From positions 5,959 through 69,958 of the forward strand of contig CAYUAQ010000002.1 in assembly GCA_964442705.1 (NCBI GenBank): a DNA stretch of 64,000 bases. Direction: 5' to 3'. Numbering within the stretch: the stretch's first letter is position 1; the number at the start of each line of letters is the position of its first letter. The notes beneath the pieces were generated by a model. The model had not been told where the DNA came from. It saw nothing but the letters and a program-made list of their open reading frames with translations, and did not search any database. Shown one piece after another: positions 1 through 64,000 of the stretch. This stretch comes from an uncultured Desulfobacteraceae bacterium (GTDB taxonomy: Bacteria; Desulfobacterota; Desulfobacteria; Desulfobacterales; JALSRD01). A program made the translations under genes and the position numbers.

Positions 1-79
1 TCCGCCTCACCTCCTTGGGTGCTGAAATCGAAGAAAACCTTGCCGACAGCCGAAAGACGGCGTCATCCCGGCAGCCGCA

Positions 80-616
80 TCACTGGATGTCGCACTGGCC
101 CGAGGCGCCGTGAAAGCCAAGCTCCCAACCGATGCCGTCGATAAACTCGAACAGGGTGTAAACCGTTTCAAATTCAAACACATCCACCGAATCTCCGAAC
201 ACCACGTGTCTCAGCGGGCCCAGCCGCACGGACATATCCAGCAGGTGTGCTATACCAACGGCTTTCAGTTCGATGCCACTGTCCTCCGGTGCGCCCTTAA
301 AGGAGGTGAAAATCTCCAACCGCGGCTTTCCGGGGTATCCGATCATCTCCACGGTTTTCGAGAGCACCAGCTTTTTCCACCCGTCGCAGACGCAGCCGGC
401 GGCGGGGCTGCGGCGGTATTGGCGCAGGCATTCGGGAAAAAAGGGGTTCAGCCGACGTAGATCCGGGTGGGCCTCTATCAGGCGAAAGAAGCTCCTCAGG
501 GTGTAGCCCGACTCCAGCGAAACAGCCCGGCCGAGACAGGCCAGCGGGTCTTCTCCCGCCCTACCGGTGGCGGCTTGAATCGACCCGTTGCACGTTAAAA
601 TGATTTCGTCAGACAT
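80..616 (-). CDS. hypothetical protein, co-directional tail gene of the hmc operon
   Basis: 178-aa ORF starting 55 nt downstream of the hmcF stop on the same strand. Composition looks like a globular protein and I recognise no motif. Overlapping plus-strand ORFs are Arg/Gly/Pro-rich antisense artefacts. Confidence 0.5.
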   Translation of the reverse strand: MSDEIILTCNGSIQAATGRAGEDPLACLGRAVSLESGYTLRSFFRLIEAHPDLRRLNPFFPECLRQYRRSPAAGCVCDGWKKLVLSKTVEMIGYPGKPRLEIFTSFKGAPEDSGIELKAVGIAHLLDMSVRLGPLRHVVFGDSVDVFEFETVYTLFEFIDGIGWELGFHGASGQCDIQ

Positions 617-670
617 GCCGATTTTCCACTGAAGTGGTCCTTCCCAGGCCGGTTAACAGAAACCCCTCCG

Positions 671-2053
671 CTATGGCGGTGGTTTCAGATGATCCGGAAC
701 CACCACCATGCTCAGCAGAAGCGGCTTGAGGAAGGTCCAGCGTATGCCCACCTTGTAGATCTCTTCCATGTCCCGGATCGCATCCCAGCAGTTGTGACAG
801 GGCGCCACCACCAGCCGCGCGCCGGTGGCCAGAATCTGATCCCGCTTGACTATCAGGCCCACGTTGCGCTGCGGCCGGTAGCGGCCGATGCCGTTCAACC
901 CGCCGCCGCCCCCGCAGCAGAAGTTGTGTTCGCGGCAGGGCGTCATCTCCCGGAAGTCTTCGGCGACGTAACTCATGATTTCCCTGGCCACATCCCCCAG
1001 CCCGCCGTTTCGGATGTAGTTGCAGGAATCCTGGTAGGTCACCGGCTCCTTGATCTTCTTGGCAGGGTCGATTTTCAGCTTGCCGGTGCGCAGCGCTTCG
1101 GCCACCCACTCGACGTAGTGGATGCTCTCCACCGGTGTCTGGCCGCTTTTGATGCCCGCCCAGTAAGGGCCCTCGATGACCGTCGCCCGGTAGGCGTGCC
1201 CGCATTCGGTCACCACCATCCTCTTGGGTTTGAGCCGGTCCATGGCGGCATAGACATTTTCCACCTGCATCTTGCAGGCGGCCCAGTCGCCGGCGAACAT
1301 GGCCAGGCTGGTTTCCTCCCAGCCCTCGCTGGGGACCGTCCAGTTCTCCCCGGCCAGGTGGAACAGGATGGCCGCTTCGGCCAGGTCCTCGGGGTAGTGT
1401 TTGGGCTCACGCGCGTTGACCGTGTACATGATGTCGGCGTTCTGCCGGTCCACCGGTATGGTCAGGCCGGGCCAGTCGTCCTCGTACTCCTCGGCCATCC
1501 ACTCGCAGGTTTCCACCCAGTCCTGGCTGGTCACATCCATCTGTGCCCGGTAGATGCGGTGCATGCCCGTGCCGATCTTGAGCTCCCAGGGTACGAACCC
1601 CTGGGAGAACAGAAGCCCCCTGAGATAGCCGAACATGATGCCCATGTCTATGCCGAATGGGCAGTAGAGGCCGCAGCGCGTACAGCAGCTGCACTTGGCA
1701 TAGGCCGTGTCCATGCACATCTGCATGAAAGTGTTGTCCACCTTTCCCCGGCGCCGCACCATTTCCCCCAAGGTGGACTGAATCTTGTAGGAGGGCACCT
1801 GCGTGGGATCTCGGTCATTGGCAAGGTAGTAAAAGCAACTTTCGGCGCACATGCCGCAGTGTGCGCAGATTTCCAGCCAGGTCCGGATGCGCGATCTGCA
1901 GGTCTTCTTGATAGTGGCCCACAGCGCATCGCTGTCGACTTCCAGTTCATTCATCTCCTGGTAGTACTGCTTGCCGCTTTTGTCGGCCAGCAGGGCCTGA
2001 AGATGCTCCTTGGTGTCGACGGTTTTCTTATTGCACAGTGTTCCTTCCGGCAT
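671..2053 (-). CDS. hmcF: HmcF, HdrD/DsrK-like cytoplasmic Fe-S (CCG-domain) oxidoreductase subunit
   Basis: 460 aa. Ferredoxin-type Cys clusters ([23 protein letters not shown]) are followed by Cys-rich CCG-type motifs ([16 protein letters not shown]). It is the last gene in the canonical hmcABCDEF order. Confidence 0.85.
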
Positions 2054-2103
2054 TGTTCCCTGTACTCCTGAAAGTTATTTGTGAAACTACCGCTGTCCGT
2101 CTG

Positions 2104-2781
2104 CTACCACGCCAGACCTTTGCCCTTCATGCCGCCGCGTTTGATGCCGTAGTCCATACCAATCTGTGCGCGAGACAGGAAAAACAGCACGAAATGCGAG
2201 AGCTTTGTGAGGGGAACGGCTATGAGCATCAGCTCACCCGTCAGTATATGTGCGATCAGCCAGAAATTATAGTTTCCCAGGTGGTGGTAGGCGAAAAAGC
2301 CGGTTACAAAGGGCGCCGCGGCGACGAAAATCAGGAGGATGTCATAGGGCTTGGTGAGGATTCTCACCTCCGCCAGTGCCAGCCGCCGCAGTACGAGAAT
2401 GACGGCACAGCATATGACCACGATGGTGAGGGCGTCTGAAACACCTTCCGGCATGCTCCACAGGGAAACTCCCCACCTCTCCTCGAGCAGCATATTATGG
2501 GCCAGCAGAAAAATCGGCGTAAGCAGCAGGCCCAGGTGAAAGGTGAATACCAGCACGGTGAATCCGGGATAAAAGCGCCAGCTGCGTGTGCCGAAAGGAA
2601 GCATCCAATAAAATATGGACCGCAGCGCACCCCGGATACCATGGAGAAGTTGTTCGCTGTAGGCCACCCGGTCCATCTGCCAGTCCAGTCCCCGTATGTA
2701 CCGGACAATCCGCACCAGCAGCCCTATGAAAAAGACGCCGAATGAGAGCCAGGCAAGAGGTCCGGTTACGAATTCATACAT
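2104..2781 (-). CDS. hmcE: HmcE, NarI/DsrM-like membrane b-type cytochrome subunit
   Basis: Polytopic hydrophobic protein with conserved His in the TM helices. The ATG at 2781 (MYEFVTGPLAWL...) is preceded by GAGGA; the track ORF extends to a TTG at 2799. Confidence 0.75.
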   Translation of the reverse strand: MYEFVTGPLAWLSFGVFFIGLLVRIVRYIRGLDWQMDRVAYSEQLLHGIRGALRSIFYWMLPFGTRSWRFYPGFTVLVFTFHLGLLLTPIFLLAHNMLLEERWGVSLWSMPEGVSDALTIVVICCAVILVLRRLALAEVRILTKPYDILLIFVAAAPFVTGFFAYHHLGNYNFWLIAHILTGELMLIAVPLTKLSHFVLFFLSRAQIGMDYGIKRGGMKGKGLAW

Positions 2782-2815
2782 GCCGTTATCCTCGCTCAAA
2801 TGAGTTGTAAAAGGG

Positions 2816-2947
2816 TCAGTCCCCGTCCCGGCCGGTCAGGAAAAGCCAGTAACCGCAGATGCCGATCAGCGATGCCACGACCAGCAGGTAGGTCACGGAC
2901 TCGGTGTGCAGCATGAACTGATGCAGCGTGTAAAATCCATTTTCCAT
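2816..2947 (-). CDS. hmcD: HmcD-like small single-TM membrane protein
   Basis: Not in the supplied ORF track; found by translating the 176-nt gap between hmcC and hmcE. ATG at 2947, TGA at 2816-2818, 43 aa: MENGFYTLHQFMLHTESVTYLLVVASLIGICGYWLFLTGRDGD. Size, one TM helix and position fit HmcD. Confidence 0.55.
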   Translation of the reverse strand: MENGFYTLHQFMLHTESVTYLLVVASLIGICGYWLFLTGRDGD

Positions 2948-2975
2948 ATCAACCCCCCCGGCACCGGTTCGCAGA

Positions 2976-4151
2976 TCAATGCGTGTCGGCGTAGTCCGGA
3001 TGCTCGTAAAAGATGGGCATGCGCGTTACGATGAACCTGAAAGCGATCAGGCCAATGGTTACCAGAAACAGTGATATGGCGATCTCCATCCAGTGCGGCA
3101 CGTACCGCTCGCTGGAAGGTAAGTGCCAGTTGAACGCAATCACCGACACGTTGAGCCGATTCAAAACGACTCCCATGACCGTCCACAGGGATGTCCAGCG
3201 GATCAGGCCTAGATTCTTTTCGCGAACGCCGATGGCATAGGAAAAAGCGGGCAGCGCCACGAATCCGACGATCTCCACCAGGTACCAGGCACCGTAGCCC
3301 GTGGCCAGCAGATGCCATCCGTTGGACGAGGCGATGCCGATCAGCTTGATGATAAAGTAGCCGGCCAGCGCAAAAGAGGCGGCTTTTCCGAAGCCCAGGG
3401 TGACCTGTGGATTTTCCTGCAGATGGGCTGCATCCATCTTGTCTTTGAAATAGCGGTGGGAAAGCGTGCTCTCGAAAATTACCATGGATAGCCCGGCGAT
3501 GATGCTGGAGACAAAGAAATAGATCGGAATGTAGCTGGAGTACCACAGCGGATGCAGCTTGGAGGGGGCGATTAAAAACAGCGCCCCCAGCGAAGACTGG
3601 TGCAGCGTGGAGAGCACCACACCGAAAATGGTCAGCACCAGCGTCAATCGAACCACCAGTTTGCGCACCCTGGTGAATCCCAGCCACTCCAGTGCTGCCG
3701 GTGAATACTCCAGGAAAAGCACGCTGAGATAAAGGGCCACACAGGCGGCCACTTCAAACAGCAGCGACGTGGTGCCCTGCTGAACGAAAAAAGGATACGG
3801 TAGCCGCCAGGGCCGGCCGACATCGTAGTTCAGCGCCAGCACCACCAGCGCGTATCCCAGAAAACCGGTGAGCACCGCCGGTCTCACGGCCGAATGGTAT
3901 TTCTTCATACCGAAGATATACACCGCCGCCGATGTGACATAGCCGCCGGCCGCCAGCGCGACGCCCACCAGCAGGTCGAAGCCGATCCAGATGCCCCAGG
4001 GGTTGTAATCCGACAGGTTGGTAACCGCCCCCAGCCCCTTGGTGAAACGCAGAACGGTAATCACCAGCCCAATGACCACAATGATCCCGGCAACCACGTT
4101 AAAAGGCGAAAACAAGGGTTTGCCTGCCGCCGTTTTCAGCTCAGCCATCAA
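2976..4151 (-). CDS. hmcC: HmcC, NrfD/PsrC-like integral membrane quinone-interacting subunit
   Basis: 391 aa, about 10 hydrophobic helices. ATGA start/stop overlap with hmcB. Position in the operon fits. Confidence 0.85.
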
Positions 4152-5224
4152 CCGTCCTCCCGATCCTGCGACCCCGCGGATTCGTCATCCAGCTTGCGAG
4201 CCTCTTCAAGCGCTTTTTCCACTTCCCTCTTTACCGCGTCCTGCTTTTCTTTCTCAGCCTTGGCAAGCGCTTCGGAGAGCTTGGCCTGGGCTTTCTCGGA
4301 AGCGGCCTCGAAGGCTTCATCCAACGCCGCCTGCTTTTCTTGGGCGGCGATCTTGTCCCTGCGCCGGTTTATGGCATAGATGCCGGTCAGCAGCACCGGC
4401 CACAGCCCCACCACCATGGGCACTGCCCCCAGGGCGCCGGCCGTCAGCTGGGGCGCCGGTGTGTTGCCCAGATCCTCGCGCATCCCCAGGCTGCTGAAGG
4501 CGACACCGGAAAGGTACAGCCAGCTGGTGCCCCCCATTTCCTGTTCACCGTAAATGTGATCGACGTATTTACCGGGATGCTTGGCCATGCGCTGCCGGGC
4601 GATTTTGATCAAATCTTCGCGCCGACCGAAGGTAAGCGCCTCCACCGGACAGGCCTGAACGCAGCCCGGCAGCAGCCCCTTGGTGATGCGCGGGTGGCAC
4701 AGGGTGCATTTTCTGACCCGCGGCGTCAGGGCGTTGTCGTACTCATAAGCCGGGATCTCAAAGGGACAGGCGATCAGGCAGTATCGGCATCCCACGCACA
4801 CCGACGCATCGTAGACCACAGCACCGGTTTCGGTCTTAGTGAAGGCCCGCACGAAGCACACCGACGCACAGGCTGGTTCCAGACAGTGATTGCACTGGAT
4901 TTTACGGTATACCGGACTGCCGGCGTGCCCCGCACCGTCGTACCGGTTGACCACCGTGTAAGCAGCGGCATCGGTTCTGCGTTGGCGGTCCAGCACCGAC
5001 AGGTCGTCAAAGGGTTGCTGCGGTGCGGGCAGATCGTTTACGCGGTTGCATGCGGCTTCACAGCGGCGGCATCCTAGGCACAGGACATTGTCGAAAAGAA
5101 CGCCCAGGCTGTCGGGGTACCCGCTGAAATGGGTGTTGGTGGTTGCGCCGGCGGTGGCCGCCAGTGTGGAGGTGGCGCCCGCTGCGCCTAACCATCCAAG
5201 AAACTGTCTGCGAGATATGAACAT
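4148..5224 (-). CDS. hmcB: HmcB, periplasmic 4x[4Fe-4S] ferredoxin-like subunit with C-terminal anchor
   Basis: Twin-arginine signal ([17 protein letters not shown]). Four CxxCxxCxxxC(P)-type clusters, one C-terminal TM helix and a Lys/Glu-rich cytoplasmic tail. Confidence 0.85.
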
Positions 5225-5245
5225 GGCAACGTACCTCGACCAGGG

Positions 5246-6862
5246 TTAAGATGCGGTTCTTTTCTTGTGACAGGCGGTACAGTCCCGGGATGCGGGCTTT
5301 TCGATCCCCATGGCCTTGTGGCATGTCATGCACTGCTGATGATAGGCCCCCATGAGTCCCGGCTTCAGGGGGTCATCCCCCTTGCCGAAGGGCTTGCCGT
5401 GGCAGCTCTTGCAGGCCGGAGGTTTCTGCTGCGCAGGACTGTTATGATGACATCCCTGGCATAGCGTGGCTGCGTCGGGGTGGAAATACCCGGCCAAGCG
5501 GCTGGCGGCCACATCCTTCCTCAGTGCGTGGACGATTTTGCGGTGGGGAAGTTCGACCGCCTGGTACTCTTCGGTCAATCCCGCTATGGTTACCTTCTCC
5601 GGAATCTGATCATCGGAGATTGCTTCCGGGAACATTTCTTTTACGGCCTTCAGCAGCCGGACGGCCTTCGAGAGCGTGGCGGACACCGTGGACTGATCGC
5701 CCGGCAGGGGACCCTTATGACATTTGACGCAGGCAGCCGCATCCTGCGACACCGGCGCAATGGGGGCCGTATGACAGCCGGCACAGCTTCCGGCTGCCTG
5801 GGCGGCGGCGTGGCACCCCCGGCAGCTGCGCCGGGATTTCAGCTGGTGCATGACCGTTTCCAGTTTGATCTGCTGCCCCTTCCGGCTTCCGCCGACCGTG
5901 TGGCAGCTGGCGCAGGAGGCCAGATCCTCATGGTGGCATACCCGGCAGCTCTGGGCGGACTTCTCGTGGGCTTCGTGGTCAAACGGCACCATCCGCATGC
6001 CCGCGCGCTGCCCCTGTTGCGGGGACTGGTCAGCCGCGACCTTGACAAACACCGCATCCGGCTGACCCATTTTCATGCGCGGCACCGGGCCGATCTTTTC
6101 GATGGCGGCCTGCCGCTCGGCACTGTGGCAGCCGACACACGCCTGCGGCCCGGCAGCCATCTTCTTGGCCACCCGCTGCTGATGACAGCCGATACAGGCC
6201 AGGTGAAAGGCCTGCTGCGCGGAAATGCGATTTTCCTGCTTTTCTTTTTTGTGGCAGTAGCGGCAGGTGCCCTCCCGTCCCTTGACGTAAACCAGCTTCT
6301 TGGTCTTTTCGTCATACGCGTGGTGGCATTGCTGACATTTATTGTCCAGCGCTTTGGCGTGCCGGTAATGCAGGGACCTATCGAACCCGAAGGGCTGCCA
6401 GGAGGAAACCACGGTTGGTTGCGGCGTGTGGCACTTCCCGCAGACCACCGGACCGCTTTTTTCGCCGGCCGAGCGCGTCTGCCGGTGGCAGCGGATGCAG
6501 TTGTTGTGGTAGGTATCCATGACGGCCTGGCGGCTCTCGTCTCCAAGCCGCTTGAATTTCGTCGAGAGGCCGTTTTTATCCTGCTCGTGGCAGGTGCGAC
6601 AGCCGCGGTTTTGCTTGCCAAGGGCGGTGGTGTGGAGGCTGTGGAGAAAGGTGACCGGCGGCCTTTCCAGTTTTCGGAACACTTTCATCCCGTCGATGGT
6701 CACAATGTCCGCACGTGCGCCGACACCTTCGACGGCCTTGTCGGGCATCAAGACGGCTCCCAGCCATCCCGCCGTCAAAAAGACGGCCGCACCCGCCAGG
6801 ATGACCATAGTGAGGAAAATTCCGGCCCGACTCCGAAAAAACCTGCCTGTCTGCATATCCAC
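5246..6862 (-). CDS. hmcA: HmcA, high-molecular-weight 16-heme cytochrome c
   Basis: 538 aa with an N-terminal signal/anchor. I count 16 CxxCH motifs: CRTCH, CIRCH, CGKCH, CQQCH, CRYCH, CIGCH, CVGCH, CRVCH, CASCH, CRGCH, CAGCH, CVKCH, CQGCH, CKSCH, CMTCH, CTACH. Confidence 0.92.
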   Translation of the reverse strand: MDMQTGRFFRSRAGIFLTMVILAGAAVFLTAGWLGAVLMPDKAVEGVGARADIVTIDGMKVFRKLERPPVTFLHSLHTTALGKQNRGCRTCHEQDKNGLSTKFKRLGDESRQAVMDTYHNNCIRCHRQTRSAGEKSGPVVCGKCHTPQPTVVSSWQPFGFDRSLHYRHAKALDNKCQQCHHAYDEKTKKLVYVKGREGTCRYCHKKEKQENRISAQQAFHLACIGCHQQRVAKKMAAGPQACVGCHSAERQAAIEKIGPVPRMKMGQPDAVFVKVAADQSPQQGQRAGMRMVPFDHEAHEKSAQSCRVCHHEDLASCASCHTVGGSRKGQQIKLETVMHQLKSRRSCRGCHAAAQAAGSCAGCHTAPIAPVSQDAAACVKCHKGPLPGDQSTVSATLSKAVRLLKAVKEMFPEAISDDQIPEKVTIAGLTEEYQAVELPHRKIVHALRKDVAASRLAGYFHPDAATLCQGCHHNSPAQQKPPACKSCHGKPFGKGDDPLKPGLMGAYHQQCMTCHKAMGIEKPASRDCTACHKKRTAS

Positions 6863-6915
6863 TCCCTCACGTGTTGAATAGGTTGGCGTCTATCCACAGA
6901 CGGTAACTGCGTCAT

Positions 6916-7398
6916 TTACGAAGACGCTGCGGGATGATCCTTTCCGATAGCTTTGATTGCGTTCATACCCGGCTCCAGCAGACGCTTTTCGTTGTTCAGC
7001 AGATCCTGAAGCGTGGTTCGGTCGTAAATGTCGGCGACGGCATCTCTGACCTCTTGCCACATGGGCATGAAAGCGCAGTTGCCTGTAAAGGGGCAGGCGT
7101 CTTTGCTCTCGCAGTGATCGCATTTTATGCCGCCCAGATCTCCCTGGAGAAACCTGAGAATCTCACCGACGGTAATCTGATCCGGCGGTTTCACCAGATA
7201 ATAGCCGCCGTAAAACCCCCTTTTGGAATCGATGATGCCGCTGCCCTTCAGTTGGTGCAGGATAACCTCGAGAAAACGAATGGGGATGGCCTGTACGCTG
7301 GCGATCTTGGATATCTTAACGGGGCCCTGCCCCTTTTTTTTCGCGAGCTCGAAAAGCGCCCGAATGGCGTACTGGCTCTTTTTGCGGGTTAACAACAT
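6916..7398 (-). CDS. Rrf2-family transcriptional regulator (Cys-containing, possibly Fe-S)
   Basis: N-terminal wHTH typical of Rrf2/IscR (LTRKKSQYAIRALFELAK...PVKISKIASVQAIPIRFLEVILHQLK). C-terminal Cys cluster (CDHCESKDACPFTGNC). Start taken at MLLTRK (7398); the ORF extends to 7425. Lies 53 nt upstream of hmcA. Confidence 0.85.
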   Translation of the reverse strand: MLLTRKKSQYAIRALFELAKKKGQGPVKISKIASVQAIPIRFLEVILHQLKGSGIIDSKRGFYGGYYLVKPPDQITVGEILRFLQGDLGGIKCDHCESKDACPFTGNCAFMPMWQEVRDAVADIYDRTTLQDLLNNEKRLLEPGMNAIKAIGKDHPAASS

Positions 7399-7453
7399 GA
7401 ATCCGGAACTGCCGCCTTTCCTCACGTAGGGAAGTGGGGTATCTCATTTACAG

Positions 7454-7484
7454 GGGCTCGAAAAAGATCTTCTTTTGCGAGCCC
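7454..7484. other. hairpin (GGGCTCG...CGAGCCC) in the rrf2 leader / divergent intergenic region
   Basis: Perfect 7-bp arms at 7454-7460 and 7478-7484. The loop is itself partly self-complementary (AAAAAGATCTTCTTTT). No U-tract on either strand, so it is not a classic terminator. Confidence 0.3.
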
Positions 7485-7487
7485 GTC

Positions 7488-7512
7488 AATCTTGACTATT
7501 TTAGTCAGGTTG
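7488..7512. promoter_or_regulatory. candidate Rrf2/IscR-type operator (GACT-N5-AGTC core)
   Basis: TCTTGACTATTTTAGTCAGGT: the core GACT-ATTTT-AGTC (7494-7506) fits the GACTRwwwYAGTC core of the IscR type-1 site as I recall it. A second related inverted repeat, TCTTGA-N9-TCAAGA, lies at 7515-7535. Confidence 0.4.
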
Positions 7513-7521
7513 TTTCTTGAT

Positions 7522-7551
7522 CTAATAAGTCAAGATACCGAGGTTTGTCAA
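7522..7551 (-). promoter_or_regulatory. candidate sigma-70-type promoter of rrf2-hmc
   Basis: On the minus strand: TTGACA (7551-7546), 18 nt, TATTAG (7527-7522). It overlaps the second inverted repeat and sits just upstream of the GACT/AGTC operator, an autorepression-like layout. Confidence 0.35.
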
Positions 7552-7769
7552 ATATTTTTTTACCCCCCCCCTGCATCGCCGTCGGCAACTCCGGCATGCC
7601 TGGGGCACAGATAGTCATGAATTTTCTGGGAAATGACAATCGGGGTTGACAACTCCTGGTGATTATGATCGATTTTCCCTTTTTAAAGCTAAACCGTCAG
7701 CCGGTTGCGCTGAACGTGGTCCGTTCACCGACAACTTGCAGTCGTTGAAACCCTGAAATCGTTGATCCC

Positions 7770-8987
7770 ATGAAATCCCTTTATGTCATTTCTGCCGTAG
7801 GCAGAGATAAACCCGGTCTGGTCTATTCCGTAACCCGTGTCCTGGCCCAAGCCGGCATAAACATCGTCGACATCGATGCCCGCTCGGTGCGGGGACACTT
7901 TTCCATGTTCCTGGTGGTCGATCTGGCGCCGTCGAACTGCTCCTACGAAGAAATGGAGCGGCGGCTGGCGCCGGTTCACAAGGAATTCGACCTGGGTCTG
8001 CGCACGGAGCCCTATGAGGCCGGCCGTCGCAAGGCTCATAAACGCCTGATGGTGTTGACGGTCATGGGTGCCGACCGGCCCGGCATCGTGGCCGAGGTTT
8101 CCGGCATATGCGCCCGGCACAGCGTCAACATCGAATCGGTAAAAATGATCGCCCGGGGGGAATACATTGCCAGTGAATTTTCGGTGGACACCTCCGATCT
8201 CGAAGACGTGTCCATGTTCCGCAGGGTAATGTATGAATTTTCAAGCCGCACCGGCCTGGATGTATCGCTGCGCGATGATGATATATTCCAAAAGCCCAAA
8301 CGTGTGGTCGTATTTGACTGCGACAGCACCCTCATCCGCGCCGAAGTCATCGACGAGCTTGCCAAGGTTGCCGGGGTCGGTGATCATGTACGGCGGGTGA
8401 CTGCCAGGGCCATGAACGGCGAAATCGATTTCAACCAGGCCGTCCGCGAGCGGGTGACCCTGTTGAAGGGGCTGACGATCAAGCAGTTGGAGATGCTCAC
8501 CAAATCCATCGAACTGACCGAGGGAACCGAGGAGTTGATCTCGGCACTGCACTTCATGGGGTATAAGGTCGGGGTCATCTCCGGCGGGTTTACGTTTTTT
8601 ACGGACTACCTGAAAAAGCACCTCAATCTGGACTATGTTTACGCCAATGAACTGGAAATCGAAAACGGCGTCACCACAGGCAAAATAAAGGGCAAGATCA
8701 TCGACGCCCGCCGCAAGGGGGAGATTATCCAGGAAATCGCCAAGCATGAAAACATCTCAGCCGACCAGATCGTCGCCATCGGAGACGGTGCCAATGACTG
8801 CTTCATGCTGCAAAACGCCGGACTTGCCATTGCCTTCTGCCCCAAGGAGATTCTCAAGGAATACAGTGACGGCATGATCACCCATGACAACATCGCCGGT
8901 CTGCTGTACTTCATGGGTGTCCCCGATAGCGACCAGGAAAGAATCAAAAAAGTCAACGGCAAGACCGGTCACAAAGATAAATCCTGA
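7770..8987 (+). CDS. serB: phosphoserine phosphatase SerB with two N-terminal ACT domains
   Basis: 405 aa. ACT-like repeats (VISAVGRDKPGLVYSVTRVLAQAGINI; LTVMGADRPGIVAEVSGICARHSVNI). HAD motif I VVVFDCDSTLI and motif IV GDGANDC. Confidence 0.9.
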   Translation: MKSLYVISAVGRDKPGLVYSVTRVLAQAGINIVDIDARSVRGHFSMFLVVDLAPSNCSYEEMERRLAPVHKEFDLGLRTEPYEAGRRKAHKRLMVLTVMGADRPGIVAEVSGICARHSVNIESVKMIARGEYIASEFSVDTSDLEDVSMFRRVMYEFSSRTGLDVSLRDDDIFQKPKRVVVFDCDSTLIRAEVIDELAKVAGVGDHVRRVTARAMNGEIDFNQAVRERVTLLKGLTIKQLEMLTKSIELTEGTEELISALHFMGYKVGVISGGFTFFTDYLKKHLNLDYVYANELEIENGVTTGKIKGKIIDARRKGEIIQEIAKHENISADQIVAIGDGANDCFMLQNAGLAIAFCPKEILKEYSDGMITHDNIAGLLYFMGVPDSDQERIKKVNGKTGHKDKS

Positions 8988-9022
8988 GCCGGCGTGCCGC
9001 CCCTCGTACCTCTTGCACATCG

Positions 9023-10150
9023 TCAGGCCGGCAGGCGGATCGTAAAACGGGTTCCCACTCCCTTGCGCGAATCGACCCAAAGACGCCCGCCGTGCCCATC
9101 GACGATCTTCTTGGTGAGCATCAGCCCCAGACCGGTTCCGCGACTGCCCTTGGTGGTAAAAAACATCTGAAACAGTTTTGCGCGGGTTTTTTCATCCATC
9201 CCGCAGCCGGTATCGGCCACCGTGTAGGTGACGCCCCGGTCCCCGGTTTTTTCCGTGTGAATAGCCACCTTCCTTGGCCGCCCGTCTTCGGCTTCCAAAG
9301 TGCAGGCGTCGATGGCGTTGGTCACCAGATTGAGCAGGCAGCGGTATATGCCTTCGGGATCCATCATCACCGGTTGGAGGGTGTCGTCCAGCCGTGCCTC
9401 CAGCATCACCCCCGCCTCCCGGGCCCTGGGCTGCATCAGCTGGAGGACCTCCCGGGCCGGCAGGTTGGGATCACACCGGCGACGGCGGATTTCGGCTGGT
9501 TTGGCGTAGTCGAGAAGATCCATGGAGAGCCGCGTGATCTTTTCGACATTGCCGCGCACCAGGTGCCAACCCTCGTCGAGCAGCTGCCGGTCGGCCAGCC
9601 TGATGCCCTGCTCCAGGACGAAGGTGCCCCCCTTGAGGCCGCTGGCGATGTTTTTGATGGCATGTGCCAGTCCTGCGGCGGTCTCCCCCACCGCCGCCAA
9701 CCGCTGGGCCTCGAGGAGCCGGGCGGTTTTCTCTTCCACCAGCTGTTCCAGCTTCTCGGTGTAGGTCCTGAGCTGGCGTTTGAGTTCGATTCTTTCACGG
9801 GCCCTTTTCAGGGCGACTTCCAGGGCCTCCTCGTTGATGGGCTTGGTGATGAAATCCGTGGCTTCGAACTTCAGGCTTTTGATGGCCAGGTCGATGTCGC
9901 CGTGGCCGGTGATCATGATCACTTCCGTATCCGGCCGGAGATCCTTGATCGCCCGCAGCAGGTCGATACCGTCCATACCGGGCATCTTGATGTCGGTGAT
10001 CACGATGGGCGGCTGCATGTCGTCAAAAAGGCGCAGCGCCTGCTCACCGCTCTGGGCCGTGAAAACGTCGTAGCCGCTGTCCTTCAGTGAGATTCCCAGC
10101 ACCTTGCAGATACCGGCTTCGTCGTCAACCAGCAGGATCTTCGTTTTCAT
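9023..10150 (-). CDS. hybrid response-regulator receiver / histidine kinase
   Basis: 375 aa. REC domain (KILLVDDE...TDIKMPGMDG...KP), coiled coil, H-box-like GLAHAIKN, then HATPase_c (DTGCGM...GTGLGL). ATGA overlap with the upstream kinase gene. Confidence 0.85.
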   Translation of the reverse strand: MKTKILLVDDEAGICKVLGISLKDSGYDVFTAQSGEQALRLFDDMQPPIVITDIKMPGMDGIDLLRAIKDLRPDTEVIMITGHGDIDLAIKSLKFEATDFITKPINEEALEVALKRARERIELKRQLRTYTEKLEQLVEEKTARLLEAQRLAAVGETAAGLAHAIKNIASGLKGGTFVLEQGIRLADRQLLDEGWHLVRGNVEKITRLSMDLLDYAKPAEIRRRRCDPNLPAREVLQLMQPRAREAGVMLEARLDDTLQPVMMDPEGIYRCLLNLVTNAIDACTLEAEDGRPRKVAIHTEKTGDRGVTYTVADTGCGMDEKTRAKLFQMFFTTKGSRGTGLGLMLTKKIVDGHGGRLWVDSRKGVGTRFTIRLPA

Positions 10151-12423
10151 GCCCCCTCCCCCGCGGCCGGAAAGTCCAGCACGAAGCAGGTGCCTTTCCC
10201 CTGCCGGGGCGTGGCGTGGATGTCTCCCCCGTAGTCCTTGACGATACCGTAGCTGATGGACAGTCCCAGGCCGGTCCCCTTGCCCACCTTCTTGGTGGTG
10301 AAAAACGGTTCGAATATTCTGTCGATGATTTCTTGCGGGATTCCCGTGCCGGTGTCACACACCTCCACGTGCACCCGGCCGGCCTCCGGGCGTGCCTTGA
10401 GGGTGATACGCTTGTCGGGACGGCTGTGGCCGTCGCTGCGCCAGCGCTCTTCTATGGCATCGCGGGCGTTGATGAGCAGATTGATGAACACCTGCTCCAA
10501 ACGTCCGGGATCCGCCATGATGGCCGGCAGGTCCTCCTGCACCCGCCAGGCCACCTCGATTCCCCGGACTTTCAGCTGCTGACTGAAAATGTCAAAGGCG
10601 CTTTTAAGTACCTTGCGAATGTCCACCTTCTGTACCGCCAGTTCGGACTTGCGGCCGAACTCGCGCATGTGGTTGATGATTTTGGAGGCCCGATCCACAT
10701 GGCTGTCGATCTCACGGGACATCTCCAAGAGGATATCGTCGTCTATGGTCTCTCCCCGGCGCACCTTTTTCATGAAGAAGCTGCTGGCCGTCTTGATCAC
10801 GGCCAACGGCTGGTTCAGCTCGTGGGCCACCCCCGTGGCCATCTCGCCCAGGGTGGCCATCTTGCTGGCCTGAATGAGCTGCTGTTCGGTCTCCAGCCGC
10901 TTGGTGATGTCACTGGTGGTCACCAGCAGCACTTTGCGTCCGGGATACTCCGAGGGCGACAGCCGGATATTGACGAAAAGCGGCTTCCGCTTTTTGCCCA
11001 GATGAACGGCCTGGTTGATCAGGCTTTCCCGGCGCACCTTGGCTGAGTAGACTTCCCGCTCTTCGGGCTTGAAAAGCTCTAAAAAGCTGCGTCCCAGAAG
11101 ATCCTCGCGCCGGTATCCGTACACCGGCAGTACACTGTCGTTGCAGTCCAGAACTTCTAGGCTGTCGACGTCCAGCACGAATACCGGGTTGGGGATATTG
11201 TTGAAAATGGCGTGGTATTTTTTCTCGGATTCGTGCAGTTTTTCCTCCAGCTGTTTACGTTCGGTGATATCCAGGCTCATCTCCATGGCGGCCACGATCT
11301 CGCCCCGGGAATTTTTTACGGGCGTGGTGCGGACGATCCAATGTTTGCGGACGCCATCTTTGTCCACAGCACTCTCTTCACTCATGTGCGAGCGGCCGTC
11401 CGCAAAGGTCTGCTCCACCGGACAGACCACGCATTTCTCACTGCGCCCCTTGTAGGCCCGGTAACAGAAATCGCCGGGCCGGGGGCTGAACTTCTCTTCA
11501 AACTCCCGGTTGTACTGCAGCAGGCGGAAATCGGTGTCCTGTACGGTGATGATGCAGGGCACGCTTTCGAAAAGCTGCTGGTATTCATCGCGCTGTTTGT
11601 TGAGTTCGGCCTGTTTTTCACCGATTTCCTTGCCCATGTGGTTGATGGCCCGGGCCAGCTGCCCCATTTCGTCGTTCTGCCGGACCTCCACCTCGGAGAA
11701 ATAGTCCCCTCTGGCGATGCGACGTGTTCCTTCGATCAGCCGCCTGATGGGCCGATTGACAAACCGCAGCACAAACATATGGATAAAGCCGCAGGTGACC
11801 AGAAACACAACCACCGCCAACAGAATCATGCCTTGTTCGGACTGGATCACGGTGCGATCCGTTTTCTCCAGAGAAACGACCACATCCAGGGCGCCGAGCA
11901 CCTGTTTATCGGCCGGATGGACATGGCAGACGTCGGTGGCGCAGGACTTCTCGTTGTATATGGGACTGATGATGCCCAGCAGCCGGTATCCCCGGGAGGA
12001 CGCAAAGATGCGTGTCCGCTGGGACAGATCAATGCGGGTCAGCGGCGGGTCGGCCTGGTGGCAGATATCACAGGCTTCGGCCTTGATGTTGGTCTGCGTG
12101 TTCATCTCCGTCTTGCGGTTGGAATATTTAATGCGCCCCTGTTTGTTGTAAATGCGGATGGTTTCGATCTCCTCCAGCTTGCTGATGTTCTGGATGATCT
12201 GGTTGATGTCGTCCCTGGAGTTCAGCATCATGGCGTAGTGGGTGCCCAACCGGATGGTGCTGGTCAGTCGGTCGGTACTGGCCACGATCTCACTCATCAC
12301 CTTCTGCTTCTGATAGCGGATAGCGAAGTAGGCCCACGCGGAAATGGAAATCAGCAGAATGACCCCTACGGCCACAATCAGCTTGTAGACCAGGCTGCTG
12401 TATAGGTTCCTGAGACGCTCCAT
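10147..12423 (-). CDS. membrane sensor histidine kinase (periplasmic loop with CxxCH, HAMP, 2 PAS, HisKA, HATPase_c)
   Basis: Start taken at MERLRNLY (12423); the ORF extends to 12489. Two TM helices flank a loop of about 160 aa containing CDICH and CATDVCH. HAMP ([12 protein letters not shown]), PAS regions, H-box VAHELNQPL, and C-terminal DTGTGI...GTGLGL. Confidence 0.88.
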
Positions 12424-12730
12424 GGGTTTTCTCCCTTGAAATATGGACGAACCGCGGATATGACGGCCACAAGGGGGCGCTATTGACAAACGGTTGTGCG
12501 TTTTTTACGGGCAGGCACCCGTAAAATATCCCATATCCACCGTCAGGTCAACTCGCGGTCTTCAGTAACACCGAAAAACAGGCGGCCGTAATCTCTCCGG
12601 GCGTGAAGGCCGTCGGTATCGATGGAAATGCTCATGGGCTCCGACGATATTTTATGGTAGCATGCCGTTGGGCAAGCTTGTTTCCCTGACACTGACACCG
12701 TACGGCCAATAATTTTACTAGGACAGTGCC

Positions 12731-13654
12731 TTGCTGCATATCATCAACACCATCGTTCCTGTTTTTGCGGTCATTCTGCTGGGCCTCGTGATCCGAAGCA
12801 CAGGTTACCTGCCCCAGGACATCATCGGGCCGCTCAACCGTCTGGTTTTCTACATCGCCATCCCGGCCATGATATTCAGGGCCCTGGCCAAAGCCTCCTT
12901 TTCCGCCCACTTCGATCCCTACCTGCTGGCCGGAACACTGGCGCCGGTATTGGTGGTGTTTGTTCTGTCGGTCGGTTTGGCGAGATTCACATCCATCCCC
13001 CGGCAACGGCGAGGCACCTTCGTGCAGAGTTGTTTTCACGGCAACCTGGGGTACATCGGCTTCGCGGTGGTCTTTTACCTGTTGGGTGAGACCGGATTCA
13101 CTTCCGCCAGCATCCTGGTGGGTTTCCTCATGCTGTTGCAGAATATCCTGTCCGTTTTAGCACTGCAACTGTTCTCCCCCGAGTCGCCCCGCGGCCGGAG
13201 ACTGCTTCTTGTGGCCAAAAAGATCGTTGTAAACCCGGTTATCCTGTCTGCCATGGCGGGCATTGCCTACTCCCTTGCGGATCTTTCCCTGCCCGTCATC
13301 GCCCACCGAATCCTGGTCATTTTGAGCGGCATGGCGCTGCCGCTTGCGCTGCTGGTCATCGGGGCGTCCCTGTCGCCGGCATTGATCCGCACCAACCTGA
13401 AATACGCAATCTTGAGCGGTGTGGTCAAACTGCTGGTGCTGCCGGCCGCGGGGCTTGCCTTCTACTATGGCGTCGGGCTCACGGCCGACCGCTTTCTCCC
13501 CGGACTCATCCTGCTGGCCTCCCCCACCGCCACCATCACCTATGTCATGGCTGCCGAAATGAACGGATCGGTGGAGTTGGCCTCGGCCGCCATTTCCCTG
13601 AACACCCTGCTGTCGGCGCTGACCTTCCTCCTGTGGCTGGGGCTGCCGCATTAA
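12731..13654 (+). CDS. AEC (auxin efflux carrier) family transporter
   Basis: 307 aa, about 10 TM. N-terminus (M)LHIINTIVPVFAVILLGLVIR is typical of the AEC/Mdc-type family. TTG start in the track. Confidence 0.75.
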   Translation: MLHIINTIVPVFAVILLGLVIRSTGYLPQDIIGPLNRLVFYIAIPAMIFRALAKASFSAHFDPYLLAGTLAPVLVVFVLSVGLARFTSIPRQRRGTFVQSCFHGNLGYIGFAVVFYLLGETGFTSASILVGFLMLLQNILSVLALQLFSPESPRGRRLLLVAKKIVVNPVILSAMAGIAYSLADLSLPVIAHRILVILSGMALPLALLVIGASLSPALIRTNLKYAILSGVVKLLVLPAAGLAFYYGVGLTADRFLPGLILLASPTATITYVMAAEMNGSVELASAAISLNTLLSALTFLLWLGLPH

Positions 13655-13798
13655 AGGTTTAAGCCGTCACTGTCGATAACAGATGCAGTCGAAAAAAACC
13701 CCGGCCACCCTCGAATGGGCTGCCACTGCCAACCCCTAAGAAAGCGCCGGGGGGCGGTCAGGCGCCGGGAACGGGTGCCAACAGCGCGATAACTTGAA

Positions 13799-16090
13799 AT
13801 GTTGTGCCACACGAATCGGATGTCAACGAGAAAACCACCAGATAAGTTCCTCGATTTCATCGTCAGGCTGCAGGCCGCCATTCGGACCATGCACTTGTAT
13901 CCTTCTTCGAGTCCCCTGGTTTCCTCCTCCATCGATGCGCTGCTGGCCGAAATCGATGCCGTTTTAAAAAATCGCGACACCTTCCTGCTGGCCGAGTCGG
14001 AAAACAGCCTCCTTTTTAGCGGCACAGCGCTGAATAAAAAAGACCAAGCCAGAGACCAAGCAGTGGCGCTGCTGCAACTCTTCAGGACTTTGGGCATCAA
14101 AAGTCTTTCATTTTCCAGGGGACTGGCTGCCGAGGAACTGAGGCGACTGGTCGAACTGCTGAGCACCGATCCCCGGGAACTGTCGGGTGAAGGTCTTCAA
14201 AAACTGCTTTCCCAGCAGCCGCTGCCCCACATCGAGATCAACCAGAAGGTTTTCGTGGCGGTGGACAAGGACAGCCAGATTCTGCCCAGTCTCCAGATCA
14301 AGGACGAGGATATTGTCCGCTATTTCACGGGAGACGAAGTTCCCCGGGAGGAGGCCCTGGAAAAGATGCGCTCCATGGCCGAAAACCCCCGCTGGATCGC
14401 CGATGTCTTTGCATCGGGTCTGGAACGTATCACCGCCCGCCTCGGGCCGGCACCCAATACCCGTCTTTCGGCCTCGGTGGGACGGCTGCTCGAATCCATG
14501 GATCGCGTGGTTGACCGCGACAATTGGGCACAGATCACCGAACAGCTGGCTGACAGGGTGTCACGGCTGGAGCTTGAGGCCATCGTCGCCGTGGCCGTAC
14601 AAAACGCCGGGACGCACTTGGGAGATGCCTTTTTCAAAAGCCTGGCCGATCACCTTGACAATGATAAATTTCAGGCCCTGACCGCCCGGCTGGAAGCACT
14701 CACGGCCGCAAACAGTTCATCGGACGACTCCGCACAGCCTGAAAACCCGGAGATCACCACGGTCCTCCGGCACCTCATGGGCTCGGACAAGGGCCACCGG
14801 CTGAAGAAAAGCAAGGCCCGGCAAGCCTCGCATCAGGCTGCGCAGCCACACTACACAGAAGGGTTCAAGGCCAAACTTTCAAGAATCCTGAAAGGCGATT
14901 TTTCCCCCCTGGCCGACGAGGGCACCGCCGACACGCTGGCGAAGCTGATCCCCACGCTGATTGAAAAAAAGAAATATAAAGGCGCAATGCAGATCGTGGA
15001 TGCCCTGGTTCACGGACTGGAAAGAGCGCCTGCGGAAATGCATCCCATCGTGGTCAAATGCCTCCATGAAATCATGGACAGGCCGGCATCGCACACAGAT
15101 TTTTCCATCACCGGAGCAGTAACCCAGCGCCTGGGCGGGTGGCTGAAAGACCAGAAAAAAGCGACACCGGCTCTCCAGGCGGTTTGCAGCCGCCTGGCCG
15201 ATGATGCCCGCGGCATGATCCTGTCCCAAAACTACGGGGAGGCCCTCCCCGTTGCCGAAGGGCTCGCGGCGTGCGCCGAAAACCAGCGGGCCGAGGCGGC
15301 TATGCGCGCCTGCGGCCGCCGGGCCCTGTTGCAACTGGCCGCCTGCGAGGTCCAGGACCGGCTGCTGGCCGAGGTCGATTCCAACACAAAGGGCTGCCGG
15401 GAACAGGCCGCCAGGATCCTGACCTGCCTGGGGCCCCAGTGTATCGAAAAGCTGCTCCGCACCCTTCGCAACAGCCGAACCGGGCAGGAGAGGTTGCGGC
15501 TTCTCAAGCTGATCACCGAAATCGGCAGCCGGGCCGCGCCCGCTGTCCGCCGGGCCATGGGAGCAGACCAGCCCTGGTATTTTCTGCGCAACCTGGTCCG
15601 CCTGCTGGGGGAAATCGGCGACGAGGCCGACATCGACCTCATTGCCCCGCTGTTGGACCACGAGGAATTCCGTGTACAGTGGCAGGCCCTGAACAGTATC
15701 TATCAAATCGGGGGCGACCGGCGTGGCGAACTACTCCTGCAACGGCTGACCACAGAAGAAGATCGCCTGAAGATCCACATCGTCACCATGCTGGGGGAAT
15801 TGCGTCGGCGTGAAGCCGTACCAGCCCTGGTAAACCTGCTCGAAAAAAAATCCCTTATGAACAGCGGCGAGAAGGTGCAGTTGCAGAAAAAAGCCTGCAG
15901 CGCGCTGGCGAAAATCGGATCCCCTCTGGCCATTCCGGTTCTTTCGGAAATCGCCAGAGGAGGCAAACTGACGCGCATGCGTCCCTACCACCCCAGCGTA
16001 AGAGAGGCGGCCCGCCGCTCACTGCATCAGTTGCAGATGTCGTGCACTTCCCCCTCCTCATCGCCGGTGTGCAAGCCGCCATCTCTATAA
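13799..16090 (+). CDS. HEAT-repeat domain protein
   Basis: 763 aa, alpha-helical. C-terminal PBS-lyase-type HEAT repeats (EAVPALVNLLEKK..., ALAKIGSPLAIPVLSEIAR). Alternative ATG at 13820. Confidence 0.7.
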   Translation: MLCHTNRMSTRKPPDKFLDFIVRLQAAIRTMHLYPSSSPLVSSSIDALLAEIDAVLKNRDTFLLAESENSLLFSGTALNKKDQARDQAVALLQLFRTLGIKSLSFSRGLAAEELRRLVELLSTDPRELSGEGLQKLLSQQPLPHIEINQKVFVAVDKDSQILPSLQIKDEDIVRYFTGDEVPREEALEKMRSMAENPRWIADVFASGLERITARLGPAPNTRLSASVGRLLESMDRVVDRDNWAQITEQLADRVSRLELEAIVAVAVQNAGTHLGDAFFKSLADHLDNDKFQALTARLEALTAANSSSDDSAQPENPEITTVLRHLMGSDKGHRLKKSKARQASHQAAQPHYTEGFKAKLSRILKGDFSPLADEGTADTLAKLIPTLIEKKKYKGAMQIVDALVHGLERAPAEMHPIVVKCLHEIMDRPASHTDFSITGAVTQRLGGWLKDQKKATPALQAVCSRLADDARGMILSQNYGEALPVAEGLAACAENQRAEAAMRACGRRALLQLAACEVQDRLLAEVDSNTKGCREQAARILTCLGPQCIEKLLRTLRNSRTGQERLRLLKLITEIGSRAAPAVRRAMGADQPWYFLRNLVRLLGEIGDEADIDLIAPLLDHEEFRVQWQALNSIYQIGGDRRGELLLQRLTTEEDRLKIHIVTMLGELRRREAVPALVNLLEKKSLMNSGEKVQLQKKACSALAKIGSPLAIPVLSEIARGGKLTRMRPYHPSVREAARRSLHQLQMSCTSPSSSPVCKPPSL

Positions 16091-17422
16091 CCTGCCCTGC
16101 TCTTTCAGTCCGTGCTTCTTCATTTTGTAGCGCAGAACGCGTTCGCTGATGCCCAGGGAACGGGCCGCCCGTGTCTGAACCCAGCCGTATTTTTCCAGCG
16201 CATCGATGAGCATCTCGCGCTCGACCGTCTCCAGTCGCTCGGCCAGGCTGCCGTCGCCGGCCCCCTGGTAAAAACGCACTTCGGGCGGCAGGTCTGCCGC
16301 CCGGATCACGTTTGTCCGACAGAGCGTCACGGTGCGTTGAACGATGTGTTCCAGTTCCCGCACGTTGCCGGGAAAGGCGTATTTGACCAGGACGGCCATG
16401 GCCTCGGCGTCGAAGGTCTTACGTTCCGCCGCATGCCGCGACAGGAAGTAGTCCACCAGCTCTGGGATGTCTTCCCTGCGGCTGCGCAGCGGCGGGATCT
16501 CGATTTCGAGAACCCTGATGCGGTAGTAGAGGTCTTCCCGGAAAGTCCCCTCGCTGACCATCTTTTTCAGATCCCGGCTGGTGGCCGCCAGCACGCGCAC
16601 ATCCACCGCAACCGCCCTTTCGCTGCCCACCGGGGTTATCTCCTTTTCCTGCAAGGCGCGGAGCAGCTTGGCCTGCAGGGTCAGGGGAAGTTCGCCGATC
16701 TCGTCCAGGAACAGGCTCCCGCCGCCAGCCAGCTCGAAACGCCCCCGCCGTTTGGACACCGCGCCGGTAAAAGCGCCCTTTTCATGGCCGAACAACTCGG
16801 ATTCGAAAAGCGTCTCGGGTATGGCGGCGCAGTTGACTTCGGTAAAGGGTCCATGCGCGCGCGGGCTCATCAGGTGGATCAGCCGGGCGATCAGCTCCTT
16901 GCCGGTCCCGGTTTCTCCCCGGATCAAGGTGCTCCACTCGGTGGGGGCCACACGCTGCACCAGCGACAGGACCTCTTTCAGGGCCGCACTGCCTCCCACC
17001 ACCCTGATGGGCAGGCCACCGGTGTCCATGGCCTCGGCGACATCGGCGGCCTCCTCCTCGATGGCCAGCGCCTGCTCGATCATGCGAATTTTGTCCAGCA
17101 GCTCCCTGAGATCGACGGGTTTTTCCAGGAAGTCGTCGGCGCCCAGCTTCATCACCCGCACGGCGGTATCGACCGATCCGTAGGCCGTGATCACGACGCT
17201 GCGCACCAATGGGTTGATAGCCTTCATGCGCGCCAGCACCTCGTCACCGGGCAGGTCCGGCATGCGGTGATCCAGCAGCACCAGTGCAAAGGGCTGACGC
17301 TCGAACAGTTTCAAGGCCTCCCGGCCGCCCGCGGCCGTGGCCACTTCGTACCCGCTGTTTTGCAGAAAACCCCGCAGCAGGTCGCGCTGCAGGCTTTCAT
17401 CGTCGACAACCAGAATCTTCAT
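16085..17422 (-). CDS. sigma-54-dependent response regulator (NtrC/ZraR/AtoC family)
   Basis: Start at MKILVVDDE (17422). REC domain, AAA+ with Walker A GETGTGKE and the GAFTGA loop (EKGAFTGA), and a C-terminal Fis-type HTH (AARSLGISERVLRYKMKK). Confidence 0.92.
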   Translation of the reverse strand: MKILVVDDESLQRDLLRGFLQNSGYEVATAAGGREALKLFERQPFALVLLDHRMPDLPGDEVLARMKAINPLVRSVVITAYGSVDTAVRVMKLGADDFLEKPVDLRELLDKIRMIEQALAIEEEAADVAEAMDTGGLPIRVVGGSAALKEVLSLVQRVAPTEWSTLIRGETGTGKELIARLIHLMSPRAHGPFTEVNCAAIPETLFESELFGHEKGAFTGAVSKRRGRFELAGGGSLFLDEIGELPLTLQAKLLRALQEKEITPVGSERAVAVDVRVLAATSRDLKKMVSEGTFREDLYYRIRVLEIEIPPLRSRREDIPELVDYFLSRHAAERKTFDAEAMAVLVKYAFPGNVRELEHIVQRTVTLCRTNVIRAADLPPEVRFYQGAGDGSLAERLETVEREMLIDALEKYGWVQTRAARSLGISERVLRYKMKKHGLKEQGRL

Positions 17423-17426
17423 GGTT

Positions 17427-19064
17427 TCAGTCTCTTCTGGAATGCGGTATAGAGCCTGCACGGCCAGCGCCCTCACCAGCAGGCAGCCGCACCTCGATGC
17501 GCAGCACGGCTTCACGGGGAACGCCGATATCCACCCGGCCGCCATGGGCACACACAATACGGGTCACCAGGGCCAGGCCCAGCCCCGTCCCGTGCATCTT
17601 GGTCGTAAAATACGGCTCCAGCATGCGGGCGGCTTCGCGAGAATCCAGAGAAAAACCGCTGTTCTCCACACTTATGACCATCTCCCCTTTGTCCCGGTAC
17701 AGCTCAATGTCGATAAAGCCGCCCTGGGGCTGGGCTTCTACGGCATTTTTAACCAGATTTTCAACCGCCTGGGACAAAAGCTGGGCATCGGCGGAAACGC
17801 TGCCGCTGACCCGTGGCGTAAACGAGCACCGAATGCCTGTGCGTTCGCACACCTGCCGGTAGGGATCCACGATACCCCGGATCAGCGCCGCCATGTCGAC
17901 CTGTTCCCGCCGAGGCTGCAAGGGTTGGGCGTACCGTTTCAGGCCGGTGACGATGCCGTCGGTGCGCGATACGGCCCCCAGCAGGTTGCCCACCAGCTCA
18001 CGGTGCGGTCGGGAAAGCTCGCCGGCCTCCATCTGCAGACGCTGCAATCCCATGCTGATGGCGTTGAGCGGATTTCTGATTTCATGGGCGATGGTAGCCG
18101 ATGCCCGCCCCAGGGCCGCATCCTCACGCTCCTGCGCCAGACGTTTCTCCAGGCGGCGGACCTTTTCCAGATAGGTATCCTGGTAACGGTAGAGAATCCA
18201 GGATACCAGTGCCCCGGACACTGCGATCAGGGCGCTGAAAACAAAAAATTCCATCCACAGCTGGCGCAGGCGTTTGAAAAAATGGGCCGCTTCCACACCG
18301 ACCACCAACAGCCGGCCGTCATCCATGATCAGGCGGGCGCGGGCAAACTGATGACCGTCGCGGTTGATGAGCTCAACGTCAAAGGCTGCCTGGTCCCCGC
18401 TTTTCAGCCCGGCGGCGGGCTCGACGCGCACATAATCTATGCCGGGAAGCAGGGACAGTTCTTTGAGCAGCCGCGGCAGGCCGGTTTCCTCGCGCAGCTG
18501 TTCGATGCGCCGGGCCGTGTACCCCAGAACAATGACCCCGGGTTCCTCGACCCGCGGATGGACAAGGTAATAAAGCGCACCGGTTTGGAAGTGCCCCAGG
18601 CTGCGCTTGCGCAGATCCACCGCAATTGTCTCCGGCAGCCATCCTGGCGGCCCCTCGGTCGGCTTTTCACCGGTCCTTATGATACGGATACCGGCGAGTC
18701 CGGTCTCCAGAACATACGCCTGCAGCTCCGCTGCTGTAAACGGTCTGACGGCATCCAGGTAGTCGATGAAACGGGCCGAATCGCCCAGGAAAATTTCGAT
18801 GACCTCCTCGATGGATTTCTGGGCCAGCAAGGTATTGCGGGCGTTTAAGCGGATTACCCCGGCCAGCATGCCGGCATGGTCGCGCACATGTTTGCTGAAG
18901 GTGTTCTGGGCGTACCTGATCTGCCAGAAAAAATACCCCAGTATGAGCAGGATCAGAATCCCCACCGCCAGCAGATTCACCAGCCAGCGGGGCCTGGGAT
19001 AGTTGGCGGCATCATTGCTGTAACCATTTTGGCGGGATGTCACCGCGTCTCGGGCCTGGCGCAT
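17427..19064 (-). CDS. membrane sensor histidine kinase, partner of the sigma-54 activator
   Basis: 545 aa. Two TM helices around a periplasmic loop, H-box IAHEIRNPLNAI, HATPase_c (NSGFSL...GTGLGL). Its stop is 4 nt before the regulator start. Confidence 0.88.
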   Translation of the reverse strand: MRQARDAVTSRQNGYSNDAANYPRPRWLVNLLAVGILILLILGYFFWQIRYAQNTFSKHVRDHAGMLAGVIRLNARNTLLAQKSIEEVIEIFLGDSARFIDYLDAVRPFTAAELQAYVLETGLAGIRIIRTGEKPTEGPPGWLPETIAVDLRKRSLGHFQTGALYYLVHPRVEEPGVIVLGYTARRIEQLREETGLPRLLKELSLLPGIDYVRVEPAAGLKSGDQAAFDVELINRDGHQFARARLIMDDGRLLVVGVEAAHFFKRLRQLWMEFFVFSALIAVSGALVSWILYRYQDTYLEKVRRLEKRLAQEREDAALGRASATIAHEIRNPLNAISMGLQRLQMEAGELSRPHRELVGNLLGAVSRTDGIVTGLKRYAQPLQPRREQVDMAALIRGIVDPYRQVCERTGIRCSFTPRVSGSVSADAQLLSQAVENLVKNAVEAQPQGGFIDIELYRDKGEMVISVENSGFSLDSREAARMLEPYFTTKMHGTGLGLALVTRIVCAHGGRVDIGVPREAVLRIEVRLPAGEGAGRAGSIPHSRRD

Positions 19065-19495
19065 GAATGTTCCCCGTTTTTCGAGACCGGAGGAGGGCCT
19101 TTACCCTTGCCCCTAGCCTTCCGGCCCATGCCGAGCCGTTGCCGGACGCCCGTCGGGTCGTATTGCCAGGACCGCCGGCCGGCCCCCCGGATGAAATCTG
19201 CGTTGAAAACGCCGGGGTTCCCCTTGCTGTACCGACCCCACAGCCGTACGACGGTCCCCTCGGCAACGCAGCGCGGCAGTTTCGTGTCGTGGAAATTCAC
19301 GGTCAATTCTTTTCCCGGTACAACATCTCCGGCGTCATCACTTTCCACATGCCCGTGGCCCATCGGCCTGGCGCGTACGACCATCTCCCGCCCCTGCCGG
19401 TCGATGGACACTACCCGGCCCCACAGCGCCTCCATGGCGGCGGCCTCGCCGACAGCCGCCAAGCTGATGAGTATGCTCAGTATTACCACTCGCAT
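19040..19495 (-). CDS. small secreted protein, unknown function
   Basis: 151 aa. Signal peptide MRVVILSILISLAAVGEAAA, a His-rich patch (PMGHGHVESDD) and a basic Gly/Lys C-terminus. GGGAGAGAAC RBS. Its 3' end overlaps the kinase start by 25 nt. Confidence 0.6.
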   Translation of the reverse strand: MRVVILSILISLAAVGEAAAMEALWGRVVSIDRQGREMVVRARPMGHGHVESDDAGDVVPGKELTVNFHDTKLPRCVAEGTVVRLWGRYSKGNPGVFNADFIRGAGRRSWQYDPTGVRQRLGMGRKARGKGKGPPPVSKNGEHSCARPETR

Positions 19496-19579
19496 GTTCT
19501 CTCCCTACCACGGCAATCCATGGATAGACAACATTCCTGAAGGCAGATCCTTGAAAAATGCAGCTGTTGCAAACACATT

Positions 19580-19609
19580 CGGCAGCCTCTCCAGAGAAAA
19601 AGGCTGCCG
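19580..19609 (-). terminator. candidate terminator hairpin after the DUF2202 gene
   Basis: Perfect 8-bp stem CGGCAGCC/GGCTGCCG with a 14-nt loop. On the minus strand it is followed by AAUGUGUUUG, a weak U-tract. Confidence 0.35.
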
Positions 19610-19661
19610 AATGTCCGCTTTGAAATTTTTAGGGCCGATCGGTGTGCCACCGCCCGCATCA

Positions 19662-20168
19662 TCAGAACCGGCGGCCTTTTCCTCTTTTGCCGTGCTTTTT
19701 TGAAGCGCCTTTTTTCAGGGGATTGCCATCGGCATCCACGGCACCCTTTTCCCGCAGAGAGTCCAGAATCCGCTGGATCTCCTCCTGGCTCAGGTACTGC
19801 GCCTCGTATTCGGCGTCCATGGCCGCAAGCTGCCAGCAGAAGGCTCTCAGGTGATTGCGAGAACCCTTCATCAGGTTCTGAAAGACCGTGCGGACATCCT
19901 GGTTGTCAACTTCCTGGTTTTCAGGTTCGCCGATGGCCGTTTTGAGATCGGAGATGTCCAGGTCTTCGATGGTAGCCCCGACTTTCAGCGCGTCCACCTG
20001 GGATTTTTTTCCCTCGGCGACCAACTGCTCGTAGAGTACCTGAAAATCTTCCGTGGTGAAGGCGCCCACCTTATCGCTTACCACGGGATCCGTCAGGCTG
20101 TATTTGTCGATCAGGCCCTTGACGGCGTTCATGTGTTTCTGTTCTGCGCGGGATATTTTCTTAAACAC
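19662..20168 (-). CDS. DUF2202 (ferritin-like) domain protein, N-terminally truncated fragment
   Basis: 168 aa with a GTG start in the track. It begins inside the domain at FKKISRAEQKHMNAV (ExxH helix) and has the later GSRNHLRAF helix. The usual first helix (REEEKLARDVY-type) and the signal peptide are missing. Confidence 0.65.
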   Translation of the reverse strand: MFKKISRAEQKHMNAVKGLIDKYSLTDPVVSDKVGAFTTEDFQVLYEQLVAEGKKSQVDALKVGATIEDLDISDLKTAIGEPENQEVDNQDVRTVFQNLMKGSRNHLRAFCWQLAAMDAEYEAQYLSQEEIQRILDSLREKGAVDADGNPLKKGASKKHGKRGKGRRF

Positions 20169-20194
20169 CCGGTTGTGCCACGTGTCATATTACA

Positions 20195-20497
20195 TTACAG
20201 GACACACTCGCCGGTGCCCGGGCCATTGCCACTGCCGTCCACGGGCCCATCTCCGGTGCCCGTACCGTCTCCGGGACCATGGCCATGGCCGCCGTTGCCG
20301 CTGCCGTCTGCGGGTCCAACACCACCGTTGCCGTTGCCGTCTCCAGGCCCGTTGCCGTTGTGGGCGACGACCAGCTGATCGGGAGCAAAATTATCCGCAA
20401 CCGCACTCCAGGCCGGCACACTCAGAAGTCCAACCACCATCTTTAGCGGCACTGGAGATGATCGGCCTCCAGCACCTTCATTGGGTTCTCCAAACAT
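20195..20497 (-). CDS. secreted Gly/His/Asp-rich peptide, probable detached N-terminus of the DUF2202 gene
   Basis: 100 aa. Signal-like LKMVVGLLSVPAWSAVA, then GNGPGDGNGNGGVGPADGSGNGGHGHGPGDGTGTGDGPVDGSGNGPGTGECVL. It ends 26 nt before, and in a different frame from, the DUF2202 fragment. Confidence 0.45.
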   Translation of the reverse strand: MFGEPNEGAGGRSSPVPLKMVVGLLSVPAWSAVADNFAPDQLVVAHNGNGPGDGNGNGGVGPADGSGNGGHGHGPGDGTGTGDGPVDGSGNGPGTGECVL

Positions 20498-20502
20498 TGT
20501 CG

Positions 20503-20850
20503 CTAATTCGCGCGTCGGCCGCCCCGTCGGCCACGACCCCGGCCGGTTCCGTCACAGGTTCCTTTTCCAGGGCTATCTGACCTGCCGTATCGATACCCCT
20601 GCCCTTCAGCCGGTGCATTTGCCGGGCGACCGCGGTAGCGCGCCGCCTCTTCGGGCGCCATGGATCGAACCCGCTTCTGCCATTCCTGCCGGAAAGCCTG
20701 TCTTTCCTGGTCGGTGGCACTTCCCATGGTTCCGCGCAGGGCGCTGAGCTCCTCGTTGCTCATGGCGGCATAGTCGGCCGCGAACGCCGGCAGGCCCAGC
20801 ATTCCTGCGACCAGCAGTGCAACGAGCGTTGTGGATATGGTCTTTTTCAT
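20503..20850 (-). CDS. small secreted protein (DUF1104-like helical region, Arg/Gly-rich tail)
   Basis: 115 aa. Signal peptide MKKTISTTLVALLVAGMLGLPAFA, then MSNEELSALRGTM...ERQAFRQEWQKRVRSMAPEE. First gene after the sigma-54-like promoter. Confidence 0.6.
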   Translation of the reverse strand: MKKTISTTLVALLVAGMLGLPAFAADYAAMSNEELSALRGTMGSATDQERQAFRQEWQKRVRSMAPEEAARYRGRPANAPAEGQGYRYGRSDSPGKGTCDGTGRGRGRRGGRRAN

Positions 20851-20917
20851 GGTCCGGCTCCTCTCCCTTGAAATATAGATGGCTGTATGGTTACGACCAA
20901 TTCATCCTGTGCTCATA

Positions 20918-20932
20918 TCAAGAGGCGTGCCA
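20918..20932 (-). promoter_or_regulatory. candidate sigma-54 (-24/-12) promoter
   Basis: Minus strand reads TGGCAC-GCCTC-TTGAT. The -24 box is perfect and the GG-N10 spacing is correct, but the -12 element is TTGA rather than TTGC. It lies about 70-80 nt upstream of the 20850 start. Confidence 0.35.
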
Positions 20933-21004
20933 AATTGTTTTTGTCTATATTTCGGATAGTTGTATATTTTTCAAGTACGGACCCAGCGGCAATCGATGTT
21001 TTTC

Positions 21005-21022
21005 TTCGACGATTTTGTCGAA
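21005..21022. promoter_or_regulatory. candidate enhancer (UAS) palindrome for the NtrC-type activator
   Basis: TTCGAC-GATTTT-GTCGAA, perfect 6-bp arms, about 75-90 nt upstream of the sigma-54-like box. The half-site ATTTTGTCGA recurs at 21082-21091. Confidence 0.3.
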
Positions 21023-21302
21023 TTTCTGGCGTGAGTGTGCTCCTAAAACGCACGGCGGGCATAAAGGTTACAGTTTTTTAAATTTTGTCGAGATCTCCGG
21101 AAATGACGCTTCCCTGCACGGCCTTGAGAACGGTCTTTACAGCCCATGGCAAAATTGATACATCACCACCATTAAAAGACGCCCAAAACAGGCCGGCCGT
21201 TAATTGGCGGCGCCTGATGCGCATTCGGTTTACTGCCGTCCGCCGCGGCGCAAAACCATAGGTTCCGACAGCTGTCCAGCAGCAGCAGACGCGGAAGGGG
21301 AA

Positions 21303-22661
21303 ATGACGATGGCCGACTTTCTGGAGTTTGTAAAAAGCAGGGATCCCTACGAGAGAGAGTTCCACCAGGCTGTGCAGGGCGTGCTCGGCAGCGTCCGGCC
21401 CCTTTTGGACCAGAACCACGCCTACCTTCAGGCCGGCATTCTTGAGCGCATCACCGAACCGGAGCGCGTCATCACATTCCGGGTACCCTGGATGGACGGC
21501 CGGGGGCGGGTGTGCGTCAACCGCGGCTACATGGTGGAGATGAACAACGCCGTGGGGCCTTTCAAGGGGGGGCTGCGCTTTCACCCTTCCGTCAACCAAA
21601 GCATCCTCAAGTTCCTGGCCTTCGAGCAGGTCTTTAAAAACGCGCTCACCACCCTGCCCATGGGGGGTGCCGCCGGTGGTTCCGATTTCGACCCCAAGGG
21701 CAAATCAGACGCCGAGGTGATGGAGTTCTGCCAGAGTTTCATGAAAGAGCTCTTCCGCCACATCGGCCCCTGCACCGACATTCCCGGAAGCGACATCGGC
21801 GTCGGCACCCGGGAGATCGGCTATCTTTTCGGGATGTACCGCAAGCTGAAAAACGAGTTCACCGGGGCGCTCACCGGCAAGGGTATCGGCTGGGGCGGAA
21901 GCCTCTTCCGGCAGGAGGCCGCCGGTTACGGAGCCGTCTACTTTGCCGCCGAAATGATGAAAGAGCGCTGGAGCCTATCCCTGCAGGGCAGAACCTGCCT
22001 GGTTTCCGGATCGGGAAAAGTGGCTCTCTCGACTGCCGAGAAACTCATCGACCTGGGTGCCAAAGTCCTCACCCTGTCGGATTCCACGGGCTATATTTAT
22101 GACGACGACGGGATAAACCGTGAAAAGCTGGAGTTCGTCAAACGGCTGAAAAACATCCGGCGGGGGCGTATCGAGGAGTACACCGAAAAGTATCCGTCCG
22201 CCGAATACCGCTCACTTCACGAAGCCATGGAACATAATCCTCTCTGGCGGCATCGGGCCGAATGCGCCTTTCCCGCCGCTACCCAGAACGAGATCAACCT
22301 GAAAGACGCCTACCATCTGATCAACAACAACGTGCGGCTCATCTGCGAATGCGCCAACATGCCCTGCACCACCGAAGCGGTGGAAATTTTCCAGAAAAAA
22401 AACATTCTGTACGCCCCCGGCAAGGCGGCCAACGCCGGCGGCGCGGCCGTATCGGGCCTGGAGATGACCCAGAACAGCACCCATCTTCCCTGGAGCCTGG
22501 AAGAGCTGGACAGCCGGCTTGAGATGATCATGAAGAACATCCACACCACCTGCCTGGAGGCCGCCGAACGATATGGGTGCCCGGGGAATTACGCCGTCGG
22601 CGCCAACATTGCCGGTTTCAGCAAAGTGGCCGAGGCCATGCTGGACCAGGGACTGCTCTGA
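21303..22661 (+). CDS. gdhA: NADP-specific glutamate dehydrogenase
   Basis: Start at MTMADFLEF (21303, GGAAGGGGA RBS). Motifs: KGGLRFHPSV, LPMGGAAGGSDFDPKGKS, GSGKVA dinucleotide fold. Confidence 0.92.
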   Translation: MTMADFLEFVKSRDPYEREFHQAVQGVLGSVRPLLDQNHAYLQAGILERITEPERVITFRVPWMDGRGRVCVNRGYMVEMNNAVGPFKGGLRFHPSVNQSILKFLAFEQVFKNALTTLPMGGAAGGSDFDPKGKSDAEVMEFCQSFMKELFRHIGPCTDIPGSDIGVGTREIGYLFGMYRKLKNEFTGALTGKGIGWGGSLFRQEAAGYGAVYFAAEMMKERWSLSLQGRTCLVSGSGKVALSTAEKLIDLGAKVLTLSDSTGYIYDDDGINREKLEFVKRLKNIRRGRIEEYTEKYPSAEYRSLHEAMEHNPLWRHRAECAFPAATQNEINLKDAYHLINNNVRLICECANMPCTTEAVEIFQKKNILYAPGKAANAGGAAVSGLEMTQNSTHLPWSLEELDSRLEMIMKNIHTTCLEAAERYGCPGNYAVGANIAGFSKVAEAMLDQGLL

Positions 22662-22695
22662 AAAATCGCCTCAACCCCAGTGGGGAGATGCACCC

Positions 22696-23169
22696 ATGGA
22701 AGAAAAGCAATTGCTGGAAGGCAAAAGGCTTCTCATTGTTGATGACGAAGCGGATGTCCTGGAAGTACTTGAAGAGTTGCTCGATATGTGCAGGATCACC
22801 AAAGCGTCCAGTTTCGAAGAGGCCCGGGATCTGCTGGAAAATCAGTACTTCGACATGGCCATACTGGATATCATGGGAGTCAAGGGTTATGAGCTGCTGG
22901 AAATCTGCAACCGCAAACGGGTCATACCCGTTATGCTGACCGCCTATGCCATGACTCCTGAAGACATCAAAAGATCCTATGAAAACGGTGCGGCATCATT
23001 TGTACCCAAGGAAAAAATGGCCGACATCACGATCTATCTGACCGACATTTACGAGGCCAGGGAAAAAGGTAAGAACCTCTGGTGGCGGTGGTTCGATCGC
23101 CTGGCGGACTACTGTGAAAGAAAATTCGGGCCCGACTGGCAGAAGGAGCACGGATTCAAAGTGAGGTAG
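22696..23169 (+). CDS. CheY-like single-domain response regulator with short C-terminal extension
   Basis: Start at MEEKQLLEGKRLLIVDDE (22696). REC motifs: DD, D in AILDIMG, T in LTAY, K in VPKE. Confidence 0.8.
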   Translation: MEEKQLLEGKRLLIVDDEADVLEVLEELLDMCRITKASSFEEARDLLENQYFDMAILDIMGVKGYELLEICNRKRVIPVMLTAYAMTPEDIKRSYENGAASFVPKEKMADITIYLTDIYEAREKGKNLWWRWFDRLADYCERKFGPDWQKEHGFKVR

Positions 23170-23174
23170 CGCGA

Positions 23175-24476
23175 TTACAGCATTTTTTGAGGAAGCCACA
23201 GTGCCAGCTGGGGAAACAGCATGGTCAGCAGCAGTACAATCAGCTGCATGGCCACGAAGGGGGGAACCGACCGCCAGATATCTTTGGTGTGAATCTCCGG
23301 CGGGGCAACGCCCTTCATCAGAATCAGGGCCCAGCCGAAGGGCGGCGTCAGGTAGGCCACCTGCATGTTGAGGATGAAAATAATGGCAAACCAGGTGGGA
23401 TCGAAGTGCAGGGTCACGGCAATGGGGATGAAAATGGGCGCGCAGATGGTCAGCACGGCGTAATCGTCCATGAACATGCCAAATACCAGCAGAATGAGCT
23501 GCATGGCGCCCAGAATGAGCCAGCGGTTGACGGCCAGCCCTTCAATCAACTCCATCACCATACCCTGTGCACCGGCACTGGTGTACACCACGCCGAAAAA
23601 GGTGGCCGTCACCAGAATCCACAGGGCCATGCCGCTGATCTTCATGGTTTCCAGGCACGAGTCGGTGACCACTTTCCAGTTCAGCCGGCCGTAGATGATG
23701 CAGATCACGAAGGAGCCGAAGGCCCCCACGCCGGCGGCTTCGGTGGGCGTGGCCACGCCGAAAAAGATGGAGCCCAGCACCAGCACCACCAGCAGGGCCG
23801 GCAGCACGATATCCTTCAGCGACACGAGCCTGGCTTGCCAGGTGGTTTCCCGCTCGGTTCTAGGCGCCAAGTCAGGCTGCAGATAGCAGCGCACCAGGAT
23901 GTAGATCATGTACAGCGTGGCGGTGATGAATCCGGGAATGGCGCCGCCGAAGAAAATCTTGCCGATGGAGATACGCGAGATATAGGCAAATATGATCATG
24001 ATGATGCTGGGCGGTATGATTTCGCCCAGCACCCCGCCGGCCATCACACTACCAAGGGCCAGTGATTTGTTGTAGCGGTGCTTCAACATGGCGGGAACCG
24101 CGATGAGCCCCATGGTGAGGATGCCGGGTCCGAATCCGCCGCACATGGCCAAAGCGACACACACGCCCACGGACACGATGGCCAGCCCGCCTCTGATGCC
24201 CGAAAGCCAGATATTGAGGGCCTTGAACAGGCGGTCGGATATGCCGGAGTGAATCAGGAAGTTGCCCATGAGCAGAAACAGGGGGATGGTGATGAGCCCC
24301 TGATCCGTGATCTGCCGGTAGGTGGTCGTGGCGATGATGTACAGGCCGTTGGCGCCGTCCAGCAGAAACGTCACCGCCACGCTGATGGCGCCCAGGGCGA
24401 AAACCACCGGTACCCCCATGGCCAGGAAGAAAAGCAGCCCGCCGAACAAAAGGGCTGTCGCCGCTTCAATGCTCAT
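23175..24476 (-). CDS. TRAP transporter large permease (DctM family)
   Basis: 433 aa, about 12 TM, with typical DctM N- and C-termini. Adjacent to DctQ/DctP-type genes. Confidence 0.88.
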   Translation of the reverse strand: MSIEAATALLFGGLLFFLAMGVPVVFALGAISVAVTFLLDGANGLYIIATTTYRQITDQGLITIPLFLLMGNFLIHSGISDRLFKALNIWLSGIRGGLAIVSVGVCVALAMCGGFGPGILTMGLIAVPAMLKHRYNKSLALGSVMAGGVLGEIIPPSIIMIIFAYISRISIGKIFFGGAIPGFITATLYMIYILVRCYLQPDLAPRTERETTWQARLVSLKDIVLPALLVVLVLGSIFFGVATPTEAAGVGAFGSFVICIIYGRLNWKVVTDSCLETMKISGMALWILVTATFFGVVYTSAGAQGMVMELIEGLAVNRWLILGAMQLILLVFGMFMDDYAVLTICAPIFIPIAVTLHFDPTWFAIIFILNMQVAYLTPPFGWALILMKGVAPPEIHTKDIWRSVPPFVAMQLIVLLLTMLFPQLALWLPQKML

Positions 24477-24495
24477 CTGGGTTCATCCTCGCTCA

Positions 24496-24984
24496 TCAGT
24501 CATCCCGGCGCAGGAAGCGGGAGACCCCTTCCAGCAGGAAAAGAAAGACCACCACCGGTATCAGCAGTTTGAACGGATACAGGGGAATGCGGAAGGCCCC
24601 CGGTGCTTTCTCTTTCATCATCAGAGAGTTCCATCCCATCCAGGACGACTGCCAGACGAGCACGCCCAGGAAGACAAGCAGCGCCACCAGGGCGATCAAG
24701 CGGGCCGTCTTTTTGAGTCGCGGCGGGAAATGGTCGTAGAATATCTCGATGCGGATGTGTTCGCCCCGGTATAGCGTGTATACGCCCGCGAACAGGATAA
24801 AAACACCGAAGAGGATCCGGTTCAGCATCCAGCCCCACATCAGCGGGTGGTTGAAGACGTATCGGGCAACCACATCGAGGGCGGTGATGGCCATGATGAC
24901 GAATATGAGGTAGCATACGATGCGGCCGGATCGGTCGGAAACCGAGTCGACAATATCAAAAAACCGGTTTAAAGCACGATTCAT
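24496..24984 (-). CDS. TRAP transporter small permease (DctQ family)
   Basis: Start at MNRALNRFFD (24984). About 160 aa, 4 TM helices. Confidence 0.8.
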   Translation of the reverse strand: MNRALNRFFDIVDSVSDRSGRIVCYLIFVIMAITALDVVARYVFNHPLMWGWMLNRILFGVFILFAGVYTLYRGEHIRIEIFYDHFPPRLKKTARLIALVALLVFLGVLVWQSSWMGWNSLMMKEKAPGAFRIPLYPFKLLIPVVVFLFLLEGVSRFLRRDD

Positions 24985-25102
24985 CTTGATCGTCCCAGTG
25001 GCTAGGCCACGTGAGGGCGGGAAAAAACCAGGAGGGTGCCTGCGCACCCTCCTCGCAACTTCCCGCTGATTTTCCTGGCAGAAAAAAGGCGGCCGCGGGA
25101 GG

Positions 25103-26161
25103 CTACTTCAAGGTCTTTCGCCACGCCTTGAGCATCTTGATACCCTCGGCGGCCGCAGCGTCACGAGCAGCGATCTTGTTCCACAGCTTGTAGGCCGCCG
25201 CCTCGTGCTTCTTGTCGCAGGCAGCGTCAATGGGGCTGTTGATGACCTTGCCCTCCTTGACCAGCTTGTCCACCTTATTCATCTCGCCGGCATACACCTT
25301 GTTCAGGGCATGGTAATAGTCCTCGGCCGCACCGGCCAAGGCTTTCTGCAGTTCGGGCGGCAGCGACTTCCAGGTCTCCATGTTGACCAGAATATGGCCC
25401 GGCACCACGTCGTTCTGCCCGCCGATGATGCGGTAGGGGGCAACCTCCTGCCACTTGAGGCCCGTGATGGCGCTGACATCCCACTGGGAGGCGTCGATGG
25501 TGCCCAGTTTCAAGCCCATGTATGCGTCCATGCCGCTGATATAGGTACCATGGGCGCCGAGCATGTTGTAGTAATCCGCCCAGGAACCCTCCACGCGTAT
25601 TTTCATGCCTTTGAGATCATCACAGGTCTTGACCGCTTTGGTAGACATGGTGAACAGGGGGCCGTAGGAGTGCATGTCCAGCCAGTAGAGCCCCTGCTTG
25701 CCGTATTCCCGGCGCAGCAGATCCGCAAAACCGGTATTGAAGAAAAAACCCCGAACCGTGTCGCCAGCCTTGAAAACATCGGGATGTCCGGGAAGGTTGT
25801 AGGCATAGGGCAGGCCGAATTCCACCTCACCCACGGGCACGATCCCACCCCACATGGCGGCAACCGCATGCAGCATGGTCAGGGTCCCCTTTTTGGTGGC
25901 CTCGAAGAGCTGCTCGGCCGGCACCAGTTCTGGATCGGCGAAAACCTGAATTTTGATCCGTCCCTTGCTCCTCTTGTCCGCCGACTTGGCGAATTCCTTG
26001 AGCAGTTCCATGGACACATCACCCCGCGGATAGGCGGACTGGATCTTCATGCGATAGACTTTTTCGCCGGCCTGGGCGTCGGCGCCACCGAACATCAGGG
26101 GAATCACGAAGAGGATCATCGTGACGATGGAAATCAGAATCAAAACGCGTTTTGCTTTCAT
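25103..26161 (-). CDS. TRAP transporter substrate-binding protein (DctP family)
   Basis: Start at MKAKRVLILIS (26161) with a GGGAGGAAGG RBS. Signal peptide, and DctP-like body (KIQSAYPRGD..., MKIRVEGSW...). Confidence 0.85.
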   Translation of the reverse strand: MKAKRVLILISIVTMILFVIPLMFGGADAQAGEKVYRMKIQSAYPRGDVSMELLKEFAKSADKRSKGRIKIQVFADPELVPAEQLFEATKKGTLTMLHAVAAMWGGIVPVGEVEFGLPYAYNLPGHPDVFKAGDTVRGFFFNTGFADLLRREYGKQGLYWLDMHSYGPLFTMSTKAVKTCDDLKGMKIRVEGSWADYYNMLGAHGTYISGMDAYMGLKLGTIDASQWDVSAITGLKWQEVAPYRIIGGQNDVVPGHILVNMETWKSLPPELQKALAGAAEDYYHALNKVYAGEMNKVDKLVKEGKVINSPIDAACDKKHEAAAYKLWNKIAARDAAAAEGIKMLKAWRKTLK

Positions 26162-26338
26162 CGGCCTTCCTCCCTTCTGGTTGATACGTTCCATGTAAAA
26201 AAAGAACAGCGATCCTCCTTGAATATCACCTCCCTGCAGGACGAAAACACCCGTGGGGCCAGGGTTGGAAAACCCGGATGCACGGCTGGAAAAGGGCGGC
26301 CGGTATGCGCCCGATGACGATCTGCGGAGAATGAATCA

Positions 26339-26367
26339 TATTTAGTAAAGACCGCCCGGTCTGTCAA
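26339..26367 (-). promoter_or_regulatory. candidate sigma-70-type promoter of the TRAP operon
   Basis: Minus strand: TTGACA (26367-26362), 17 nt (contains the inverted repeat GACCG-GG-CGGTC), TAAATA (26344-26339). It would leave a leader of about 170 nt. Confidence 0.35.
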
Positions 26368-26469
26368 CCCGCACATCCCCGTCGTTATCAGAGCAATCGC
26401 AGGCAGCATGACCCGCCGGTGCGACCAGGCATCGCCTGCGCTGCGGGAGCCCCGGCGGGAATGCAACCT

Positions 26470-26886
26470 TCACCTCCTGCCGACCAGATAGGACCCCAGG
26501 ATCGCCTCGGCCTCGATCTCGACCAGGTGCTCCGGTCTCGCCAGGGCCTTGACTTCGGCCATGGCGATGACCGGCCGGATGTCCCTGAACCACTCCGAGT
26601 ACGCCTTCAGGTACTCCCGGCCGCGGCTGATGTCGGTGACATAAAAGCGCACCCGCACGACATTGGACATACGCGCACCGGCCTGCTGCAGGACGTCTTC
26701 GATCTTCTGGAGGATGATTTTCGTCTGCAGGTAGGCATCCCCCGGGGCCTCCACCTCGCCCCTGGCGTTGGTGGTCGTCGTGCCGCCCACCAGGACCATA
26801 TTGCCGACCCGCACCGCCCGGCTGTAACCGGCCTTGTCCTCGAAGGGCGCTCCGGATGAATAATTTTTCCGCTTCAACAATTCCAT
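26470..26886 (-). CDS. RidA/YjgF-family reactive imine/enamine deaminase-like protein
   Basis: 138 aa. YSRAVRVGNMVLVGGTT..., ...NVVRVRFYVTD..., ...LVEIEAEA are typical of the YjgF/RidA fold. Confidence 0.8.
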   Translation of the reverse strand: MELLKRKNYSSGAPFEDKAGYSRAVRVGNMVLVGGTTTTNARGEVEAPGDAYLQTKIILQKIEDVLQQAGARMSNVVRVRFYVTDISRGREYLKAYSEWFRDIRPVIAMAEVKALARPEHLVEIEAEAILGSYLVGRR

Positions 26887-26979
26887 GGATGGCTTCCACT
26901 TTCTCTCAATGCGTTTTGCAGAAATCCCGGCGGCGCCTGCTGCCGTGCGGCCATGCCGGCGCGAAACCGTTCCCCGGCG

Positions 26980-27708
26980 TCACGCGCGGTCGTCGAGCTG
27001 CGCAAATTCCTTCACCATGTTGTCGAGCAACCCGGCGGCCAGGTCATAAGGGTCCGGCAGCCGGGCGGTCTGCTCCAGCACGTTGCGGACCCCGGCCACG
27101 AAGGGGCCCGTTTTCCACTCGTGCCCGAATTCTTCGGCAAACCGGCGCACCATGTCCCGGGTGTATTCCGGGTGAAACTGCAGGCCGACCACCGGTCTGC
27201 CCGCCAGGACAAAGGCCTGGTTGGGGGTGGGCGGACTGCTGGCCAGCCGCACACCCCCGGGCGGCAGCGAAAAATGGTCCGCGTGCCAGTGGAAGGTCAC
27301 AAAGGGGTCGGCAACATCGCGAAACAGGAAAGAGCGGCGGCCCTCATCCGTCAAGTGCACGGGATACCACCCGATCTCCTCCTGTTCGCTGGGAAAAACC
27401 CGTCCCCCCAGGATCTCGGCCAGCAGCTGGGCACCGAAGCAGACGCCCAGCACGATCTTTCCGCGATCCACCACTTCGGCAATGAACCGCTTTTCGTCCG
27501 TCAGCCAGGGATGGGCAGCTTCTTCCCAGACATGGGGAGCGCCCCCCATGACCATCAGCCAGTCGAAATCGTCCGGCTGCGGCAGGGCCTGGCCGCTGCA
27601 CAGGTATGTCTGCGCGAGGGAGTGCCCCCTCTCCCGTGCCCAACGTGTGATGTGGGTCCGGGAAAAATCCAGCGAGTCGTGCTCCAGCAGGTGAATTCTC
27701 ATGGTCAC
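26980..27708 (-). CDS. class I glutamine amidotransferase-like protein (possible gamma-glutamyl amide hydrolase)
   Basis: 242 aa. Nucleophile elbow VLGVCFGAQLLA and His/Glu in LQFHPE. Starts 12 nt after the AldDH stop. Confidence 0.8.
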   Translation of the reverse strand: MTMRIHLLEHDSLDFSRTHITRWARERGHSLAQTYLCSGQALPQPDDFDWLMVMGGAPHVWEEAAHPWLTDEKRFIAEVVDRGKIVLGVCFGAQLLAEILGGRVFPSEQEEIGWYPVHLTDEGRRSFLFRDVADPFVTFHWHADHFSLPPGGVRLASSPPTPNQAFVLAGRPVVGLQFHPEYTRDMVRRFAEEFGHEWKTGPFVAGVRNVLEQTARLPDPYDLAAGLLDNMVKEFAQLDDRA

Positions 27709-27720
27709 TGATTCCGCGGC

Positions 27721-29193
27721 TCACGGCCGGCTGCCGTATCGGTAGCGCAGGTCGTCGGTCATCACGCAGCGGCGGATGCGGGTAAACGAGCGCGGCCGGG
27801 TGTGGCCCTCGCCGTTGGTGGCGATGTGGAAAGAGACGTAGCCCTCCCCGGTGACGCCCACCCCGCCCAGGCCGCAGGCCCCGTTCTTTACGAAGGAGGC
27901 GCAGTCGGCGCGGCTGGCCATTTTCTGGATGTTCACCAAGCTGCTGGAGTGGATCGCCATGGTGTGTCCGAATCCCTGTTCGGCCGCCAGGGCCCGTTCG
28001 ATGGCCTGGTCCACGTCGAGGCAGCGCACCAGCGGCAGTATTGGCATGATCTGTTCGGTCCACACCAGGGGGTGGTCGGCATCGGTTTCCAGGATGACGA
28101 TCTGTACCTCGGGCCCCACCTCCAGGCCGATGGATTTCAGGATGAAGGCCGGTGACTTTCCGATGTAGTCCATGTTGATCACGCCGGGCGTGCCCGGCTC
28201 CCCGACTTCCTTGAAGATGTGCTTGAGCAGTGCTTCCCCCTGGGCCGCGTCGATCTCGTAGGCGCCATGCTCTTTCAGTTTGCGCTTCAACGGCTCCGCC
28301 ACCGCTTCGACCACGAAGATCTCCTTCTCGCTGGCGCAGGCGATGCAGTTGGAGAAGCCGGCACCCTGCACGATGCAGCTTGCGGCGCGGTCCAAGTCGG
28401 CGGTTTCGTCCACCACCACCGGCGGGTTGCCCGGACCGCCGGCGATGACCCGTTTGCCCGTCCGGGTGGCGAAATCCACCACCCCGTGACCGCCGGTGAC
28501 GGCGATCATGCCGATGTCGGGGTGGGTCATGAGATGCTGGGCCGAGGGCACCGAGGGCTCTTCCAGGCAGCACAGGCAGTTGGCCGGTCCGCCGGCTGCC
28601 GTGACGGCGGCGTTGAGGTCGCGGATCACCCGCGCCGACACCTCTTTAGTCCTGGGGTGGGGGTTGACCACCACGGTGTTGCCGCCGGCGAGCATCATGA
28701 CGGCGTTGAAGAGAATGCTGGGCGCCGCGTTGGTGACCGGGTGCACCGAGGCGATCACCCCCACCGGCAGCCGCTCGATGATGGTGACCCCCTTGTCGCC
28801 GGCGTAGACCTCGGGCGCCAGGTCCTCCATGCCCATGACCTCGCAGGCGGAGGTGTTCTTGCCCACGTTGTCCCCGGCCTTGCCGAGCCCGGTCTCTTCG
28901 AACTCCATGTTCCCGTAAATTTTGGCGTTTGCCCGTCCGGTCTCGCGAATGGCGTCAATCAGTCGCCCGCGCACCGCCAGCTGCAGGGCCACCAGTTTTT
29001 GCTGCGCCTGGCGGGCCGCCTGGATGCAGGCATCCATGTCCTGGAAAACACCGTCGGTGACGGTGCCTGTGGCGTCATCGCCGCCGGTTTCGCGTGTTTC
29101 GGCTGCGGGCGCAGGGTCGTTCTGCTCCTCCCGGGCGAGCCTGTCCACGACGGTTTCCACGATGCGTTCGATGAGTTTCTCGTCGAGTTTCAT
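27721..29193 (-). CDS. CoA-acylating aldehyde dehydrogenase (PduP/EutE type) with N-terminal encapsulation-peptide-like helix
   Basis: 490 aa. N-terminal amphipathic helix DEKLIERIVETVVDRLA plus a Pro/Ala/Gly/Asp linker. Catalytic-Cys region FSNCIACASEKE. C-terminus ...RSFTRIRRCVM, as in BMC aldehyde dehydrogenases. Confidence 0.9.
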   Translation of the reverse strand: MKLDEKLIERIVETVVDRLAREEQNDPAPAAETRETGGDDATGTVTDGVFQDMDACIQAARQAQQKLVALQLAVRGRLIDAIRETGRANAKIYGNMEFEETGLGKAGDNVGKNTSACEVMGMEDLAPEVYAGDKGVTIIERLPVGVIASVHPVTNAAPSILFNAVMMLAGGNTVVVNPHPRTKEVSARVIRDLNAAVTAAGGPANCLCCLEEPSVPSAQHLMTHPDIGMIAVTGGHGVVDFATRTGKRVIAGGPGNPPVVVDETADLDRAASCIVQGAGFSNCIACASEKEIFVVEAVAEPLKRKLKEHGAYEIDAAQGEALLKHIFKEVGEPGTPGVINMDYIGKSPAFILKSIGLEVGPEVQIVILETDADHPLVWTEQIMPILPLVRCLDVDQAIERALAAEQGFGHTMAIHSSSLVNIQKMASRADCASFVKNGACGLGGVGVTGEGYVSFHIATNGEGHTRPRSFTRIRRCVMTDDLRYRYGSRP

Positions 29194-29233
29194 GTCGGTT
29201 CTCTTTTGGTTTGCGGGTCGACCGGAAGCCTTC

Positions 29234-30199
29234 TCACGAACGGCGGTCCTCCTTCTGCGGCCACAGCGAGGTGATCTGCGGCGCGTCCGTGCGATAGGTC
29301 AGCCGCTGGTCGACATCGTCTTCGCGGTAGAATTCGTTGGCCTTCTCCACACCCCGGTCGAACTTGGACATGCAGCGCATGGCCTTGTGGTTGTCGAGAA
29401 AGGCGATCTCGTGCACCAGCGCCCCCAGAAAAACGATGATGTGGCCGAAGGGGTCCACGAAGGACACCCCCTCGATGTCGATGATCACGTACTGGTCCGA
29501 AAGCGTGACGATGGGCGACCGCGGGGTGTCGCTGATCCCGATGGTCCGCACGCCGCACTGCTTGGCGTATTTCATCATCTCGATGGTACGCCGTGGGTAG
29601 CGCGGAAACGCCAGGACCACCATCAGGGTGTTGGGGGGCCCCTCGTTCAGGGCGTCGGTCAGTTCCCAGGAGAGGCTGGTGTCGACGGTCACGTCTTCGC
29701 GCACTTTTTTCAGCAGGTATCCGAAATGGTAGGCCAGTGTGGCCGAGGCCCGGTAGCCGACCACGTACACCCGCTCGGCGTCGAAAATCGTGCGGGCGAT
29801 CTTCCTGAACTCCTCTTCCGTAATCGAGGCCAGCATGTTCTGCAGGTTGGCGATGGCGTTCCGGCAGTAGCGCTGGATGGTGCTCCCCTCGTCGGAAACC
29901 GGGCGCGTGTGGGTCAGGCGCTCGGAACTGGTCAGTTCGGTGTGCAGCAGGGCCTTCATGTAGTGCAGAAAGTCGGCGTAGCCGGAAAATCCCAGGTCCA
30001 CGCTGAAACGGATGATGGTCGGTTCGCTGACGCCGCACTTTTCGGCGATCTCCCGTGCCGTCATCAGAAAGATGTTCTTGTAGTCACGCATGATCATGTC
30101 CGCCACCCGTCGCTTCTTGGGAGACAGGCGCGGATAGACTTGAATGATCCTGTCGAACAGGTCTTTCTTGGCTGACTTTATCTCTTCGCCCCGGGGCAT
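29234..30199 (-). CDS. RpiR/MurR-family transcriptional regulator (HTH_6 + SIS)
   Basis: 321 aa. HTH LMTAREIAEKCGVSEPTIIRFSVDLGFSGYADF, then a SIS-type sugar-isomerase-like fold (RVYVVGYRASATLA...). Confidence 0.85.
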   Translation of the reverse strand: MPRGEEIKSAKKDLFDRIIQVYPRLSPKKRRVADMIMRDYKNIFLMTAREIAEKCGVSEPTIIRFSVDLGFSGYADFLHYMKALLHTELTSSERLTHTRPVSDEGSTIQRYCRNAIANLQNMLASITEEEFRKIARTIFDAERVYVVGYRASATLAYHFGYLLKKVREDVTVDTSLSWELTDALNEGPPNTLMVVLAFPRYPRRTIEMMKYAKQCGVRTIGISDTPRSPIVTLSDQYVIIDIEGVSFVDPFGHIIVFLGALVHEIAFLDNHKAMRCMSKFDRGVEKANEFYREDDVDQRLTYRTDAPQITSLWPQKEDRRS

Positions 30200-30202
30200 T
30201 GG

Positions 30203-30820
30203 TCAATGATTCCTTCCATCCAGGGAAGCCAGTGCGGTTTCGGCCGCCTCCCTGGCGGCCTGGATGTCCGAGGTGGAACCGGCCAGGTAGACCCGGCCGC
30301 TGGCACCGTAGACACTGACATGGTTGATGGTGATGCCGGCGGCTTTTTCCGCCTCGTTGGCCGCGTACCCGGCATAGCCGGCCGGCACGACCTCCAGGAT
30401 GTAGAGCGTGTCGTCGCTCAGCGACAGGCTGGCCGCCCGGAAGCGGTTGACGATCTGGCTCATGTAAGGGTTCAGCCGCTCGATGACCTCCGAGGACAGA
30501 ATCTTTGGCCGCAGCCGGTCGGCCTCACTGCAGCCCAGGTAGTCCAGCACCACCTCGCCCGCCAGCCGCACGTCGTCCGGGTCGTCGGCGTGCACTTCCA
30601 GCATGCCGTAGCTGCGCTCCACCACCAGCGCGCCGGGGCGCACGTTGGCCCTTTTCATGACCGTGTCGGTGATGGTGTTGATCTCCATGCCGGGCGCGAT
30701 TTCCAGGAACAGGGCCGCCTGGCCCGTGACGGGGTAGTACCCGCGGGAAGCCGAACCGATATAGGCCACCATCTGTTTCTGGAGCTGGTCGATGAAGGCG
30801 AAGGCTCTCAGGTCGATCAT
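30203..30820 (-). CDS. BMC-T shell protein, CcmP/CsoS1D-like tandem permuted BMC domains
   Basis: 205 aa. LRAFAFIDQLQKQMVAYIGSASRGY...LEIAPGMEINTITD...VVERSYGMLEVH... and LEVVPAGYAGYAANEAEKAAGITINHV...GRVYLAG; this matches the CcmP-type pattern. Confidence 0.85.
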   Translation of the reverse strand: MIDLRAFAFIDQLQKQMVAYIGSASRGYYPVTGQAALFLEIAPGMEINTITDTVMKRANVRPGALVVERSYGMLEVHADDPDDVRLAGEVVLDYLGCSEADRLRPKILSSEVIERLNPYMSQIVNRFRAASLSLSDDTLYILEVVPAGYAGYAANEAEKAAGITINHVSVYGASGRVYLAGSTSDIQAAREAAETALASLDGRNH

Positions 30821-30899
30821 GGGTCACCCGTGTGTTGCGTTGGCACCGATTTCCGCAGGCCGGGCCTCCGGCGCATCGGCGGTTGTCGTTGGGGCACGC

Positions 30900-32105
30900 T
30901 CATATGCTCTTGAGCCACTCGCGCCTGTTGGGGCACACGGCCGTGACGGTGGTGCAGGCGGCGTTGCCGTCGCAGGCGCACTCGTGCTCGGCGTCTTGGT
31001 AGAAGCGCCCGTAGCAGAAATCGTGAATGGGCAGCGAGGTCTGGCAGTCCAGGATCAGCTCGCCGATCAGCCGGCCGATGACAGGCGCCAGGCCGAAACC
31101 GTGGCCGCAGAAACCCGTCACGAACACGAACCCGGGCACCTCCGAGGTGAGCCCCAGCACCGGGATGCCGTCCGAGGTCTGGGCGATGAGGCCCGACCAC
31201 ATGCGGATCACGTTGAGGTTCCTGAGCACCGGGAAATAATCGATGACCATCCGCGAAATGGCCGGCCCGATGTGGTGAAACAGCGGTTTGCCCCGGCGGT
31301 AGATGAACTGCTCGGTGCCCACGAAACCGCCCCAGAAGAAGGGTCCGTGCACCGTCTGCCGGCCGTAGAACAGCCCCCTGGCGTGCCCCACCATCTGCGC
31401 GAAGAGCGGCGGGTAGGGCTCGGTGATCATGGCCTCGGAAAAAATAGGGCGCATGGGAAAATCCAGCCCCACCATGTTGGCGATGCGCCGGCCGGCCACC
31501 CCGGCGGCGTTGACCACCACTTCGGTTTCAAAAACGTGTTTGTCGGTCACCACCGCGCTCACGCGTCCCTTGCGCAGCCGGATGCGGTGCACCTCCTCCT
31601 GGGTGTAGAAGCGCGCCCCCAGGCTCTTGGCCTTCTTGAAGTAGCCGTAAGTCACCAGGAAGGGATTGACGTGGCCATCCGTGGGACAGAAGCTGGCGCC
31701 CACGACCTTTTCTCCCACGTAGGGGTTGATCTCCAGCACCTGGCGGCGGTCGAGCATCTCCAGCTCCAGGCCCGCTTTCTTCTGGTTCTCCACCGCGTTT
31801 CGCATCAGATCCAGCTCTTCCTCGCAGGTGCACAGCCGCAGGTTTCCCTGGCGCACGTACTCCACGTCCATGCCCAATTCCTCGTGCAGCTGGCCGTACA
31901 TGCGGATGCTCTCCATGGCCAGCGGCATTTCCTTGAGGTTGCGGGCGGACTGGCGCACACCGCCGCCGGTGCTGCCGGATGCCTCGCCGCCGATGTCGGA
32001 CTTTTCGATAACCACCGGCTTCAATCCGGCCTTGGCCAGGTTGTAGGCGATGGCGCATCCCATGACGCCGCCGCCGATGATGACCGTGTCGGCTTTCTCG
32101 GTCAT
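30900..32105 (-). CDS. FAD-dependent amine/amino-acid dehydrogenase, DAO family (SoxB/HcnC/OoxB-like catalytic subunit)
   Basis: Start at MTEKADTVIIGGGVMGCAIAYNLA (32105, GGAGG RBS); the 88-aa upstream extension of the track ORF is rejected. 401 aa with a Cys-rich C-terminal tail. Confidence 0.85.
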   Translation of the reverse strand: MTEKADTVIIGGGVMGCAIAYNLAKAGLKPVVIEKSDIGGEASGSTGGGVRQSARNLKEMPLAMESIRMYGQLHEELGMDVEYVRQGNLRLCTCEEELDLMRNAVENQKKAGLELEMLDRRQVLEINPYVGEKVVGASFCPTDGHVNPFLVTYGYFKKAKSLGARFYTQEEVHRIRLRKGRVSAVVTDKHVFETEVVVNAAGVAGRRIANMVGLDFPMRPIFSEAMITEPYPPLFAQMVGHARGLFYGRQTVHGPFFWGGFVGTEQFIYRRGKPLFHHIGPAISRMVIDYFPVLRNLNVIRMWSGLIAQTSDGIPVLGLTSEVPGFVFVTGFCGHGFGLAPVIGRLIGELILDCQTSLPIHDFCYGRFYQDAEHECACDGNAACTTVTAVCPNRREWLKSI

Positions 32106-32131
32106 TGGACCTCCTGTGTTCGTAGGCTCTC

Positions 32132-32797
32132 TCAGCTGTTGGCAAAAACCTGCAGGCGAATGGGCCGCACCGGACCCCGGGCGGTGGTGGGGTCGATGTC
32201 TCCGGGTGCCAAGCCCAACTCCTCGGTCAGGATGCGCGCCACCAGCGTCTGGCAGGTCTGCCCCTGGCACAGCCCCATGCCGGCCCGGGTGATGCGCTTG
32301 ATGCCGTTTAACGTATGCATGCCGTTGCGGATGGCTTCCTTGATCTCCCCCTTGGTGATCTCCTCGCATCGGCAGATGACCAGGTCGTCGTCAGGGTCGC
32401 GGGTCTGCCCGCCGGTATCGGCCCCATCCGATGCGGCCGCCGGCGCCGCCGGGGTCGGTTCCCCCTTGAGCTGCCGGAAGCGCCGGATGACGCGCTCAAC
32501 GATCTCATCGAGCTGCGCCTCGGTAAACCCGTCTGCAGCATCCGCCGCGTCCCCGCCGGATGGCTTCTCCGGCGTTTCCGGCTCTTTGGAGTCCGTCGCC
32601 GGATCGGCGGACTCTTCCTCCGGCGAAGGGGCAGGAACGCTTTTCCCCGAGGCCACCGTTTTGACGCGAATGCCGTGCTCCCGAATCAGATCGGCGGCCG
32701 CCGAAGAGATACGGGCCCCCCCGGGGACTTCGATTTCCTTCTGTCCGGACCTCACCAGGTGCCGGACTTGCTCGGCGAATATGAAAACAGGTGCCAT
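32132..32797 (-). CDS. BFD-like [2Fe-2S] protein with N-terminal EutQ-N-like motif and internal encapsulation-peptide-like helix
   Basis: 221 aa. C-terminal ICRCEEITKGEI...GMGLCQGQTC (BFD-type). The central helix EAQLDEIVERVIRRFRQL is flanked by low-complexity Pro/Ala/Glu/Asp linkers. Confidence 0.75.
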   Translation of the reverse strand: MAPVFIFAEQVRHLVRSGQKEIEVPGGARISSAAADLIREHGIRVKTVASGKSVPAPSPEEESADPATDSKEPETPEKPSGGDAADAADGFTEAQLDEIVERVIRRFRQLKGEPTPAAPAAASDGADTGGQTRDPDDDLVICRCEEITKGEIKEAIRNGMHTLNGIKRITRAGMGLCQGQTCQTLVARILTEELGLAPGDIDPTTARGPVRPIRLQVFANS

Positions 32798-32836
32798 GCG
32801 GATACTCCCATTCTGCCGCGTGCTTGCTTCGCGCGG

Positions 32837-33217
32837 TTACTTTCCGGACTTCTTCGAACGCCGCGCCGACGGCCTGGCCTTTTTCGCTCGTGCGCCGGCC
32901 CCTGCGCCCCGGGCCTTGCGGTTTCCGGCGGGCGCCGCAGCCTCGGCCGGCTGCCCAACGGCGGCATCGATGTCGTCGGAAGGCCGCGGGATCACGTGCA
33001 CCGACACCACCTGTCCGACGCGCTCGCAGGCGGCGCTGCCGGCGTCGACGGCGGCCTTGACGGCCCCCACATCGCCGCTCACCATGACGGCCACCAGGCC
33101 GCCCTTGACCTTCTGTCGCCCCAGAAATTTCACCCGGGCGGCCTTCACCATGGCGTCCGCCGCCTCGATGGCGCCCACCAGTCCGTGGGTCTCGATCATT
33201 CCCAGTGCCTGCTGCAT
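32837..33217 (-). CDS. BMC-H shell protein (PduA/EutM type) with polybasic C-terminal extension
   Basis: 126 aa. [29 protein letters not shown]...VSVHVIPRP canonical BMC domain, plus a tail ending [28 protein letters not shown]. Confidence 0.92.
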
Positions 33218-33293
33218 GCTTTCCTCCCCTGCTGTTTCATGAAATCCGCCGGCCCGTGGCTGTCCTTATCCGTTGGCGTGCACCCCCGTGTGC

Positions 33294-33911
33294 TCATGGC
33301 TTGCGCCCCTCGAGGGCCTTCAGGGTTTCGTCGATCTTGCGGGCCGCGGCCTCGATCTCCGATTCGCTGCCCGCCAGGTAGATGCGCCCGGCGGCACCGA
33401 AGAAACGAATGTCCACCAGCCGCACGTCGCAGTGCTTTTCGGCCTCGTTGGCCGCGATGGACGAGTAGGCCGCCGGTGTAACCTCCAGCAGATAGACGTC
33501 GTCCCCGCCCAGGATCAGCATGCCCTTGCTGTTGCGGTTGATGATGACGGCCTGGTAGGGGTCGATCTTGTGAATCACGCTGGACGACAGGATGCTGGGC
33601 GCCAGGCGGTCCTGCTCGCGCAGCCCGAGTTCCTCCAGAATCATCTGCCCGGCGTGCAGCACGTCCTCGCGCTCGAAAGAGTGGATCTCCATCATGCCAT
33701 AGCGCCGCTCGACGATCATTTCTCCGGGCTTGCAGTTGGTGACCTTCAGGGAAATGTCGGCCAGGCGGTTGATCTCCACCCCCGGCAGTACTTCCACGAA
33801 AAGCGACGCCATGCCCTCCACGGACAGGAATCCCCGGCACGAGCTGGCAAACAAGGATGCGAACTGCGGCTGCATGCGGTCCAGATGACAAAAGGCTCTC
33901 AGTTCGGCCAT
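33294..33911 (-). CDS. BMC-T shell protein, CcmP/CsoS1D-like (second copy)
   Basis: 205 aa, paralogous to 30203-30820. LRAFCHLDRMQPQFASLFASSCRGF...VEVLPGVEINRLAD...LEVTPAAYSSIAANEAEKHCDVRLVDI...GRIYLAG. Confidence 0.85.
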   Translation of the reverse strand: MAELRAFCHLDRMQPQFASLFASSCRGFLSVEGMASLFVEVLPGVEINRLADISLKVTNCKPGEMIVERRYGMMEIHSFEREDVLHAGQMILEELGLREQDRLAPSILSSSVIHKIDPYQAVIINRNSKGMLILGGDDVYLLEVTPAAYSSIAANEAEKHCDVRLVDIRFFGAAGRIYLAGSESEIEAAARKIDETLKALEGRKP

Positions 33912-34010
33912 ACTATGATCTCCAGACGTTTGGACGATTGTGAACGTGAACCCGAAAAGTCTGCCTCCGGTTCCACGAAAATGTTATTGAAAAACATGCC
34001 ATTTCCGGCT

Positions 34011-34865
34011 TCATTGCTCCGGCACATCCGCCGGAACGATCCGCACGCCGTACTCCCTGGCCAGGTCGCGCGCCAGCGGTGTGACGATGCCGCCGGCGGA
34101 CAGGGTCAGGCGGTCTGCGCCGGCCTCCCTGGCCTGACGGATATCCTGGGTCGAAATCAAGCGGCGGCCCGTTTCGCCTCTCTCCGGTCCGCCGGGGCCT
34201 TCGTCGGCCAAACCTGCCCGACCGGTGCTGCGGGCCAGCTTCTCGAAATGCTCGGCCAGTCGTTCCGTCTCGCACAGCTGCATGCCGAAGCGCTCCAGTT
34301 TTTCCAGCACGCGCTGCATCTCGCGGGCCATGGCCGGGTTGGCCATCCTGTCCAGCAGCGTGAATCCGTCGTTGGCGGCCAGCACCGGCTTGTTGGCCGC
34401 AAGGGCCGAGAGCACCAGGGCGCTGCCCTGATCGTCGGCCGCCATTTGCGCCACGCGCACCGCCGTCTGAAAGCAGAAGGTCGGCAGCACCAGCACGTCC
34501 GCACGCTCGAGCACCTTCTCGATGCCATCGGGTCCGACGGTGTCCAGGATGCACCGGCTGCCCGCTTTTTCCCGCACGTCACTTCCGCAGACCCATTGGC
34601 GCGCGGCATCCACGGTAAAGACGCCGGCGCGGCCGGCCAGAGTCTCGATGCGGCGCACCTGTGCCAGGGCCGCTTCCAGCCGCCGCACACCGGGGTGAAA
34701 GACGCACAGGACCGTCGGTCCGGTCTTGTTTCGGTGCGGCGCGCGTTTTTCAGCGGGCGGCTTCACCAGCCCCTCCTCCCTGAGAATTTCCAATACCAGC
34801 CGACGGATGCGTTGCCGCCGGTCGGAAAATGCTTTTCCCTGCTGCTGTGTCACTTCGTCTTCCAC
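34011..34865 (-). CDS. BMC-associated protein of unknown function (N-terminal EP-like helix, Rossmann/flavoprotein-like middle, C-terminal EutQ-N-like motif)
   Basis: 284 aa. N-terminus RQRIRRLVLEILREEGL plus a Pro/Lys linker. Middle ADVLVLPTFCFQTAVRVAQMAADDQGSALVLSALAANKPVLAAN resembles the flavoprotein (CoaC-like) fold. C-terminus LISTQDIRQAREAGADRLTLSAGGIVTPLARDLAREYGVRIV. Confidence 0.55.
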   Translation of the reverse strand: MEDEVTQQQGKAFSDRRQRIRRLVLEILREEGLVKPPAEKRAPHRNKTGPTVLCVFHPGVRRLEAALAQVRRIETLAGRAGVFTVDAARQWVCGSDVREKAGSRCILDTVGPDGIEKVLERADVLVLPTFCFQTAVRVAQMAADDQGSALVLSALAANKPVLAANDGFTLLDRMANPAMAREMQRVLEKLERFGMQLCETERLAEHFEKLARSTGRAGLADEGPGGPERGETGRRLISTQDIRQAREAGADRLTLSAGGIVTPLARDLAREYGVRIVPADVPEQ

Positions 34866-34911
34866 TGTCTTTGCGGCGGCTTCCTGTCGGCCGCAGCGTT
34901 TTTCCGATCCG

Positions 34912-35733
34912 CTAGCGCTTGTCCAGGCAGGACAACGCGATTCCCAGCGGCGTGGTGAACTGCGGAAAAGGCGGCCGGAAAGTCTCCATTCCCAACGCCT
35001 TCTGAACGATGTCGCAAAACCCCTCCAGTTCGCAGGTGCCGCCTACCAGGCAGACGCGGTTGAGCCCCTCGAAGGGCTGCAGGCATCTTTCCACGATGGC
35101 GGCGATCTTTTCGATCACCGGCCGCACCATCGAAAGTACTTCCCGGCTCATGGCCGGGTCGGTCTTGATCTTTTCGGCCGCCTCGTAGTCGATGCCGCGG
35201 TTGCCGGCCACCACCAGGGTCAGGTGCACGCCGCCGGTGGCCTCGTCGTCGGTGAAGACCACGCCTCCCCCCTGGATCACGGCGATGCCGGTGGTGCCGC
35301 CGCCCACGTCGACGATGGCGCCATTGCCGATGCCCAGCACCCGGTTGGCGGCCGTGGGTTCGTCGGGGACGCTCAGTACTTCCAGTCCTGCGCCTTCGAG
35401 AATGTAGCGCGTGGCGTCCACGTTGGCGTCCTCGGTGCGCGGCGGATAGGAGGTGGCGCCCTGTTCGACGGGCAGCGGGCTGGCGCTGCGCATCTCCTCG
35501 ATCATCTCTCCAACCATCTGCCGCGCCCCGGCAAAATCGACGATCAGCCCGCTGCGCACCACTTCCGCCCGCCGCATGCGCGCGGCCCGCGGCCTTCCCT
35601 GCTCGTCGACGATGATCACGATGGCCTTGTAGGTCCCCAGGTCCACGCCCGCATACAGCCGTTCGGCCCCCGCGAAATCCCAGCGCTGCGGGCGATTGAC
35701 CAGGCGTGACAGCGCTTTGCCCGCATCGCTCAT
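34912..35733 (-). CDS. eutJ: EutJ-like actin/Hsp70-fold ATPase
   Basis: 273 aa. Phosphate-1 YAGVDLGTYKAIV and phosphate-2 IVDVGGGTTGIAV, with the size and layout of EutJ. ATGA overlap with the next gene. Confidence 0.8.
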   Translation of the reverse strand: MSDAGKALSRLVNRPQRWDFAGAERLYAGVDLGTYKAIVIIVDEQGRPRAARMRRAEVVRSGLIVDFAGARQMVGEMIEEMRSASPLPVEQGATSYPPRTEDANVDATRYILEGAGLEVLSVPDEPTAANRVLGIGNGAIVDVGGGTTGIAVIQGGGVVFTDDEATGGVHLTLVVAGNRGIDYEAAEKIKTDPAMSREVLSMVRPVIEKIAAIVERCLQPFEGLNRVCLVGGTCELEGFCDIVQKALGMETFRPPFPQFTTPLGIALSCLDKR

Positions 35734-36281
35734 AGGATGCTCCGCCCCAGCTGCGGGCTGGGATAGGGAATGACGGTGTGGCTCAGAACCAGGCCGCTGC
35801 CCTTGAGGGTGTCGATGCCGGCCTCCACGGCCGCGTGGATGGACGACACGTCGCCCGTCAGGGTGAGAAACGATTTTCCCCCCAGCCCGGTGGCGCAGCG
35901 GATCTCGATGATCTCGACATCCGCGGCCTTGACCGCGGCGTCGGCCGCCGTGATGGCCGAGGCCACCGAGAAGGTCTCGATGACGGCCAGGGAATCGATG
36001 GCCCGGATGCGGGTGGTGGCCGTCAGGGCCGGGAACACCGAGGCGTGCACGTTGGGGATGACGAAGTCGTCCACCAAAAATTCCCCGGCCGCCTCGCGGC
36101 CGACATCCGCGGCGCGCTCCACCGAGTCCACATCGCCGGACACCAGCACCATGAACTTGCCGGCACAGATGGGCTGTGCCATGACAAGGTCCACATCGGC
36201 GGATTTGAGCATTTCGTCCGCACTTTCCACGCCGCGGGCGACGCTGTTGAGCTCGATCATGGCGATGGCTTTCAGTTCCAT
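35730..36281 (-). CDS. BMC-T shell protein, PduT-like tandem BMC domains
   Basis: Start at MELKAIAMIELNSVARGVESADEMLK (36281, GGGGA RBS), 183 aa. Second domain LAVIETFSVASAITAADAAVKAADV. Cys in AQPICAGKF sits where PduT ligates its pore [4Fe-4S] cluster. Confidence 0.85.
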   Translation of the reverse strand: MELKAIAMIELNSVARGVESADEMLKSADVDLVMAQPICAGKFMVLVSGDVDSVERAADVGREAAGEFLVDDFVIPNVHASVFPALTATTRIRAIDSLAVIETFSVASAITAADAAVKAADVEIIEIRCATGLGGKSFLTLTGDVSSIHAAVEAGIDTLKGSGLVLSHTVIPYPSPQLGRSIL

Positions 36282-36366
36282 ATTCAATCCCCGCGTTTGC
36301 GCTTGCGGTTCAGGCGCCCTTGATATCCCGGCGCCGGGACGTCTCCGGAAAAGGCGCTGTTTCTTC

Positions 36367-37698
36367 TCAACGACGGATGACAATATCAGGCCCCACCGAC
36401 ACGACCTCACCGTCGATGCTGGCGTGTACCCGCGCCCCCAGGGCGCCCTCGGGAATCTCGCCGACGAGATCCCCCTCCCGGACGCGGTCCCCGGCGCGCA
36501 CCACGGGCACGGCCGGTTTTCCCAGGTGCTGCTGCAGCGGAATGCGGACCTCGGCAATGTCGGCCGCCCCCTCTTGAAACGGCGGGTGCACATCGTAGCG
36601 CGCCACCTGCAGCCGCTCCATCAGGCGCCGGACCGGCACCTTGCGCGTTTCCAGGAACATCGAAGCCCGGTAGGTCTCGCGGCTGGGTTCACGTTTGACG
36701 CCTTCTTTAAGCAGTTTCTGTTTTACGGCCGCGTTGATTTCCCGCGGCGACAGCATCATGGGGCAGGCAAACTTCTCGCAGATGCCGCACTCGCAGCAGA
36801 TCAGGGCGTCCTCGAGTACTTCCCCCTCCATGCCCGGCGTGTAGGCCAGGTGCCGCATGATGCGGTGCGGCTCCAGCCGGTGGCCGATCAGGTAGCGCGG
36901 GCACAGGTCCGTACAGCGCGAGCACTGGGTACAGGCGGACTTGGCGATCATGCGCATCTGGGTGAGGCTGCGCTGCTTGCCCTGCAGGACATTGTGGCCG
37001 GCCGGCAGCACGATGACCCCGCTGGTGGTCTTGGTGACCGGCGCGCTCTCGTCTTCCAGCACGCGGCCCATCATGGGCCCGCCCGAGACGACGCCGTAAT
37101 CGGAGACCGTCGCCCCCCCGGCCAGGGCGATGACGTCGCGCACCGGCGTGCCGACGGGCAGCCGACAGACCATGGGCTGCCGCACTTCGCCGCACACCGT
37201 CAGATAGCGGTGGGTGACCGGTCGGCCGGCCATGGCGCGCGCGATGTTGAGCAGCGACTCCACGTTGCTGACCACGGTCTGCACGTGCAGCGGGATGCCG
37301 CCCTCGGGGACGATTTTGCCCGTCACCTCGTGCACCAGTATGAACTCGTCCCCGGCCGGGTAGAAGTCTTCCAGTTCGAACACGTCGACCCGCTCCCCGC
37401 AGCCCCGGGCGGAAACCGCCTCGCGCAGCGCCGACACGGCCTGCGGGTGCTTGGACTTCAGGCAGAGCGTGCCGCGGGGGGCATCGGTGCAGTCCATGAC
37501 CGTCAACAGGCCGTCCACGATGGTGGGCGCCTCCCCGGTCATCAGGTGCGGGTCACCGGCCAGCAGCGGTTCGCAGGAGGCGCCGTTGGCCAGCACCCGC
37601 TGCGCCTCGAACTGCAGCTTGACGTGCGTCGGGAACCCGGCGCCACCGGCGCCGACCACGCCCGCCGCCCGCACCTTGTCGACGATATCGGCTCTCAT
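36367..37698 (-). CDS. PduS/RnfC-like Fe-S flavoprotein (electron transfer)
   Basis: 443 aa. AGVVGAGGAGFPTHVKL, two ferredoxin motifs (CTQCSRCTDLCP; CCECGICEKFACP) and a C-terminal barrel-sandwich-like segment. Confidence 0.85.
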   Translation of the reverse strand: MRADIVDKVRAAGVVGAGGAGFPTHVKLQFEAQRVLANGASCEPLLAGDPHLMTGEAPTIVDGLLTVMDCTDAPRGTLCLKSKHPQAVSALREAVSARGCGERVDVFELEDFYPAGDEFILVHEVTGKIVPEGGIPLHVQTVVSNVESLLNIARAMAGRPVTHRYLTVCGEVRQPMVCRLPVGTPVRDVIALAGGATVSDYGVVSGGPMMGRVLEDESAPVTKTTSGVIVLPAGHNVLQGKQRSLTQMRMIAKSACTQCSRCTDLCPRYLIGHRLEPHRIMRHLAYTPGMEGEVLEDALICCECGICEKFACPMMLSPREINAAVKQKLLKEGVKREPSRETYRASMFLETRKVPVRRLMERLQVARYDVHPPFQEGAADIAEVRIPLQQHLGKPAVPVVRAGDRVREGDLVGEIPEGALGARVHASIDGEVVSVGPDIVIRR

Positions 37699-37988
37699 TT
37701 AGGCTTTCCGCCGGCCGCGTCGTCCATTTCCAGGTTGTCGACAATCCCGACCACCACGGCGTCCACGGGCACCGGTTCGTCGCGTCCGAAGGACTGCATG
37801 GCCGGCGTTCCCTGGGTGACGATCACCAGTTCCCCGAAGCCGGCACCCACCTCGTCGGCGGCGATCAGCACGCCGCCCTCGGGTTTCATGTTCCCGCCCA
37901 GCGGCTGAATGAACAGCAGTCTCAGCGCCGCTATGGCGTCCTTTTTCTTGCTGGACCACACGTTTCCGATCACTTTGGCTAATAACAT
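37695..37988 (-). CDS. BMC-P pentameric vertex protein (EutN/PduN/CcmL family)
   Basis: 97 aa. MLLAKVIGNVWSSKK...IAADEVGAGFGELVIVTQGTPA...VDAVVVGIVD. Confidence 0.88.
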   Translation of the reverse strand: MLLAKVIGNVWSSKKKDAIAALRLLFIQPLGGNMKPEGGVLIAADEVGAGFGELVIVTQGTPAMQSFGRDEPVPVDAVVVGIVDNLEMDDAAGGKPK

Positions 37989-38037
37989 CCTGGTTGTCCT
38001 CCGGCCCTGGCAGGCTTACCGGTTTGTCCCCGAAAAA

Positions 38038-38349
38038 TCATTTCAGATCCTCCGAGGCCTCGATGGCCGCGATGCTGGCCTTGACATCGGCGATGTCGCC
38101 GAAGACGCCGATCATGGTGATGTGCTGGGGGCACAGTCCCCGCAGGTCGAAAACGCGGACATCGGCGGCCTTCTCGGCCACGTCGGCGGCCGCGATCATG
38201 TCCACCAGCTTCCCCTGCACGAGCCCCACGGCCGTGAAGGGGATCTCCGCCTCGGCGAACACCTTCTTGCCGGCCGCCCCGGCCCGCTGCCGGAGCATCT
38301 CGAAGACCCCCGGCGCGGGGTGGGATATGATGCGCGTGTTGAATGCCAT
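38038..38349 (-). CDS. circularly permuted BMC-H shell protein (EutS/PduU-like)
   Basis: Start at MAFNTRIISHPAPGV (38349, AGGGGG RBS), 103 aa. AVGLVQGKLVDMIAAADVAEKAADVRVFDLRG...IGVFGDIADVKASIAAI parallels the EutS/PduU order of elements. Confidence 0.75.
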   Translation of the reverse strand: MAFNTRIISHPAPGVFEMLRQRAGAAGKKVFAEAEIPFTAVGLVQGKLVDMIAAADVAEKAADVRVFDLRGLCPQHITMIGVFGDIADVKASIAAIEASEDLK

Positions 38350-38362
38350 TTTAAACCCCCTG

Positions 38363-38408
38363 GCGACACCCGGAAAACGCCCCGCCTGGAGCGCTGCTCC
38401 GGTGTCGC
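38363..38408 (-). other. nested intercistronic hairpin upstream of the EutS-like gene
   Basis: Outer 8-bp stem GCGACACC/GGTGTCGC (38363-38370 / 38401-38408) encloses an inner GGAGC-GCT-GCTCC hairpin (38388-38400). It ends about 13 nt from the RBS, inside a 195-nt GC-rich gap. Confidence 0.3.
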
Positions 38409-38544
38409 GGGTTGCTTCAGAAAGCACCCTGCCCGGTCTTGACGGGCCCGCCGCTGCGCTTCACCGGCCGTCTCGCGGCAACGCCGCGGAACACACCGGC
38501 ACCGGGCGCATGCGCGGTGGCAGAGGGCGCTCCGGGCCGGCCGC

Positions 38545-38823
38545 TCAATCGGCCTTGGGAATCGTGAATTCGATGTCGGCGTGCGGTCTGGGTATGACGT
38601 GCACCGAAACGAGTTCGCCGACGCGCTCGGCCGCGGCGCCGCCGGCATCCGTGGCCGCCTTCACGGCCCCCACGTCGCCGCGCACGAACACGGCCACCAG
38701 GCCGCCGCCCACGAACTCGCGGCCCACGAACTTCACCTTGGCTGCCTTGACCATCGCGTCGGCCGCCTCGATGGCGCCCACCAGGCCTCTGGTTTCAATC
38801 ATACCCAATGCTTGCTCGGCCAT
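38545..38823 (-). CDS. BMC-H shell protein (PduA/EutM type)
   Basis: 92 aa. [34 protein letters not shown]...[10 protein letters not shown]. Confidence 0.93.
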
Positions 38824-38902
38824 TGTCTCTTCCTCCTGTTGTCGGGTTTGAATATTCAGTAAACACGGAACGAATCATGCCGGCGCCCGAAGCGGCGCCA
38901 CT

Positions 38903-39430
38903 TCATCCGGCCGCCGCCGGCGGCCGGCCGTTTTTCAAACGAATGGCACGGGCCTGCATGGACCAATCCAGCGGCACCTCGATGGTCACCGTGGCGGTCT
39001 GGTCCATTTTTTTTCCCTGCCGCACCGCCGCCACACGGGCGTCGCCCAGTTCCCGCCCGGACCGGTCCAGGGCCGTGACAACGTCACCCTCCTCCGGCAG
39101 GGGCAGGTACTCGTAAGGCATCATCACGCTGGCGCGGCCGTCGCCGGGACCCTCGTCGACCAGGAAAATGGCCTGTCCCGGACAGATGTACACGCAGGTC
39201 CGGCAGGCTACGCACTTTTCGCCGTCCAAGTGCGGGATGCCGGTGATGTCGTCGCCCACGACGATGGCGCCGAACTTGCAGCTGGTTTCACACGGGTTGC
39301 AGGGAATGTCCTGCAGGCACTCGATGCAGGCCACCGGTCCCTTGCGGCGGCGTTCGGCTGAGGGCACTCCCGGCGCCTCCAGGAGTTCTTCTTCGGAAAG
39401 GTAGCCCGTAACAGCGGAATCATGCCCCAT
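38903..39430 (-). CDS. ferredoxin-like Fe-S subunit of the amine dehydrogenase complex
   Basis: 175 aa. Cys motifs CIECLQDIPCNPCETSC and CVACRTCVYICP. Overlaps the upstream subunit gene by 11 nt. Confidence 0.7.
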   Translation of the reverse strand: MGHDSAVTGYLSEEELLEAPGVPSAERRRKGPVACIECLQDIPCNPCETSCKFGAIVVGDDITGIPHLDGEKCVACRTCVYICPGQAIFLVDEGPGDGRASVMMPYEYLPLPEEGDVVTALDRSGRELGDARVAAVRQGKKMDQTATVTIEVPLDWSMQARAIRLKNGRPPAAAG

Positions 39431-40523
39431 CTGACTGCCCTTTCATTATGGCGTTGAGGTACTGCTTGGCCTTGCCGCGCCGCTCGCCGTGGCTGCCGCT
39501 GCGCAGCCCCTGGATGCTCTTGTACTGCCGGCCGCGCTGCTCGAGAAAGGACTTCTTGTCGAGGTAGCCCAGGCTGTGGGCGATGGCCAGCCCGGCGATG
39601 CGGCCCTCGATGATGGCGGTGCTGGCCTCCTCGATGCCGGAGATATCGCCGGCGACAAAAATACCCTCGATGGAGGTCTCCATGTTCATGTCATGGGCCG
39701 GTATGCGGCCGCCCAGGGCCGGCACGTGGGCCATGCGGCAGCCGGCCATGCGCAGCAGCTGGGTCATGGGGTTGAGACCTACGGCGATGCAGATGGTGTC
39801 GACCTCGAAATGCTTCTCGGTACCGGCGACAGGTTTCCAGGCCTCGTCCACCTGGACCACCGTGGCGCCCTCCACGCGGTCCGTCCCGTGGGCCGCCTTG
39901 ATGGTGTGCGACATCAGGAAGGGCACCCCCACGCGGGCAATCTTGGCGGCGTGCACGGCATAGGCGCCGATGCGGGGCGCCGCGTCGATGACCGCCGCCA
40001 CGCGGCAGCCAGCCTGCAGCATCTGGTAGCTCACGATGACACCCACGTTGCCCGAACCGATCATGAGGATGTCATTACCCGGCCGGATGCCGTGGATATT
40101 GGCCATGGTCTGTGCCGCGCCAGCGCCGATGACCCCGGGCAGGGTCCAGCCCGGGAAAGGGATCATGTTCTCGGAGGCGCCGGTGGCCACCAGGGTCTTT
40201 TCGCCGCGCACCTGCTCGATGCGGTCACCGATCATGACGTTCATGGCGTGGTTTTCGTAGATGCCCAGTACGACCGAATTGAGGGAGACCTCGACACCCC
40301 GTTCGCGGGCCTCGGCCAGCAGCATGCCGCCGATGTTGAACCCGCGCTCGCGGGCGTGGTGCTCCTGGGATCCGAAGAACTTGTGGATCTGCTTGAACAG
40401 CTGACCGCCCGGGCGTTCGTTTTCGTCGAACACGATCGCCTGCACCCCGTGGCGGGCGGCTTCCACGGCAGCGGCCAGCCCGGCCGGCCCGGCCCCTACG
40501 CATATCATTTCATATCGGCGCAT
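39420..40523 (-). CDS. FAD/NAD(P)-binding pyridine-nucleotide-disulfide-oxidoreductase-like subunit (HcnB/OoxA/SoxA-core-like)
   Basis: 367 aa. Two dinucleotide folds (ICVGAGPAGLAAA; MIGSGNVGVIV) and FVAGDISG near the C-terminus. No folate/GcvT-like domain. Confidence 0.8.
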   Translation of the reverse strand: MRRYEMICVGAGPAGLAAAVEAARHGVQAIVFDENERPGGQLFKQIHKFFGSQEHHARERGFNIGGMLLAEARERGVEVSLNSVVLGIYENHAMNVMIGDRIEQVRGEKTLVATGASENMIPFPGWTLPGVIGAGAAQTMANIHGIRPGNDILMIGSGNVGVIVSYQMLQAGCRVAAVIDAAPRIGAYAVHAAKIARVGVPFLMSHTIKAAHGTDRVEGATVVQVDEAWKPVAGTEKHFEVDTICIAVGLNPMTQLLRMAGCRMAHVPALGGRIPAHDMNMETSIEGIFVAGDISGIEEASTAIIEGRIAGLAIAHSLGYLDKKSFLEQRGRQYKSIQGLRSGSHGERRGKAKQYLNAIMKGQSDGA

Positions 40524-40526
40524 GAA

Positions 40527-40844
40527 TCACTCCCTGGTCTTTGGGGGGCCCTTACCTCTCTGGGTTTCCACCACCATGCCGGCCCGGAGGGGCTCGACGC
40601 AGGTGCGGATGTTGGGCTGTCCGTTGACCACCATGATGCAGTCGGTGCAGCGGCCGATGGCGCAGAACATGCCGCGCGGTTCGTTGCGCCGGGCCGTGTA
40701 ACGGTGAACCATGACACCGTTGCTGTGCAGGGCCACGGCGATGGGTTCGCCTTCGTACCCCTCCATGGTCCTGCCGTCGTAAGTGAACTCCACCCGCGGC
40801 CCCTTTTCAAACTGTCCGAGTATGGGATGCGCTTCGATTCTCAT
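40527..40844 (-). CDS. small [2Fe-2S] subunit (HcnA / SoxA-N-terminal-like, Fer2_4 type)
   Basis: 105 aa. FTYDGRTMEGYEGEPIAVALHSNGV...FCAIGRCTDCIMVVNGQPNIRTC. Confidence 0.8.
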   Translation of the reverse strand: MRIEAHPILGQFEKGPRVEFTYDGRTMEGYEGEPIAVALHSNGVMVHRYTARRNEPRGMFCAIGRCTDCIMVVNGQPNIRTCVEPLRAGMVVETQRGKGPPKTRE

Positions 40845-40889
40845 GGCTGCATTCCTGCCGCTGATAATCCCGAAGAAAAAGTCGCCTGA

Positions 40890-42185
40890 CTAGTAAAACC
40901 CGAAGGGTTCGCCGAAGGTGAAATTGGACCCGATCAGCGGGATGCCGGTCATGGCACAGATCTCCAAGGTCAGCGAACGCAAATCCTCGCGCTCCAGGCT
41001 GGTCAGCTTGGTCTTGCCGGCGGCCTTGGCCAGGATGACGGCCTCGTTGGTCATGGCCTGGATGTAGTTGGCCACCTGCCGGGCGGCGCGGTCCACGTCC
41101 AGGCGAAGTCGCTCTTCGGGATCCTGGGTGCCGATGCCGAAGGCGCAGCGCCCCTCGTGGCAGCGCAGGCAGACCACGCACCCCATGGCGATCATGGCGC
41201 CGGTGCCGATGGCCACCGCATCGGCCCCCAGTGCCAGGGCCTTGGCCACGTCGGCCCCGTCCTTGATGCCGCCCGAGACGATCAGGCTGACCTCTTCCTT
41301 GACACCCATGTCCTCCAGGGAGCGCACGGCCTGCACCAGGGCCGGCAGCGTGGGAATGCCCAGGTGGTTGGAGGCCACCACCGGCGCCGCGCCGGTGCCG
41401 CCCTCGGCGCCGTCGATGACGATGCCGTCCACCCCGGCCTTGACCGCGATCTTGACGTCTTCCCAGACGCGGCCGGCGGCGATCTTGATGAAAATGGGAA
41501 TCTCACCGTCGGTGACGTCCCGCAGTTCCTCCATCTTGAGGCACAGGTCGTCGGCCCCGAAGATGTCGCCGTGGCGGGGATGGCTGTGCAGGTCGATGCC
41601 CTCGGGCAGCTGCCGGAATTCGGCGATCTCCTTGGTGATCTTGCTGGCCATCAGGTGCCCCGAGAGGCCCGGCTTGGCGCCGATGCCCACGATGATCTCC
41701 AGGGCGTCGGTGGCCTCGATGTTGCGCAGCGTGAAGCCTATGCGGCTGGGCAGGATCTGCACCACCTGCTTGTAGGAGTTGGCGCGCTCCTCGGGCAGCA
41801 GGCCGCCCTCGCCGTTGTTGATGGAGGTGCCCACGATGTCCGTGGCCTTGGCCAGGGCGATCTTGGCCTCCTTGCTCAGGGCGCCGTAAGACATGCCCGA
41901 GATCATGATGGGGGTTTCGATGACCAGGGGCTTCTTGGCGAAACGGGCGCCCAGCACCGTGCGAGTCTGGCAGTCCTCGCGGTAAGTGTCGATGGACATG
42001 CGCGTGAGCTGCGACGGCAGGAAGGTCAGGTCGTCAAAGTGCGGCAGCTTGCGCGGGGTGCCGCATCCCCGGATGCGGTGCTTGCCCGCGCTGGCCTTGT
42101 ACTTGATCTCCGATATGGTCTCCGCCGACCACACGCCCCGCTGGACATCCTTGGCTCTGGGGGTCTTCTTCTCTTCTGCGGCCAT
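40890..42185 (-). CDS. glutamate-synthase FMN-domain-like protein (MgsC/GlxD-like)
   Basis: 431 aa. ISGMSYGALS, DGAEGGTGAAP, GGIKDGADVAKALALGADAV, Cys cluster CVVCLRCHEGRC. ATGA overlap with the upstream gene. Confidence 0.85.
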   Translation of the reverse strand: MAAEEKKTPRAKDVQRGVWSAETISEIKYKASAGKHRIRGCGTPRKLPHFDDLTFLPSQLTRMSIDTYREDCQTRTVLGARFAKKPLVIETPIMISGMSYGALSKEAKIALAKATDIVGTSINNGEGGLLPEERANSYKQVVQILPSRIGFTLRNIEATDALEIIVGIGAKPGLSGHLMASKITKEIAEFRQLPEGIDLHSHPRHGDIFGADDLCLKMEELRDVTDGEIPIFIKIAAGRVWEDVKIAVKAGVDGIVIDGAEGGTGAAPVVASNHLGIPTLPALVQAVRSLEDMGVKEEVSLIVSGGIKDGADVAKALALGADAVAIGTGAMIAMGCVVCLRCHEGRCAFGIGTQDPEERLRLDVDRAARQVANYIQAMTNEAVILAKAAGKTKLTSLEREDLRSLTLEICAMTGIPLIGSNFTFGEPFGFY

Positions 42186-42886
42186 TATCCCTGTGCCCTT
42201 CGTTTGTGGGTTGGTTTGAAAAGAACGTACTCGTGACGCCCATAGACCTTGGGTACGATGGTGTGGAAATCCTCCACGCCGTGTTCGACGCCGTATTTCG
42301 CGAACAGGGCTTCCAGTGCGCTTTTTTCGCTATCCTCGACGGGGATCAGGCGCACGTTGCCACCCAGTTTTTTCTCGGCCGCCGCGTCCATCACGTGGAT
42401 GCGGCCATTGTACATAGACTCGCCGATGCCCTCGCCCACGCTTCCCAGGATCACGATGCGCCCGCCCAGGGTCATCTTGCCGGCCCAACGCCCCACGTCG
42501 CCGCACACGATGAGCGTGCCGCCCTTCATGCCCCAGCCCGCCCGGCTGCCGGAGTTTCCCCGGATCACGATGGTGCCGCCCACCATGGAGGGCGCCGCGT
42601 TGCTGCCGGTGTTCATCTCCACGATGATCTCGCCGGCCGACATGTTGTCGCCGGTGTACCAGCCGGTGTTGCCCTCGACCACGATGGCGGGCCCCTCCAG
42701 GAATCCGCCCGTGTAGAAGCCCGTGCTGCCGTGCACGGTGATTTTCCCTTCCCCCTTCAGGGCGGTGGCGAAGTTGTGGATGGAGTGGGGGTTGTCGACT
42801 TCGATCTGGGCCTCTGTCTTGATCAGCTCCCGCAGCCGGCGATTGACTTCCCGGGAGCTCATGCCTGCTATGTCTAAACGGACCAT
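42185..42886 (-). CDS. GXGXG-motif protein (glutamate synthase C-terminal-domain-like; MgsB/GlxC-like)
   Basis: Start at MVRLDIAGMSSREVNRRL (42886). Repeated beta-helix motifs (HGSTGFYTGGFLEG, EGNTGWYTGDNMSAG, RGNSGSRAGWGMKGG). Confidence 0.85.
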   Translation of the reverse strand: MVRLDIAGMSSREVNRRLRELIKTEAQIEVDNPHSIHNFATALKGEGKITVHGSTGFYTGGFLEGPAIVVEGNTGWYTGDNMSAGEIIVEMNTGSNAAPSMVGGTIVIRGNSGSRAGWGMKGGTLIVCGDVGRWAGKMTLGGRIVILGSVGEGIGESMYNGRIHVMDAAAEKKLGGNVRLIPVEDSEKSALEALFAKYGVEHGVEDFHTIVPKVYGRHEYVLFKPTHKRRAQG

Positions 42887-43773
42887 ACCCGTACTCCTCC
42901 TGGATCCATCTCCGTGGCATAGACGTCGGAGACGATGGGGGTTAAACAAATCTGTTCCGATCCCAGCAGTACCGTTCCGTCGCCCTTTTCGAAGAACAGT
43001 ACGGGCTTGATGCCCAGCCGGTCCCGCAGGGCGCCGATTTTGTCGGCGGTGGAGGCCAGGATGGTGAACACGCCGTCGAAGGTTTCCAGTCCCTGGTGAA
43101 GGGCCGCCTCCAGGTCCAGTCCCTTCTCCTTCATCTGGTGGGCCAGGAAGTGAACCGCCATCTCGGAGTCGTTGTTGGTCTTGAAGCGCACGCCCCAGCT
43201 CTCCATACGGCGGCGCATGTTGAAGTAGTTGGTGAACTGGCCGTTATGCACGATGGCCAGCTCGGGGTAGAGGTAGGAGACGAAGGGGTGCGCGAAATTG
43301 ATGTTCTCCACACTCTCGGTGGCCAGGCGCACGTGGCCGATGCCGTGGGTGCCCAGGGTGGGCGGAATGTGGTGCTGCTCCTGCAGCTCGGCGGCCGACC
43401 CCTCGTCCTTGTATACCTTGATGCGGCGGCCCAGGGAGTGCACGCAAAGTTCCGGGTGGTCGTCGATGGCCCGGTGCAGGTCGGCCATGCGGGCGTCATC
43501 CATGTCCACGCAAGCCTCGTAGAAGGTGAAAACCCCCCGTCCCTGGTAGCAGCGCTCTTCGGAGATGCGCCCGTAGGCGCCGATGACCTGCTCCAGCTTT
43601 TCACGGTGCTCTGGTGCCGTCAGCGATACCCGCAGGTCGACGGTGTCCCGGTTTTCGTAGACCGCGATCCCCGTGGCGTCCCGGCCGCGGTGGATGAGTT
43701 CCTTGAGCATGCTGATCAGATCGTTTCCCAGCGTGGGGGAATCCTTGGCAATCAGCCCGGCGATACCGCACAT
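42874..43773 (-). CDS. class II (Ntn) glutamine amidotransferase-like protein (MgsA/GlxB-like)
   Basis: 299 aa. Met-Cys N-terminus MCGIAGLIAK (Cys nucleophile after Met removal). GHVRLAT, HNGQFTNY. Confidence 0.85.
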   Translation of the reverse strand: MCGIAGLIAKDSPTLGNDLISMLKELIHRGRDATGIAVYENRDTVDLRVSLTAPEHREKLEQVIGAYGRISEERCYQGRGVFTFYEACVDMDDARMADLHRAIDDHPELCVHSLGRRIKVYKDEGSAAELQEQHHIPPTLGTHGIGHVRLATESVENINFAHPFVSYLYPELAIVHNGQFTNYFNMRRRMESWGVRFKTNNDSEMAVHFLAHQMKEKGLDLEAALHQGLETFDGVFTILASTADKIGALRDRLGIKPVLFFEKGDGTVLLGSEQICLTPIVSDVYATEMDPGGVRVWSV

Positions 43774-43854
43774 GGTGGGCCTCCCGTATCGGCTTGAAAT
43801 GGCTCCGGGCGTCTGCGATCGCCCCCGGAGCAGTGATTTGTTTTCCGCCGCGCC

Positions 43855-45195
43855 TTAAAGGTGGTAGGCGTACTCGTTGAACTCCCAGTCGGTGACGGCG
43901 GTGCGGAAGCGCTCCACCTCGTGCTCCTTGAGCGCCACGAAGGCCTGCACCAGTTCCGGCCCCAGGGCCTCGCACAGGACCTTGTCGGCCTTGAAATCCG
44001 CCAGGGCGTCCTGCAACCAGAAGGTGACGGTCTCCAGGGTGCCGGGTTCGGCCCCGTAGACATCGTCCGGAGCCGGCTCGCCAGGCTCGATCTTGTTCTC
44101 GATGCCGTCCAGGCCGGCCGCCAGCACCGCCGCCAGCACCAGGTAGGGGTTGGCCGAGGCGCAGGGGCCGCGGTTTTCCACCCGCGTGGCCGATCCGCGC
44201 TCGTCGGGCACCCGGCAGTAGACGGTGCGGTTGTCCCAGCCCCAGGCGAGGTAGAAGGGGCAGAAGGCCCCCAGCACGAAGCGCCGGTAGGAGTTGATGG
44301 TGGGCGCCAGGATGGCGGACATCCCCTTGGCGTGTGCCATCTGGCCGCCCAGGAAGTACCGCAGCAGATCGGACACGCCGTGGTCGCCGGACGGGTCGTC
44401 GAAGAGGTTGCGGCCCGAGTCGGGGTCGAACAGCGAGGCGTGGATGTGGTAGCCGCTGCCGCCGTTGTCGCCCTTGGGCCGTCCCATGAAGGTCAGCAGC
44501 AGGTCGTGCATGGCGGCCACCTCCTTGGACACGTACTTGAAGGTGAAGGTCTGGTCCGCCATTTTCAGGGCGCTGTCGTACTTCCAGTTGATCTCGAACT
44601 GCCCGGGGAAAAATTCGTGGTTGAGGTAGATGATGTCCAGCCCCAGTTCGATGAACAGGTTCTGGAACTCGCGCAGCAGGCCCTTGGGGTCGACCACCGG
44701 GTTGACCTGGTAGACGCAGGAGGGGCTGGCGTTGTATGGCTGCCCGTCGGCATCGCCGCCCTGGTGGAAGAGGAAAAACTCCAGCTCCGAGGCCACCATG
44801 GGTTTGAGGTTCAGGTCTTCGTAGCGCTGGATGATGCGCTGCAGGACGTTGCGCGGGTCAACCCCCAGGGGTTTGCCGTCGGGCCCGTAGGCGTTACCGA
44901 TGAAACGCGCCGTGCCCTCCATGTAAGGCAGCACGGCGAAGGTGTCCGGGTCGGGCTTGATGGTCATGTCGCGCCACTGGATTTCATCTCCCAAGCCGGT
45001 GCCCATGGCCACATCGTTGGCGAAATCGACGGCATAGGTGGCCGTCACGTGGTTGCAGCCCTCCTCCAGCACTTGCTCCAGGCGCCGCGCCGGCACCAGC
45101 TTGCTGCGGCAGATGCCGTACAGATCCGGGAAGTCGATGCGCAGCGAATCGATGTTGGCGGCCTCTATCTGGGCCTTGATTTCCTGTAAGTCCAC
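43855..45195 (-). CDS. glutamine-synthetase-family ligase (GmaS/GlnT/PuuA-like gamma-glutamyl-amine synthetase candidate)
   Basis: 446 aa, GTG start with a GGAAGGGGG RBS. GS motifs SELEFFLF, NHEFFPGQFEINW, GSGYHIHASL, PTINSYRR, RVENRGPCASANPYL. First gene of the BMC operon. Confidence 0.85.
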   Translation of the reverse strand: MDLQEIKAQIEAANIDSLRIDFPDLYGICRSKLVPARRLEQVLEEGCNHVTATYAVDFANDVAMGTGLGDEIQWRDMTIKPDPDTFAVLPYMEGTARFIGNAYGPDGKPLGVDPRNVLQRIIQRYEDLNLKPMVASELEFFLFHQGGDADGQPYNASPSCVYQVNPVVDPKGLLREFQNLFIELGLDIIYLNHEFFPGQFEINWKYDSALKMADQTFTFKYVSKEVAAMHDLLLTFMGRPKGDNGGSGYHIHASLFDPDSGRNLFDDPSGDHGVSDLLRYFLGGQMAHAKGMSAILAPTINSYRRFVLGAFCPFYLAWGWDNRTVYCRVPDERGSATRVENRGPCASANPYLVLAAVLAAGLDGIENKIEPGEPAPDDVYGAEPGTLETVTFWLQDALADFKADKVLCEALGPELVQAFVALKEHEVERFRTAVTDWEFNEYAYHL

Positions 45196-45258
45196 GTTGC
45201 CCCCTTCCTTTAGTCAGGATTGAAACACACCGTTTATATAATGTTTTCAAATAATAAC

Positions 45259-45281
45259 ATGAAATGTAACTTAAATTTCAT
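45259..45281. promoter_or_regulatory. inverted repeat (ATGAAAT-N9-ATTTCAT) in the BMC operon leader, candidate operator
   Basis: Perfect 7-bp arms in the AT-rich 250-nt region upstream of the GS-like gene, just downstream of the candidate -10 box. Confidence 0.3.
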
Positions 45282-45296
45282 TTTTAACTATGGATT

Positions 45297-45325
45297 GTAA
45301 TAAACGATACAAAAGAGCATGTCAA
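45297..45325 (-). promoter_or_regulatory. candidate sigma-70-type promoter of the BMC super-operon
   Basis: Minus strand: TTGACA (45325-45320), 17 nt, TATTAC (45302-45297). About 100 nt upstream of the GTG start. Confidence 0.4.
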
Positions 45326-45446
45326 GCCTGTCTTTGAAAAAATTAGGGGATTCGGCGGCGAAAGACCCAGCCGTTACGAGGGGACTTCGTGCTTTTCAGG
45401 GAAAAGGGTTGTGAACGGTACAACCTGAAGCGCCCGGTTTCACCGG

Positions 45447-45890
45447 CTATCTCTCCAGATGGATGCAGTGGGCCAGGCAGACGTTGTCGGCGCAGGCCGG
45501 CAGCAGCCCCCGGTCGATGCGGTGATGGCAGAGGTTGCATTTCCAGGCAACCCCGGCCTCGTCATCCAGACCGATGGCATCGTAGGGGCAGGCCTCCAGG
45601 CAGGCGCCGCAGCCCGTGCACTGGTCGCGGTCCAGGATCACGATGCCGTCGGACCGGACCGTGATGGCCTCCACCGGGCAGGCGTCGGCGCAGGGGGGAT
45701 CTTCACAGTGCCGGCAGACGGTGACGCCGAAGATCACCTGCATGCGGCCGTCGATTTCGCGGGGAGCGTCTTCGTGAATGCGAATGAGCTTTACCCCGGT
45801 CGGCGCCCGGTTCTCCTGCTTGCAGGCCACCTCGCAGGTCTTGCACCCCCAGCAATAGAACGCCTCGATGAACAGAGACGGTTTTTGCAT
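45447..45890 (-). CDS. 4x[4Fe-4S] ferredoxin-like beta subunit of a molybdo/tungstopterin oxidoreductase
   Basis: Start at MQKPSLFIEAF (45890; start and upstream stop share one nt). Motifs CWGCKTCEVAC, CRHCEDPPCADACP, CTGCGACLEACP, CNLCHHR...C. Confidence 0.85.
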   Translation of the reverse strand: MQKPSLFIEAFYCWGCKTCEVACKQENRAPTGVKLIRIHEDAPREIDGRMQVIFGVTVCRHCEDPPCADACPVEAITVRSDGIVILDRDQCTGCGACLEACPYDAIGLDDEAGVAWKCNLCHHRIDRGLLPACADNVCLAHCIHLER

Positions 45891-48049
45891 CACGATGCCC
45901 CCTTTCCGGGTTCCGGTGCAATGCGGCACAGCAGTGTGCGCACGCTGGTGGCCCCCATGGCCGGGTCGCAGCTGTCATAGGCGTTGTCGGTGAGCAGGTT
46001 GATGTTGGACTCCGCCCACCCGTGGCCCGGATCTCTCTTCTCCGGAAACCACCAGGCGTGCTGCGCGGAGACGATGCGCGGGTCCATGCCGGCGAAAAGC
46101 CGCGCCCGCTGTCGCACCCGGCCCCGCGGCGATTCGATGGCCACCCAGTCCCCCTCGCGGATGCCCTCCCGCCGGGCGGTTTCCGGGTGGATCTGGACTT
46201 CCGGGTCGGGGTGCAGCTCGCGCAGCCAGGGTACCTGCCGGTTCTCGGTGTGAAAGAACCCGGGCTGGCGTGCACCGGTGATCAGGATGTAGGGGTAGTC
46301 TTTAAAGAGCTCCGGCGTGCTGACCGGGCTCTCGGGCGGTTCGCGATAGGTGGGCAGCGGATCGCAGCCCCACTTTTCCAGCATCGTGGAGTACAGCTCG
46401 AATTTGCCGGTGGGGGTGGAAAAGCCGCGGGTCTTGTACTTCTGGTATTCGATCTCCCCGCGCACGTAGTCCATTTGCTTGAACTCCTGCCAGGTGATGC
46501 CCATAGGTTCCAGGATCCAGTCCAGGGCCTGTTCGAAGTCGTCCCACCAGTGCTCTCCCTGCCCCACCCGGTGGGCCAGGTCGTTTAGCATCTCGTGGTC
46601 CGAGCGGCACTCGCCCACTTCGATGACCTTGCGGCGCGGCAGCAGGTAGCCGTGCCGCTTCCAGAAGTCCCCGATGTAGTCCATCTCCAACCAGGTGGCG
46701 GCCGGCAGTACGATGTCGGCCATCTCGGCCGTGGGCGTGATGAAAAAGTCGCTCACCGCCATGAAGTCCACCCGCTCCAGGGCCCGGTAGACCTCGCGAG
46801 CGTTGGCGCGCGTGAGCAGTGGGTTGGAGCTGATGAAAAACAGCATTTTGACGGGATAGGGCTCTTCTTTCAGGATGGCGTCCCACACGCACTTGGGGTT
46901 GATGATGGCAAAATTGCCGGCCAGCCGGAAACGGTCCCCGCCCAGACGCTTGCGGCGCTGGTTTGCGGGCAGGTCCCTGTGCGCGCCGAACTGCCCCACG
47001 TTGCGGATCCTGGGGGTGCGGAAGAGCACCTGACCGCCGGGGACGTCGATGTTGCCGGTGAGGCCCATCAGAAACATCAGCAGGCGGTCGTTGTCGGCGC
47101 AGTTGACCTGCTGCTCGATGGCCACGCCCCACTGGATAGCCGCCGGCTTGGTGGCGGCGAAGAGCCGCGCCGCCTGCCGGATCTTCTCGGCCGGCACCCA
47201 GGTGATCTCTTCCACCTTCTCCGGCGGATACGCTTGCACCCGCCGGCAGAAAGGCTCCCAGCCGTGCACGTGGTTCTCGACGAACGCACGGTCATAAAGC
47301 TTTTCGGTCACGATCACGTGCAGCATGCCGTAGGCCAGGGCGGCGTCAGTGCCGGGGCGCAGGGGCAACCAGATGTCGGCCCGCGAGGCGATGCGCGTCA
47401 GCCGCGGGTCCACCGCGATGAGCTTGGCGCCCCGGTTCAGGCTCACCGAGAAGGGTTCGCCCTTGTAGCAGTCCGGGTTGCTGATCACCAGGTTGTTGCC
47501 CCACACCATGATGCAGCGCGGGTGGTTCTCGTAGTCCACGATGGGGTTGGTGCCGCAGGTGAGGATGCTGGTGGCGATGCGCGGCCCGTAGCAGAAGTGG
47601 CCGGCCGTGAGCACGTTGGGGGTCCCCAGGTAGTTGGCGAAGCGGTAGATGACGGCCTCGTTCTCGCGGCCGGTGCCGTACCCCATGACGATGGATTCGG
47701 CGCCGAAGTCGGCCTTGTAGCGCAGCATGCGCTCGGCGATGGTGTCCAGGGCCTGATCCCAGCTGATGCGCTCCCAGCGGCCGCTGCCCTTGGGGCCGAT
47801 GCGCCGCACCGGGTGGGTCAGCCGGTCCGGGTGGTAGGCCAGCTGGGCCGAGGCCAGCCCCTTGCTGCACAGGGTGCCGTGGTTGATGGGACAGTCCGGG
47901 TCGCCGGCGATCTTCTCCACCCGTCCCTTGCGGGTGTAGACCAGTATGCCGCACCCGCCGTGGCACATCCTGCAGTGACTCCTGACAACGGAATCATAGC
48001 CGTAGGCCTTCATTTCCCCGGCAATGTTGGAATACGCGAAGTCAGTCAT
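45890..48049 (-). CDS. molybdopterin/tungstopterin oxidoreductase catalytic subunit (DMSO-reductase superfamily), cytoplasmic
   Basis: N-terminal [4Fe-4S] motif HCRMCHGGCG...C. Typical MopB body and C-terminal barrel. No twin-arginine signal and no in-frame TGA. Start taken at MTDFAYSN (48049, AGAAGGAAAA RBS); the ORF extends to 48082. Confidence 0.85.
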   Translation of the reverse strand: MTDFAYSNIAGEMKAYGYDSVVRSHCRMCHGGCGILVYTRKGRVEKIAGDPDCPINHGTLCSKGLASAQLAYHPDRLTHPVRRIGPKGSGRWERISWDQALDTIAERMLRYKADFGAESIVMGYGTGRENEAVIYRFANYLGTPNVLTAGHFCYGPRIATSILTCGTNPIVDYENHPRCIMVWGNNLVISNPDCYKGEPFSVSLNRGAKLIAVDPRLTRIASRADIWLPLRPGTDAALAYGMLHVIVTEKLYDRAFVENHVHGWEPFCRRVQAYPPEKVEEITWVPAEKIRQAARLFAATKPAAIQWGVAIEQQVNCADNDRLLMFLMGLTGNIDVPGGQVLFRTPRIRNVGQFGAHRDLPANQRRKRLGGDRFRLAGNFAIINPKCVWDAILKEEPYPVKMLFFISSNPLLTRANAREVYRALERVDFMAVSDFFITPTAEMADIVLPAATWLEMDYIGDFWKRHGYLLPRRKVIEVGECRSDHEMLNDLAHRVGQGEHWWDDFEQALDWILEPMGITWQEFKQMDYVRGEIEYQKYKTRGFSTPTGKFELYSTMLEKWGCDPLPTYREPPESPVSTPELFKDYPYILITGARQPGFFHTENRQVPWLRELHPDPEVQIHPETARREGIREGDWVAIESPRGRVRQRARLFAGMDPRIVSAQHAWWFPEKRDPGHGWAESNINLLTDNAYDSCDPAMGATSVRTLLCRIAPEPGKGAS

Positions 48050-48068
48050 TCTGTATTTTCCTTCTTGC

Positions 48069-48887
48069 TTAAAGCTCTTCAAACCAATCGATCTGCGCGC
48101 CTAGCCTCACGGAAATTTTCCTGGCGACGCGCGCCACATTGCGGCCATGTTTCGGCATCATGGTATCGGGAAAAGTGCCAATGACGATCAAGCAGCCCAC
48201 CATTCTGTCCCCGGCGCCAAAAACAGGAGCGCTCACGGCGTTAATCCCGGGCTGCAATCCCCCCTTGTCCTGGGCAAAACCGAATCTTCGGCACTCGGCA
48301 AGTTCTTCTTCCAGAAGTCTTTCATCCATAGCCGACGGATCGCCAAAAAAATAAAGCTTGTCTCTGCCCAGGATTCTTTTTCGATCATTTTCAGGCATAA
48401 AGGCCACAATAGCCTTTCCGTGGGCACCGGAGGTGATATGGAATCTGTGGCCTATCCGAATGGTGACGCCGACGGTCAGGTCGGCTTCATGCTTGGCGAC
48501 AATAAAGACCTGTTCGGCGCTGATCCAACCAAAAAGGGCCGTGCTGGAAGTAGCATCCGAAAGGTCTGCGAGAAAAGGCGATACGATTTGCTTCAGATCA
48601 AGATTATCCAGAACGTTGCGGGCCAGAAATACAAGGCCTACTCCCAGGGAGTAAGTTTTCGTCCGGAGGTCTTTTTCGACAAAACCAAATTGCCCCAATG
48701 TATTTAGAATGGAATAGCCCTTGCTCTTATGAATGCCCACCTGCTCGCAAATTTGCGTAAGGGTCAATCTGGCGTTGGGACTTCTTGCCAAGCAGACGAG
48801 GATCCTCGACGCCTGCTCCACAGCAGGAACCAGGGGTTTGTAGGCGGACCTGGCTTCGTGGGGATTCTCAGGGTTTCGGTTGTTCAT
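48069..48887 (-). CDS. IclR-family transcriptional regulator
   Basis: 272 aa. wHTH LTLTQICEQVGIHKSKGYSILNTL plus an IclR effector domain (GHRFHITSGAHGKAIVAF). Confidence 0.88.
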   Translation of the reverse strand: MNNRNPENPHEARSAYKPLVPAVEQASRILVCLARSPNARLTLTQICEQVGIHKSKGYSILNTLGQFGFVEKDLRTKTYSLGVGLVFLARNVLDNLDLKQIVSPFLADLSDATSSTALFGWISAEQVFIVAKHEADLTVGVTIRIGHRFHITSGAHGKAIVAFMPENDRKRILGRDKLYFFGDPSAMDERLLEEELAECRRFGFAQDKGGLQPGINAVSAPVFGAGDRMVGCLIVIGTFPDTMMPKHGRNVARVARKISVRLGAQIDWFEEL

Positions 48888-48936
48888 CTTTGTTCAATCA
48901 AATCCTCGATTGTAAAGTTCTATTCACAGAACTTTT

Positions 48937-48950
48937 TTCTATATATAGAA
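48937..48950. promoter_or_regulatory. 14-bp perfect palindrome TTCTATATATAGAA, candidate IclR operator/promoter element
   Basis: 50-63 nt upstream of the IclR start. An adjacent inverted repeat AGTTCT-N6-AGAACT lies at 48916-48933. Confidence 0.3.
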
Positions 48951-49266
48951 ATACCGGGTTGCAATTGTCAAGGAAAATGTTACCGGCGACATAATCGACG
49001 GCCTGTTCCGGGGCCGTTCTGGAATCTCGCGCAACGCGCTTGCCAGGTTTGCGCGGTTGAGTAAAGCCTCAAGAGAACGTGAACGGTTTCGGGAAGTTCG
49101 CTGGGCGGCGGTTATGCAGCGGTTTAGTTTAATGGTTCAAGTTGGTTTTTAAAGCGGCGCACCGATGGTAGCAGGAGAAACGACGTCACCAACAGAAACC
49201 CTTATCCGCAGTGCTGCCATTAACTTGCTGCCGATGAGGGGGTATCCGAACACCCGTTCCGGCGGA

Positions 49267-50706
49267 TCAATCCTTGTCGAGGTCGGCGACTACGCACAGT
49301 GCGGAGGCGCCCTGATAGGGACGGACGTCCTGCACCTTCGTCACCTCGGAAGGTCCCGGCGCAGCGGCACCGGGCACACGAAAGCGCTTGACGTCGATAC
49401 GTTCGATGGGCTTTCCAACGGGGGCATCCAATTGCGGCACCCACTCGTAGGGCACACGGTAGGCACGGTAAACCATGTTGATGTTCATCAGTTTCCCCCA
49501 ATAGGGGCTGATGTATTCCCACACCAGGTCATGATCCGGTGTGACTTCGATGATCCGCCCGCCGGAGCCCTCCACGATTAGCGTATTGCCATTGGGCAAC
49601 CGCTGGGCAGAGCTGATGAAGGGGCTGTAGAAGCGGTTGGCGTCCACCGGCATCAGGTAGCCGGCTTCAACGGGGGTGTACTGCCAGACAATCTTCAATG
49701 TCGTGGGGTCGAGTTCGAGGACCCTTGAATAGTCGCGCAGAGCGTTCTTGATGCCGGTGGGCGCACCCGGATTGGGTGATCCATAACCGGCCCAGCCGCC
49801 GTTGTCGAAGACGAGAATATTGCCCTCCCCCGGCAGCCCCTTGGGTATCATATGGACATGGTGTTGGCCGATGATCCAACCGAGTCGCTTTTCTTCAGGA
49901 GAAGTGTCGTAGTAAGGCCCCAGGCGCCAAACAATCCGCCCGGAACGCTTGTCGATGATGGCCATGATGTTGGTTTCGCGCCCGGACCAAATGATGTTGT
50001 CGGGGTGAAACCGCTCGTCACCGGCATCGTACCATTTGTTGGGCCCCAGCAGGGATATGGAATTGATGTGCATCCAGTCGCCCATACCGCCCCCGGTGGG
50101 GCGGAAATTGGGATCACGGCATAAAATATTGCGTGCGTCCTCACGGAATCCCATCTCCTGAAAGTGTTCGTTGCACACCCATTCCCATATAATTTCCCCA
50201 TCCCAGTTGACTTCGATGATGACATCGTCGAGCAGGCGTTTGCCGCTGATTTCGGGATTGAGCACGTTTTGGTGGCACAAGATAATCGTGTTGCCGCGGT
50301 TGGTCAGAGGATCCATGCCCGGCACGAAATAACCCACCGGATTGCCTTCGCGCTGGTAATCATGATGGGCCCGCGCCATCCATTGAGGCTCCTCTCCCGG
50401 ATCTTCCACGTATTCGTATTCATTAAACTTCCAAACGACGTTGCCCTCCCAGTCCACCTGAATGACATCCACGTGATCCTGCATGCCGAAGGCGTGGTTG
50501 CGTTCACCACTGCTGCCCATTACATAGCCGCCGGGCAGCAGTTTGTTGGGAAAGCCGTGCAGCCCCTGCCACAGCTTGACCTCTGAACCGTTCATATCGA
50601 TGAGCAGCGCTCCCAGCTCCCGCGCCTGAAACAGGGTGTAGCCGTTCCAGCACCTGTCAGGGTCGTATAGCGTGGCACCGGTAGGATAGATGCTGGGATA
50701 TGTCAT
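49267..50706 (-). CDS. arylsulfotransferase (ASST)-family beta-propeller-like protein, no signal peptide
   Basis: 479 aa. Recurrent W/H-rich blade motifs (VVWKF, IIWEW, IVWRLGP, IVWQY, LVWEY; HHDYQ, QHHVHMIP) as in ASST-type propellers. The N-terminus MTYPSIYPTG is not secretory. Confidence 0.6.
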   Translation of the reverse strand: MTYPSIYPTGATLYDPDRCWNGYTLFQARELGALLIDMNGSEVKLWQGLHGFPNKLLPGGYVMGSSGERNHAFGMQDHVDVIQVDWEGNVVWKFNEYEYVEDPGEEPQWMARAHHDYQREGNPVGYFVPGMDPLTNRGNTIILCHQNVLNPEISGKRLLDDVIIEVNWDGEIIWEWVCNEHFQEMGFREDARNILCRDPNFRPTGGGMGDWMHINSISLLGPNKWYDAGDERFHPDNIIWSGRETNIMAIIDKRSGRIVWRLGPYYDTSPEEKRLGWIIGQHHVHMIPKGLPGEGNILVFDNGGWAGYGSPNPGAPTGIKNALRDYSRVLELDPTTLKIVWQYTPVEAGYLMPVDANRFYSPFISSAQRLPNGNTLIVEGSGGRIIEVTPDHDLVWEYISPYWGKLMNINMVYRAYRVPYEWVPQLDAPVGKPIERIDVKRFRVPGAAAPGPSEVTKVQDVRPYQGASALCVVADLDKD

Positions 50707-50781
50707 GGCGGACCTCCTGTCGAAATATGATGAACCCGCGAAACCCCCGATTTTTCCGGGCAGGCCTGATAAAAACGGGAG

Positions 50782-51618
50782 CTAGGCTTTTTCGATTTCG
50801 GTTTTAACCTGGTAACGTCGGGCACGGGTGCGGTAGGCGAAAAGCCGGGGCGCCGGCAACGATGGCCCCTTCCCTGCCATAGGGTCTGCGTCGCTTCGAT
50901 CTTCAAATTTAATGACATAGGGATGCGTCTTGCGGCCGGTCGCCCGGGCCAGCCAGGCAGCGGCCCCGCCGACTTCTTCAGGTGTAAGATATGACCGGCT
51001 CCCATTTTCCCCTGCAATCTGCGCAATGGGGGTTTCGACGCGGTATTCATCCAGGCCGGTCAGGAGCGTCATGGTTTCTTCCACCTGCCGCGTGTCGATT
51101 TCCCGCTCCAGGATGCGTGCATAAAGATCCTGCGGTCCCAGCAGGCTCAGGACCGCCCGATCCACCAGGCGCTCGTGGATCAGTTTTTTCAGCTGGTCCG
51201 GGTGGCGGCCATCGGTCTGCACCACCAAAGTCAGGCCGTTTTTTTTCATAAATCTCAACACAGGCAACAGCTCTTCAAAAGCGCTCTGGTCCCCCCGGGA
51301 AAGGTGGATGCCCTGCACCCACCAATCTCGCGAAGCGTCCTCCTGCACAAATCCCGCCAGAGCATCACCGCCCTGAATCCACGCCAGCACGGATCCGACC
51401 CCCTGGATGACCCGGCCTTCGGAAAAACAGATGGGAAAAGAAATACCATCCGGCCCGCGCAGGAGGGATCGGTGGTGCCGGCGATAAAACTGCTGAAAGC
51501 GTTTTTTGCCCCCTGCTTTAATGTCTTGCTCCTCATGGGAAATGCCCCGTTCCTCCATGAATTTCTTGACAATTTTGCAACGGGCACATCCTGTAGCGGT
51601 AAACAGCGTTATCGCCAT
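50782..51618 (-). CDS. glutaredoxin-like domain fused to a radical-SAM-activase-like C-terminal region lacking the CxxxCxxC motif
   Basis: 278 aa. N-terminus ITLFTATGCARCKIVKKFMEERGI (CxxC thioredoxin fold). The remainder (LPVLRFMKKNGLTLVVQTDG...VLSLLGP...) resembles the barrel half of activating enzymes. Confidence 0.5.
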   Translation of the reverse strand: MAITLFTATGCARCKIVKKFMEERGISHEEQDIKAGGKKRFQQFYRRHHRSLLRGPDGISFPICFSEGRVIQGVGSVLAWIQGGDALAGFVQEDASRDWWVQGIHLSRGDQSAFEELLPVLRFMKKNGLTLVVQTDGRHPDQLKKLIHERLVDRAVLSLLGPQDLYARILEREIDTRQVEETMTLLTGLDEYRVETPIAQIAGENGSRSYLTPEEVGGAAAWLARATGRKTHPYVIKFEDRSDADPMAGKGPSLPAPRLFAYRTRARRYQVKTEIEKA

Positions 51619-51675
51619 GGCGCTGTCGTCCTTTCATTAAACCGGTATAGGTGCGTCACCAAGATAGCGCACGTA

Positions 51676-52434
51676 TCATCCACTGGCGGCGGCATTGCGG
51701 AGAGACAGCTTCAGAAAAACATCTTCCAGCGCTTTCATCTGGGAGCCGATTTTTTCGATATGCATCCGCATGATGTCCGCCGCACGATCGGGATCGTGGT
51801 CGGCAACCGCTCGAAAAATGTTCCGGTGCTCGTCAGGATCATGCAGCACTTCGTGCTCCCTTTTAACGGTCAGGATGAATTCAACGGTAACATCCATGAT
51901 GACGTCTTCGATGATGGCAAAGAAAAGGTTATAAGAAGCCTGCCCCAAAAGCCGATGGAAAAGGGCATTGTTTTTCACGGTCGCCGCAAATTGTGTCGCC
52001 GGATCCATTTCTTCTGAAAATTTCAGGCACTGCGCAATCTTCTCCAGATCGTCCGGCTGGGCACGCAACGCTGCGGATCGGGCGATGGCGGGATCGACCA
52101 GCATCCTGACTTCCGTCAACTGTTCTACAGACACCTGTCTGAGGATAAGCAAGTCTTTCAGGTTGTCTTTAAGAACGCGAGAGTTGATGCCGGAAACGAA
52201 CGCTCCGCCGGTGGCCCCCTGGCGGATGGTCAGCAGACCCGTAATTTCCAGATAACGGATGGCTTCTCGTACCACCGGCCGGCTGACGCCGAAAATACGG
52301 GTCAGTTCGTTCTCCGAAGGCAGTCGTTCGCCGATGGGGTATACTCCCGAAAAAATCGCCCGTTTGAGGGACTGGGCCACTTCCTCGAACAATCTTTTTC
52401 TTTGCAGTCGCTTAAACGGCTCTACTTTTGCCAT
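51676..52434 (-). CDS. GntR/FadR-family transcriptional regulator
   Basis: Start at MAKVEPFKRLQ (52434). wHTH LPSENELTRIFGVSRPVVREAIRYLEITGLL plus an FCD-type helical domain. Confidence 0.88.
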   Translation of the reverse strand: MAKVEPFKRLQRKRLFEEVAQSLKRAIFSGVYPIGERLPSENELTRIFGVSRPVVREAIRYLEITGLLTIRQGATGGAFVSGINSRVLKDNLKDLLILRQVSVEQLTEVRMLVDPAIARSAALRAQPDDLEKIAQCLKFSEEMDPATQFAATVKNNALFHRLLGQASYNLFFAIIEDVIMDVTVEFILTVKREHEVLHDPDEHRNIFRAVADHDPDRAADIMRMHIEKIGSQMKALEDVFLKLSLRNAAASG

Positions 52435-52460
52435 GGGTTTCCGATTTTCGTTTTTTTTTC

Positions 52461-52498
52461 TTGACAAGTTTAAAAATGTAATGTTTATTGTTTTACAT
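52461..52498. promoter_or_regulatory. divergent promoter/operator region (TTGACA box and ATGTAA-N11-TTACAT inverted repeat)
   Basis: TTGACA at 52461-52466. Inverted repeat at 52476-52481 / 52493-52498, between the GntR gene and tctC. Confidence 0.3.
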
Positions 52499-52625
52499 AT
52501 AACCAATGGCCCGCTTCCTGTCAACCGCAAATCTGGGAAATCCGTTTCTACTTTTTTTTGGCTTTTGGTCTACGCTGCCCTTTCCCCGGCAGGAGGTGAC
52601 CAGGCCCTCTCCTAGGAGGTGTCAA

Positions 52626-53582
52626 ATGAAACGCGTGGTATTTCTCGTAATGTCGGTCTTTTTGGTTCTCGGCCCTGTCTTCTCGGCACCCGTGTTGGCG
52701 AAATGGCCTCAGAAGCCCATCCTCGTCACAATTCCCTGGCGGCCGACCAACGATTCCTCCACCATCGTCGCCAATGTTCTGGCGCCGGTGATGTCCAAGG
52801 ACTTGGGCGTGCCGGTAAAAATCGTCAACAAAGCCGGCGGCCGGGGAACCATTGGAACCAATTTCGTGGCCCGCAGCAAACCCGACGGCTATACCATCGC
52901 GCTGTCCTCCATCGGCCCCATGATGACACAGCCCATACGAGGAGTAACCCCCTATAAAATTGAAGACTTCGATGTCATCGGACTGGTCTGGGCAGCTCCT
53001 TTCACGCTGGCCGCCCGCGGGGATGCGCCTTACGGCAATCTAAGGGAACTGGCTGCTTATGGGAAAACACACCCGCTGAAATTGGGCCATTATGGTCTAG
53101 GGGCAGTCCCCACACTGATCGCCATGGGCGTCGCCACCCACGGGGGCTTCAAATGGAAAGAGACCGCATTCGACGATGTCAACGCCCTGCTGCTCACATC
53201 GGGCGACATGGACGTCATCACCGCGACCATGCCGGCGCTGGTGGATTACTACAAAACCAAGGAAGTAAAAATCCTGGCCGTGATGAACCCCACCCATTAC
53301 GCGTTGTGTCCAGAGGTCAAGACCGTGTCCGAGCAGGGATTCGGGGAGGACTACTTCGTGTGGTTCGGGCTTTTTACGCCCAAGGGCGTACCGGCCGATG
53401 TACGCCAGAAAATTGAGGCCAGCTGGTTCAAGGCCATGGATAATCCGAAAGTCAAGAAAGTCATCGCCAATACCGGCGTGATTCCCCTGAAAATCGACTC
53501 CCGGAAAGCCGCCGCCCAGATTGCCAAAGAAAGGACCCACTTTTCCAAACTCATGAAAGACCTGGGTATCATCAAGAAATAA
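52626..53582 (+). CDS. tctC: tripartite tricarboxylate transporter substrate-binding protein (TctC/Bug family)
   Basis: Start at MKRVVFLVMSVF (52626, TAGGAGG RBS). Signal peptide. WPQKPILVTIPW..., KIVNKAGGRGTIGTNFVARSKPDGYTI. Confidence 0.88.
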   Translation: MKRVVFLVMSVFLVLGPVFSAPVLAKWPQKPILVTIPWRPTNDSSTIVANVLAPVMSKDLGVPVKIVNKAGGRGTIGTNFVARSKPDGYTIALSSIGPMMTQPIRGVTPYKIEDFDVIGLVWAAPFTLAARGDAPYGNLRELAAYGKTHPLKLGHYGLGAVPTLIAMGVATHGGFKWKETAFDDVNALLLTSGDMDVITATMPALVDYYKTKEVKILAVMNPTHYALCPEVKTVSEQGFGEDYFVWFGLFTPKGVPADVRQKIEASWFKAMDNPKVKKVIANTGVIPLKIDSRKAAAQIAKERTHFSKLMKDLGIIKK

Positions 53583-53685
53583 GGATGCCGCTTTCTTCTG
53601 CGGTCGTACTCGGGTTGACCGGATGCAGCACATTCGGTTGCCGGTATTGACCTGGTGACCGAACGTCTGCATCGCAGGAATCGTT

Positions 53686-54204
53686 ATGGACAAGCATCGA
53701 CCAAAGACCGTGGGGGCCGATCCGGACAGTAACCTCCACGATCTGCTGTCCGTATTGCTCGGTTTTTTCGGCTTCATCCTCCTGGTGACGCTGGATTGGC
53801 ACATCCAGCCGCCGGCCGTCGACTATCCCTTCTACAAAGGGCCCAAAATATTCCCTTTGCTGGTATTGAGCATGATGACCGTCTCGGCGCTGCCGTCATT
53901 GTATTGCCTGCTGCGGTCCTTCCGGCAGCGCCGTTGGCGACTGGATGGCTACGGCCTGCCCGCCAAACCGGTTGTCGTAACCGTTTTGCTGGTGCTGTTC
54001 TTCCTGTTCGGTATCGCCTGGGTGGGAATTGAACTGTCCGCTTTTGCCTTCATGTCGCTGTCCTTTCTAGTGGTGGGATATCGTCGGCTCACCGTTACGG
54101 CTCTCTATCCCCTGCTCTACACCGCCTTTATCGTTCTTCTCTTTAAGCATATCCTCAAGGTGTGGTTCCCCGCCCCCTTGTTATTATCGCTGTTCGGATC
54201 CTGA
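53686..54204 (+). CDS. tctB: tripartite tricarboxylate transporter small membrane protein (TctB family)
   Basis: 172 aa, 4 TM, located between tctC and tctA. Confidence 0.7.
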   Translation: MDKHRPKTVGADPDSNLHDLLSVLLGFFGFILLVTLDWHIQPPAVDYPFYKGPKIFPLLVLSMMTVSALPSLYCLLRSFRQRRWRLDGYGLPAKPVVVTVLLVLFFLFGIAWVGIELSAFAFMSLSFLVVGYRRLTVTALYPLLYTAFIVLLFKHILKVWFPAPLLLSLFGS

Positions 54205-54207
54205 ATC

Positions 54208-55701
54208 ATGTTGGACCTCTTATCCCAGGCCGTGGCCGCTACCATGACCTTGAGCAACCTGGCCGCCTTGAGTGCCGGCGGTATCATGGGGATTATCGTG
54301 GGCATCATCCCGGGCATCGGTCCCATGGTGGGCATGGTGGTCATTCTACCCTTTACCTATTCCCTGCCTCCTAATCTGGCACTGTCGGTGCTGCTGGGCA
54401 TCTTCTGCGGAGGGTACTTCGGTGGCGGCATACCGGCCATCCTGTTGCGCACGCCCGGGGTGCCCTCCTCCATGATCACCTGCCTGGACGGATATCCCCT
54501 GACCCAGCGGGGCGAAGCGCAACTGGCCCTGTCGGCCGCCATCGTGGGTTCGTTTGTCGGCGGTATCATCAGTGTGGTCATGCTGATGATCATGGCACCG
54601 GCCCTGTCCCGCATTGCCACCCACTTTACCTCTCCCGAATACTGTATGGTCGCGGTTTTCGGGCTGGCCGTCGTGCTGGCCATGAACCGCCGAGATATCG
54701 CCCGCGGGGCCCTGCTCACCGCCTTGGGACTGTGGTTCTCCACGGTGGGCATCGATCCGGCGACCCTGGTACCGCGTTTCACCTTCGGGTCGGTGGAAAT
54801 GCAAAGCGGCCTGGGCGTGGCCCCCATGTGCCTGGGCTTTTTCGGCATCGGCCAGTCGCTGCTGCTGCTGGAGCGCCAGATCCTGACCTCCGATACGTTG
54901 TCGCTTTCCCGCAGGGCGCTTGATTTCAGCAAGATATTCGCTGTCCTCAAATACCGCATGACCCTGATCAAATCCGGAATTATCGGTACCCTGGTGGGTC
55001 TGATACCGGGAACCGGTTCCATTACGGCCTCGTTTTTTTCCTATTACGAAGCCAAACGTTCCTCCAGCCATCCCGAGGCCTTCGGCCGGGGCACGCCCGA
55101 GGGATGCCTGGCCTCTGAAGCGGGCAACAACGCCGTCCCCGCCGGCGCCATGATCCCTTTGCTCACCCTGGGTATCCCCGGCGATCCCATCTCGGCCCTG
55201 CTGCTGGGCATCTTTACCGTCAATGGCATTTTCCCCGGACCGCTGTTGCTGGCCAAAGAACCGGTGCTGATCTACAACATCTACTTCAGCCTGATTCTCA
55301 TCAACATCGTGGCCTTTGTGACGCTGGCCCTTTTTCTCCGGCCCTTTGCCACCATCATTCGACTGCCGTCTTCGATCATCGCCATCAGCGTGATGGTTAT
55401 CTCGCTGCTGGGGATTTACTCCATGAACCTGAACGTCTTTGAAATGGGGGTGGCCATCGCCATGGGTGTTGTGGGATATACTTTCTTGCGCATGGAATGG
55501 CCCATCGTGCCCTGGGTGTTGGGATTCGTCCTGGGCCCCATCATCGAACAGCGTCTGCGCGAATCACTGAGCATCTCCGGCGGCAACCCCATGATTTTCC
55601 TGACGCGTCCCATTTCCCTTTCATTGGTCCTGGCCTGTATCCTGGTCTTGGTCATTGCCTTTTCGAACAAACGGAAGGAAATCGCCGACAAGGAGAAATA
55701 A
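54208..55701 (+). CDS. tctA: tripartite tricarboxylate transporter large permease (TctA family)
   Basis: 497 aa polytopic. GIIVGIIPGIGPMVGMVVILP and LVGLIPGTGSITASFFSY motifs. Confidence 0.88.
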   Translation: MLDLLSQAVAATMTLSNLAALSAGGIMGIIVGIIPGIGPMVGMVVILPFTYSLPPNLALSVLLGIFCGGYFGGGIPAILLRTPGVPSSMITCLDGYPLTQRGEAQLALSAAIVGSFVGGIISVVMLMIMAPALSRIATHFTSPEYCMVAVFGLAVVLAMNRRDIARGALLTALGLWFSTVGIDPATLVPRFTFGSVEMQSGLGVAPMCLGFFGIGQSLLLLERQILTSDTLSLSRRALDFSKIFAVLKYRMTLIKSGIIGTLVGLIPGTGSITASFFSYYEAKRSSSHPEAFGRGTPEGCLASEAGNNAVPAGAMIPLLTLGIPGDPISALLLGIFTVNGIFPGPLLLAKEPVLIYNIYFSLILINIVAFVTLALFLRPFATIIRLPSSIIAISVMVISLLGIYSMNLNVFEMGVAIAMGVVGYTFLRMEWPIVPWVLGFVLGPIIEQRLRESLSISGGNPMIFLTRPISLSLVLACILVLVIAFSNKRKEIADKEK

Positions 55702-55883
55702 CACCCATCAAATATTTAGGAAGGCCAACGAGGCACCAGCCGGTCCACTTCGAGGGGAGTTCGAAAGAATTCCAAGGTGTTGCGGAACTGCCTCCATGAG
55801 GCGCTTCCGAAAGCGCGTATTGCGGATCGAAGAAGGCACATTTTGCATACCCACCCCGAGAATCTTGGAAAGGAATACTACTC

Positions 55884-57233
55884 ATGACGGCGATCCATCT
55901 TGTATCTGAAATACCGGGCCCCAACAGCCGAACGCTGATCACGCGACGGGAGAAGGCAACGGTCAGCGGCATGGCCCTGCTGACGCCGGTGGTCATCGAT
56001 CAGGCCGAAGGCGCCGTCGTCACCGATGTCGACGGCAACACGCTGCTGGATTTCGCCGGCGGGATCGGCGCATTGGCCACCGGCCATTGCCCGGAGAGAG
56101 TCGTCGCGGCCATTCGGAACCAGACCGGCAAATTGATTCACACCTGTGCCTTGGTGGCCTCCTATGAACCGTTCATCGAGGTCGTGGAACTGCTCAACCG
56201 GCTGGCGACGGGCAAAGGGCCGAAACGCAGCGCCCTGCTCAACAGCGGCGCCGAAGCCGTGGAGGCGGCGGTCAAGATCGCCCGCTGCCATACCGGTCGG
56301 CCAGCCATTGTGGTTTTCGAAGGCGCCTACCACGGACGCACCAACCTGACCCTTGCCATGACCAGCAAATACGCCCGTTTCAAGAAAGGATTCGGTCCTT
56401 TCGCACCGGAAATCTACCGTCTGCCTTTTCCGAACCTCTACCGACGGCCTCCGGAGATGAGCGAGGAGGGCTACCTGGATTTCTGCCTCCAGCAGCTCGA
56501 TCACGCCATGGTGGCCCAGGTGGACCCTTCGGACGTGGCCGCCATGGTCATCGAACCCGTCCAGGGTGAGGGCGGCTACATCCCCACGCCGCCTACCTTC
56601 TTGCGCCACATCCGCAAGCTCTGCGATACCCATGGCATGCTGATGATCGCCGACGAGATCCAGTGCGGTTTCGGGCGTACCGGCAAGCTGTTCGCCATGG
56701 AGCACTATGGCATCGTGCCGGATTTGATCGTCACCGGCAAATCCATCGCCGCGGGCATGCCGCTGGCCGCCGTCACGGGCCCGGAGGAAATCATGACCTC
56801 CCCGAACCCCGGCGGTATCGGCGGCACATACAGCGGCAACCCCCTGGCCTGTGTTGCGGCCGTCGAAAACATCAGGATGATATCCGACCCCGCTTTTCTG
56901 CAACACGCCCGCAGTGTCGGCGAACATATTCGTAAGCGGCTGCTGCGTCTGCAACAGGAGATGCCCCTGATCGGTGATGTGCGCGGCCTGGGCGCCATGC
57001 TGGCCATGGAGCTGGTAAAGGATCCGGTCCGCAAAACCCCGGCTGTCGAGGAGGTCAATCGCTTCCGTCAGGAGGCCCTGCAACGCGGACTGATCACCCT
57101 GCCGGCCGGGCTGTATTTCAACTGTGTACGTTTTCTCCCGCCGCTGACCATCACCCAGGCGCAACTGGATGAAGGCTTGGACGTGGTCGAAGCGGCGCTC
57201 AAAGCGGTCACCCGGACAACGACCGGCGGCTGA
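55884..57233 (+). CDS. class III PLP aminotransferase (GabT / omega-aminotransferase-like)
   Basis: 449 aa. LLDFAGGIGALATGHCP, NSGAEAVEAAVKIAR, EPVQGEGGY, ADEIQCGFGRTGKLFA, PLP-Lys region VTGKSIAAG. Confidence 0.88.
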   Translation: MTAIHLVSEIPGPNSRTLITRREKATVSGMALLTPVVIDQAEGAVVTDVDGNTLLDFAGGIGALATGHCPERVVAAIRNQTGKLIHTCALVASYEPFIEVVELLNRLATGKGPKRSALLNSGAEAVEAAVKIARCHTGRPAIVVFEGAYHGRTNLTLAMTSKYARFKKGFGPFAPEIYRLPFPNLYRRPPEMSEEGYLDFCLQQLDHAMVAQVDPSDVAAMVIEPVQGEGGYIPTPPTFLRHIRKLCDTHGMLMIADEIQCGFGRTGKLFAMEHYGIVPDLIVTGKSIAAGMPLAAVTGPEEIMTSPNPGGIGGTYSGNPLACVAAVENIRMISDPAFLQHARSVGEHIRKRLLRLQQEMPLIGDVRGLGAMLAMELVKDPVRKTPAVEEVNRFRQEALQRGLITLPAGLYFNCVRFLPPLTITQAQLDEGLDVVEAALKAVTRTTTGG

Positions 57234-57258
57234 GAAGCCGGTTTCACGCGGGCATGCA

Positions 57259-58632
57259 ATGGACAAAACATATGCGATGAATCTGGGACGTCTCATGCAA
57301 CGGGAACTGGATCGGTTCGACCAGAGGCATCCCAAGTCCAAGGGATTTTATGAAAAGGGGAAACGGGCCTATTTGTACGGCGCCCCCCTGCACTGGATGC
57401 AGAACTGGCCGGGTGGTTGTCCGCTGTATGTCAGTCGGGCGCGGGGGGCTCACCTGACGGACGTCGACGGCAACGATTACCTGGACCTGTGCCTGGGAGA
57501 CAGCGGGGCCATGTTCGGCCACGGCAACCCCCACGTCGCCCGGGCCATCTCCGAGCAGGCAGGGAAGGGCCTGACAATGATGCTGCCCACCCCGGACAGC
57601 GTCGTGGTCGGAGAAACGCTCAAGCAGCGATTCGGCTTATCCTACTGGCAGTTGGCCACCTCGGCCACGGATGCCAACCGGTTCGCCATTCGACTCTCGC
57701 GTATGATCACCGGCCGCGATAAAATCCTGGTCTTCAATGGAAACTACCATGGATCGGTGGACGAAACCCAGGTAGAACTGGACGACCAGGGCCGCATGGT
57801 ACCCCGATTCGGGGTTCATCCCAACGCCGTGGACCACTCGCGCACCACCCGCCTGGTGGAGTTCAACGACGTTGCGGCCCTGGCCGGGGCCCTCGTCCAC
57901 GGGGATGTCGCCTGTGTCCTAGCCGAGCCCGTGATGACCAACATCGGCATGGTGCCGGCCCGGCCCGGATACCACGAAGCGCTCCGCCGTTTGACCCGTG
58001 AAAGCGGCACCGTGCTGATCATCGACGAGACCCACACCATTTCCACCGGACCGGGCGGCTATACCCGGGCTTTCGGCCTCGAACCCGATATCTTTGTGCT
58101 GGGAAAAGCCATCGGCGGAGGAATGCCCTGCGCCGTCTACGGGGTTTCTGACGAGATAGCCGACCGCATCTGGCGGGTACGGCCCCATATCCGCCCGGGA
58201 AAGGACAGAAACATGCACAGCGGATTCGGCGGCACGCTGGCAGGCAATGCCCTGACCCTGGCCGCCATCCGCGCGGTCCTGGAGCATGTCATGACCGACG
58301 AAGCTTACAGTCGCATGATCGCGTCGGCCCACAGGCTGGAAGAAGGCGTCAGCCGGGTCATCCAGGCCTATGGCCTACCCTGGCATGTCACCCGCATCGG
58401 TGCCAGGGCCGAGTACATGTTCAGCCCATCTACGCCGCTAAACGGCGGCCAGGCCCGCAGCGGCCGCAACGGTCCGTTGGAGGCCTTCATGCATCTTTTT
58501 TTCTTAAACCGCGGGATCCTGCTGACACCTTTTCACAACATGGTGTTGGTGTGCCCCGAGGTTTCCGAAAGGGATATCGAACATCACAACCAGGTCTTCG
58601 AAGCCTGTGTCAAACGACTGCTTGCAGGGTAA
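57259..58632 (+). CDS. class III PLP aminotransferase / aminomutase-like (GSA-aminomutase-related)
   Basis: Start at MDKTYAMNLG (57259). YLDLCLGDSGAMFGH, IIDETHT, PLP-Lys region VLGKAIGGGMP. Confidence 0.8.
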   Translation: MDKTYAMNLGRLMQRELDRFDQRHPKSKGFYEKGKRAYLYGAPLHWMQNWPGGCPLYVSRARGAHLTDVDGNDYLDLCLGDSGAMFGHGNPHVARAISEQAGKGLTMMLPTPDSVVVGETLKQRFGLSYWQLATSATDANRFAIRLSRMITGRDKILVFNGNYHGSVDETQVELDDQGRMVPRFGVHPNAVDHSRTTRLVEFNDVAALAGALVHGDVACVLAEPVMTNIGMVPARPGYHEALRRLTRESGTVLIIDETHTISTGPGGYTRAFGLEPDIFVLGKAIGGGMPCAVYGVSDEIADRIWRVRPHIRPGKDRNMHSGFGGTLAGNALTLAAIRAVLEHVMTDEAYSRMIASAHRLEEGVSRVIQAYGLPWHVTRIGARAEYMFSPSTPLNGGQARSGRNGPLEAFMHLFFLNRGILLTPFHNMVLVCPEVSERDIEHHNQVFEACVKRLLAG

Positions 58633-58701
58633 ATCCCCTGCCGGGACCGCTGCGCAAGTGGTCGGCGCAGCCGAACATCATCTATTCGTCAGGGTGGAGA
58701 A

Positions 58702-59511
58702 ATGAACCGTGTGGACGACAAGATCATTCTGATTACCGGTGCCGGCCGCGGCATCGGCGCGGCCACGGCGGAAATCATGTCCCGGGCCGGCGGCACCGTC
58801 ATCGTTACAGACGTGCAAAGCGGCCCAGGCGAAGAAGTGGCCCGTCGCATCACCTCCTCTGGAGGTCGATCCGAATTTCGACAACTAGACGTAACGCGCG
58901 AACGGGACTGGCGGGAAACCGCCCGGTGGATCGGCGACGCCTTTGGCGGCCTGGACGTGCTGGTGAACAACGCCGGCGTCGCCTTCGTCAAGCCGCTGGA
59001 AGAGACCACGCTCGATGCGTTTCGGCGGGTGATGGACATCAATGTCAATGGCGTCTTTCTGGGAATCAAGTACTGCCTTCCCATCATGAAAGACCGGGCC
59101 CGGGCCAATGTGGCCGGGGGAGCGATTGTCAACGTCTCGTCGGTGGTGGGCATCCGGGGCATCGCGGACGGCATGGCTTACGGCACGTCTAAGGGGGCGG
59201 TGCGTCAGCTGACCAAATGCGCCGCCCTGGAATTCGCCCGCAATGGGTACAACATCCGGGTCAACTCGGTCCATCCGGCCATGACCGACACCCCCATGGT
59301 GGACGAGGAGGTGATGGCCTGGGCGCAAAGGGGGAGCCTCGGTACCCACTGCAGCAAAGAAGTCCGCAAGCTGATCGGCGAACGCCTGCCCATGGGCCGC
59401 ATGGCACGCCCCGAGGAAATCGCCAAGGCCATCTTGTACCTGGCATCCAATGACAGTTCCTTCTGCACGGGGATCGAGCTGCCCGTCGACGGTGGCAGGC
59501 TGGCCCAATGA
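58702..59511 (+). CDS. short-chain dehydrogenase/reductase (SDR)
   Basis: 269 aa. TGAGRGIG cofactor motif, NNAG, catalytic YGTSKGA. Confidence 0.88.
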   Translation: MNRVDDKIILITGAGRGIGAATAEIMSRAGGTVIVTDVQSGPGEEVARRITSSGGRSEFRQLDVTRERDWRETARWIGDAFGGLDVLVNNAGVAFVKPLEETTLDAFRRVMDINVNGVFLGIKYCLPIMKDRARANVAGGAIVNVSSVVGIRGIADGMAYGTSKGAVRQLTKCAALEFARNGYNIRVNSVHPAMTDTPMVDEEVMAWAQRGSLGTHCSKEVRKLIGERLPMGRMARPEEIAKAILYLASNDSSFCTGIELPVDGGRLAQ

Positions 59512-59539
59512 GCTTCAGTGCCCGGGAGAATCGACACCC

Positions 59540-60331
59540 ATGAAACCAGGCTTATCAGGCAAAGTGGTAATTGTGACCGGCTCCGGCCGGGGGATCGGCC
59601 GCAGCATCGCCCGGGTGTTTGCCGCCGAGGGCGCCCGTGTGGTGGTGGCCACCCGGTCGGCATCTTCAGGACAGAAAACAGCGGATGGCATCACCCAAAG
59701 GGGCCACGAGGCGTGGTTTTACCCCATCGATGTCAGCGACCCCGGCGCCGTGCAGGCCATGGTGGCGCGGACGGCTGCCCGTTACGGTCGCCTGGACATC
59801 GTGATTCACAATGCCGCCGTCTTCGACCGCTGCCCCGTTGAGAAGATGTCGCGGGCGCGCCTGGAGGCCATGATGTCGGTAAATCTCTACCCCTGCTACT
59901 ATCTCTGCGCCGCCGCCGTCCGCCACATGCGCCGGCAGGGCGGCGGACGGATACTGGTCACCTCGTCGGTTACCGGCCCACGCGTTGCCATGCCGGGCAT
60001 CTCTCATTATGCCGCCTCCAAAGGCGCCATCAACGCCTTCATCCGCAGCGCGGCCCTGGAATTCGCCCGGGACGGAATCACCGTCAACGGCGTGGAACCC
60101 GGCTATGTGGCCACCGAGGCCATGGACCAGCTGGATCGTAAACACGGTGCGGACCGGATCAGCCAATACATCCCGCTGGGACGTCTGGCAAAACCCGAAG
60201 AAATCGCCTACGCCATGCTGTTTCTCGCCTCCGACCGGGCACACTACATCACGGGGCAAACCATCGTGGTCGACGGCGGCGCCATCCTGCCCGAAAACCC
60301 GGTATTCATGGAAGATCACGAATACCCGTGA
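59540..60331 (+). CDS. short-chain dehydrogenase/reductase (SDR), second copy
   Basis: Start at MKPGLSGKVVIVTGSGRGIG (59540). HNAA, catalytic YAASKGA. Confidence 0.88.
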   Translation: MKPGLSGKVVIVTGSGRGIGRSIARVFAAEGARVVVATRSASSGQKTADGITQRGHEAWFYPIDVSDPGAVQAMVARTAARYGRLDIVIHNAAVFDRCPVEKMSRARLEAMMSVNLYPCYYLCAAAVRHMRRQGGGRILVTSSVTGPRVAMPGISHYAASKGAINAFIRSAALEFARDGITVNGVEPGYVATEAMDQLDRKHGADRISQYIPLGRLAKPEEIAYAMLFLASDRAHYITGQTIVVDGGAILPENPVFMEDHEYP

Positions 60332-60378
60332 TCGGACCGATCCCGTCAAGCCAACTGAAAGGAAGGAAAACGCCTGCC

Positions 60379-62100
60379 ATGAAGATCATCCGTGTCAACA
60401 TGACCGAAAAAAGCATCTCCGACGAAACCATGCCCCCCGAATATGCGCCGTGGGGGGGGCGGGGCCTCACGACGTCCGTCACGGAGCAGGAGATCCCCCC
60501 GACCTGCAACCCACTGGGTGCCGAAAACAAGCTTGTCCTGGCGCCGGGACTTTTGAGCGGAACGCTGATGGTCAACAGTAGCCGGCTGTCCATCGGAGCC
60601 AAGAGTCCGCTGACCGGCGGCATCAAGGAGAGCAATGCCGGCGGCAGTGCCGCAGCCTACCTGGGGCGTTTGGGCGTCGGAGCCGTGATCATCGAAGGCG
60701 CCTCCCGGGGATGGCACCTGCTGCGGATCGATGACCGGGGAGCAGCGGTATTGGAACCCGCGGATGACCTCAAAAGCGTGCGTACCTATGAACTGGCCCA
60801 CCGCCTGCTGGCGCGCTACGGTGCCCGCAGTGCGGTGCTGTGCATCGGCCCGGCCGGAGAGCAGCGGCTGCCCATCGCCTCGATCCAGGCCAGCGACCTG
60901 GACGGAAATCCCTGCCGCGCAGCCGGGCGCGGCGGACTCGGTGCGGTCATGGGCGCCAAGGGCCTGAAAGCCATCGTCGTCGAGGCCGTGTCCAAAAGCC
61001 GCCGGCCGGTGGCAGACCCTGCCGCCCTAAAAAAGGCTGCCCACACCTTTGCCACGGCGGTTCGTGAGGCCCCGTTCAGCGGCCAGGTGCTGCCCCGCTT
61101 CGGTACCGCCGCCCTGGTCGCCGGCGTGATCAGCCTGGGGGGCTTTCCGTGTTTCAATGCCACCCGTGGTGAAATGCCGGGATGGGAAAAACTCAGTGGC
61201 GAGGCCCTGGTCGAGCGCCTGCGTCAGCGGGGCGGACAGGCGCGCCACAAGGGCTGTGCGCAATGCATTATCGACTGTTCCAATCGGTACGTGGATGAAA
61301 AGGGAAACTACCTGACCGGTTCTCTGGAATATGAAACCATCTGGTCCATGGGCGGCATGACGGGCATCGATGATCTGGATACCATCGCCCGATTGGACTT
61401 TCTGTGCGACGACATTGGACTGGACACCATGAGTACCGGCGTAGCCCTGGCGGTGGCCATGGATGCCGGCCACCGTTCTTTTGGTGACGGTCCGGCAGCG
61501 GTGGCCATGGTGGAGGAAATTGCCGCCGGCACCGATTTCGGACAACTGCTGGGCAGCGGACCGGCCGCCGTGGCAAAGCACTTCGGGCATCACCGCGTGC
61601 CCGTTGTGAAAAACCAGAGCATTGCCGGCTACGACCCCCGTGCCATGCAAGGGATGGCCGTGACGTACGCAACCTCTCCCATGGGAGCCGACCACACGGC
61701 CGGCAACCTGATCGGGGCTTACCTGTCCGGCGCCATGGATCCCCTCGAAAAAAACGGTCAGATAGAGGCGTCACGCAACGCCCAGGTTACCGTGGCCGCC
61801 CTGGATGCGACGGGATTGTGTCTCTTTACCATCGCCGCCGTCAACAGTCCGCAGGGAGCCAAAGCGCTTTGTGATTCCTTAGCCGCTCTGACTGAAAAGC
61901 CCTTCACCTGGGAAGATTTTCTGTCCATGGGCCGGGAGATCATCCTGAGGGAACGCGAATTCAACCGTCTGGCTGGATTGATCGCCGACGATGACCGCCT
62001 GCCGCGCTTTTTCTATGACGAGCCTCTTCCTCCCAAGAGGACCGTGGTGCTCATTGATGATGACGAACTCCGAGGAGTGCTCGATCTGGCCGACGAATAG
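60379..62100 (+). CDS. aor: tungsten-type aldehyde:ferredoxin oxidoreductase (AOR family)
   Basis: Start at MKIIRVNMTEK (60379). GGRGLTTS..., DPLGAENKLVLAPGLLSGT, SPLTGG, GLDTMSTG are typical AOR N-terminal and catalytic-domain motifs. 573 aa. Confidence 0.88.
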   Translation: MKIIRVNMTEKSISDETMPPEYAPWGGRGLTTSVTEQEIPPTCNPLGAENKLVLAPGLLSGTLMVNSSRLSIGAKSPLTGGIKESNAGGSAAAYLGRLGVGAVIIEGASRGWHLLRIDDRGAAVLEPADDLKSVRTYELAHRLLARYGARSAVLCIGPAGEQRLPIASIQASDLDGNPCRAAGRGGLGAVMGAKGLKAIVVEAVSKSRRPVADPAALKKAAHTFATAVREAPFSGQVLPRFGTAALVAGVISLGGFPCFNATRGEMPGWEKLSGEALVERLRQRGGQARHKGCAQCIIDCSNRYVDEKGNYLTGSLEYETIWSMGGMTGIDDLDTIARLDFLCDDIGLDTMSTGVALAVAMDAGHRSFGDGPAAVAMVEEIAAGTDFGQLLGSGPAAVAKHFGHHRVPVVKNQSIAGYDPRAMQGMAVTYATSPMGADHTAGNLIGAYLSGAMDPLEKNGQIEASRNAQVTVAALDATGLCLFTIAAVNSPQGAKALCDSLAALTEKPFTWEDFLSMGREIILREREFNRLAGLIADDDRLPRFFYDEPLPPKRTVVLIDDDELRGVLDLADE

Positions 62101-62221
62101 GTGTCTGCTTGAAAACGGATTTCCCGGACTGATTGAGACCGGCCGCAACGCCATTGACGCCAGGATCAATCGGCGTGACAGCAAGTAGTTGGTACACCTT
62201 CTCTTTTCTCAACACCCGGCT

Positions 62222-63805
62222 TCAGAGGGGGTTCCCGTAGACCATCTCGCCGCCCACCACGGTCATGCAGACCGTGGCGTCCAGCCACCGCTCCGGCGGC
62301 AGGGAGAAGAGATCCTGCTCGAAAACCGTCAGGTCGGCCCTGCGGCCCGGCGCGATGAAACCGAGATCGTCATCCCGCCCCGACGTCCAAGCCGCCTGGC
62401 GCGAAAAACCGGCCAGGGACGTTTCCAGGGAGAGCCGCTGGTCCGGGAACCACCCGCCGGGGGGGGCGCCCCGCCGGTCCTGGCGGGTGACGGCGGCGTA
62501 TAGCCCGAACAGCGGGTTGATGGGCTCCACCGGCGTGTCGGATCCGAACTGCACCGGGATGCCGGCCTCTGTGATGGTCTTCCAGGCGTAGGCGTTGCGG
62601 CAGCGTTCAAGGCCCCACTTCTCTTGGGCCGGCTTCCAGTCGGTGTCCACGAAGACGGGCTGCACCGAGGCCGTGATCCCCAGGCGGCGCATGCGCGAAA
62701 GGTCCTCCGGCCGGAAGAGCTGCACGTGTTCGATGCGGTCGCGGTGCCGTCCCGGGAACCACTGCCGGACCGCCTCGACGGCATCCAGCACGTTGGTCAG
62801 GGCGGCGTCTCCGATGGCGTGCACGGCCACGTCCCAGCCGGCGCTATAGGCCGCCCGGATGTGCTCCCGCAGGGCCGCCGGTGCCAGCACCGCGATGCCC
62901 CGATTTTGTGGATTGTCGGCATAGGGTGCGTGCATCAGGGCCGTGGAGGCCCCCATGGAGCCGTCCGCAAACAGCTTGACGTGGCCAAACCACAGCCGGT
63001 CGCTGCCGATGCCCGGCACGATTTTTCGCTCTTTTGCCTCTGCCAGGTCCTCGGGGCGGATGAGGTGGTAGACACGCATTTTCAACCGCCCGCGGCGGTC
63101 CAGCCGATGGAGGACTTTCCAGTCGGCCAGCCACTCGCAGGTATGCACGCCGGTGACGCCCGCGGACAGGGCCGCCTCCTGGGCGGCCAGGGCGGCGTTC
63201 TCCAGTTCTTCTTGGGTGGGTTCGGGGATGTGGTCGCGGATGAGTTCGATGGCCTCCAGGATCAGGCCTGAGGGCTCCCCGTCGGCCAGCCGTTCGATGC
63301 GCCCCCCCTCGGGGTCCGGCGTGTCGCGTCCGATACCGGCCGCTTTCAGCGCCAGCGAGTTGACCCACACGCTGTGGCCGCAGGAGCGGATCATGGCGGC
63401 CGGGTTTTGTGGCGTGATGTCGTCCAGGTCGCCGCGGGTGGGCTGCCGGGGCCGCTCCCACTTGTGGTGGTCCCAGCCCCGGCCGATGAGCCATTTGCCC
63501 GGCGGCAGTTCCCCTGCTTTCCGACCAATGGCCTCGCGGCAGGCCTCCAGAGAGGGTAGGTCGCGCAGATTCACCCACTGGAAGGTGCGGCCCAGGCTGA
63601 GAAAGTGGGTGTGGCTGTCCACCAGGCCCGGTACGACCAACCGGCCCGGGAGCGATATTACTTCCCAGCTGTCGTCTATGGCCGCCCGGACGTCTTCGTC
63701 TGCGCCCACGGCGACAATGCGGCCGCCGTTCACGGCCAGGGCCTGGGCCCAGGGCCGAGCGGAATCGCCGGTGAATATGCGTGTGGAGAGAAATGCCGTT
63801 TTCAT
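62222..63805 (-). CDS. metal-dependent amidohydrolase (Amidohydro_3 / YtcJ-like)
   Basis: 527 aa. N-terminal beta-sandwich, then PGLVDSHTHF (HxH metal motif). Later HAIGD and FGSD motifs. Confidence 0.8.
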   Translation of the reverse strand: MKTAFLSTRIFTGDSARPWAQALAVNGGRIVAVGADEDVRAAIDDSWEVISLPGRLVVPGLVDSHTHFLSLGRTFQWVNLRDLPSLEACREAIGRKAGELPPGKWLIGRGWDHHKWERPRQPTRGDLDDITPQNPAAMIRSCGHSVWVNSLALKAAGIGRDTPDPEGGRIERLADGEPSGLILEAIELIRDHIPEPTQEELENAALAAQEAALSAGVTGVHTCEWLADWKVLHRLDRRGRLKMRVYHLIRPEDLAEAKERKIVPGIGSDRLWFGHVKLFADGSMGASTALMHAPYADNPQNRGIAVLAPAALREHIRAAYSAGWDVAVHAIGDAALTNVLDAVEAVRQWFPGRHRDRIEHVQLFRPEDLSRMRRLGITASVQPVFVDTDWKPAQEKWGLERCRNAYAWKTITEAGIPVQFGSDTPVEPINPLFGLYAAVTRQDRRGAPPGGWFPDQRLSLETSLAGFSRQAAWTSGRDDDLGFIAPGRRADLTVFEQDLFSLPPERWLDATVCMTVVGGEMVYGNPL

Positions 63806-63809
63806 GAAT

Positions 63810-64000
63810 TTACTTCCCCTGACGGGTGAGGTGTGGGTCGAGGATGTCCCGCAGGCCGTCCCCGAAGAGATTGAGCCCCATGACGGTGATGAAGATGGCC
63901 AGCCCCGGGAAGATGGAGATCCAGGGCGCCGTGAAGAGCTGCTCGCGGGCCGTGGCCAGCATGGCGCCCCAGCTGGGCGTTGGCGGCTGGGCGCCCAGTC
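63810..64000 (-). CDS. ABC transporter permease, DppC/OppC-type, 3' end only (partial at window edge)
   Basis: Minus-strand translation ends ...[55 protein letters not shown]-stop (TAA 63810-63812). This is the typical C-terminus of peptide/nickel ABC permeases. The stop lies 4 nt before the amidohydrolase start. Confidence 0.7.

Follow-up and report, generated by a model that had tools for sequence, protein, structure and literature searches.

The window, the whole 64,000-nucleotide stretch of DNA analysed here, carries a MIC6-type metabolosome locus, a catalogued microcompartment type, in which helices on an aldehyde dehydrogenase (AldDH), on the BFD-type subunit of an iron-sulfur flavoenzyme and on a 284-aa accessory protein are conserved, compartment-specific add-ons. 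By analogy with characterised systems, the three helices most likely recruit the AldDH, the flavoenzyme and the accessory protein to the shell. The MIC6 type is listed in the 2021 BMC catalogue, and the AldDH encapsulation peptide (EP) is already known from the MIC6 entry there (PMC8217296, Supplementary Data 2). What appears to be new is the bipartite N-terminal extension of the BFD subunit, the layout of the 284-aa protein (N-terminal EP-like helix, flavoprotein-like core, C-terminal small domain) and the kinship of the small domain with EutQ's N-terminal domain.

Three helices and the AldDH

Minus-strand translation confirmed the positions given for the helices in the initial annotation: DEKLIERIVETVVDRLARE in AldDH (29128-29184), TEAQLDEIVERVIRRFRQL in BFD (32468-32524) and DRRQRIRRLVLEILREEGL in the 284-aa protein (34767-34823). 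The motif (I/L)xxxI(V/L)ExVxxR(L/F), ascribed there to all three, fits the AldDH helix in full and the BFD helix at all but the first position (off by one), and fails for the 284-aa protein; common to all three is a phi-xx-phi-phi-xx-phi-phi core, in a hydrophobic register identical to that of the validated EPs of E. coli EutC and EutE. Hydrophobic moments (muH) were ranked against all 18-mers from 24 locus proteins. The expected amphipathicity was pronounced in AldDH (0.61, 99th percentile) and BFD (0.66, 99.7th percentile) and modest in the 284-aa protein (only 0.31, 76th percentile; moderately amphipathic); the validated E. coli EPs give 0.43 (EutC) and 0.30 (EutE). AlphaFold2 (AF2) models predicted a helix in BFD (93-111) and at the N-terminus of the 284-aa protein, in keeping with the helicity proposed.

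Orthologues were drawn from 17 syntenic Desulfobacterales-type loci (Desulfobacterales, Syntrophobacteraceae and Desulfatiglandales), where the AldDH and 284-aa protein helices are kept, and from hundreds of metagenome proteins. The same segments were present, each a conserved island (column identity 0.70-0.78) above the poorly conserved linkers beside it. Such conservation in orthologous loci already disfavours chance likeness among unrelated amphipathic helices with a common heptad-like pattern, which we regard as very improbable. The misfit of the exact motif and the unremarkable hydrophobic moment of the 284-aa protein helix would suit chance; against it, the islands persist across distant orthologues, all three helices sit in extensions adjoining linkers, and the pattern phi-xx-phi-phi-xx-phi-phi-xx-phi (12 residues, x polar) was enriched (2 observed vs 0.22 expected from shuffles), AldDH and BFD being the only two of the 24 locus proteins that contain it.

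The AldDH features are as follows.
27721..29193, minus strand: CoA-acylating aldehyde dehydrogenase, EutE/PduP type, 490 aa (Pfam Aldedh)
29134..29184, minus strand: AldDH N-terminal EP helix DEKLIERIVETVVDRLA, residues 4-20 (conservation, muH 0.61)
29056..29133, minus strand: AldDH linker rich in Pro/Ala/Gly/Asp/Thr, residues 21-46 (poor conservation)

Thirteen orthologues keep the helix consensus M.LDEK.I.QIVE.VV.KL, and column identity was 0.70 in the helix, 0.26 in the linker and 0.74 in the core. AldDH matched NCBIfam PRK15398 at 519.7 bits over residues 4-483; alignments to non-compartment ACDH and AdhE models began only at residue 51.

The bipartite extension of the BFD subunit

The flavoenzyme features are listed below.
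32132..32797, minus strand: BFD-type [2Fe-2S] subunit of the five-subunit Fe-S flavoprotein, 221 aa (Pfam)
32648..32797, minus strand: BFD small folded N-terminal domain, EutQ-N-like, residues 1-50 (AF2, column identity)
32525..32647, minus strand: BFD linker 1, disordered, low complexity, residues 51-91 (pLDDT below 50)
32462..32524, minus strand: BFD internal EP-like helix TEAQLDEIVERVIRRFRQLKG, residues 92-112 (AF2 helix, muH 0.66)
32390..32461, minus strand: BFD linker 2, disordered, residues 113-136 (pLDDT below 50)
30900..32108, minus strand: DAO/SoxB-like FAD subunit (Pfam DAO)
about 30903-31001, minus strand: DAO Cys-rich C-terminal tail, compartment-specific (comparison with non-compartment homologues)
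40527-40844, minus strand: Fer2_4 subunit, collinear with non-compartment homologues
39420-40523, minus strand: SoxA-like subunit, collinear with non-compartment homologues
38903-39430, minus strand: Fer4 subunit, collinear with non-compartment homologues

The BFD extension is bipartite, comprising a folded domain of 50 residues followed in turn by a disordered linker, the EP-like helix and another linker, ahead of the region matching Pfam Fer2_BFD and SO_alpha_A3 (residues 140-219). The AF2 model of the whole protein was poor (mean pLDDT 55) and gave no match in Foldseek. Its small domain was predicted as a beta-alpha-beta-alpha-beta fold (pLDDT 79-89), and its helix was isolated at 93-111 (pLDDT about 72) between stretches below 50 at 52-89 and 116-137. 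Column identity was 0.88 in the small domain and 0.78 in the helix vs 0.37 in linker 1 and 0.34 in linker 2. In homologues, linker 1 spans 40-60 aa rich in A/K/E/S/P/D/T and linker 2 spans 25-37 aa. The helix consensus, (I/F)(S/T)E.ELEEIV(N/D)R(V/I)(V/I).RF.QLKG, was derived from 120 homologues, 119 of which carry the motif, the other being a one-residue variant.

The non-compartment comparison comprised 62 loci lacking shell genes, each with a contiguous operon of Fer2_4, a SoxA-like::Fer4 fusion, BFD and DAO. None of the 62 BFD homologues (102-155 aa) has the N-terminal extension of about 135 residues. The DAO Cys-rich tail was likewise absent from these loci: MIC6 orthologues reach residue 402, and non-compartment homologues stop near 369 plus about 4 aa. 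This tail was already remarked in the catalogue's Supplementary Data 2 (Sutter 2021, PMC8217296). Comparison of Fer2_4, SoxA-like and Fer4 (38903..40844) with their non-compartment homologues revealed no EP-like extensions, which fits piggy-backing of the Fe-S flavoprotein via its BFD subunit, together with AldDH. Extensions were also absent from the locus's GS, GATase, GXGXG and GltS-FMN proteins.

The SoxA-like and Fer4 proteins, fused in non-compartment operons, are split in MIC6, and the subunit architecture therefore differs. This would suit helices that serve enzyme assembly rather than encapsulation, for example by coiled-coil oligomerisation of AldDH or the 284-aa protein, or by docking of BFD onto the split SoxA-like/Fer4. 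Oligomerisation is commonly mediated by amphipathic helices. EP helices themselves self-associate (PMC12339742). Assembly as the main role is nonetheless improbable in our estimation: the AldDH helix aligns with the EutE EP region of PRK15398, EutE 2-21 having been validated as an EP (PMC12487888); a fixed subunit interface does not typically involve a helix with long disordered linkers to either side, as in BFD; and the extensions are confined to loci with shell genes.

The 284-aa protein and the EutQ-like small domain

The 284-aa protein was divided as follows.
34011..34865, minus strand: 284-aa protein, related to TIGR02536 'eut_hyp' (NCBIfam)
34767..34820, minus strand: N-terminal EP-like helix RRQRIRRLVLEILREEGL, residues 16-33 (conservation, AF2)
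34716..34766, minus strand: linker rich in Pro/Lys/Arg, residues 34-50 (AF2, column identity)
34224..34715, minus strand: Rossmann-like core, residues 51-214 (Foldseek vs PDB)
34026..34166, minus strand: C-terminal small domain, EutQ-N-like, residues 234-280 (hhalign, BLASTP, NCBIfam)

The TIGR02536 match (E 6.8e-14) lies under the curated cut-off; 311 homologues of about 270 aa were found. The open reading frame lacks an ATG; in close relatives the annotated start is the second GTG (34853), which is likely the start here too. Distant orthologues begin right at the helix (MQKE.IS..VREVL.EKGLL), and all 24 homologues compared have I20, V24, L28, G32 and L33. In the AF2 model (mean pLDDT 78) the N-terminal helix gives way to a linker of low confidence (pLDDT under 50 across residues 38-44), which is semi-conserved (column identity 0.57 vs 0.74 in the helix). 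By Foldseek against the PDB the core matched HFCD, UbiX, PPC-decarboxylase and flavodoxin-like FMN proteins (E from 7e-5; TM-scores relative to target 0.5-0.65). A disordered linker (residues 216-233) precedes the small domain.

On sequence comparison, this C-terminal domain is homologous to the EutQ N-terminus: it matched positions 2-50 of the NCBIfam EutQ model, residues 2-49 of E. coli EutQ (BLASTP E 8e-5) and the EutQ N-terminus by hhalign (probability 90%, E 1.5e-6). The E. coli eut region, translated in six frames (393 ORFs), was searched with an HMM of the MIC6 small domain only, and just two proteins matched: EutQ (E 3.8e-5) and EutT (E 1.5e-3). The BFD N-terminus matched the 284-aa protein C-terminus by BLASTP (E 1e-5), and the two families aligned by hhalign with E 1.2e-4 but a probability of only 55%. 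EutQ 5-120 aligned collinearly with BFD 6-125 in a two-sequence BLASTP search (E 0.039), with the BFD helix falling on EutQ H4; when the BFD family and EutQ were compared directly as profiles, the match was not significant. Within MIC6 loci L009 and L010 the small domain is also fused, without a helix, to NifX-like proteins, and is therefore a portable module; with BFD variant P0378, which has the domain and lacks the helix, these fusions indicate that the helix is not always required.

The small domain thus groups, by sequence, with the N-terminal domain (H1/H2) through which EutQ binds the shell, as reported in 2025 (PMC12487888). EutQ 1-99 is enough for targeting, and the downstream helices H3/H4 bind EutC 1-20 (Kd about 6-8 uM), their partners being cargo EPs and not the shell (PMC12487888). 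Because of this relationship, the most fitting reading of what was initially described as an internal EP between two linkers is a helix belonging to a EutQ-N-like shell-cargo tether on an enzyme subunit, rather than a displaced terminal EP. Linkers do flank it, but it does not stand alone, being the second element of the N-terminal extension.

All three helices might instead be ordinary EPs that attach straight to the luminal side of shell hexamers, like PduP/PduD on PduA, J and K; the BFD small domain, added ahead of the helix, would then do something unrelated, for instance bind a partner or ligand. We consider this unlikely, even though the BFD helix fits the EutC/EutE EP register at least as well as that of EutQ H4, has linkers beside it in the manner of EPs, and belongs to a family without significant direct profile similarity to EutQ. 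The small domain is compartment-specific, is carried by three different MIC6 proteins and groups with a shell-binding domain; fusions with the domain and no helix suggest that it is likely an association signal by itself; and EPs are terminal by the definition in PMC8217296 and PMC12339742.

Proposed assembly and known systems

We favour, as probable, a lumen built with two portable types of add-on, both missing from non-compartment enzyme versions, with flavoprotein and AldDH condensed under the shell. Type A would be a classical amphipathic encapsulation helix with the phi-xx-phi-phi-xx-phi-phi core, and type B a beta-alpha-beta domain of about 48 residues related to EutQ H1/H2. AldDH would carry type A alone at its N-terminus, a canonical EP as in EutE and PduP; BFD would carry type B, a disordered linker of 40-60 residues, type A and a linker of 25-37 residues before its catalytic domain, an order collinear with EutQ 1-99; and the flavoprotein-fold 284-aa protein would carry type A at the N-terminus and type B at the C-terminus. 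The small domain would dock on the shell, by analogy with EutQ, and hydrophobic faces would join the helices to one another and possibly also to the shell. AldDH and the five-subunit flavoprotein, its other four subunits piggy-backing on BFD, would thereby be condensed. We infer by analogy both encapsulation itself and which element binds shell and which cargo. The view of all three proteins as cargo agrees with the conserved, compartment-specific extensions of AldDH and BFD; the 284-aa protein, since it carries both element types, may act as a bivalent adaptor instead of being plain cargo. A EutQ orthologue and a separate scaffold protein were sought in the MIC6 locus and neither was found.

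Like the EPs of EutE, EutC, PduP and PduD, these helices are amphipathic, about 18 residues long, in the same register and followed by a poorly conserved linker; AldDH likewise aligns to EutE-type PRK15398 from residue 4, and the carriers are again AldDH and a single subunit of the enzyme that generates the aldehyde, whose other subunits would piggy-back. Unlike in those systems, the BFD helix is internal, beginning at residue 92 and preceded by a folded domain and some 40 linker residues, and the carrier is an Fe-S flavoprotein subunit rather than a B12 or glycyl-radical enzyme.

BFD has in common with EutQ 1-99 (Sci Adv 2025, PMC12487888) the order of small domain (about 45 residues), flexible low-complexity linker, helix and C-terminal functional domain, and an amphipathic helix capped by (F/I)(T/S)E; direct homology between BFD and EutQ is not established statistically. 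The 284-aa protein's small domain is homologous to the EutQ region, and EutQ is also picked up by the MIC6-domain HMM. EutQ differs in its functional domain (a cupin acetate kinase, as against BFD [2Fe-2S] or a flavoprotein-like fold) and in having H3 plus H4 where BFD has a single helix, and the 284-aa protein places its two elements at opposite ends.

In the MIC1 and MIC2 entries of Supplementary Data 2 (Sutter et al., 2021), pfam02866 dehydrogenases bear N-terminal extensions that are likewise compartment-specific, about 70 residues long, detectably similar to EutQ and on an uncharacterised metabolosome enzyme, with a proposed ligand-binding role; the enzyme family and locus type differ from MIC6, and the passages of the catalogue that were consulted describe no such extension for the MIC6 BFD or eut_hyp-like proteins. 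CcmN, CsoS2 and PduB 1-37 are similarly bivalent, with shell-binding and cargo-binding elements joined by flexible sequence (PMC12487888); unlike these dedicated linkers, the MIC6 elements are borne by a catalytic subunit and an accessory flavoprotein-fold protein.

Three amphipathic helices in a MIC6 locus

The bacterial microcompartment (BMC) locus in the window corresponds to MIC6 in the catalogue of Sutter et al. 2021 (PMC8217296, Supplementary Data 2), which lists three such loci in anaerobic Deltaproteobacteria and gives their function as unknown. Its MIC6 entry names an aldehyde dehydrogenase (AldDH) with an N-terminal encapsulation peptide (EP), a [2Fe-2S] protein (pfam04324), an oxidoreductase (pfam01266) that bears a compartment-specific extension of 30 residues (4xCys) at its C-terminus, a shell of two BMC-H, one BMC-P and two CcmP-like BMC-T(dp) proteins, and Fe-S-binding shell proteins (PduT-type and GrpU-like) with PduS (PMC8217296). 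All three enzymes were found in the window (AldDH with EP, pfam04324 protein, pfam01266 protein with Cys-rich tail), as was the shell set (Pfam BMC and EutN_CcmL matches, a tandem BMC protein and a PduS-like protein). The CcmP-like shell proteins scored 235 and 230 bits (NCBIfam), and a GrpU-like candidate at 38038-38427 was assigned from a partial BMC match only. The shell genes lie at 38545-38823, 32837-33217, 37695-37988, 35730-36281, 33294-33911, 30203-30820 and 38038-38352. The AldDH EP is already on record, being listed for MIC6 in the 2021 catalogue, and the catalogue passages on MIC6 attribute neither a helix nor an extension to the BFD or 284-aa protein (PMC8217296). A literature search for MIC6 returned this catalogue as the one relevant source, the other matches concerning mitochondrial Mic60.

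All genes in the region lie on the minus strand, and translation of that strand bore out the positions of the three helices reported in the initial annotation:

29128-29184, minus strand: AldDH helix peptide, DEKLIERIVETVVDRLARE, residues 4-22 of the 490-aa CoA-acylating aldehyde dehydrogenase
32468-32524, minus strand: BFD helix peptide, TEAQLDEIVERVIRRFRQL, residues 92-110 of the 221-aa protein
34767-34823, minus strand: helix peptide of the 284-aa protein, DRRQRIRRLVLEILREEGL, residues 15-33 of the ORF

The AldDH matched Pfam Aldedh and NCBIfam PRK15398 (520 bits), the last 85 residues of the BFD protein matched a BFD-type [2Fe-2S] / SO_alpha_A3 domain (Pfam), and a Pfam search with the 284-aa ORF returned no family. 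This last ORF has no ATG; its candidate starts are GTG 34865 and GTG 34853 (minus strand), close relatives being annotated from the equivalent of GTG 34853 (280 aa) with a GGAAGA motif just upstream. A 489-aa ORF at 30900-32369 that overlaps the BFD gene was discarded as an ORF-calling artefact, since the FAD-oxidoreductase gene really starts at 32108.

In an AlphaFold2 model of the BFD protein (24-sequence alignment), a confident small domain (residues 1-50, pLDDT 79-89, beta-alpha-beta-alpha-beta) was followed by predicted disorder at 52-89 (pLDDT <50), an isolated helix at 93-111 (pLDDT ~72) and further disorder at 116-137. The model of the 284-aa protein starts with a helix, which a low-confidence linker joins to a well-predicted Rossmann-like core (51-214); predicted disorder at 216-233 then leads to a small beta-alpha-beta-type domain at the C-terminus (236-278). 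Each helix adjoins a flexible linker, as in EPs, poorly conserved in AldDH and BFD and semi-conserved in the 284-aa protein, with linker pLDDT below 50 in the BFD and 284-aa protein models.

Hydrophobic moments (muH) and column identities of the helices; percentiles are relative to all 18-mers of 24 locus proteins.
AldDH helix: muH 0.61, 99th percentile; column identity 0.70 in the helix, 0.26 in the linker
BFD helix: muH 0.66, 99.7th percentile; column identity 0.78 in the helix, 0.37 and 0.34 in the linkers
284-aa protein helix: muH 0.31, 76th percentile; column identity 0.74 in the helix, 0.57 in the semi-conserved linker
E. coli EutC EP (validated): muH 0.43, 92nd percentile
E. coli EutE EP (validated): muH 0.30, 75th percentile

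The three segments have the EP character of an amphipathic helix of about 15-20 residues, the AldDH and BFD helices lying at or above the 99th percentile and that of the 284-aa protein close to validated EutE. A phi-xx-phi-phi-xx-phi-phi register (phi, hydrophobic position) was common to all five helices; a stricter 12-residue pattern with polar x was found in AldDH and BFD only (2 observed, 0.22 expected from shuffles). The literal motif (I/L)xxxI(V/L)ExVxxR(L/F), initially put forward as shared by all three, fits the AldDH helix and, save for its first position, the BFD helix, but not the 284-aa protein, and was rejected as a common signature.

EPs are defined as terminal helices in reviews and recent work (PMC8217296, PMC12339742), and no description of an 'internal EP' was found in the literature searched, in which reviews define EPs as terminal. 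The AldDH helix (residues 4-20) is terminal and that of the 284-aa protein (residues 16-33) lies at the very N-terminus in orthologues; the BFD helix, at 92-112 of 221, sits behind a folded 50-residue domain. The observation of three helices is confirmed, and its interpretation is partly supported.

Conservation and compartment-specific additions

A protein search returned 746 relatives of the BFD protein, of which the best 120 all had the full architecture (214-236 aa). The BFD helix formed a conserved island between two variable linkers (24-sequence alignment); its motif (consensus (I/F)(S/T)E.ELEEIV(N/D)R(V/I)(V/I).RF.QLKG) was present in 119 of these best 120 homologues, the remaining one being a one-residue variant, and the linkers in homologues were of 40-60 and 25-37 residues and A/K/E/S/P/D/T-rich. 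In a genome scan with one genome per species, the full-length BFD architecture was found in 17 loci, all syntenic with the window, from Desulfobacterales, Desulfobacteraceae, Syntrophobacteraceae, Desulfatiglandales or Thermodesulfobacteriota MAGs; this is in keeping with the anaerobic Deltaproteobacteria from which MIC6 was catalogued. The AldDH N-terminus in these loci read M.LDEK.I.QIVE.VV.KL, then a variable linker, then DGVFQDM. For the 284-aa protein 311 relatives were retrieved, most of which begin at the helix itself (consensus MQKE.IS..VREVL.EKGLL), with I20, V24, L28, G32 and L33 invariant. The helices were retained in orthologous loci, with column identities above those of their linkers.

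The BFD-extension architecture occurred in 17 species-level genomes and in metagenome protein clusters that number in the hundreds; many are from Desulfobacterales, and one is from the Olavius symbiont Delta 1. MIC6 is much commoner than the three loci listed in the 2021 catalogue. In 3 orthologous loci a second AldDH paralogue, about 58-62% identical, directly follows the first (L005 11414-12844; L007 6794-8110; L014 15201-16631) and has its own EP-like N-terminus (e.g., MAIDRKQVELIVEKVMDGL).

In the same scan, 63 further loci (Firmicutes, Spirochaetes and others) showed no shell gene. The genes of the five flavoenzyme subunits (Fer2_4, SoxA-like, Fer4, BFD, DAO) formed one contiguous operon in 62 of the 63, preceded in Syntrophomonas and Desulfosporosinus by GS, GATase, GXGXG and GltS-FMN genes. 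The BFD subunit in these 62 loci was of 102-155 aa and had no extension, with ~20-35 residues before the DD..IICRCEE motif versus 136 here; the DAO subunit had no ~30-residue Cys-rich tail, and SoxA-like and Fer4 were fused into a single protein of about 525 aa. (SoxA-like, 39420-40523, and Fer4, 38903-39430, both minus strand, are separate ORFs in MIC6 loci, with an 11-nt overlap.) Models of non-compartment ACDH and AdhE aligned to the AldDH only from residue 51, and TIGR02536 aligned to the 284-aa protein only over residues 117-277 (model positions 49-205). As with EPs, the additions on BFD and AldDH were absent from non-compartment homologues. The window GS, GATase, GXGXG and GltS-FMN proteins were collinear end to end with their non-compartment counterparts, and no extra EP was found on these four or on the Fer2_4, SoxA-like and Fer4 proteins.

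By these comparisons, the additions in the compartment are limited to the AldDH N-terminus, the DAO tail, the ~135-residue BFD extension and, probably, both ends of the 284-aa protein. What the data show directly are the sequence features, their conservation, the predicted pattern of disorder and helices, and the confinement of the BFD extension to shell-containing loci. This limited set of additions favours the AldDH as lumenal cargo, and likewise the flavoprotein, which the BFD subunit would recruit while the remaining subunits piggy-back on it. The initial annotation had counted all three helix-bearing proteins as cargo; the compartment-specific extensions fit this for the AldDH and the flavoenzyme, but the 284-aa protein could, speculatively, be a scaffold or redox partner instead.

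Enzymes of the locus

The data point to an encapsulated core of the five-subunit Fe-S flavoprotein (via BFD) and the acylating AldDH, in which the flavoprotein is likely the aldehyde-generating signature enzyme. The locus (38903-45195 and 30900-32797, minus strand) encodes GS-like, GATase-II, GXGXG and GltS-FMN proteins resembling GmaS/MgsABC of the N-methylglutamate pathway, together with the SoxA/SoxB-like Fe-S flavoprotein of five subunits, the acylating AldDH, a hydrolase of GATase1 type and a TRAP transporter. In Syntrophomonas and Desulfosporosinus (L035, L037, L042 and L052 of the genome scan) the nine genes for these enzymes make up one contiguous operon that lacks shell genes. This enzyme set and the nine-gene operon without shell genes suggest a MIC6 signature reaction in which an N-alkylglutamate or gamma-glutamyl-amine is oxidised to an aldehyde.

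The Cys-rich tail of the DAO/SoxB-like subunit (...HECACDGNAACTTVTAVCPNRREWLKSI; 30903-31001, minus strand), which all MIC6 orthologues have and 61 non-compartment homologues lack, was already noted by Sutter et al. 2021 (PMC8217296) and may provide an additional metal or Fe-S site through which electrons are exported. A BMC-H protein (32837-33217, minus strand) has a very Lys/Arg/Ala-rich C-terminal tail of ~40 residues, partly conserved in orthologues, which might contact acidic cargo linkers or nucleic acid.

EutQ-N-like domains and a possible shell tether

Residues 1-50 of the BFD protein resemble the last 47 residues of the 284-aa protein (BLASTP E 1e-5; BFD N-terminus versus 284-aa family, hhalign E 1.2e-4, probability 55%). 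The C-terminus of the 284-aa protein matched the first 50 positions of the NCBIfam EutQ model, E. coli EutQ 2-49 (BLASTP E 8e-5) and a EutQ N-terminal profile (hhalign 90%, E 1.5e-6); on these sequence comparisons, it is homologous to the EutQ N-terminal domain. An HMM built from MIC6 small domains only was run against the 28-kb E. coli eut region (393 six-frame ORFs) and matched EutQ (E 3.8e-5) and EutT (E 1.5e-3), the sole matches below E = 1. The latter match falls on the EutT N-terminus (MKDFITEAWLRANHTLSEGAEIHLPADSRLTPSARELLESRHLRI; E. coli eutT, 21503-22306 in L081, the eut region) and, at that E-value, suggests that a EutQ-N-like domain may also tag this Eut adenosyltransferase. When the BFD family profile was compared directly with the EutQ N-terminal alignment, which was shallow and included frameshifted fragments, the result was not significant; the BFD N-terminus is linked to EutQ indirectly, by way of the 284-aa family and the pooled MIC6 HMM. 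Isolated small domains matched no Pfam family; sub-threshold E3_binding matches, on the TPLARDLAREYG helix only, were set aside as motif resemblance. Foldseek comparison of the BFD model, which is poor outside 1-50 and the helix, with the PDB gave nothing at E <0.7.

Searched with a profile of the BFD N-terminal module, 1.84 billion representative proteins yielded only 40, in three groups: BFD orthologues, among them divergent ones that retain the helix (P0386, P0391); one BFD variant without it (P0378); and about 10 proteins with the small domain and a linker ahead of a Nitro_FeMo-Co (NifX-like, PF02579) domain. A 1405-aa repeat protein (P0382) matched through a repeated SVAADLI motif and was rejected as a false positive. 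NifX/NifB-like fusions of ~180 aa lie inside MIC6 loci other than that of the window (L009 15722-16237; L010 16441-16980), between the AldDH and TRAP transporter genes, and their presence there marks the small domain as a portable MIC6-associated module. No copy beyond the two in BFD and the 284-aa protein was found in the 64-kb window.

The core of the 284-aa protein (34224-34715, minus strand) has a predicted HFCD-, UbiX- or flavodoxin-type FMN fold. By Foldseek it resembled homo-oligomeric FMN proteins (HFCD, UbiX, PPC decarboxylase and flavodoxin-like folds; E from 7e-5, TM-scores relative to target 0.5-0.65), a flavodoxin from a PDU compartment among them, and a PDB sequence search with the family profile gave nothing meaningful. 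HFCD, UbiX and flavodoxin-type FMN proteins are usually trimers or dodecamers. The protein is distantly related to TIGR02536 'eut_hyp', and JGI labels for family members vary between 'ethanolamine utilization protein' and 'glycosyltransferase'. Its combination of EP-like helix, shell-domain homologue and possibly oligomeric core raises the speculation that it could be a multivalent scaffold or redox partner, not plain cargo.

Residues 1-99 of Salmonella EutQ are necessary and sufficient for compartment association (PMC12487888, 2025): H1/H2 (9-41) bind the shell, a flexible region (42-61) is required, and H3/H4 (62-99) bind the EutC and EutE EPs with a Kd of about 6-8 uM (PMC12487888). If EutQ and classical EPs are a guide, the MIC6 small domains would dock on shell proteins, and the three amphipathic helices would associate through their hydrophobic faces with one another and possibly with the shell, so that the AldDH and the Fe-S flavoprotein complex would be tethered under the shell. 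The BFD helix might bind the shell directly, as a classical EP, or bind other EPs, as EutQ H4 does. No EutQ orthologue or other recognisable dedicated linker was found at the locus, which argues for the need of such a tether.

It is possible, though we would sooner doubt than assert it, that MIC6 has no dedicated linker of EutQ, PduB or CcmN type and relies on a targeting code of two portable elements, grafted variously onto catalytic and accessory proteins: an EP-like helix, and a small domain of EutQ-N type that docks on the shell. The arrangements found are domain-linker-helix (BFD), N-terminal helix with C-terminal domain (284-aa protein) and domain alone (NifX-like). EPs are the main bioinformatic handle on which enzymes an uncharacterised microcompartment encloses and the standard tag to load engineered shells. 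If the grafted code is real, microcompartments in general would have a second address tag besides EPs, the small domain, of use in predicting the cargo of uncharacterised compartments and in engineering. To our knowledge, neither the bipartite EutQ-N-like BFD extension nor the dual-ended 284-aa protein has been described in the literature searched.

E. coli EutQ consists of the small domain, a low-complexity linker, a helix (FTESLVAQLMEKVMKEKQSLEQG) and then a cupin. A single gapped BLASTP alignment, weak at E 0.039, placed EutQ 5-120 on BFD 6-125, helix on helix (FTEAQLDEIVERVIRRFRQLKGE); the BFD helix overlays EutQ H4 in it, and BFD has no H3 equivalent. The order of elements in the BFD extension resembles that in EutQ; the 284-aa protein carries both element types at opposite ends. 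Neither is a EutQ orthologue: the domain at the C-terminal side is a cupin acetate-kinase in EutQ, Fer2_BFD/SO_alpha_A3 in BFD and an HFCD/flavodoxin-like fold in the 284-aa protein. On the analysis as a whole, the shell-cargo linking reported for EutQ in 2025 would seem to be modular and to extend past Eut compartments.

Follow-up and report, generated by a model that had tools for sequence, protein, structure and literature searches.

Dehydrogenase genes of the locus

The window, that is, the whole 64-kb stretch of DNA analyzed, carries five genes of a putative Fe-S flavoenzyme in two blocks separated by microcompartment (BMC) shell and accessory genes. All genes described here and below are on the minus strand. 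Block 1 (38903-40844) encodes a 105-aa Fer2_4 [2Fe-2S] subunit (40527..40844; PF13510, E=5.7e-29), a 367-aa two-Rossmann FAD/NAD(P)-type Pyr_redox_2 subunit (39420..40523; PF07992, E=1.5e-31), and a 175-aa 2x[4Fe-4S] ferredoxin-like subunit (38903..39430; Fer4 families, E about 5e-6). Block 2 (30900-32797) encodes a 221-aa BFD [2Fe-2S]/SoxA-A3 subunit (32132..32797), which matches PF04324 (Fer2_BFD, 2.4e-14) and PF17806 (SO_alpha_A3, 8.9e-12), both within aa 140-219, and a 401-aa DAO-family protein, the putative catalytic (beta-like) subunit (30900..32105; PF01266, E=4e-73). An earlier note on this DNA had described five such proteins in two blocks; all five open reading frames are present at the coordinates that it gave, and the Pfam scan that it proposed found each of the DAO, Fer2_4, Fer2_BFD, Pyr_redox_2, and Fer4 domains. 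A longer frame at 30900-32369 (489 aa) was rejected as a high-GC artefact, as all 120 best homologues of the DAO protein are 401 aa long and start with MTEK.

All five frames have a strong coding bias (GC3 of 0.80 to 0.87), and the cysteines of the Fe-S subunits are invariant: C61, C66, C69, and C82 of the Fer2_4 subunit in 79/79 orthologues, eight cysteines of the 2x[4Fe-4S] subunit in 78/78, and C142, C144, C177, and C182 of the BFD subunit. The five genes are kept in more than 20 loci of Desulfobacterota metagenome-assembled genomes (MAGs) at 47 to 97% identity, a conservation far beyond chance.

Relationship to heteromeric C-N oxidizing flavoenzymes

The Fer2_4, Pyr_redox_2, and BFD/A3 subunits match positions 10-99, 171-503, and 523-596, respectively, of the soxA model TIGR01372, which are consecutive and do not overlap. 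By this alignment, the alpha-like subunit is split three ways among these proteins, with the Pyr_redox_2 protein (131.9 bits) as its core; the Fer2_4 subunit corresponds to HcnA and to the N-terminal domain of SoxA. The closest solved relative of the DAO subunit is the beta subunit of Pyrococcus horikoshii PDH1 (1Y56_B, E=2.8e-51, aa 2-368), and the Pyr_redox_2 subunit matches 2GAG_A (8e-18) and 1Y56_A (1.9e-11), making the two subunits of PDH1 and SoxAB the best PDB relatives of the dehydrogenase proteins. In about 55 Firmicutes loci, genes for Fer2_4, a Pyr_redox_2-Fer4 fusion, BFD, and DAO are contiguous in that order without shell genes, the fusion being 525 to 530 aa long with Fer4 as its C-terminal domain. 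Because of the colinear SoxA pieces, the fusion and contiguity in Firmicutes, the PDB relatives, and the invariant Fe-S cysteines, we read the five proteins as pieces of one HcnABC/PDH/SoxAB-type heteromeric C-N oxidizing flavoenzyme, which they would form as a complex. This is the architecture that the earlier note had proposed, and it withstood each test applied to it. The 2x[4Fe-4S] protein would lengthen the electron path.

A division of the five proteins was also considered. Block 1 could be a GltD-like NAD(P)H-dependent reductase for the adjacent Fe-S/FMN GltB-like synthase, with DAO and BFD as a separate two-subunit enzyme; in a reverse variant, the whole set would work as an imine reductase, oxidizing NADH and so recycling NAD+ within the shell. 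The gene directly preceding block 1 does encode a 431-aa glutamate-synthase FMN-domain subunit (GltS-FMN, MgsC/GlxD-like; 40890..42185; PF01645, 6.8e-103), whose invariant motif C336-x2-C339-x2-C342-x4-C347 could accept electrons, the Pyr_redox_2 protein has weak matches to GltD-type models (about 50 bits), and the microcompartment type of this locus, MIC6, has no alcohol dehydrogenase for NAD+ recycling. However, the soxA score of the Pyr_redox_2 protein is higher (131.9 bits), BFD, which is colinear with Fer2_4 and Pyr_redox_2 in a SoxA-type alpha subunit, sits in block 2, and the about 55 Firmicutes gene sets stand together with no GltB-like gene. We therefore regard this division as very unlikely.

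The alpha-like part ends before the folate (GcvT) domain, and no GCV_T, SoxD, or SoxG domain was found among the about 55 scanned proteins of the 64-kb window. The absence of a folate-binding domain claimed previously was thus borne out, but the 367-aa protein, which had been taken for the alpha-like subunit, is only one of its three pieces. Genes beyond the window could encode a folate-binding partner.

Microcompartment genes and proposed encapsulation

The locus is a BMC of type MIC6, already catalogued and functionally orphan (Sutter 2021), and its shell gene set agrees with the MIC6 inventory of that study. Pfam and NCBIfam place the following genes between the two blocks: BMC-H (38545-38823), GrpU-like BMC-H (38038-38349), BMC-P (37695-37988), PduS-like (36367-37698), PduT-like BMC-T (35730-36281), EutJ-like (34912-35733), TIGR02536-like (34011-34865), BMC-Tdp (33294-33911), and BMC-H (32837-33217). 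A second BMC-Tdp gene (30203-30820) follows block 2. The 205-aa orthologues of BMC-Tdp carry a CsoS1D_N annotation, and C39 of the PduT-like and C73 of the GrpU-like protein are invariant.

Two dehydrogenase subunits have extensions that were found only in BMC loci and, judged against non-BMC orthologues, are gains. The BFD subunit has an N-terminal extension of about 135 aa, which the non-BMC orthologues (106 to 124 aa) lack. It consists of three parts: a 48-aa motif resembling the C terminus of the TIGR02536-like protein (E=2e-6); a linker that varies; and an encapsulation peptide (EP)-like helix at aa 96-110. The hydrophobic moment of this helix is the highest in the locus, and its match to the N terminus of the aldehyde dehydrogenase (AldDH) is weak (E=0.084). 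The DAO subunit ends in a 4-Cys tail, ECxCxGNAxCTTxTAxCP..WLKSI, present in 120/120 homologues and absent from the Firmicutes orthologues. The AldDH gene (27721..29193) encodes an acylating enzyme of the EutE/PduP type, which scores 519.7 bits against NF011927 (cut-off, 403 bits) and carries an amphipathic helix near its N terminus (aa 7-21). The MIC6 identity of the locus, the BMC-only BFD and DAO extensions, and the AldDH family score and helix suggest that the dehydrogenase is cargo of the MIC6 shell. The DAO and BFD proteins of MIC6, the DAO tail, and the AldDH EP were already noted by Sutter 2021. The earlier note did not mention the BFD and DAO extensions, the MIC6 identity, or the link to the glutamine synthetase (GS)-like and GltB-like genes upstream.

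The second BMC-Tdp gene is followed by a gene for an RpiR/SIS-family regulator (29234..30199; HTH_6 and SIS in Pfam), which is conserved within the locus. A class-I amidotransferase-like hydrolase (26980-27708) and a RidA imine deaminase (26470-26886), assigned by Pfam and NCBIfam, also flank the non-BMC operons in loci L025 and L074; their roles are guesses. The Pfam-assigned TRAP transporter DctP/Q/M (23175..26194) is probably the substrate importer. It is kept downstream in L001, L083, and L084, but in L082 a Dpp-type ABC transporter takes its place; L012 has a Liv-type ABC transporter upstream.

Upstream ligase and synthase genes and the probable substrate class

In every Desulfobacterota locus reaching that far, four genes lie directly upstream of Fer2_4. 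They encode a 446-aa GS-like gamma-glutamyl ligase (43855..45195; Gln-synt_C, 3.7e-103), a 299-aa class-II (Ntn) amidotransferase subunit beginning with MCG (MgsA/GlxB-like; 42874..43773; GATase_6/7), a GXGXG subunit (MgsB/GlxC-like; 233 aa from an internal ATG; 42185..42886; PF01493, 3.2e-21), and GltS-FMN. In every locus whose sequence is long enough, the GATase-II gene directly follows the GS-like gene, and the order of the GXGXG gene is conserved. Operons without shell genes, in Syntrophomonas and in a Bacillota MAG, likewise have the GS-like/GltB-like genes directly upstream of Fer2_4. The DAO proteins of shell-less GS-linked operons are only 43 to 45% identical to that of the BMC loci, a point against the pathway proposed below. 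The ligase, three-protein synthase, and dehydrogenase have the same architecture as the N-methylglutamate pathway.

The GS-like protein scores under the cut-offs of the GlnA, GS-III, and gamma-glutamylputrescine (GGput) synthetase models. Phe311 replaces the catalytic Glu of the Glu flap (Phe in 18/18 orthologues), and the FDGSS loop (the Asp50' loop motif) is lacking. In these respects it resembles GmaS, in which Trp and Ala occupy the flap and Asp50' positions (PMC7948447). Because both features are missing, the protein is probably not a true glutamine synthetase, and it is predicted to form a gamma-glutamyl-amine instead of glutamine. Within the locus, conservation is highest for GltS-FMN (80 to 98% identity in Desulfobacterota and 74 to 78% in Firmicutes) and lowest for the GS-like and DAO proteins, those that would contact the variable part of the amine. 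The upstream genes, the Phe flap, and this divergence pattern point to an N-substituted glutamate as the most likely substrate class.

Alternatively, like archaeal PDH complexes, the dehydrogenase may take free amino or imino acids as its direct substrates, namely L-proline, hydroxyproline, sarcosine, or a D-amino acid. The aldehyde would then be glutamate-5-semialdehyde, glyoxylate, or formaldehyde, and the GS-like/GltB-like genes would merely re-assimilate released nitrogen in the manner of GS/GOGAT. The best solved relative, PDH1, uses free L-proline and not an N-alkylglutamate. Most Firmicutes dehydrogenase operons have no GS-like or GltB-like genes nearby and adjoin ornithine cyclodeaminase, P-II, and amino-acid permease genes, and the dehydrogenase family is therefore not tied to N-alkylglutamates. 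In addition, RidA suits an imino-acid product, and true GS structures score better than GmaS for the GS-like protein (272 versus 214 bits). However, the altered flap and loop are at odds with nitrogen re-assimilation, the GS-like/GltB-like genes adjoin the dehydrogenase genes in all BMC loci as well as in three loci of a different phylum that have no shell genes, and EutE/PduP-type AldDH does not accept the 2-oxo acids that amino-acid dehydrogenases usually produce. A free amino acid thus seems an unlikely substrate.

The set of GS-like protein, DAO, AldDH, and class-I GATase-like hydrolase also mirrors PuuA-D of the Puu pathway. The GS-like protein would then gamma-glutamylate one end of an amino alcohol or diamine. 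The dehydrogenase, acting as an anaerobic counterpart of PuuB, would oxidize the free end to a gamma-glutamyl aldehyde in the shell for oxidation by AldDH, and the hydrolase, a PuuD analogue, would free glutamate. The GS-like protein does match the GGput synthetase model, but at 268 bits it falls far under the cut-off of 650, and the match of the hydrolase to Peptidase_C26, the family of PuuD, is marginal (E=4e-4). The three-protein GltB-like synthase, universally and very highly conserved, would be left without a role, and TRAP transporters are not known to import polyamines, which also counts against this route. We consider it quite unlikely.

Proposed pathway

Our preferred reading, to which we attach moderate confidence, is that a MIC6-enclosed Fe-S flavoenzyme oxidizes the C-N bond of an N-substituted glutamate to an aldehyde, which AldDH traps. 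The GS-like enzyme would use ATP to join glutamate to an imported amine, which, to judge from the TRAP, ABC, and APC transporters, is probably acidic or zwitterionic. The GltB-like synthase would convert the gamma-glutamyl amide to the N-substituted glutamate, which would then enter the shell. There the dehydrogenase, with no folate domain to capture the product, would oxidize the N-alkyl bond to an imine. Hydrolysis of the imine, possibly assisted by RidA, would yield glutamate and a free aldehyde, and the EP-tagged acylating AldDH would convert the aldehyde to acyl-CoA. Electrons from the flavins and NADH may exit via an Fe-S chain (Fer4 and PduS) and be passed by Fe-S pore proteins (PduT-like and GrpU-like) towards the sulfate-respiring cytoplasm. 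The dehydrogenase would thus be the aldehyde-generating "signature" enzyme of MIC6. Domain identities, SoxA colinearity, the Firmicutes fusion and contiguity, the BMC-specific extensions, the conserved gene neighbourhood, and the altered ammonium site of the GS-like protein are observations; complex formation, encapsulation, substrate class, aldehyde product, and electron route are predictions. The orphan MIC6 type, found in sulfate-reducing bacteria, thereby gains a first candidate function.

The interpretation in the earlier note is partly supported overall. It had also suggested that a free aldehyde or imine is the reason for encapsulation and that electrons pass to Fe-S carriers rather than to O2; both are reasonable predictions, consistent with the presence of the EP-tagged acylating AldDH, RidA, PduS, and the Fe-S pore proteins.

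Five dehydrogenase genes in two blocks

An earlier note on this DNA had placed the five proteins of a dehydrogenase in two blocks, and a domain scan with Pfam and NCBIfam bore out all five, each encoded on the minus strand. Block 1 (38903-40844) comprises a Fer2_4 protein of 105 aa (40527-40844; Pfam E=5.7e-29), a Pyr_redox_2 protein of 367 aa with two Rossmann motifs (39420-40523; Pfam E=1.5e-31), and a Fer4 protein of 175 aa (38903-39430; Pfam). Block 2 (30900-32797) comprises a 221-aa protein with Fer2_BFD and SO_alpha_A3 domains at aa 140-219 (32132-32797; Pfam), here called BFD, and a DAO protein of 401 aa (30900-32105; Pfam E=4e-73). The region is a long minus-strand gene array, and the genes concerned have a GC3 of 0.80 to 0.92, i.e., a strong codon bias. 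A longer open reading frame of 489 aa over the DAO gene is a high-GC artifact, as the protein is 401 aa long in all of the best 120 homologs.

Shell genes do separate the two blocks, as had been claimed. Nine minus-strand genes, assigned with Pfam and NCBIfam, lie between Fer4 and BFD and encode, in order, a BMC-H, a GrpU-like BMC-H, a BMC-P, a PduS-like flavoprotein, a PduT-like tandem BMC-T, an EutJ-like protein, a TIGR02536-like protein, a 205-aa BMC-Tdp, and a second BMC-H. Another BMC-Tdp gene comes after the DAO gene. The lack of a folate-binding domain also held, as GCV_T was absent from the approximately 55 proteins of the 64-kb window scanned with Pfam. SoxD and SoxG domains were likewise not found among these proteins, and the Rfam and tRNA scans of the 64 kb were empty.

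Evidence for a single enzyme complex

Three lines of evidence support the prediction that the five proteins form one enzyme: colinearity with SoxA, contiguity and fusion of the genes elsewhere, and solved heteromeric relatives. Along the soxA model TIGR01372 (996 positions), the Fer2_4 protein covers positions 10-99, the Pyr_redox_2 protein 171-503, and the BFD protein 523-596. These matches are consecutive, do not overlap, and end at 596, at the border of the SoxA folate-binding region. The subunit of alpha type is therefore divided among three proteins, one of which (BFD) is encoded in block 2. It had been equated with the 367-aa protein and described as lacking the folate domain; the folate part is indeed missing, but the Fer2_4 and BFD pieces match soxA as well.

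Species-representative genomes were scanned with the 367-aa Pyr_redox_2 protein, which gave 80 loci, followed by tblastn of all locus proteins, ORF calling, and Pfam. The dehydrogenase genes are contiguous and without shell genes in approximately 55 Firmicutes loci, among them those of Blautia schinkii, Pseudobutyrivibrio, Anaerostipes, Roseburia hominis, and Coprococcus. Their order is Fer2_4 (60 to 72% identity), a Pyr_redox_2-Fer4 fusion (525 to 530 aa), BFD/A3 (106 to 124 aa), and DAO (43 to 45% identity). In the Desulfobacterota, the shell genes are in effect inserted between Fer4 and BFD. The colinearity with SoxA and the Firmicutes operons both contradict another explanation, namely that block 1 is a GltD-like reductase for the GltB-like synthase encoded upstream or that the whole set recycles NAD+ reductively, which we consider highly improbable.

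The resemblance to heteromeric flavoenzymes that oxidize C-N bonds was substantiated in the PDB, where the best solved relatives are subunits of PDH1 and SoxAB. The DAO protein matched Pyrococcus horikoshii PDH1 beta (1Y56_B; E=2.8e-51 over aa 2-368) and SoxB (2GAG_B; E=3.5e-21), and the Pyr_redox_2 protein matched SoxA (2GAG_A; E=8e-18) and, over part of its length, PDH1 alpha (1Y56_A; E=1.9e-11). The presumed cluster ligands are all invariant, with the four Cys of Fer2_4 present in 79/79 loci, the eight Cys of Fer4 in 78/78, and the four Cys of BFD in BMC and non-BMC forms alike.

Microcompartment type and BMC-specific additions

The bacterial microcompartment (BMC) type MIC6 was cataloged from three loci of anaerobic Deltaproteobacteria, with no function listed (Sutter et al. 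2021, Nat Commun, Supplementary Data 2). Its enzymes according to Sutter 2021 are an AldDh with an N-terminal encapsulation peptide (EP), a pfam04324 [2Fe-2S] protein, and a pfam01266 oxidoreductase whose C terminus carries a BMC-specific addition of approximately 30 aa with 4xCys; its shell consists of two BMC-H, one BMC-P, two BMC-Tdp, a PduT-type BMC-Ts, and a GrpU-type BMC-Hp. The window locus has the same shell inventory (Pfam BMC and EutN domains; the 205-aa proteins are the counterparts of orthologs annotated with CsoS1D_N), as well as an acylating aldehyde dehydrogenase (AldDH) with an N-terminal EP, the pfam04324 protein, the pfam01266 protein with a 4xCys tail, and a deltaproteobacterial host. 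The gene set agrees exactly with the catalog, and the locus is a MIC6 locus. AldDH (27721-29193, minus strand) scored 519.7 bits with NF011927 (EutE/PduP type), above the cut-off of 403.

The Fer2_4, Pyr_redox_2, Fer4, GS-like, and GltB-like genes are not mentioned in the MIC6 entry of Sutter 2021, whereas here they are conserved parts of the locus. The catalog lists three loci; here, the type was found in over 20 MAGs at species level and among hundreds of proteins from metagenomes. The related BMC loci, all of them in MAGs, belong to Desulfobacterales, Desulfatiglandales, and Syntrophobacteraceae. Among the scored candidates, 1413 DAO homologs had E<=1e-20, and the best 120 were all at least 80% identical.

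Several features are specific to the BMC forms. The DAO tail ECxCxGNAxCTTxTAxCPxKREWLKSI is present in 120/120 close homologs and is missing from the Firmicutes orthologs. Comparison with the shell-less orthologs also revealed an N-terminal extension of approximately 135 residues on BFD, made up of a conserved 48-aa motif akin to the C terminus of the TIGR02536-like protein (E=2e-6), a variable linker rich in Pro, Ala, and Glu, and a conserved amphipathic helix (LDEIVERVIRRFRQL). This helix has the highest helical hydrophobic moment among all 15-mers of the locus proteins and, with the following linker, aligns weakly with the N-terminal EP region of AldDH (34% over 38 aa, E=0.084). We infer that the dehydrogenase is encapsulated by means of this helix, in which case the remaining subunits would be carried in with the complex. 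The pore Cys residues C39 of the PduT-like protein and C73 of the GrpU-like protein are invariant.

A motif of approximately 45 aa (..I..DIR.....G...L.L..G.I.TPLA.DLARE.GIRI) ends the TIGR02536-like protein (34011-34865, minus strand), and a related one opens BFD (32132-32797). It may be a docking element that BMC proteins have in common.

GS-like and GltB-like genes upstream of the dehydrogenase

Four minus-strand genes precede Fer2_4 (40890-45195). The product of the first (43855-45195) can be aligned over its full length to GS structures of type I-alpha, but the catalytic Glu of the Glu flap (Bacillus subtilis Glu304, motif PGYEAP) is replaced by Phe311 (LGAFCP), with Phe in 18/18 orthologs, and the Asp50' loop FDGSS is replaced by FANDV. 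In GmaS, Trp takes the place of the flap Glu and Ala that of Asp50', which the structure paper relates to the use of methylamine over ammonium (PMC7948447). The GS-like protein thus shares with GmaS of the N-methylglutamate (NMG) pathway the loss of both residues. With TIGR03105 it scored 319.9, below the cut-off of 469.6. Its orthologs fall into three identity groups (at least 79%, 64 to 69%, and 53 to 58%), which may have different amine specificities.

The next three genes encode GltB-derived pieces according to Pfam: an Ntn amidotransferase starting with MCG (GATase-II), a GXGXG protein, and an FMN-domain protein (GltS-FMN). In methylamine users, NMG synthase likewise consists of Ntn amidotransferase, GXGXG, and FMN-domain proteins. 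The three genes lie beside the ligase gene, and by Pfam and gene order this arrangement is kept in more than 15 loci. GltS-FMN (40890-42185), the most conserved protein of the locus, has an invariant C336-x2-C339-x2-C342-x4-C347 motif, unlike the C-x5-C-x4-C motif of the GltB 3Fe-4S cluster.

A true GS/GOGAT reading of these genes was ruled out, as the flap Glu is Phe in all orthologs. Judged by their sequences, they resemble the NMG pathway rather than GS/GOGAT. Between BMC and Firmicutes forms, identity is 74 to 78% for GltS-FMN and lowest for the GS-like protein (40 to 43%) and DAO (43 to 45%). This divergence pattern fits an NMG-like reading, in which the GS-like and DAO proteins would touch the variable amine moiety.

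These genes also bear on whether a free amino or imino acid is oxidized, as by PDH1. That reading agrees with the PDB ranking, where PDH1 beta is the best relative of DAO, and with Firmicutes operons that have no GS or GltB genes and lie beside ornithine cyclodeaminase and P-II genes. However, we regard it as unlikely given the non-GS active site of the GS-like protein and the adjacency of the GS-like and GltB-like genes, which is invariable in the BMC loci. The reading we prefer is a route through an N-substituted glutamate.

Conserved gene order across loci

One gene order was found in all Desulfobacterota loci that reach far enough; a Desulfobacula MAG (L014) has the same genes in a rearranged order. 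The order begins with GS-like, GATase-II, GXGXG, and GltS-FMN, followed by Fer2_4, Pyr_redox_2, and Fer4, the nine shell and accessory genes, BFD and DAO, and BMC-Tdp and RpiR. After these come AldDH in one or two copies, a class-I amidotransferase-like hydrolase, and RidA, and then a transporter, mostly TRAP DctPQM and once a Dpp-type ABC. A Liv-type ABC lies upstream in one locus. In some MIC6 loci (L082, 13504-16577; L084, 13466-16780), two tandem AldDH genes (approximately 482 and 480 aa) stand in place of one, and an Oxidored_FMN (OYE) gene follows RidA.

The whole enzymatic set is also contiguous in three shell-less Firmicutes loci, those of a Bacillota MAG (L025) and Syntrophomonas (L046 and L074). 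Their order is amino-acid permease, class-I amidotransferase, GS-like, GATase-II, GXGXG, GltS-FMN, the dehydrogenase genes, and RidA. The class-I amidotransferase would be accounted for by a Puu-like route via a gamma-glutamyl aldehyde. Such a route would assign no role to the proteins that are best conserved in the locus, however, and there is only a small chance that it operates here.

The flank upstream of the GS-like gene was not conserved in five further loci (acyl-CoA ligase, amidase, Liv-type ABC, and beta-lactamase-like genes) and gave no substrate clue beyond "amino-acid-like or amide". The TRAP binding protein, which has no close characterized relative, was not decisive either: a lactate-binding protein ranked first in the PDB at only E=1.5e-24, with binders of sialic acid and isethionate next. 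A Mo-bisPGD oxidoreductase (730 aa) and its Fer4_11 subunit (160 aa) are encoded directly upstream of the GS-like gene (45447-48082, minus strand). This pair was ruled out as a core part, as it adjoins the locus in just three cases (the window, L007, and L010) and lies on the opposite strand in the last two; its best models, PhsA and Fdh-alpha, were both far under the cut-off.

Comparison with known C-N-oxidizing systems

The catalytic DAO subunit has its best solved match, end to end at moderate identity, in the archaeal PDH complexes (P. horikoshii PDH1 alpha4beta4, PDB 1Y56). DAO is homologous to PH1364 (beta) and the Pyr_redox_2 protein to PH1363 (alpha), and the PDH enzyme is multi-subunit, O2 independent, and "dye-linked". 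One small subunit of heterotetrameric PDH is reportedly ferredoxin-like. Additional small subunits occur in the heterotetrameric alpha-beta-gamma-delta PDH known from Thermococcus profundus and P. horikoshii (PMC8704557). Unlike PDH, the window enzyme has its alpha part in three proteins, a separate 2x[4Fe-4S] protein, BMC extensions, and a place in a shell locus, and its GS-like, GltB-like, and AldDH partners point to a substrate other than free proline. The D-proline DH model of NCBIfam matched marginally, with 40 bits against a cut-off of 600.

The NMG pathway (GmaS, MgsABC, and MgdABCD) has the same enzyme logic and domain set, with a GS-like ligase without the ammonium-site residues, three GltB-derived proteins, and a SoxB-related dehydrogenase encoded alongside the ligase and synthase genes. 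In contrast to that pathway, the dehydrogenase here belongs to the PDH/Hcn type and includes Fe-S subunits, and a GcvT-like folate domain, SoxD, and SoxG were not found. The host bacteria are strictly anaerobic, and the genes are coupled to a BMC and an acylating AldDH. The TRAP, ABC, and APC transporters suggest, indirectly, an amine other than methylamine, probably zwitterionic. Membership in the heterotetrameric Sox/Mgd enzymes was ruled out, as the best soxA score (131.9 bits) and the soxB score (TIGR01373; 129.9 bits) were below the cut-offs of 1164 and 529, respectively, and GcvT, SoxD, and SoxG were absent from the window proteins scanned.

HcnABC, the HCN synthase, consists of a Fer2_4 [2Fe-2S] protein (HcnA), a Pyr_redox_2+BFD protein (HcnB), and a DAO protein (HcnC). 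HcnABC, heteromeric D-hydroxyproline dehydrogenase, and the opine oxidases share the domain inventory of the window enzyme. Unlike HcnABC, the latter consists of five proteins, with BFD separate, an extra 2x[4Fe-4S] subunit, and another genomic context, and nothing here indicated glycine, an opine, or hydroxyproline as the substrate. The system is thus closest to the NMG pathway in its working and to the archaeal PDH complexes and HcnABC-type enzymes in its enzyme.

Proposed pathway and significance

The route we propose is deduced, from complex formation onward, from sequence and genomic context. An amine would be imported, and the TRAP, ABC, and APC importers suggest that it is zwitterionic or acidic. 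It would be gamma-glutamylated at the expense of ATP, the gamma-glutamyl amine would be converted by transfer to an N-substituted glutamate, and the latter would be oxidized within the shell by the five-subunit dehydrogenase. Since the window encodes no folate domain for the one-carbon or alkylidene unit, we propose that the imine hydrolyzes to glutamate and free aldehyde, possibly aided by RidA, and that the EP-tagged EutE/PduP-type acylating AldDH captures the aldehyde. The locus has no alcohol dehydrogenase or phosphotransacylase gene, and NADH and flavin electrons would therefore have to exit otherwise. The 2x[4Fe-4S] subunit and the RnfC/PduS-like protein are candidate exits, as are the two shell proteins with invariant pore Cys (PduT-like and GrpU-like).

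We suggest only tentatively that MIC6 is a new kind of anaerobic amine-oxidizing organelle, with ATP-dependent gamma-glutamylation, an N-substituted glutamate as the cross-shell shuttle, a folate-free Fe-S flavoprotein dehydrogenase freeing aldehyde inside, and electrons leaving via [4Fe-4S] pore proteins to sulfate respiration. If this were true, the Desulfobacterota abundant in marine sediment would gain access to small amines, conceivably including methylated amines that count as "non-competitive" substrates of methanogens, in which case the encapsulated aldehyde would be formaldehyde.

The MIC6 locus type was known, and the 2021 catalog already pointed out its DAO and BFD proteins. What is new here is the predicted enzyme of five subunits with its putative BMC-specific targeting features, along with the conserved feeder genes (GS-like and GltB-like) and the resulting functional hypothesis. 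Our literature search found nothing relevant that links BMCs with N-methylglutamate or sarcosine oxidase, or on MIC6 in that link, and nothing relevant that links anaerobic or sulfate-reducing bacteria with the NMG pathway. In the catabolic BMCs known to us, the aldehyde comes from lyases (B12-dependent or glycyl-radical), from aldolases, or from a route linked to an aminotransferase. An amine dehydrogenase of the flavin/Fe-S kind, supplied by a gamma-glutamyl/N-alkylglutamate route, would be a new signature-enzyme class. It would give a function to the orphan MIC6, which is not rare (many Desulfobacterota MAGs and hundreds of metagenome proteins at at least 80% identity). The model implies O2-independent amine oxidation in sulfate reducers, which would bear on carbon and nitrogen cycling in anoxic sediments, and MIC6 would be a natural system in which the export of electrons through a protein shell could be tested. 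The Firmicutes operons without shell genes, among them those of gut Lachnospiraceae, show that the same dehydrogenase family is widespread and uncharacterized in bacteria.

Flanking genes and related operons

In gut and rumen Lachnospiraceae (L029, 8081-16062; also L022, L036, and L044), the shell-less operon includes genes for LysR, RidA, P-II, an amino-acid permease, and ornithine cyclodeaminase/mu-crystallin, which suggests a nitrogen-regulated amino or imino acid dehydrogenase that is as yet uncharacterized. In the window, a glutamate dehydrogenase gene (21204-22661, plus strand) adjoins the TRAP genes on the opposite strand and could link the glutamate/2-oxoglutarate pool to the pathway. 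The stretch at 52506-63805 encodes a TctCBA tripartite transporter, a class-III aminotransferase, an SDR, an aldehyde:ferredoxin oxidoreductase, and a 527-aa Amidohydro_3 protein, possibly a second amine or amino-acid module. An Amidohydro_3 gene lies inside the MIC6 loci L082 and L001, in some cases with an OYE gene.

An Hmc/Tmc-like respiratory module (671-6862, minus strand) consists of a multiheme cytochrome c3 protein (538 aa), a Fer4_11 protein, a membrane protein resembling NrfD, and one more Fe-S protein, with an Rrf2 regulator at 6916-7425. This Hmc-like cytochrome c3 complex is consistent with a sulfate-reducing host. The GC content of the BMC locus (26000-48000) is 63 to 67%, compared to 54 to 60% in the flanks, which may reflect horizontal acquisition of the locus. 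The GC3 of the IclR gene (48069-48887) is only 0.58.

Follow-up and report, generated by a model that had tools for sequence, protein, structure and literature searches.

The PduS-like and PduT-like proteins encoded side by side in a 64-kb stretch of DNA (hereafter the window) from an uncultured Desulfobacteraceae bacterium probably constitute, as judged from their sequences, the MNdh/BMC-T^SE module of a MIC6-type metabolosome, in which NAD+ would be regenerated by the export of electrons through the shell. Modules of this kind were described by Sutter et al. 2024 (PNAS, PMC11626177), who renamed the PduS homologues MNdh and their shell partners BMC-T^SE, and proposed regeneration of NAD+ with electron exit via a pore cluster, as backed by assays, EPR and voltammetry. 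The proteins characterised were those of Clostridium botulinum GRM1; these homologues of the pair were reported to oxidise NADH, to show reduction of their clusters in EPR and to have potentials that agree with outward electron flow, and in vivo support for electron export, model systems included, is indirect (PMC11626177). The idea had already been raised as speculation in 2019 and 2021 (the latter in PMC8667426). As export via PduS/PduT was proposed, and tested on relatives, in 2024, the pair at this locus represents a further example of a known module. A previous sequence-only reading of the window had suggested such a conduit; the conduit itself is a reasonable reading, with all the necessary sequence features conserved and experiments on the C. 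botulinum homologues behind it, while its novelty was pre-empted by the 2024 publication.

The PduS-like protein comprises 443 residues, in which Pfam locates a Complex1_51K domain (residues 9-153, E 2e-39), an SLBB domain (166-212), a Fer4_17 region (255-317) and an RnfC_N domain (382-437). This succession (PF01512, PF10531, 4Fe-4S dicluster, PF13375) is the domain order of MNdh, and the C-terminal RnfC_N corresponds to the circular permutation that distinguishes PduS/MNdh from RnfC. The permutation is also visible in a two-piece alignment with RnfC (7zc6_C), in which the FMN/NADH, SLBB and dicluster domains of the two proteins align over ~310 residues (E 4e-53). In contrast with the Rnf complex, RnfC_N is here at the C-terminus, other rnf genes are absent and the partner is a shell protein rather than a membrane complex. 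The glycine-rich FMN/NADH motif, GVVGAGGAGFPTHVK, is invariant among 70 homologues, as are all eight cluster ligands, Cys256/259/262/266 and Cys301/304/307/312 (70/70). A third MNdh feature is likewise present, namely a gene for a BMC-T^S with a pore cysteine directly adjoining the PduS-like gene, together with an AldDH in the same locus. The PduT-like gene lies downstream after a gap of 85 bp, and the two genes are neighbours in every syntenic locus that holds both.

The Met of MELKAIAMIELNS is the start of the PduT-like gene (35730-36281), whose product has 183 residues; the listed open reading frame (35730-36593) is overlong, and the same gene call is found on Logan contig L001. Two BMC domains (PF00936, E 1e-45) and end-to-end alignments with 3NWG (E 7e-51), C. 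freundii PduT (3PAC, E 3e-44) and S. enterica PduT (3N79, E 9e-42) assign the predicted protein to the BMC-T^SE fold, i.e. a tandem PF00936 protein of about 184 residues of the single-layer trimer type. In these alignments Cys39, within AQPICAGKF, falls opposite the Cys of the 3PAC segment ICPGKF and opposite position 38, a Ser, of the crystallised 3N79 sequence; it is the counterpart of the PduT pore ligand Cys38. The proposals that a PduS-like FMN/Fe-S protein is encoded directly upstream of a PduT-like BMC-T, and that this cysteine corresponds to the pore ligand, are thus both borne out by the domain searches, PDB alignments and gene spacing. A pore cysteine is kept in all 69 PduT-type proteins that adjoin PduS homologues, although the residues around it vary (CPGR in 34, PICAGK[FY] in 31, CPGK in three and CSGR in one). 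The CAGK motif found here departs from CP(G/S)K, which was stated to be universal for BMC-T^SE (PMC11626177). Since the ligand is retained while the flanking Pro and Lys are not universal, we take the cysteine, not its neighbours, as the defining feature of BMC-T^SE. It is proposed that three Cys39 residues would hold a [4Fe-4S] cluster at the trimer axis.

The pair resembles that of C. botulinum in its permuted four-domain architecture, FMN/NADH motif, two tetracysteine motifs, single-layer tandem BMC-T neighbour with a pore cysteine, acylating AldDH and a locus devoid of alcohol dehydrogenase. It differs in carrying C-A-G-K instead of CP(G/S)K, in belonging to MIC6 rather than GRM1 and in being known from sequence alone. 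The PduS/PduT proteins of Salmonella enterica and Citrobacter freundii share the PduS domain order and, for PduT, align end to end with the pore cysteine in register; compared with Pdu, however, the locus has no diol dehydratase, PduO, PduGH, PduQ or PduL, and thus neither recycling of B12 nor that of NAD+ by an alcohol dehydrogenase is available. The isethionate/taurine compartment of Bilophila wadsworthia also belongs to a sulfite/sulfate-reducing desulfobacterotal host and combines an NADH-making AldDH with the absence of alcohol dehydrogenase (PMC8667426). PduS was found in purified B. wadsworthia compartments and the same export proposal was made (Burrichter et al. 2021, PMC8667426). Unlike the present locus, the Bilophila compartment possesses a PTAC and a signature enzyme of the glycyl-radical type. 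A different, non-syntenic and probably GRM-type group of Desulfovibrionales PduS homologues shows only ~56% identity to the protein described here.

The catalogue description of MIC6 (Sutter et al. 2021, Supplementary Data 2; three loci from anaerobic Deltaproteobacteria) fits the locus feature by feature. Shared traits include a PduT-type BMC-T, an AldDH that bears an encapsulation peptide (EP) at its N-terminus, a [2Fe-2S] protein of pfam04324, an enzyme of pfam01266 whose C-terminal tail is rich in Cys, and an incomplete core without PTAC and alcohol dehydrogenase, the last observed here by Pfam across the window and in the cores of syntenic loci. The host is, as in the catalogue, an anaerobic deltaproteobacterium, and Pfam detects genes for an Hmc-type cytochrome complex within the window. 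The function of MIC6 is listed as unknown, none being given in the catalogue text (Sutter 2021). GS-like, split GOGAT-like and split SoxA-like genes, located upstream here and conserved in related loci, are unmentioned in that text. The diagnostic GrpU-type shell gene is carried by 37 related Desulfobacterota loci, of which ~28 are long enough to display gene order and show the same one, so that MIC6 now counts at least 37 species-level loci against the three catalogued in 2021. The closest belong to Desulfobacteraceae MAGs (PduS identity 96-98%). The genes of the locus, the PduS/PduT pair and the GrpU-type gene among them, are compiled in Table 1.

Table 1. Genes of the MIC6-type locus, with positions in the window and the evidence for each assignment.
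Feature	Position	Strand	Evidence
EutE-type acylating AldDH, N-terminal EP	27721..29193	-	NCBIfam NF011927, 520 bits vs cut-off 403
RpiR-family regulator within operon	29234..30199	-	PF01418, PF01380; position conserved across loci
BMC-T double-stacking, copy 2	30203..30820	-	Weak PF00936 match; paralogue of copy 1, 44% identity (tblastn)
FAD amine dehydrogenase (SoxB / proline dehydrogenase beta-like), Cys-rich C-terminal tail	30900..32105	-	PF01266, E 7e-73
BFD-type [2Fe-2S] / SoxA-A3 protein, small N-terminal domain, internal EP-like helix AQLDEIVERVIRRFRQL	32132..32797	-	PF04324, PF17806
BMC-H with basic C-terminal tail	32837..33217	-	PF00936, E 1e-27
BMC-T double-stacking (CcmP/HO-5816-like), copy 1	33294..33911	-	PDB 5V74/6N07 (HO-5816), E 1e-60; CcmP, E 1e-54
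BMC-associated flavoprotein-fold protein (HFCD/pfam02441-like core)	34011..34865 (start codon uncertain)	-	TIGR02536, alignment, AF2, Foldseek
EutJ-family actin-fold ATPase	34912..35733	-	NCBIfam NF011660, 300 bits vs cut-off 182
PduT-type tandem-BMC shell protein (BMC-T^SE), pore Cys39 (codon 36165-36167), PICAGKF	35730..36281	-	Pfam, PDB alignments
PduS-type protein (MNdh): FMN/NADH domain, SLBB, 2x[4Fe-4S], C-terminal RnfC_N	36367..37698	-	Pfam, RnfC alignment
BMC-P vertex protein (EutN/CcmL)	37695..37988	-	PF03319, E 1e-25
GrpU-type permuted BMC-H, pore motif GLCPQH, second candidate Fe-S pore	38038..38349	-	Partial Pfam BMC domain; motif
BMC-H hexamer protein	38545..38823	-	PF00936, E 1e-27
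4Fe-4S ferredoxin-domain protein, 175 aa	38903..39430	-	Pfam Fer4 families
FAD/NAD(P)-binding (Pyr_redox_2) subunit, SoxA (171-503)-like	39420..40523	-	PF07992; TIGR01372 soxA; PDB 2GAG_A, 1Y56_A
[2Fe-2S] Fer2_4 subunit, SoxA (10-99)-like	40527..40844	-	PF13510, E 6e-29
Glutamate-synthase FMN-domain protein, retains Cx5Cx4C (C336/C342/C347) and C339	40890..42185	-	PF01645, E 7e-103
GXGXG-domain protein (GOGAT domain 3 / MgsB-like)	42185..42949 (start codon uncertain)	-	PF01493
Class-II (Ntn) amidotransferase, N-terminal Met-Cys	42874..43773	-	PF13522, PF13537
Glutamine-synthetase-like ligase	43855..45195	-	PF00120, E 4e-103; under GlnA, GmaS-type and PuuA cut-offs

Some 60 ORFs, which together account for almost all of the window, were scanned with Pfam; the scans detected no PTAC/PduL, Pta or Fe- or Zn-type alcohol dehydrogenase, and no B12-binding domain, EutBC/PduCDE or adenosyltransferase; Rfam identified no riboswitch of any kind, cobalamin included, in the window. 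The only alcohol/ketone-type dehydrogenases are two SDRs on the plus strand (58633-60331), in a separate operon ~20 kb away. As the conserved core of the ~28 syntenic loci contains no extra ORF, alcohol dehydrogenase, PTAC and B12 genes are absent there too. The contention of the sequence-only reading that the locus lacks an alcohol dehydrogenase, a phosphotransacylase and a B12 enzyme therefore holds, as do its counts of at least four additional Fe-S proteins (Fer2_4, the 175-residue Fer4 protein, BFD-[2Fe-2S] and Fer4_11 plus a molybdopterin enzyme) and of two CcmP-like BMC-T proteins. A further shell protein, overlooked in that reading, is a GrpU-type candidate Fe-S pore (103 residues in the gene call on L001). 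The pore motif of GrpU-type Fe-S BMC-H proteins is defined as G-X-C-P-Q-N/H (PMC6325248); the protein carries it on a permuted BMC domain, and G-x-CPQH is invariant in the 37 related loci.

Among the enzymes, the AldDH has a conserved N-terminal EP helix followed by a variable linker, as seen by comparison of homologues. The FAD amine dehydrogenase (top PDB match 1Y56_B, E 3e-51) has five conserved Cys in its tail, and the BFD-type protein corresponds to SoxA 523-596. What forms the first 600 residues of SoxA is distributed here among three separate proteins, and this split sarcosine-oxidase-like enzyme is conserved across related loci. Two genes downstream of PduT, the flavoprotein-fold protein comprises an N-terminal EP-like helix, a core with four invariant Cys and a C-terminal 'IVTPLARD' domain; it scores 52 bits on TIGR02536, below the cut-off, and its AF2 model (pLDDT 80) matches PPC decarboxylase, EpiD, UbiX and DmrB in Foldseek (E 1e-4 to 2e-3). 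The arrangement upstream recalls the N-methylglutamate pathway, in which three GOGAT-domain proteins, in the order amidotransferase, GXGXG, FMN, likewise lie beside a ligase; as this order also fits an archaeal-type split glutamate synthase, it does not decide for that pathway. Against TIGR03105 the GS-like protein reaches 320 bits (cut-off 470) and against GlnA 321 bits (cut-off 429), and it matches GS sequences in the PDB (272 bits) above GmaS (214 bits). The pathway has a four-subunit sarcosine-oxidase-type dehydrogenase with a folate-binding alpha subunit, whereas only the SoxB/PDH-beta-like subunit occurs here; in profile and PDB comparison of the locus proteins, neither a GcvT-like folate domain nor a gamma or delta subunit came to light.

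In the proposed mechanism, a lumenal flavin amine dehydrogenase (the DAO and BFD proteins, probably with the Fer2_4, Pyr_redox_2 and Fer4 subunits) would release an aldehyde, which the EutE-type dehydrogenase would convert to acyl-CoA with reduction of NAD+. The PduS-like protein would dock onto the PduT-like trimer from the lumenal side, oxidise NADH at FMN and pass single electrons via its two [4Fe-4S] clusters to the pore cluster on the three Cys39 residues, from which a cytosolic carrier would accept them. Because the electrons would exit through the shell, NAD+ would be regenerated without an alcohol by-product. For this locus we infer the lumenal location, the nature of the acceptor outside the shell, the path taken by electrons from the amine and the passage of acyl-CoA outwards via double-stacking BMC-T. 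Amine-derived electrons might leave via PduS as well; PduS is a dehydrogenase for NADH, and the flavoenzyme that oxidises the amine comes with an Fe-S chain of its own. Other possible electron sinks or routes at the locus are the GOGAT-like FMN/Fe-S enzyme, the GrpU-type pore and the flavoprotein-fold protein.

Electrons from NADH could instead remain in the lumen and flow through the small Fe-S proteins (Fer4 of 175 residues, Fer2_4) to the GOGAT-like enzyme, yielding glutamate from the released ammonia, with the PduT cluster acting as a structural element or redox sensor. The GOGAT-like FMN subunit does keep its Cx5Cx4C cluster ligands, and all syntenic loci of sufficient length retain the GS-like and GOGAT-like genes, except that L020 has no GS-like gene; in L035 these genes are flanked by shell genes. 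Inspection of the GS-like, amidotransferase, GXGXG and FMN sequences, however, revealed no EP-like extension, and the strict adjacency of PduS and PduT together with the invariant pore cysteine argues that the shell cluster is used, in line with the three clusters in a row of the published model (PMC11626177). Such an internal sink is therefore considered unlikely.

It is also improbable that the two gated CcmP-like BMC-T proteins simply let NAD(H) and CoA/acyl-CoA pass in and out, with PduS/PduT only supplementing or tuning the redox balance. The locus conserves both genes for double-stacking BMC-T, the lack of PTAC means that CoA species have to traverse the shell somehow, and low-flux exchange is allowed by the MNdh authors (PMC11626177). 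Against this, the related loci all retain the PduS/PduT pair, whose cofactor ligands are invariant, and 361 catalogued loci combine an MNdh/BMC-T^SE pair with the lack of an alcohol dehydrogenase (PMC11626177).

A role as lumenal reductase, in which PduS keeps an enzyme of the lumen reduced (e.g. the flavoprotein-fold protein, or the amine dehydrogenase at its Cys-rich tail), or an inward flow of electrons via PduT, appears very unlikely. An NADH:flavodoxin-reductase role was raised earlier for glycyl-radical compartments, and the flavoprotein-fold protein, with its EP-like helix and invariant cysteines, is encoded close by; but both predicted lumenal reactions are oxidations, Pfam located no reductive or radical enzyme at the locus, and the published measured potentials of PduS and PduT favour outward flow. 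Recycling of cobalamin by the pair, as first proposed for PduS (PMC2982820), is highly improbable in a 64-kb window holding no B12-dependent enzyme, adenosyltransferase, reactivase, B12-binding domain or, by Rfam, cobalamin riboswitch, the more so as the syntenic loci have a core free of additional ORFs.

A wider reading, possible rather than probable and compatible with electron export through PduS/PduT, is that MIC6 is an anaerobic amine-oxidising organelle with two separate electron exits in its shell. A sarcosine-oxidase/proline-dehydrogenase-like Fe-S flavoenzyme without the folate domain may free an aldehyde from an N-substituted glutamate or related amine, a substrate that the conserved enzymes of GS-like and split GOGAT-like type may in turn supply. 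NADH electrons may leave via PduS and the CAGK-variant PduT pore, and higher-potential flavin electrons via the Cys-rich tail, the BFD cluster and the GrpU-type pore, with the encapsulated flavoprotein-fold protein perhaps serving as mediator.

PduS/PduT pairs that export electrons without B12 chemistry are a published and partly tested paradigm, and as originally posed the finding matters little. What is added here is small: the CAGK pore motif, the GrpU-type candidate pore, the EP-like helix on the flavoprotein-fold protein, and the conserved sarcosine-oxidase-like and GS/GOGAT-like genes. The locus is nevertheless useful as a clean natural case in which PduS/PduT is the only visible NAD+ recycler. 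The sulfate-reducing host could respire the exported electrons. The shell would combine two different Fe-S pore proteins, the PduT-like protein and the GrpU-type candidate, and the conserved link between GS-like, GOGAT-like and sarcosine-oxidase-like genes provides a testable lead to the function of MIC6.

The interval 35730-37698 comprises two minus-strand genes separated by 85 bp, which encode the PduS-like and PduT-like proteins of a bacterial microcompartment (BMC) locus. Among solved structures, the PduS-like protein is matched best by RnfC subunits (PDB code 7ZC6_C; E 4e-53) in a two-piece alignment where its C-terminal 70 residues pair with the RnfC N-terminus. Such a circular permutation relative to RnfC is the defining trait of PduS-type proteins (PMC11626177). 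The FMN domain is located right at the start of the protein, which carries no encapsulation peptide of its own, and this fits recruitment via its shell partner. An initially considered PduT-like ORF (35730-36593) was over-extended; translation starts at MELKAIAMIELNS, and the same 183-aa gene call, with an identical protein, is present on the Logan contig L001. Over its full length the PduT-like protein aligns with 3NWG, a tandem BMC protein of Desulfitobacterium (E 7e-51), as well as with PduT from Citrobacter (3PAC) and Salmonella (3N79). Cys39, within AQPICAGKF, is in register with the cysteine of ICPGKF in 3PAC and lies opposite Ser at position 38 of 3N79, the C38S crystallisation mutant. 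Domain content, structural matches and gene spacing thus bear out the sequence-only reading of a PduS-like gene directly upstream of a PduT-like BMC-T gene, and the register with 3PAC bears out its claim that the pore-ligand cysteine is retained.

Scanning the PduS-like protein against one genome per species recovered 69 related loci, nearly all from Desulfobacterota, of which the closest belong to Desulfobacteraceae MAGs (96-98% identity). All eight cluster cysteines are invariant across the 70 PduS homologues, as is the motif G[VI]VGAGGAG[FL]P except at its two bracketed positions. The pore cysteine is kept in 69/69 PduS-adjacent PduT homologues from the window and related loci, while the residues around it vary: PICAGK[FY] in 31 sequences including that of the window, CPGR in 34, CPGK in three and CSGR in one. 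The pore motif CP(G/S)K has been called universal (PMC11626177); the CAGK, CPGR and CSGR variants reveal that this universality fails for the Desulfobacterota lineage with the ligand cysteine kept, and the CAGK variant is a minor new point.

Genes of the microcompartment locus, in their order, and other features of the window
Feature	Position	Strand	Remarks
BMC locus	45195 down to 27721	-	all genes on one strand, short gaps
Glutamine-synthetase-like (GS-like) ligase; class-II amidotransferase, GXGXG protein, glutamate-synthase FMN protein	40890-45195	-	ligase followed by three separate GOGAT-domain proteins
Fer2_4 [2Fe-2S] protein, Pyr_redox_2 flavoprotein	39420-40844	-	SoxA-like
4Fe-4S protein		-	175 aa
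BMC-H		-	
Permuted BMC-H (GrpU-type)	38038-38349	-	GLCPQH = GrpU motif G-X-C-P-Q-N/H
BMC-P		-	
PduS-like	36367-37698	-	443 aa; Complex1_51K, SLBB, Fer4_17, RnfC_N (Pfam)
PduT-like	35730-36281	-	183 aa; two BMC domains (Pfam)
Pore Cys39 codon of PduT-like	36165-36167		
EutJ		-	
284-aa protein	34011-34865	-	no Pfam match
CcmP-like BMC-T, second BMC-H		-	
BFD-[2Fe-2S] protein	32132-32797	-	SoxA-like (BFD/A3)
DAO-family flavoenzyme	30900-32105	-	
Second CcmP-like BMC-T, RpiR regulator, EutE-type aldehyde dehydrogenase		-	
TRAP system	23175-26194		
Molybdopterin oxidoreductase, Fer4_11 partner	45447-48082	-	730 aa
Hmc-like gene set	671-6889	-	multihaem class III cytochrome, Fer4_11, NrfD-type membrane protein, CCG-domain Fe-S protein
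Separate operon	52503-62100	+	TctCBA transporter, two class-III aminotransferases, two SDRs (58.6-60.3 kb), aldehyde:ferredoxin oxidoreductase

Pfam scans of ~60 ORFs, which together span nearly all of the 64 kb, identified no PTAC/PduL, Pta, iron or zinc alcohol dehydrogenase, and no B12-binding domain, EutBC, PduCDE, adenosyltransferase or reactivase; Rfam found no riboswitch, cobalamin or any other, in the window. The absence of an alcohol dehydrogenase, a phosphotransacylase and a cobalamin enzyme from the locus, as first noticed, therefore holds within the 64-kb window. Promoter and terminator scans of this GC-rich DNA were uninformative. The two SDRs are part of a plus-strand operon, separate from the BMC locus, that provides a second amine/aldehyde route in the window, one that is non-encapsulated. 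Synteny was assessed by comparing 30 window proteins with the related loci in a tblastn matrix, together with an ORF map. The diagnostic GrpU-type shell gene is present in 37 related loci, ~28 of which are long enough to reveal the gene order; in these it is the same as in the window, with the GS-like gene at one end and the aldehyde dehydrogenase (AldDH) at the other. In the conserved core of these ~28 loci the map contains no extra ORF of at least 120 aa, so no PduL or alcohol dehydrogenase is hidden there. The 284-aa ORF was considered as a hidden phosphotransacylase and rejected, its TIGR02536 match being weak and its AF2 model having a flavoprotein (HFCD/pfam02441-like) fold; recurrent unmatched ORFs in the flanks of related loci, judged by sequence without a family search, resemble Liv-type ABC ATPases/permeases, a PanE/ApbA-like reductase and fragments of mapped genes rather than PduL or alcohol dehydrogenase. 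The other loci, among them those of Maridesulfovibrio, Mailhella and Desulforhopalus, have only PduS, PduT, EutJ and shell genes in common with the window, at ~55% identity, and belong to another compartment type.

The aldehyde dehydrogenase falls into the acylating EutE/PduP family, scoring 520 bits where the cut-off is 403, and begins with a conserved amphipathic helix that leads into a variable linker. Five related loci (L017, L019, L026, L032, L064) apparently contain two tandem copies, seen as two consecutive separate tblastn matches, versus one in the window. The enzyme would generate NADH and, because the locus has no alcohol dehydrogenase, the PduS-like protein, bound to the lumen side of the PduT-like trimer, would provide the visible route of NAD+ regeneration, with a cytosolic carrier receiving the exported electrons via the Cys39 cluster. 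Lacking a PTAC, the compartment would have to release acyl-CoA and admit CoA, for which the two double-stacking BMC-T proteins would be the obvious candidates. Ferlez et al. 2019 proposed electron shuttling through PduS/PduT for compartments without B12 enzymes, and Burrichter et al. 2021 (PMC8667426) made the proposal explicitly for a sulfite reducer with no alcohol dehydrogenase in its locus; the 2021 catalogue (Sutter 2021) lists PduS/T pairs in many compartment types without B12 enzymes. Sutter et al. 2024 renamed the partners MNdh and BMC-T^SE, counted MNdh in 2,172 loci, 361 of these without alcohol dehydrogenase and with MIC types named among them, and backed the path from NADH to FMN, two clusters and the pore cluster by activity assays, EPR, voltammetry and modelling (PMC11626177). 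The electron-export proposal of the sequence-only reading is this published model, already with experimental backing. It is sound for NADH-derived electrons and unsupported for those from amine oxidation, since the electrons of the sarcosine-oxidase-like flavoenzyme need not go via NADH.

GLCPQH of the GrpU-type protein is invariant in the 37 related loci. This protein is a candidate second Fe-S pore of the same shell that was initially missed; GrpU has been described as nearly confined to glycyl-radical compartments. Upstream of the BMC locus lie an IclR regulator and a cytoplasmic molybdopterin oxidoreductase with its Fer4_11 partner. The nearest models of the oxidoreductase are PhsA and Fdh-alpha, none above cut-off, and in all four related loci that have it (L010, L015, L021, L033) it sits on the opposite strand. 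It could act as acceptor for the exported electrons. The Hmc-like gene set is consistent with a sulfate-reducing host.

The Fer2_4, Pyr_redox_2 and BFD domains map in order to residues 10-99, 171-503 and 523-596 of SoxA, the alpha subunit of sarcosine oxidase, which is apparently split here over three proteins. The closest match of the DAO subunit is 1Y56_B (E 3e-51), the beta subunit in the proline dehydrogenase complex from Pyrococcus. From this composition, the aldehyde-forming enzyme is probably not a simple oxidase. In contrast with sarcosine oxidase, the set lacks the folate-binding half, so the aldehyde would stay free, giving a rationale for encapsulation. The BFD protein contains an internal helix resembling the AldDH encapsulation peptide, and its N-terminus carries an 'IVTPLARD...VRIV' mini-domain that recurs at the C-terminus of the 284-aa protein. 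The latter, with >300 metagenomic homologues, has an N-terminal amphipathic, encapsulation peptide-like helix plus linker and four invariant cysteines (C93, C105, C131, C198). The core of its AF2 model (pLDDT 80) matches FMN proteins of the PPC-decarboxylase/EpiD/UbiX/DmrB fold (Foldseek E ~1e-4, TM ~0.6 on target). This predicted flavoprotein-fold cargo, itself a minor new point, is a candidate lumenal redox mediator, and a mediator of such kind has been mentioned as a possible partner (PMC11626177).

The locus adds one more member to the catalogued MIC6 type, described in 2021 from three loci of anaerobic Deltaproteobacteria and characterised by an AldDH with N-terminal encapsulation peptide, a pfam04324 [2Fe-2S] protein and a pfam01266 oxidoreductase whose C-terminal extension holds 4xCys. 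Every catalogued item has its counterpart in the window, where the DAO tail contains five conserved cysteines compared with four in the catalogue. MIC6 is here expanded to at least 37 species-level loci, also a modest addition. The locus L065, from the cultured Desulfococcaceae bacterium HSG9, is of the MIC6 type. A literature search found no follow-up on MIC6 compartments, hits for the name being mitochondrial MICOS papers, and no link to the N-methylglutamate pathway, the one paper that mentions both 'microcompartment' and 'methylglutamate' seeming, by title and abstract, to do so incidentally.

Downstream of the locus, a class-I amidotransferase-fold protein, RidA and a TRAP transporter were found. 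A TRAP system also flanks L022, L025 and L045, and a transporter that resembles the Liv-type ABC class by sequence, without a family search, is seen in several other genomes (upstream flanks of L014, L016, L018, L026 and L032). Because the adjacent transporter differs between genomes, the substrate may vary or may be an amino-acid-like anion.

Syntenic loci that reach far enough keep the GS-like ligase and the GOGAT-domain proteins on the upstream side of the shell genes, except that L020 is without the GS-like gene. In L035, a Desulfobacula sp. MAG, the order is rearranged, with GOGAT-like genes between BMC-H and BMC-P and the GS-like gene after a BMC-T gene, which suggests a close tie between these enzymes and the compartment. 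The arrangement resembles gmaS-mgsABC of the N-methylglutamate pathway. Assignment as GmaS/MgsABC/MgdABCD was rejected, as the ligase reaches none of the model cut-offs and the dehydrogenase has neither folate domain nor small subunits. True glutamine synthetases outscore GmaS as matches to the ligase, and the FMN subunit retains the cluster cysteines of glutamate synthase (Cx5Cx4C) together with one extra Cys. The encoded enzymes could form an N-alkylglutamate, or they could be a real GS/GOGAT capturing released ammonia and possibly serving as electron sink. The conserved association of the locus with GS-like, GOGAT-like and sarcosine-oxidase-like genes is a minor new point and a lead to the function of the MIC6 compartment.
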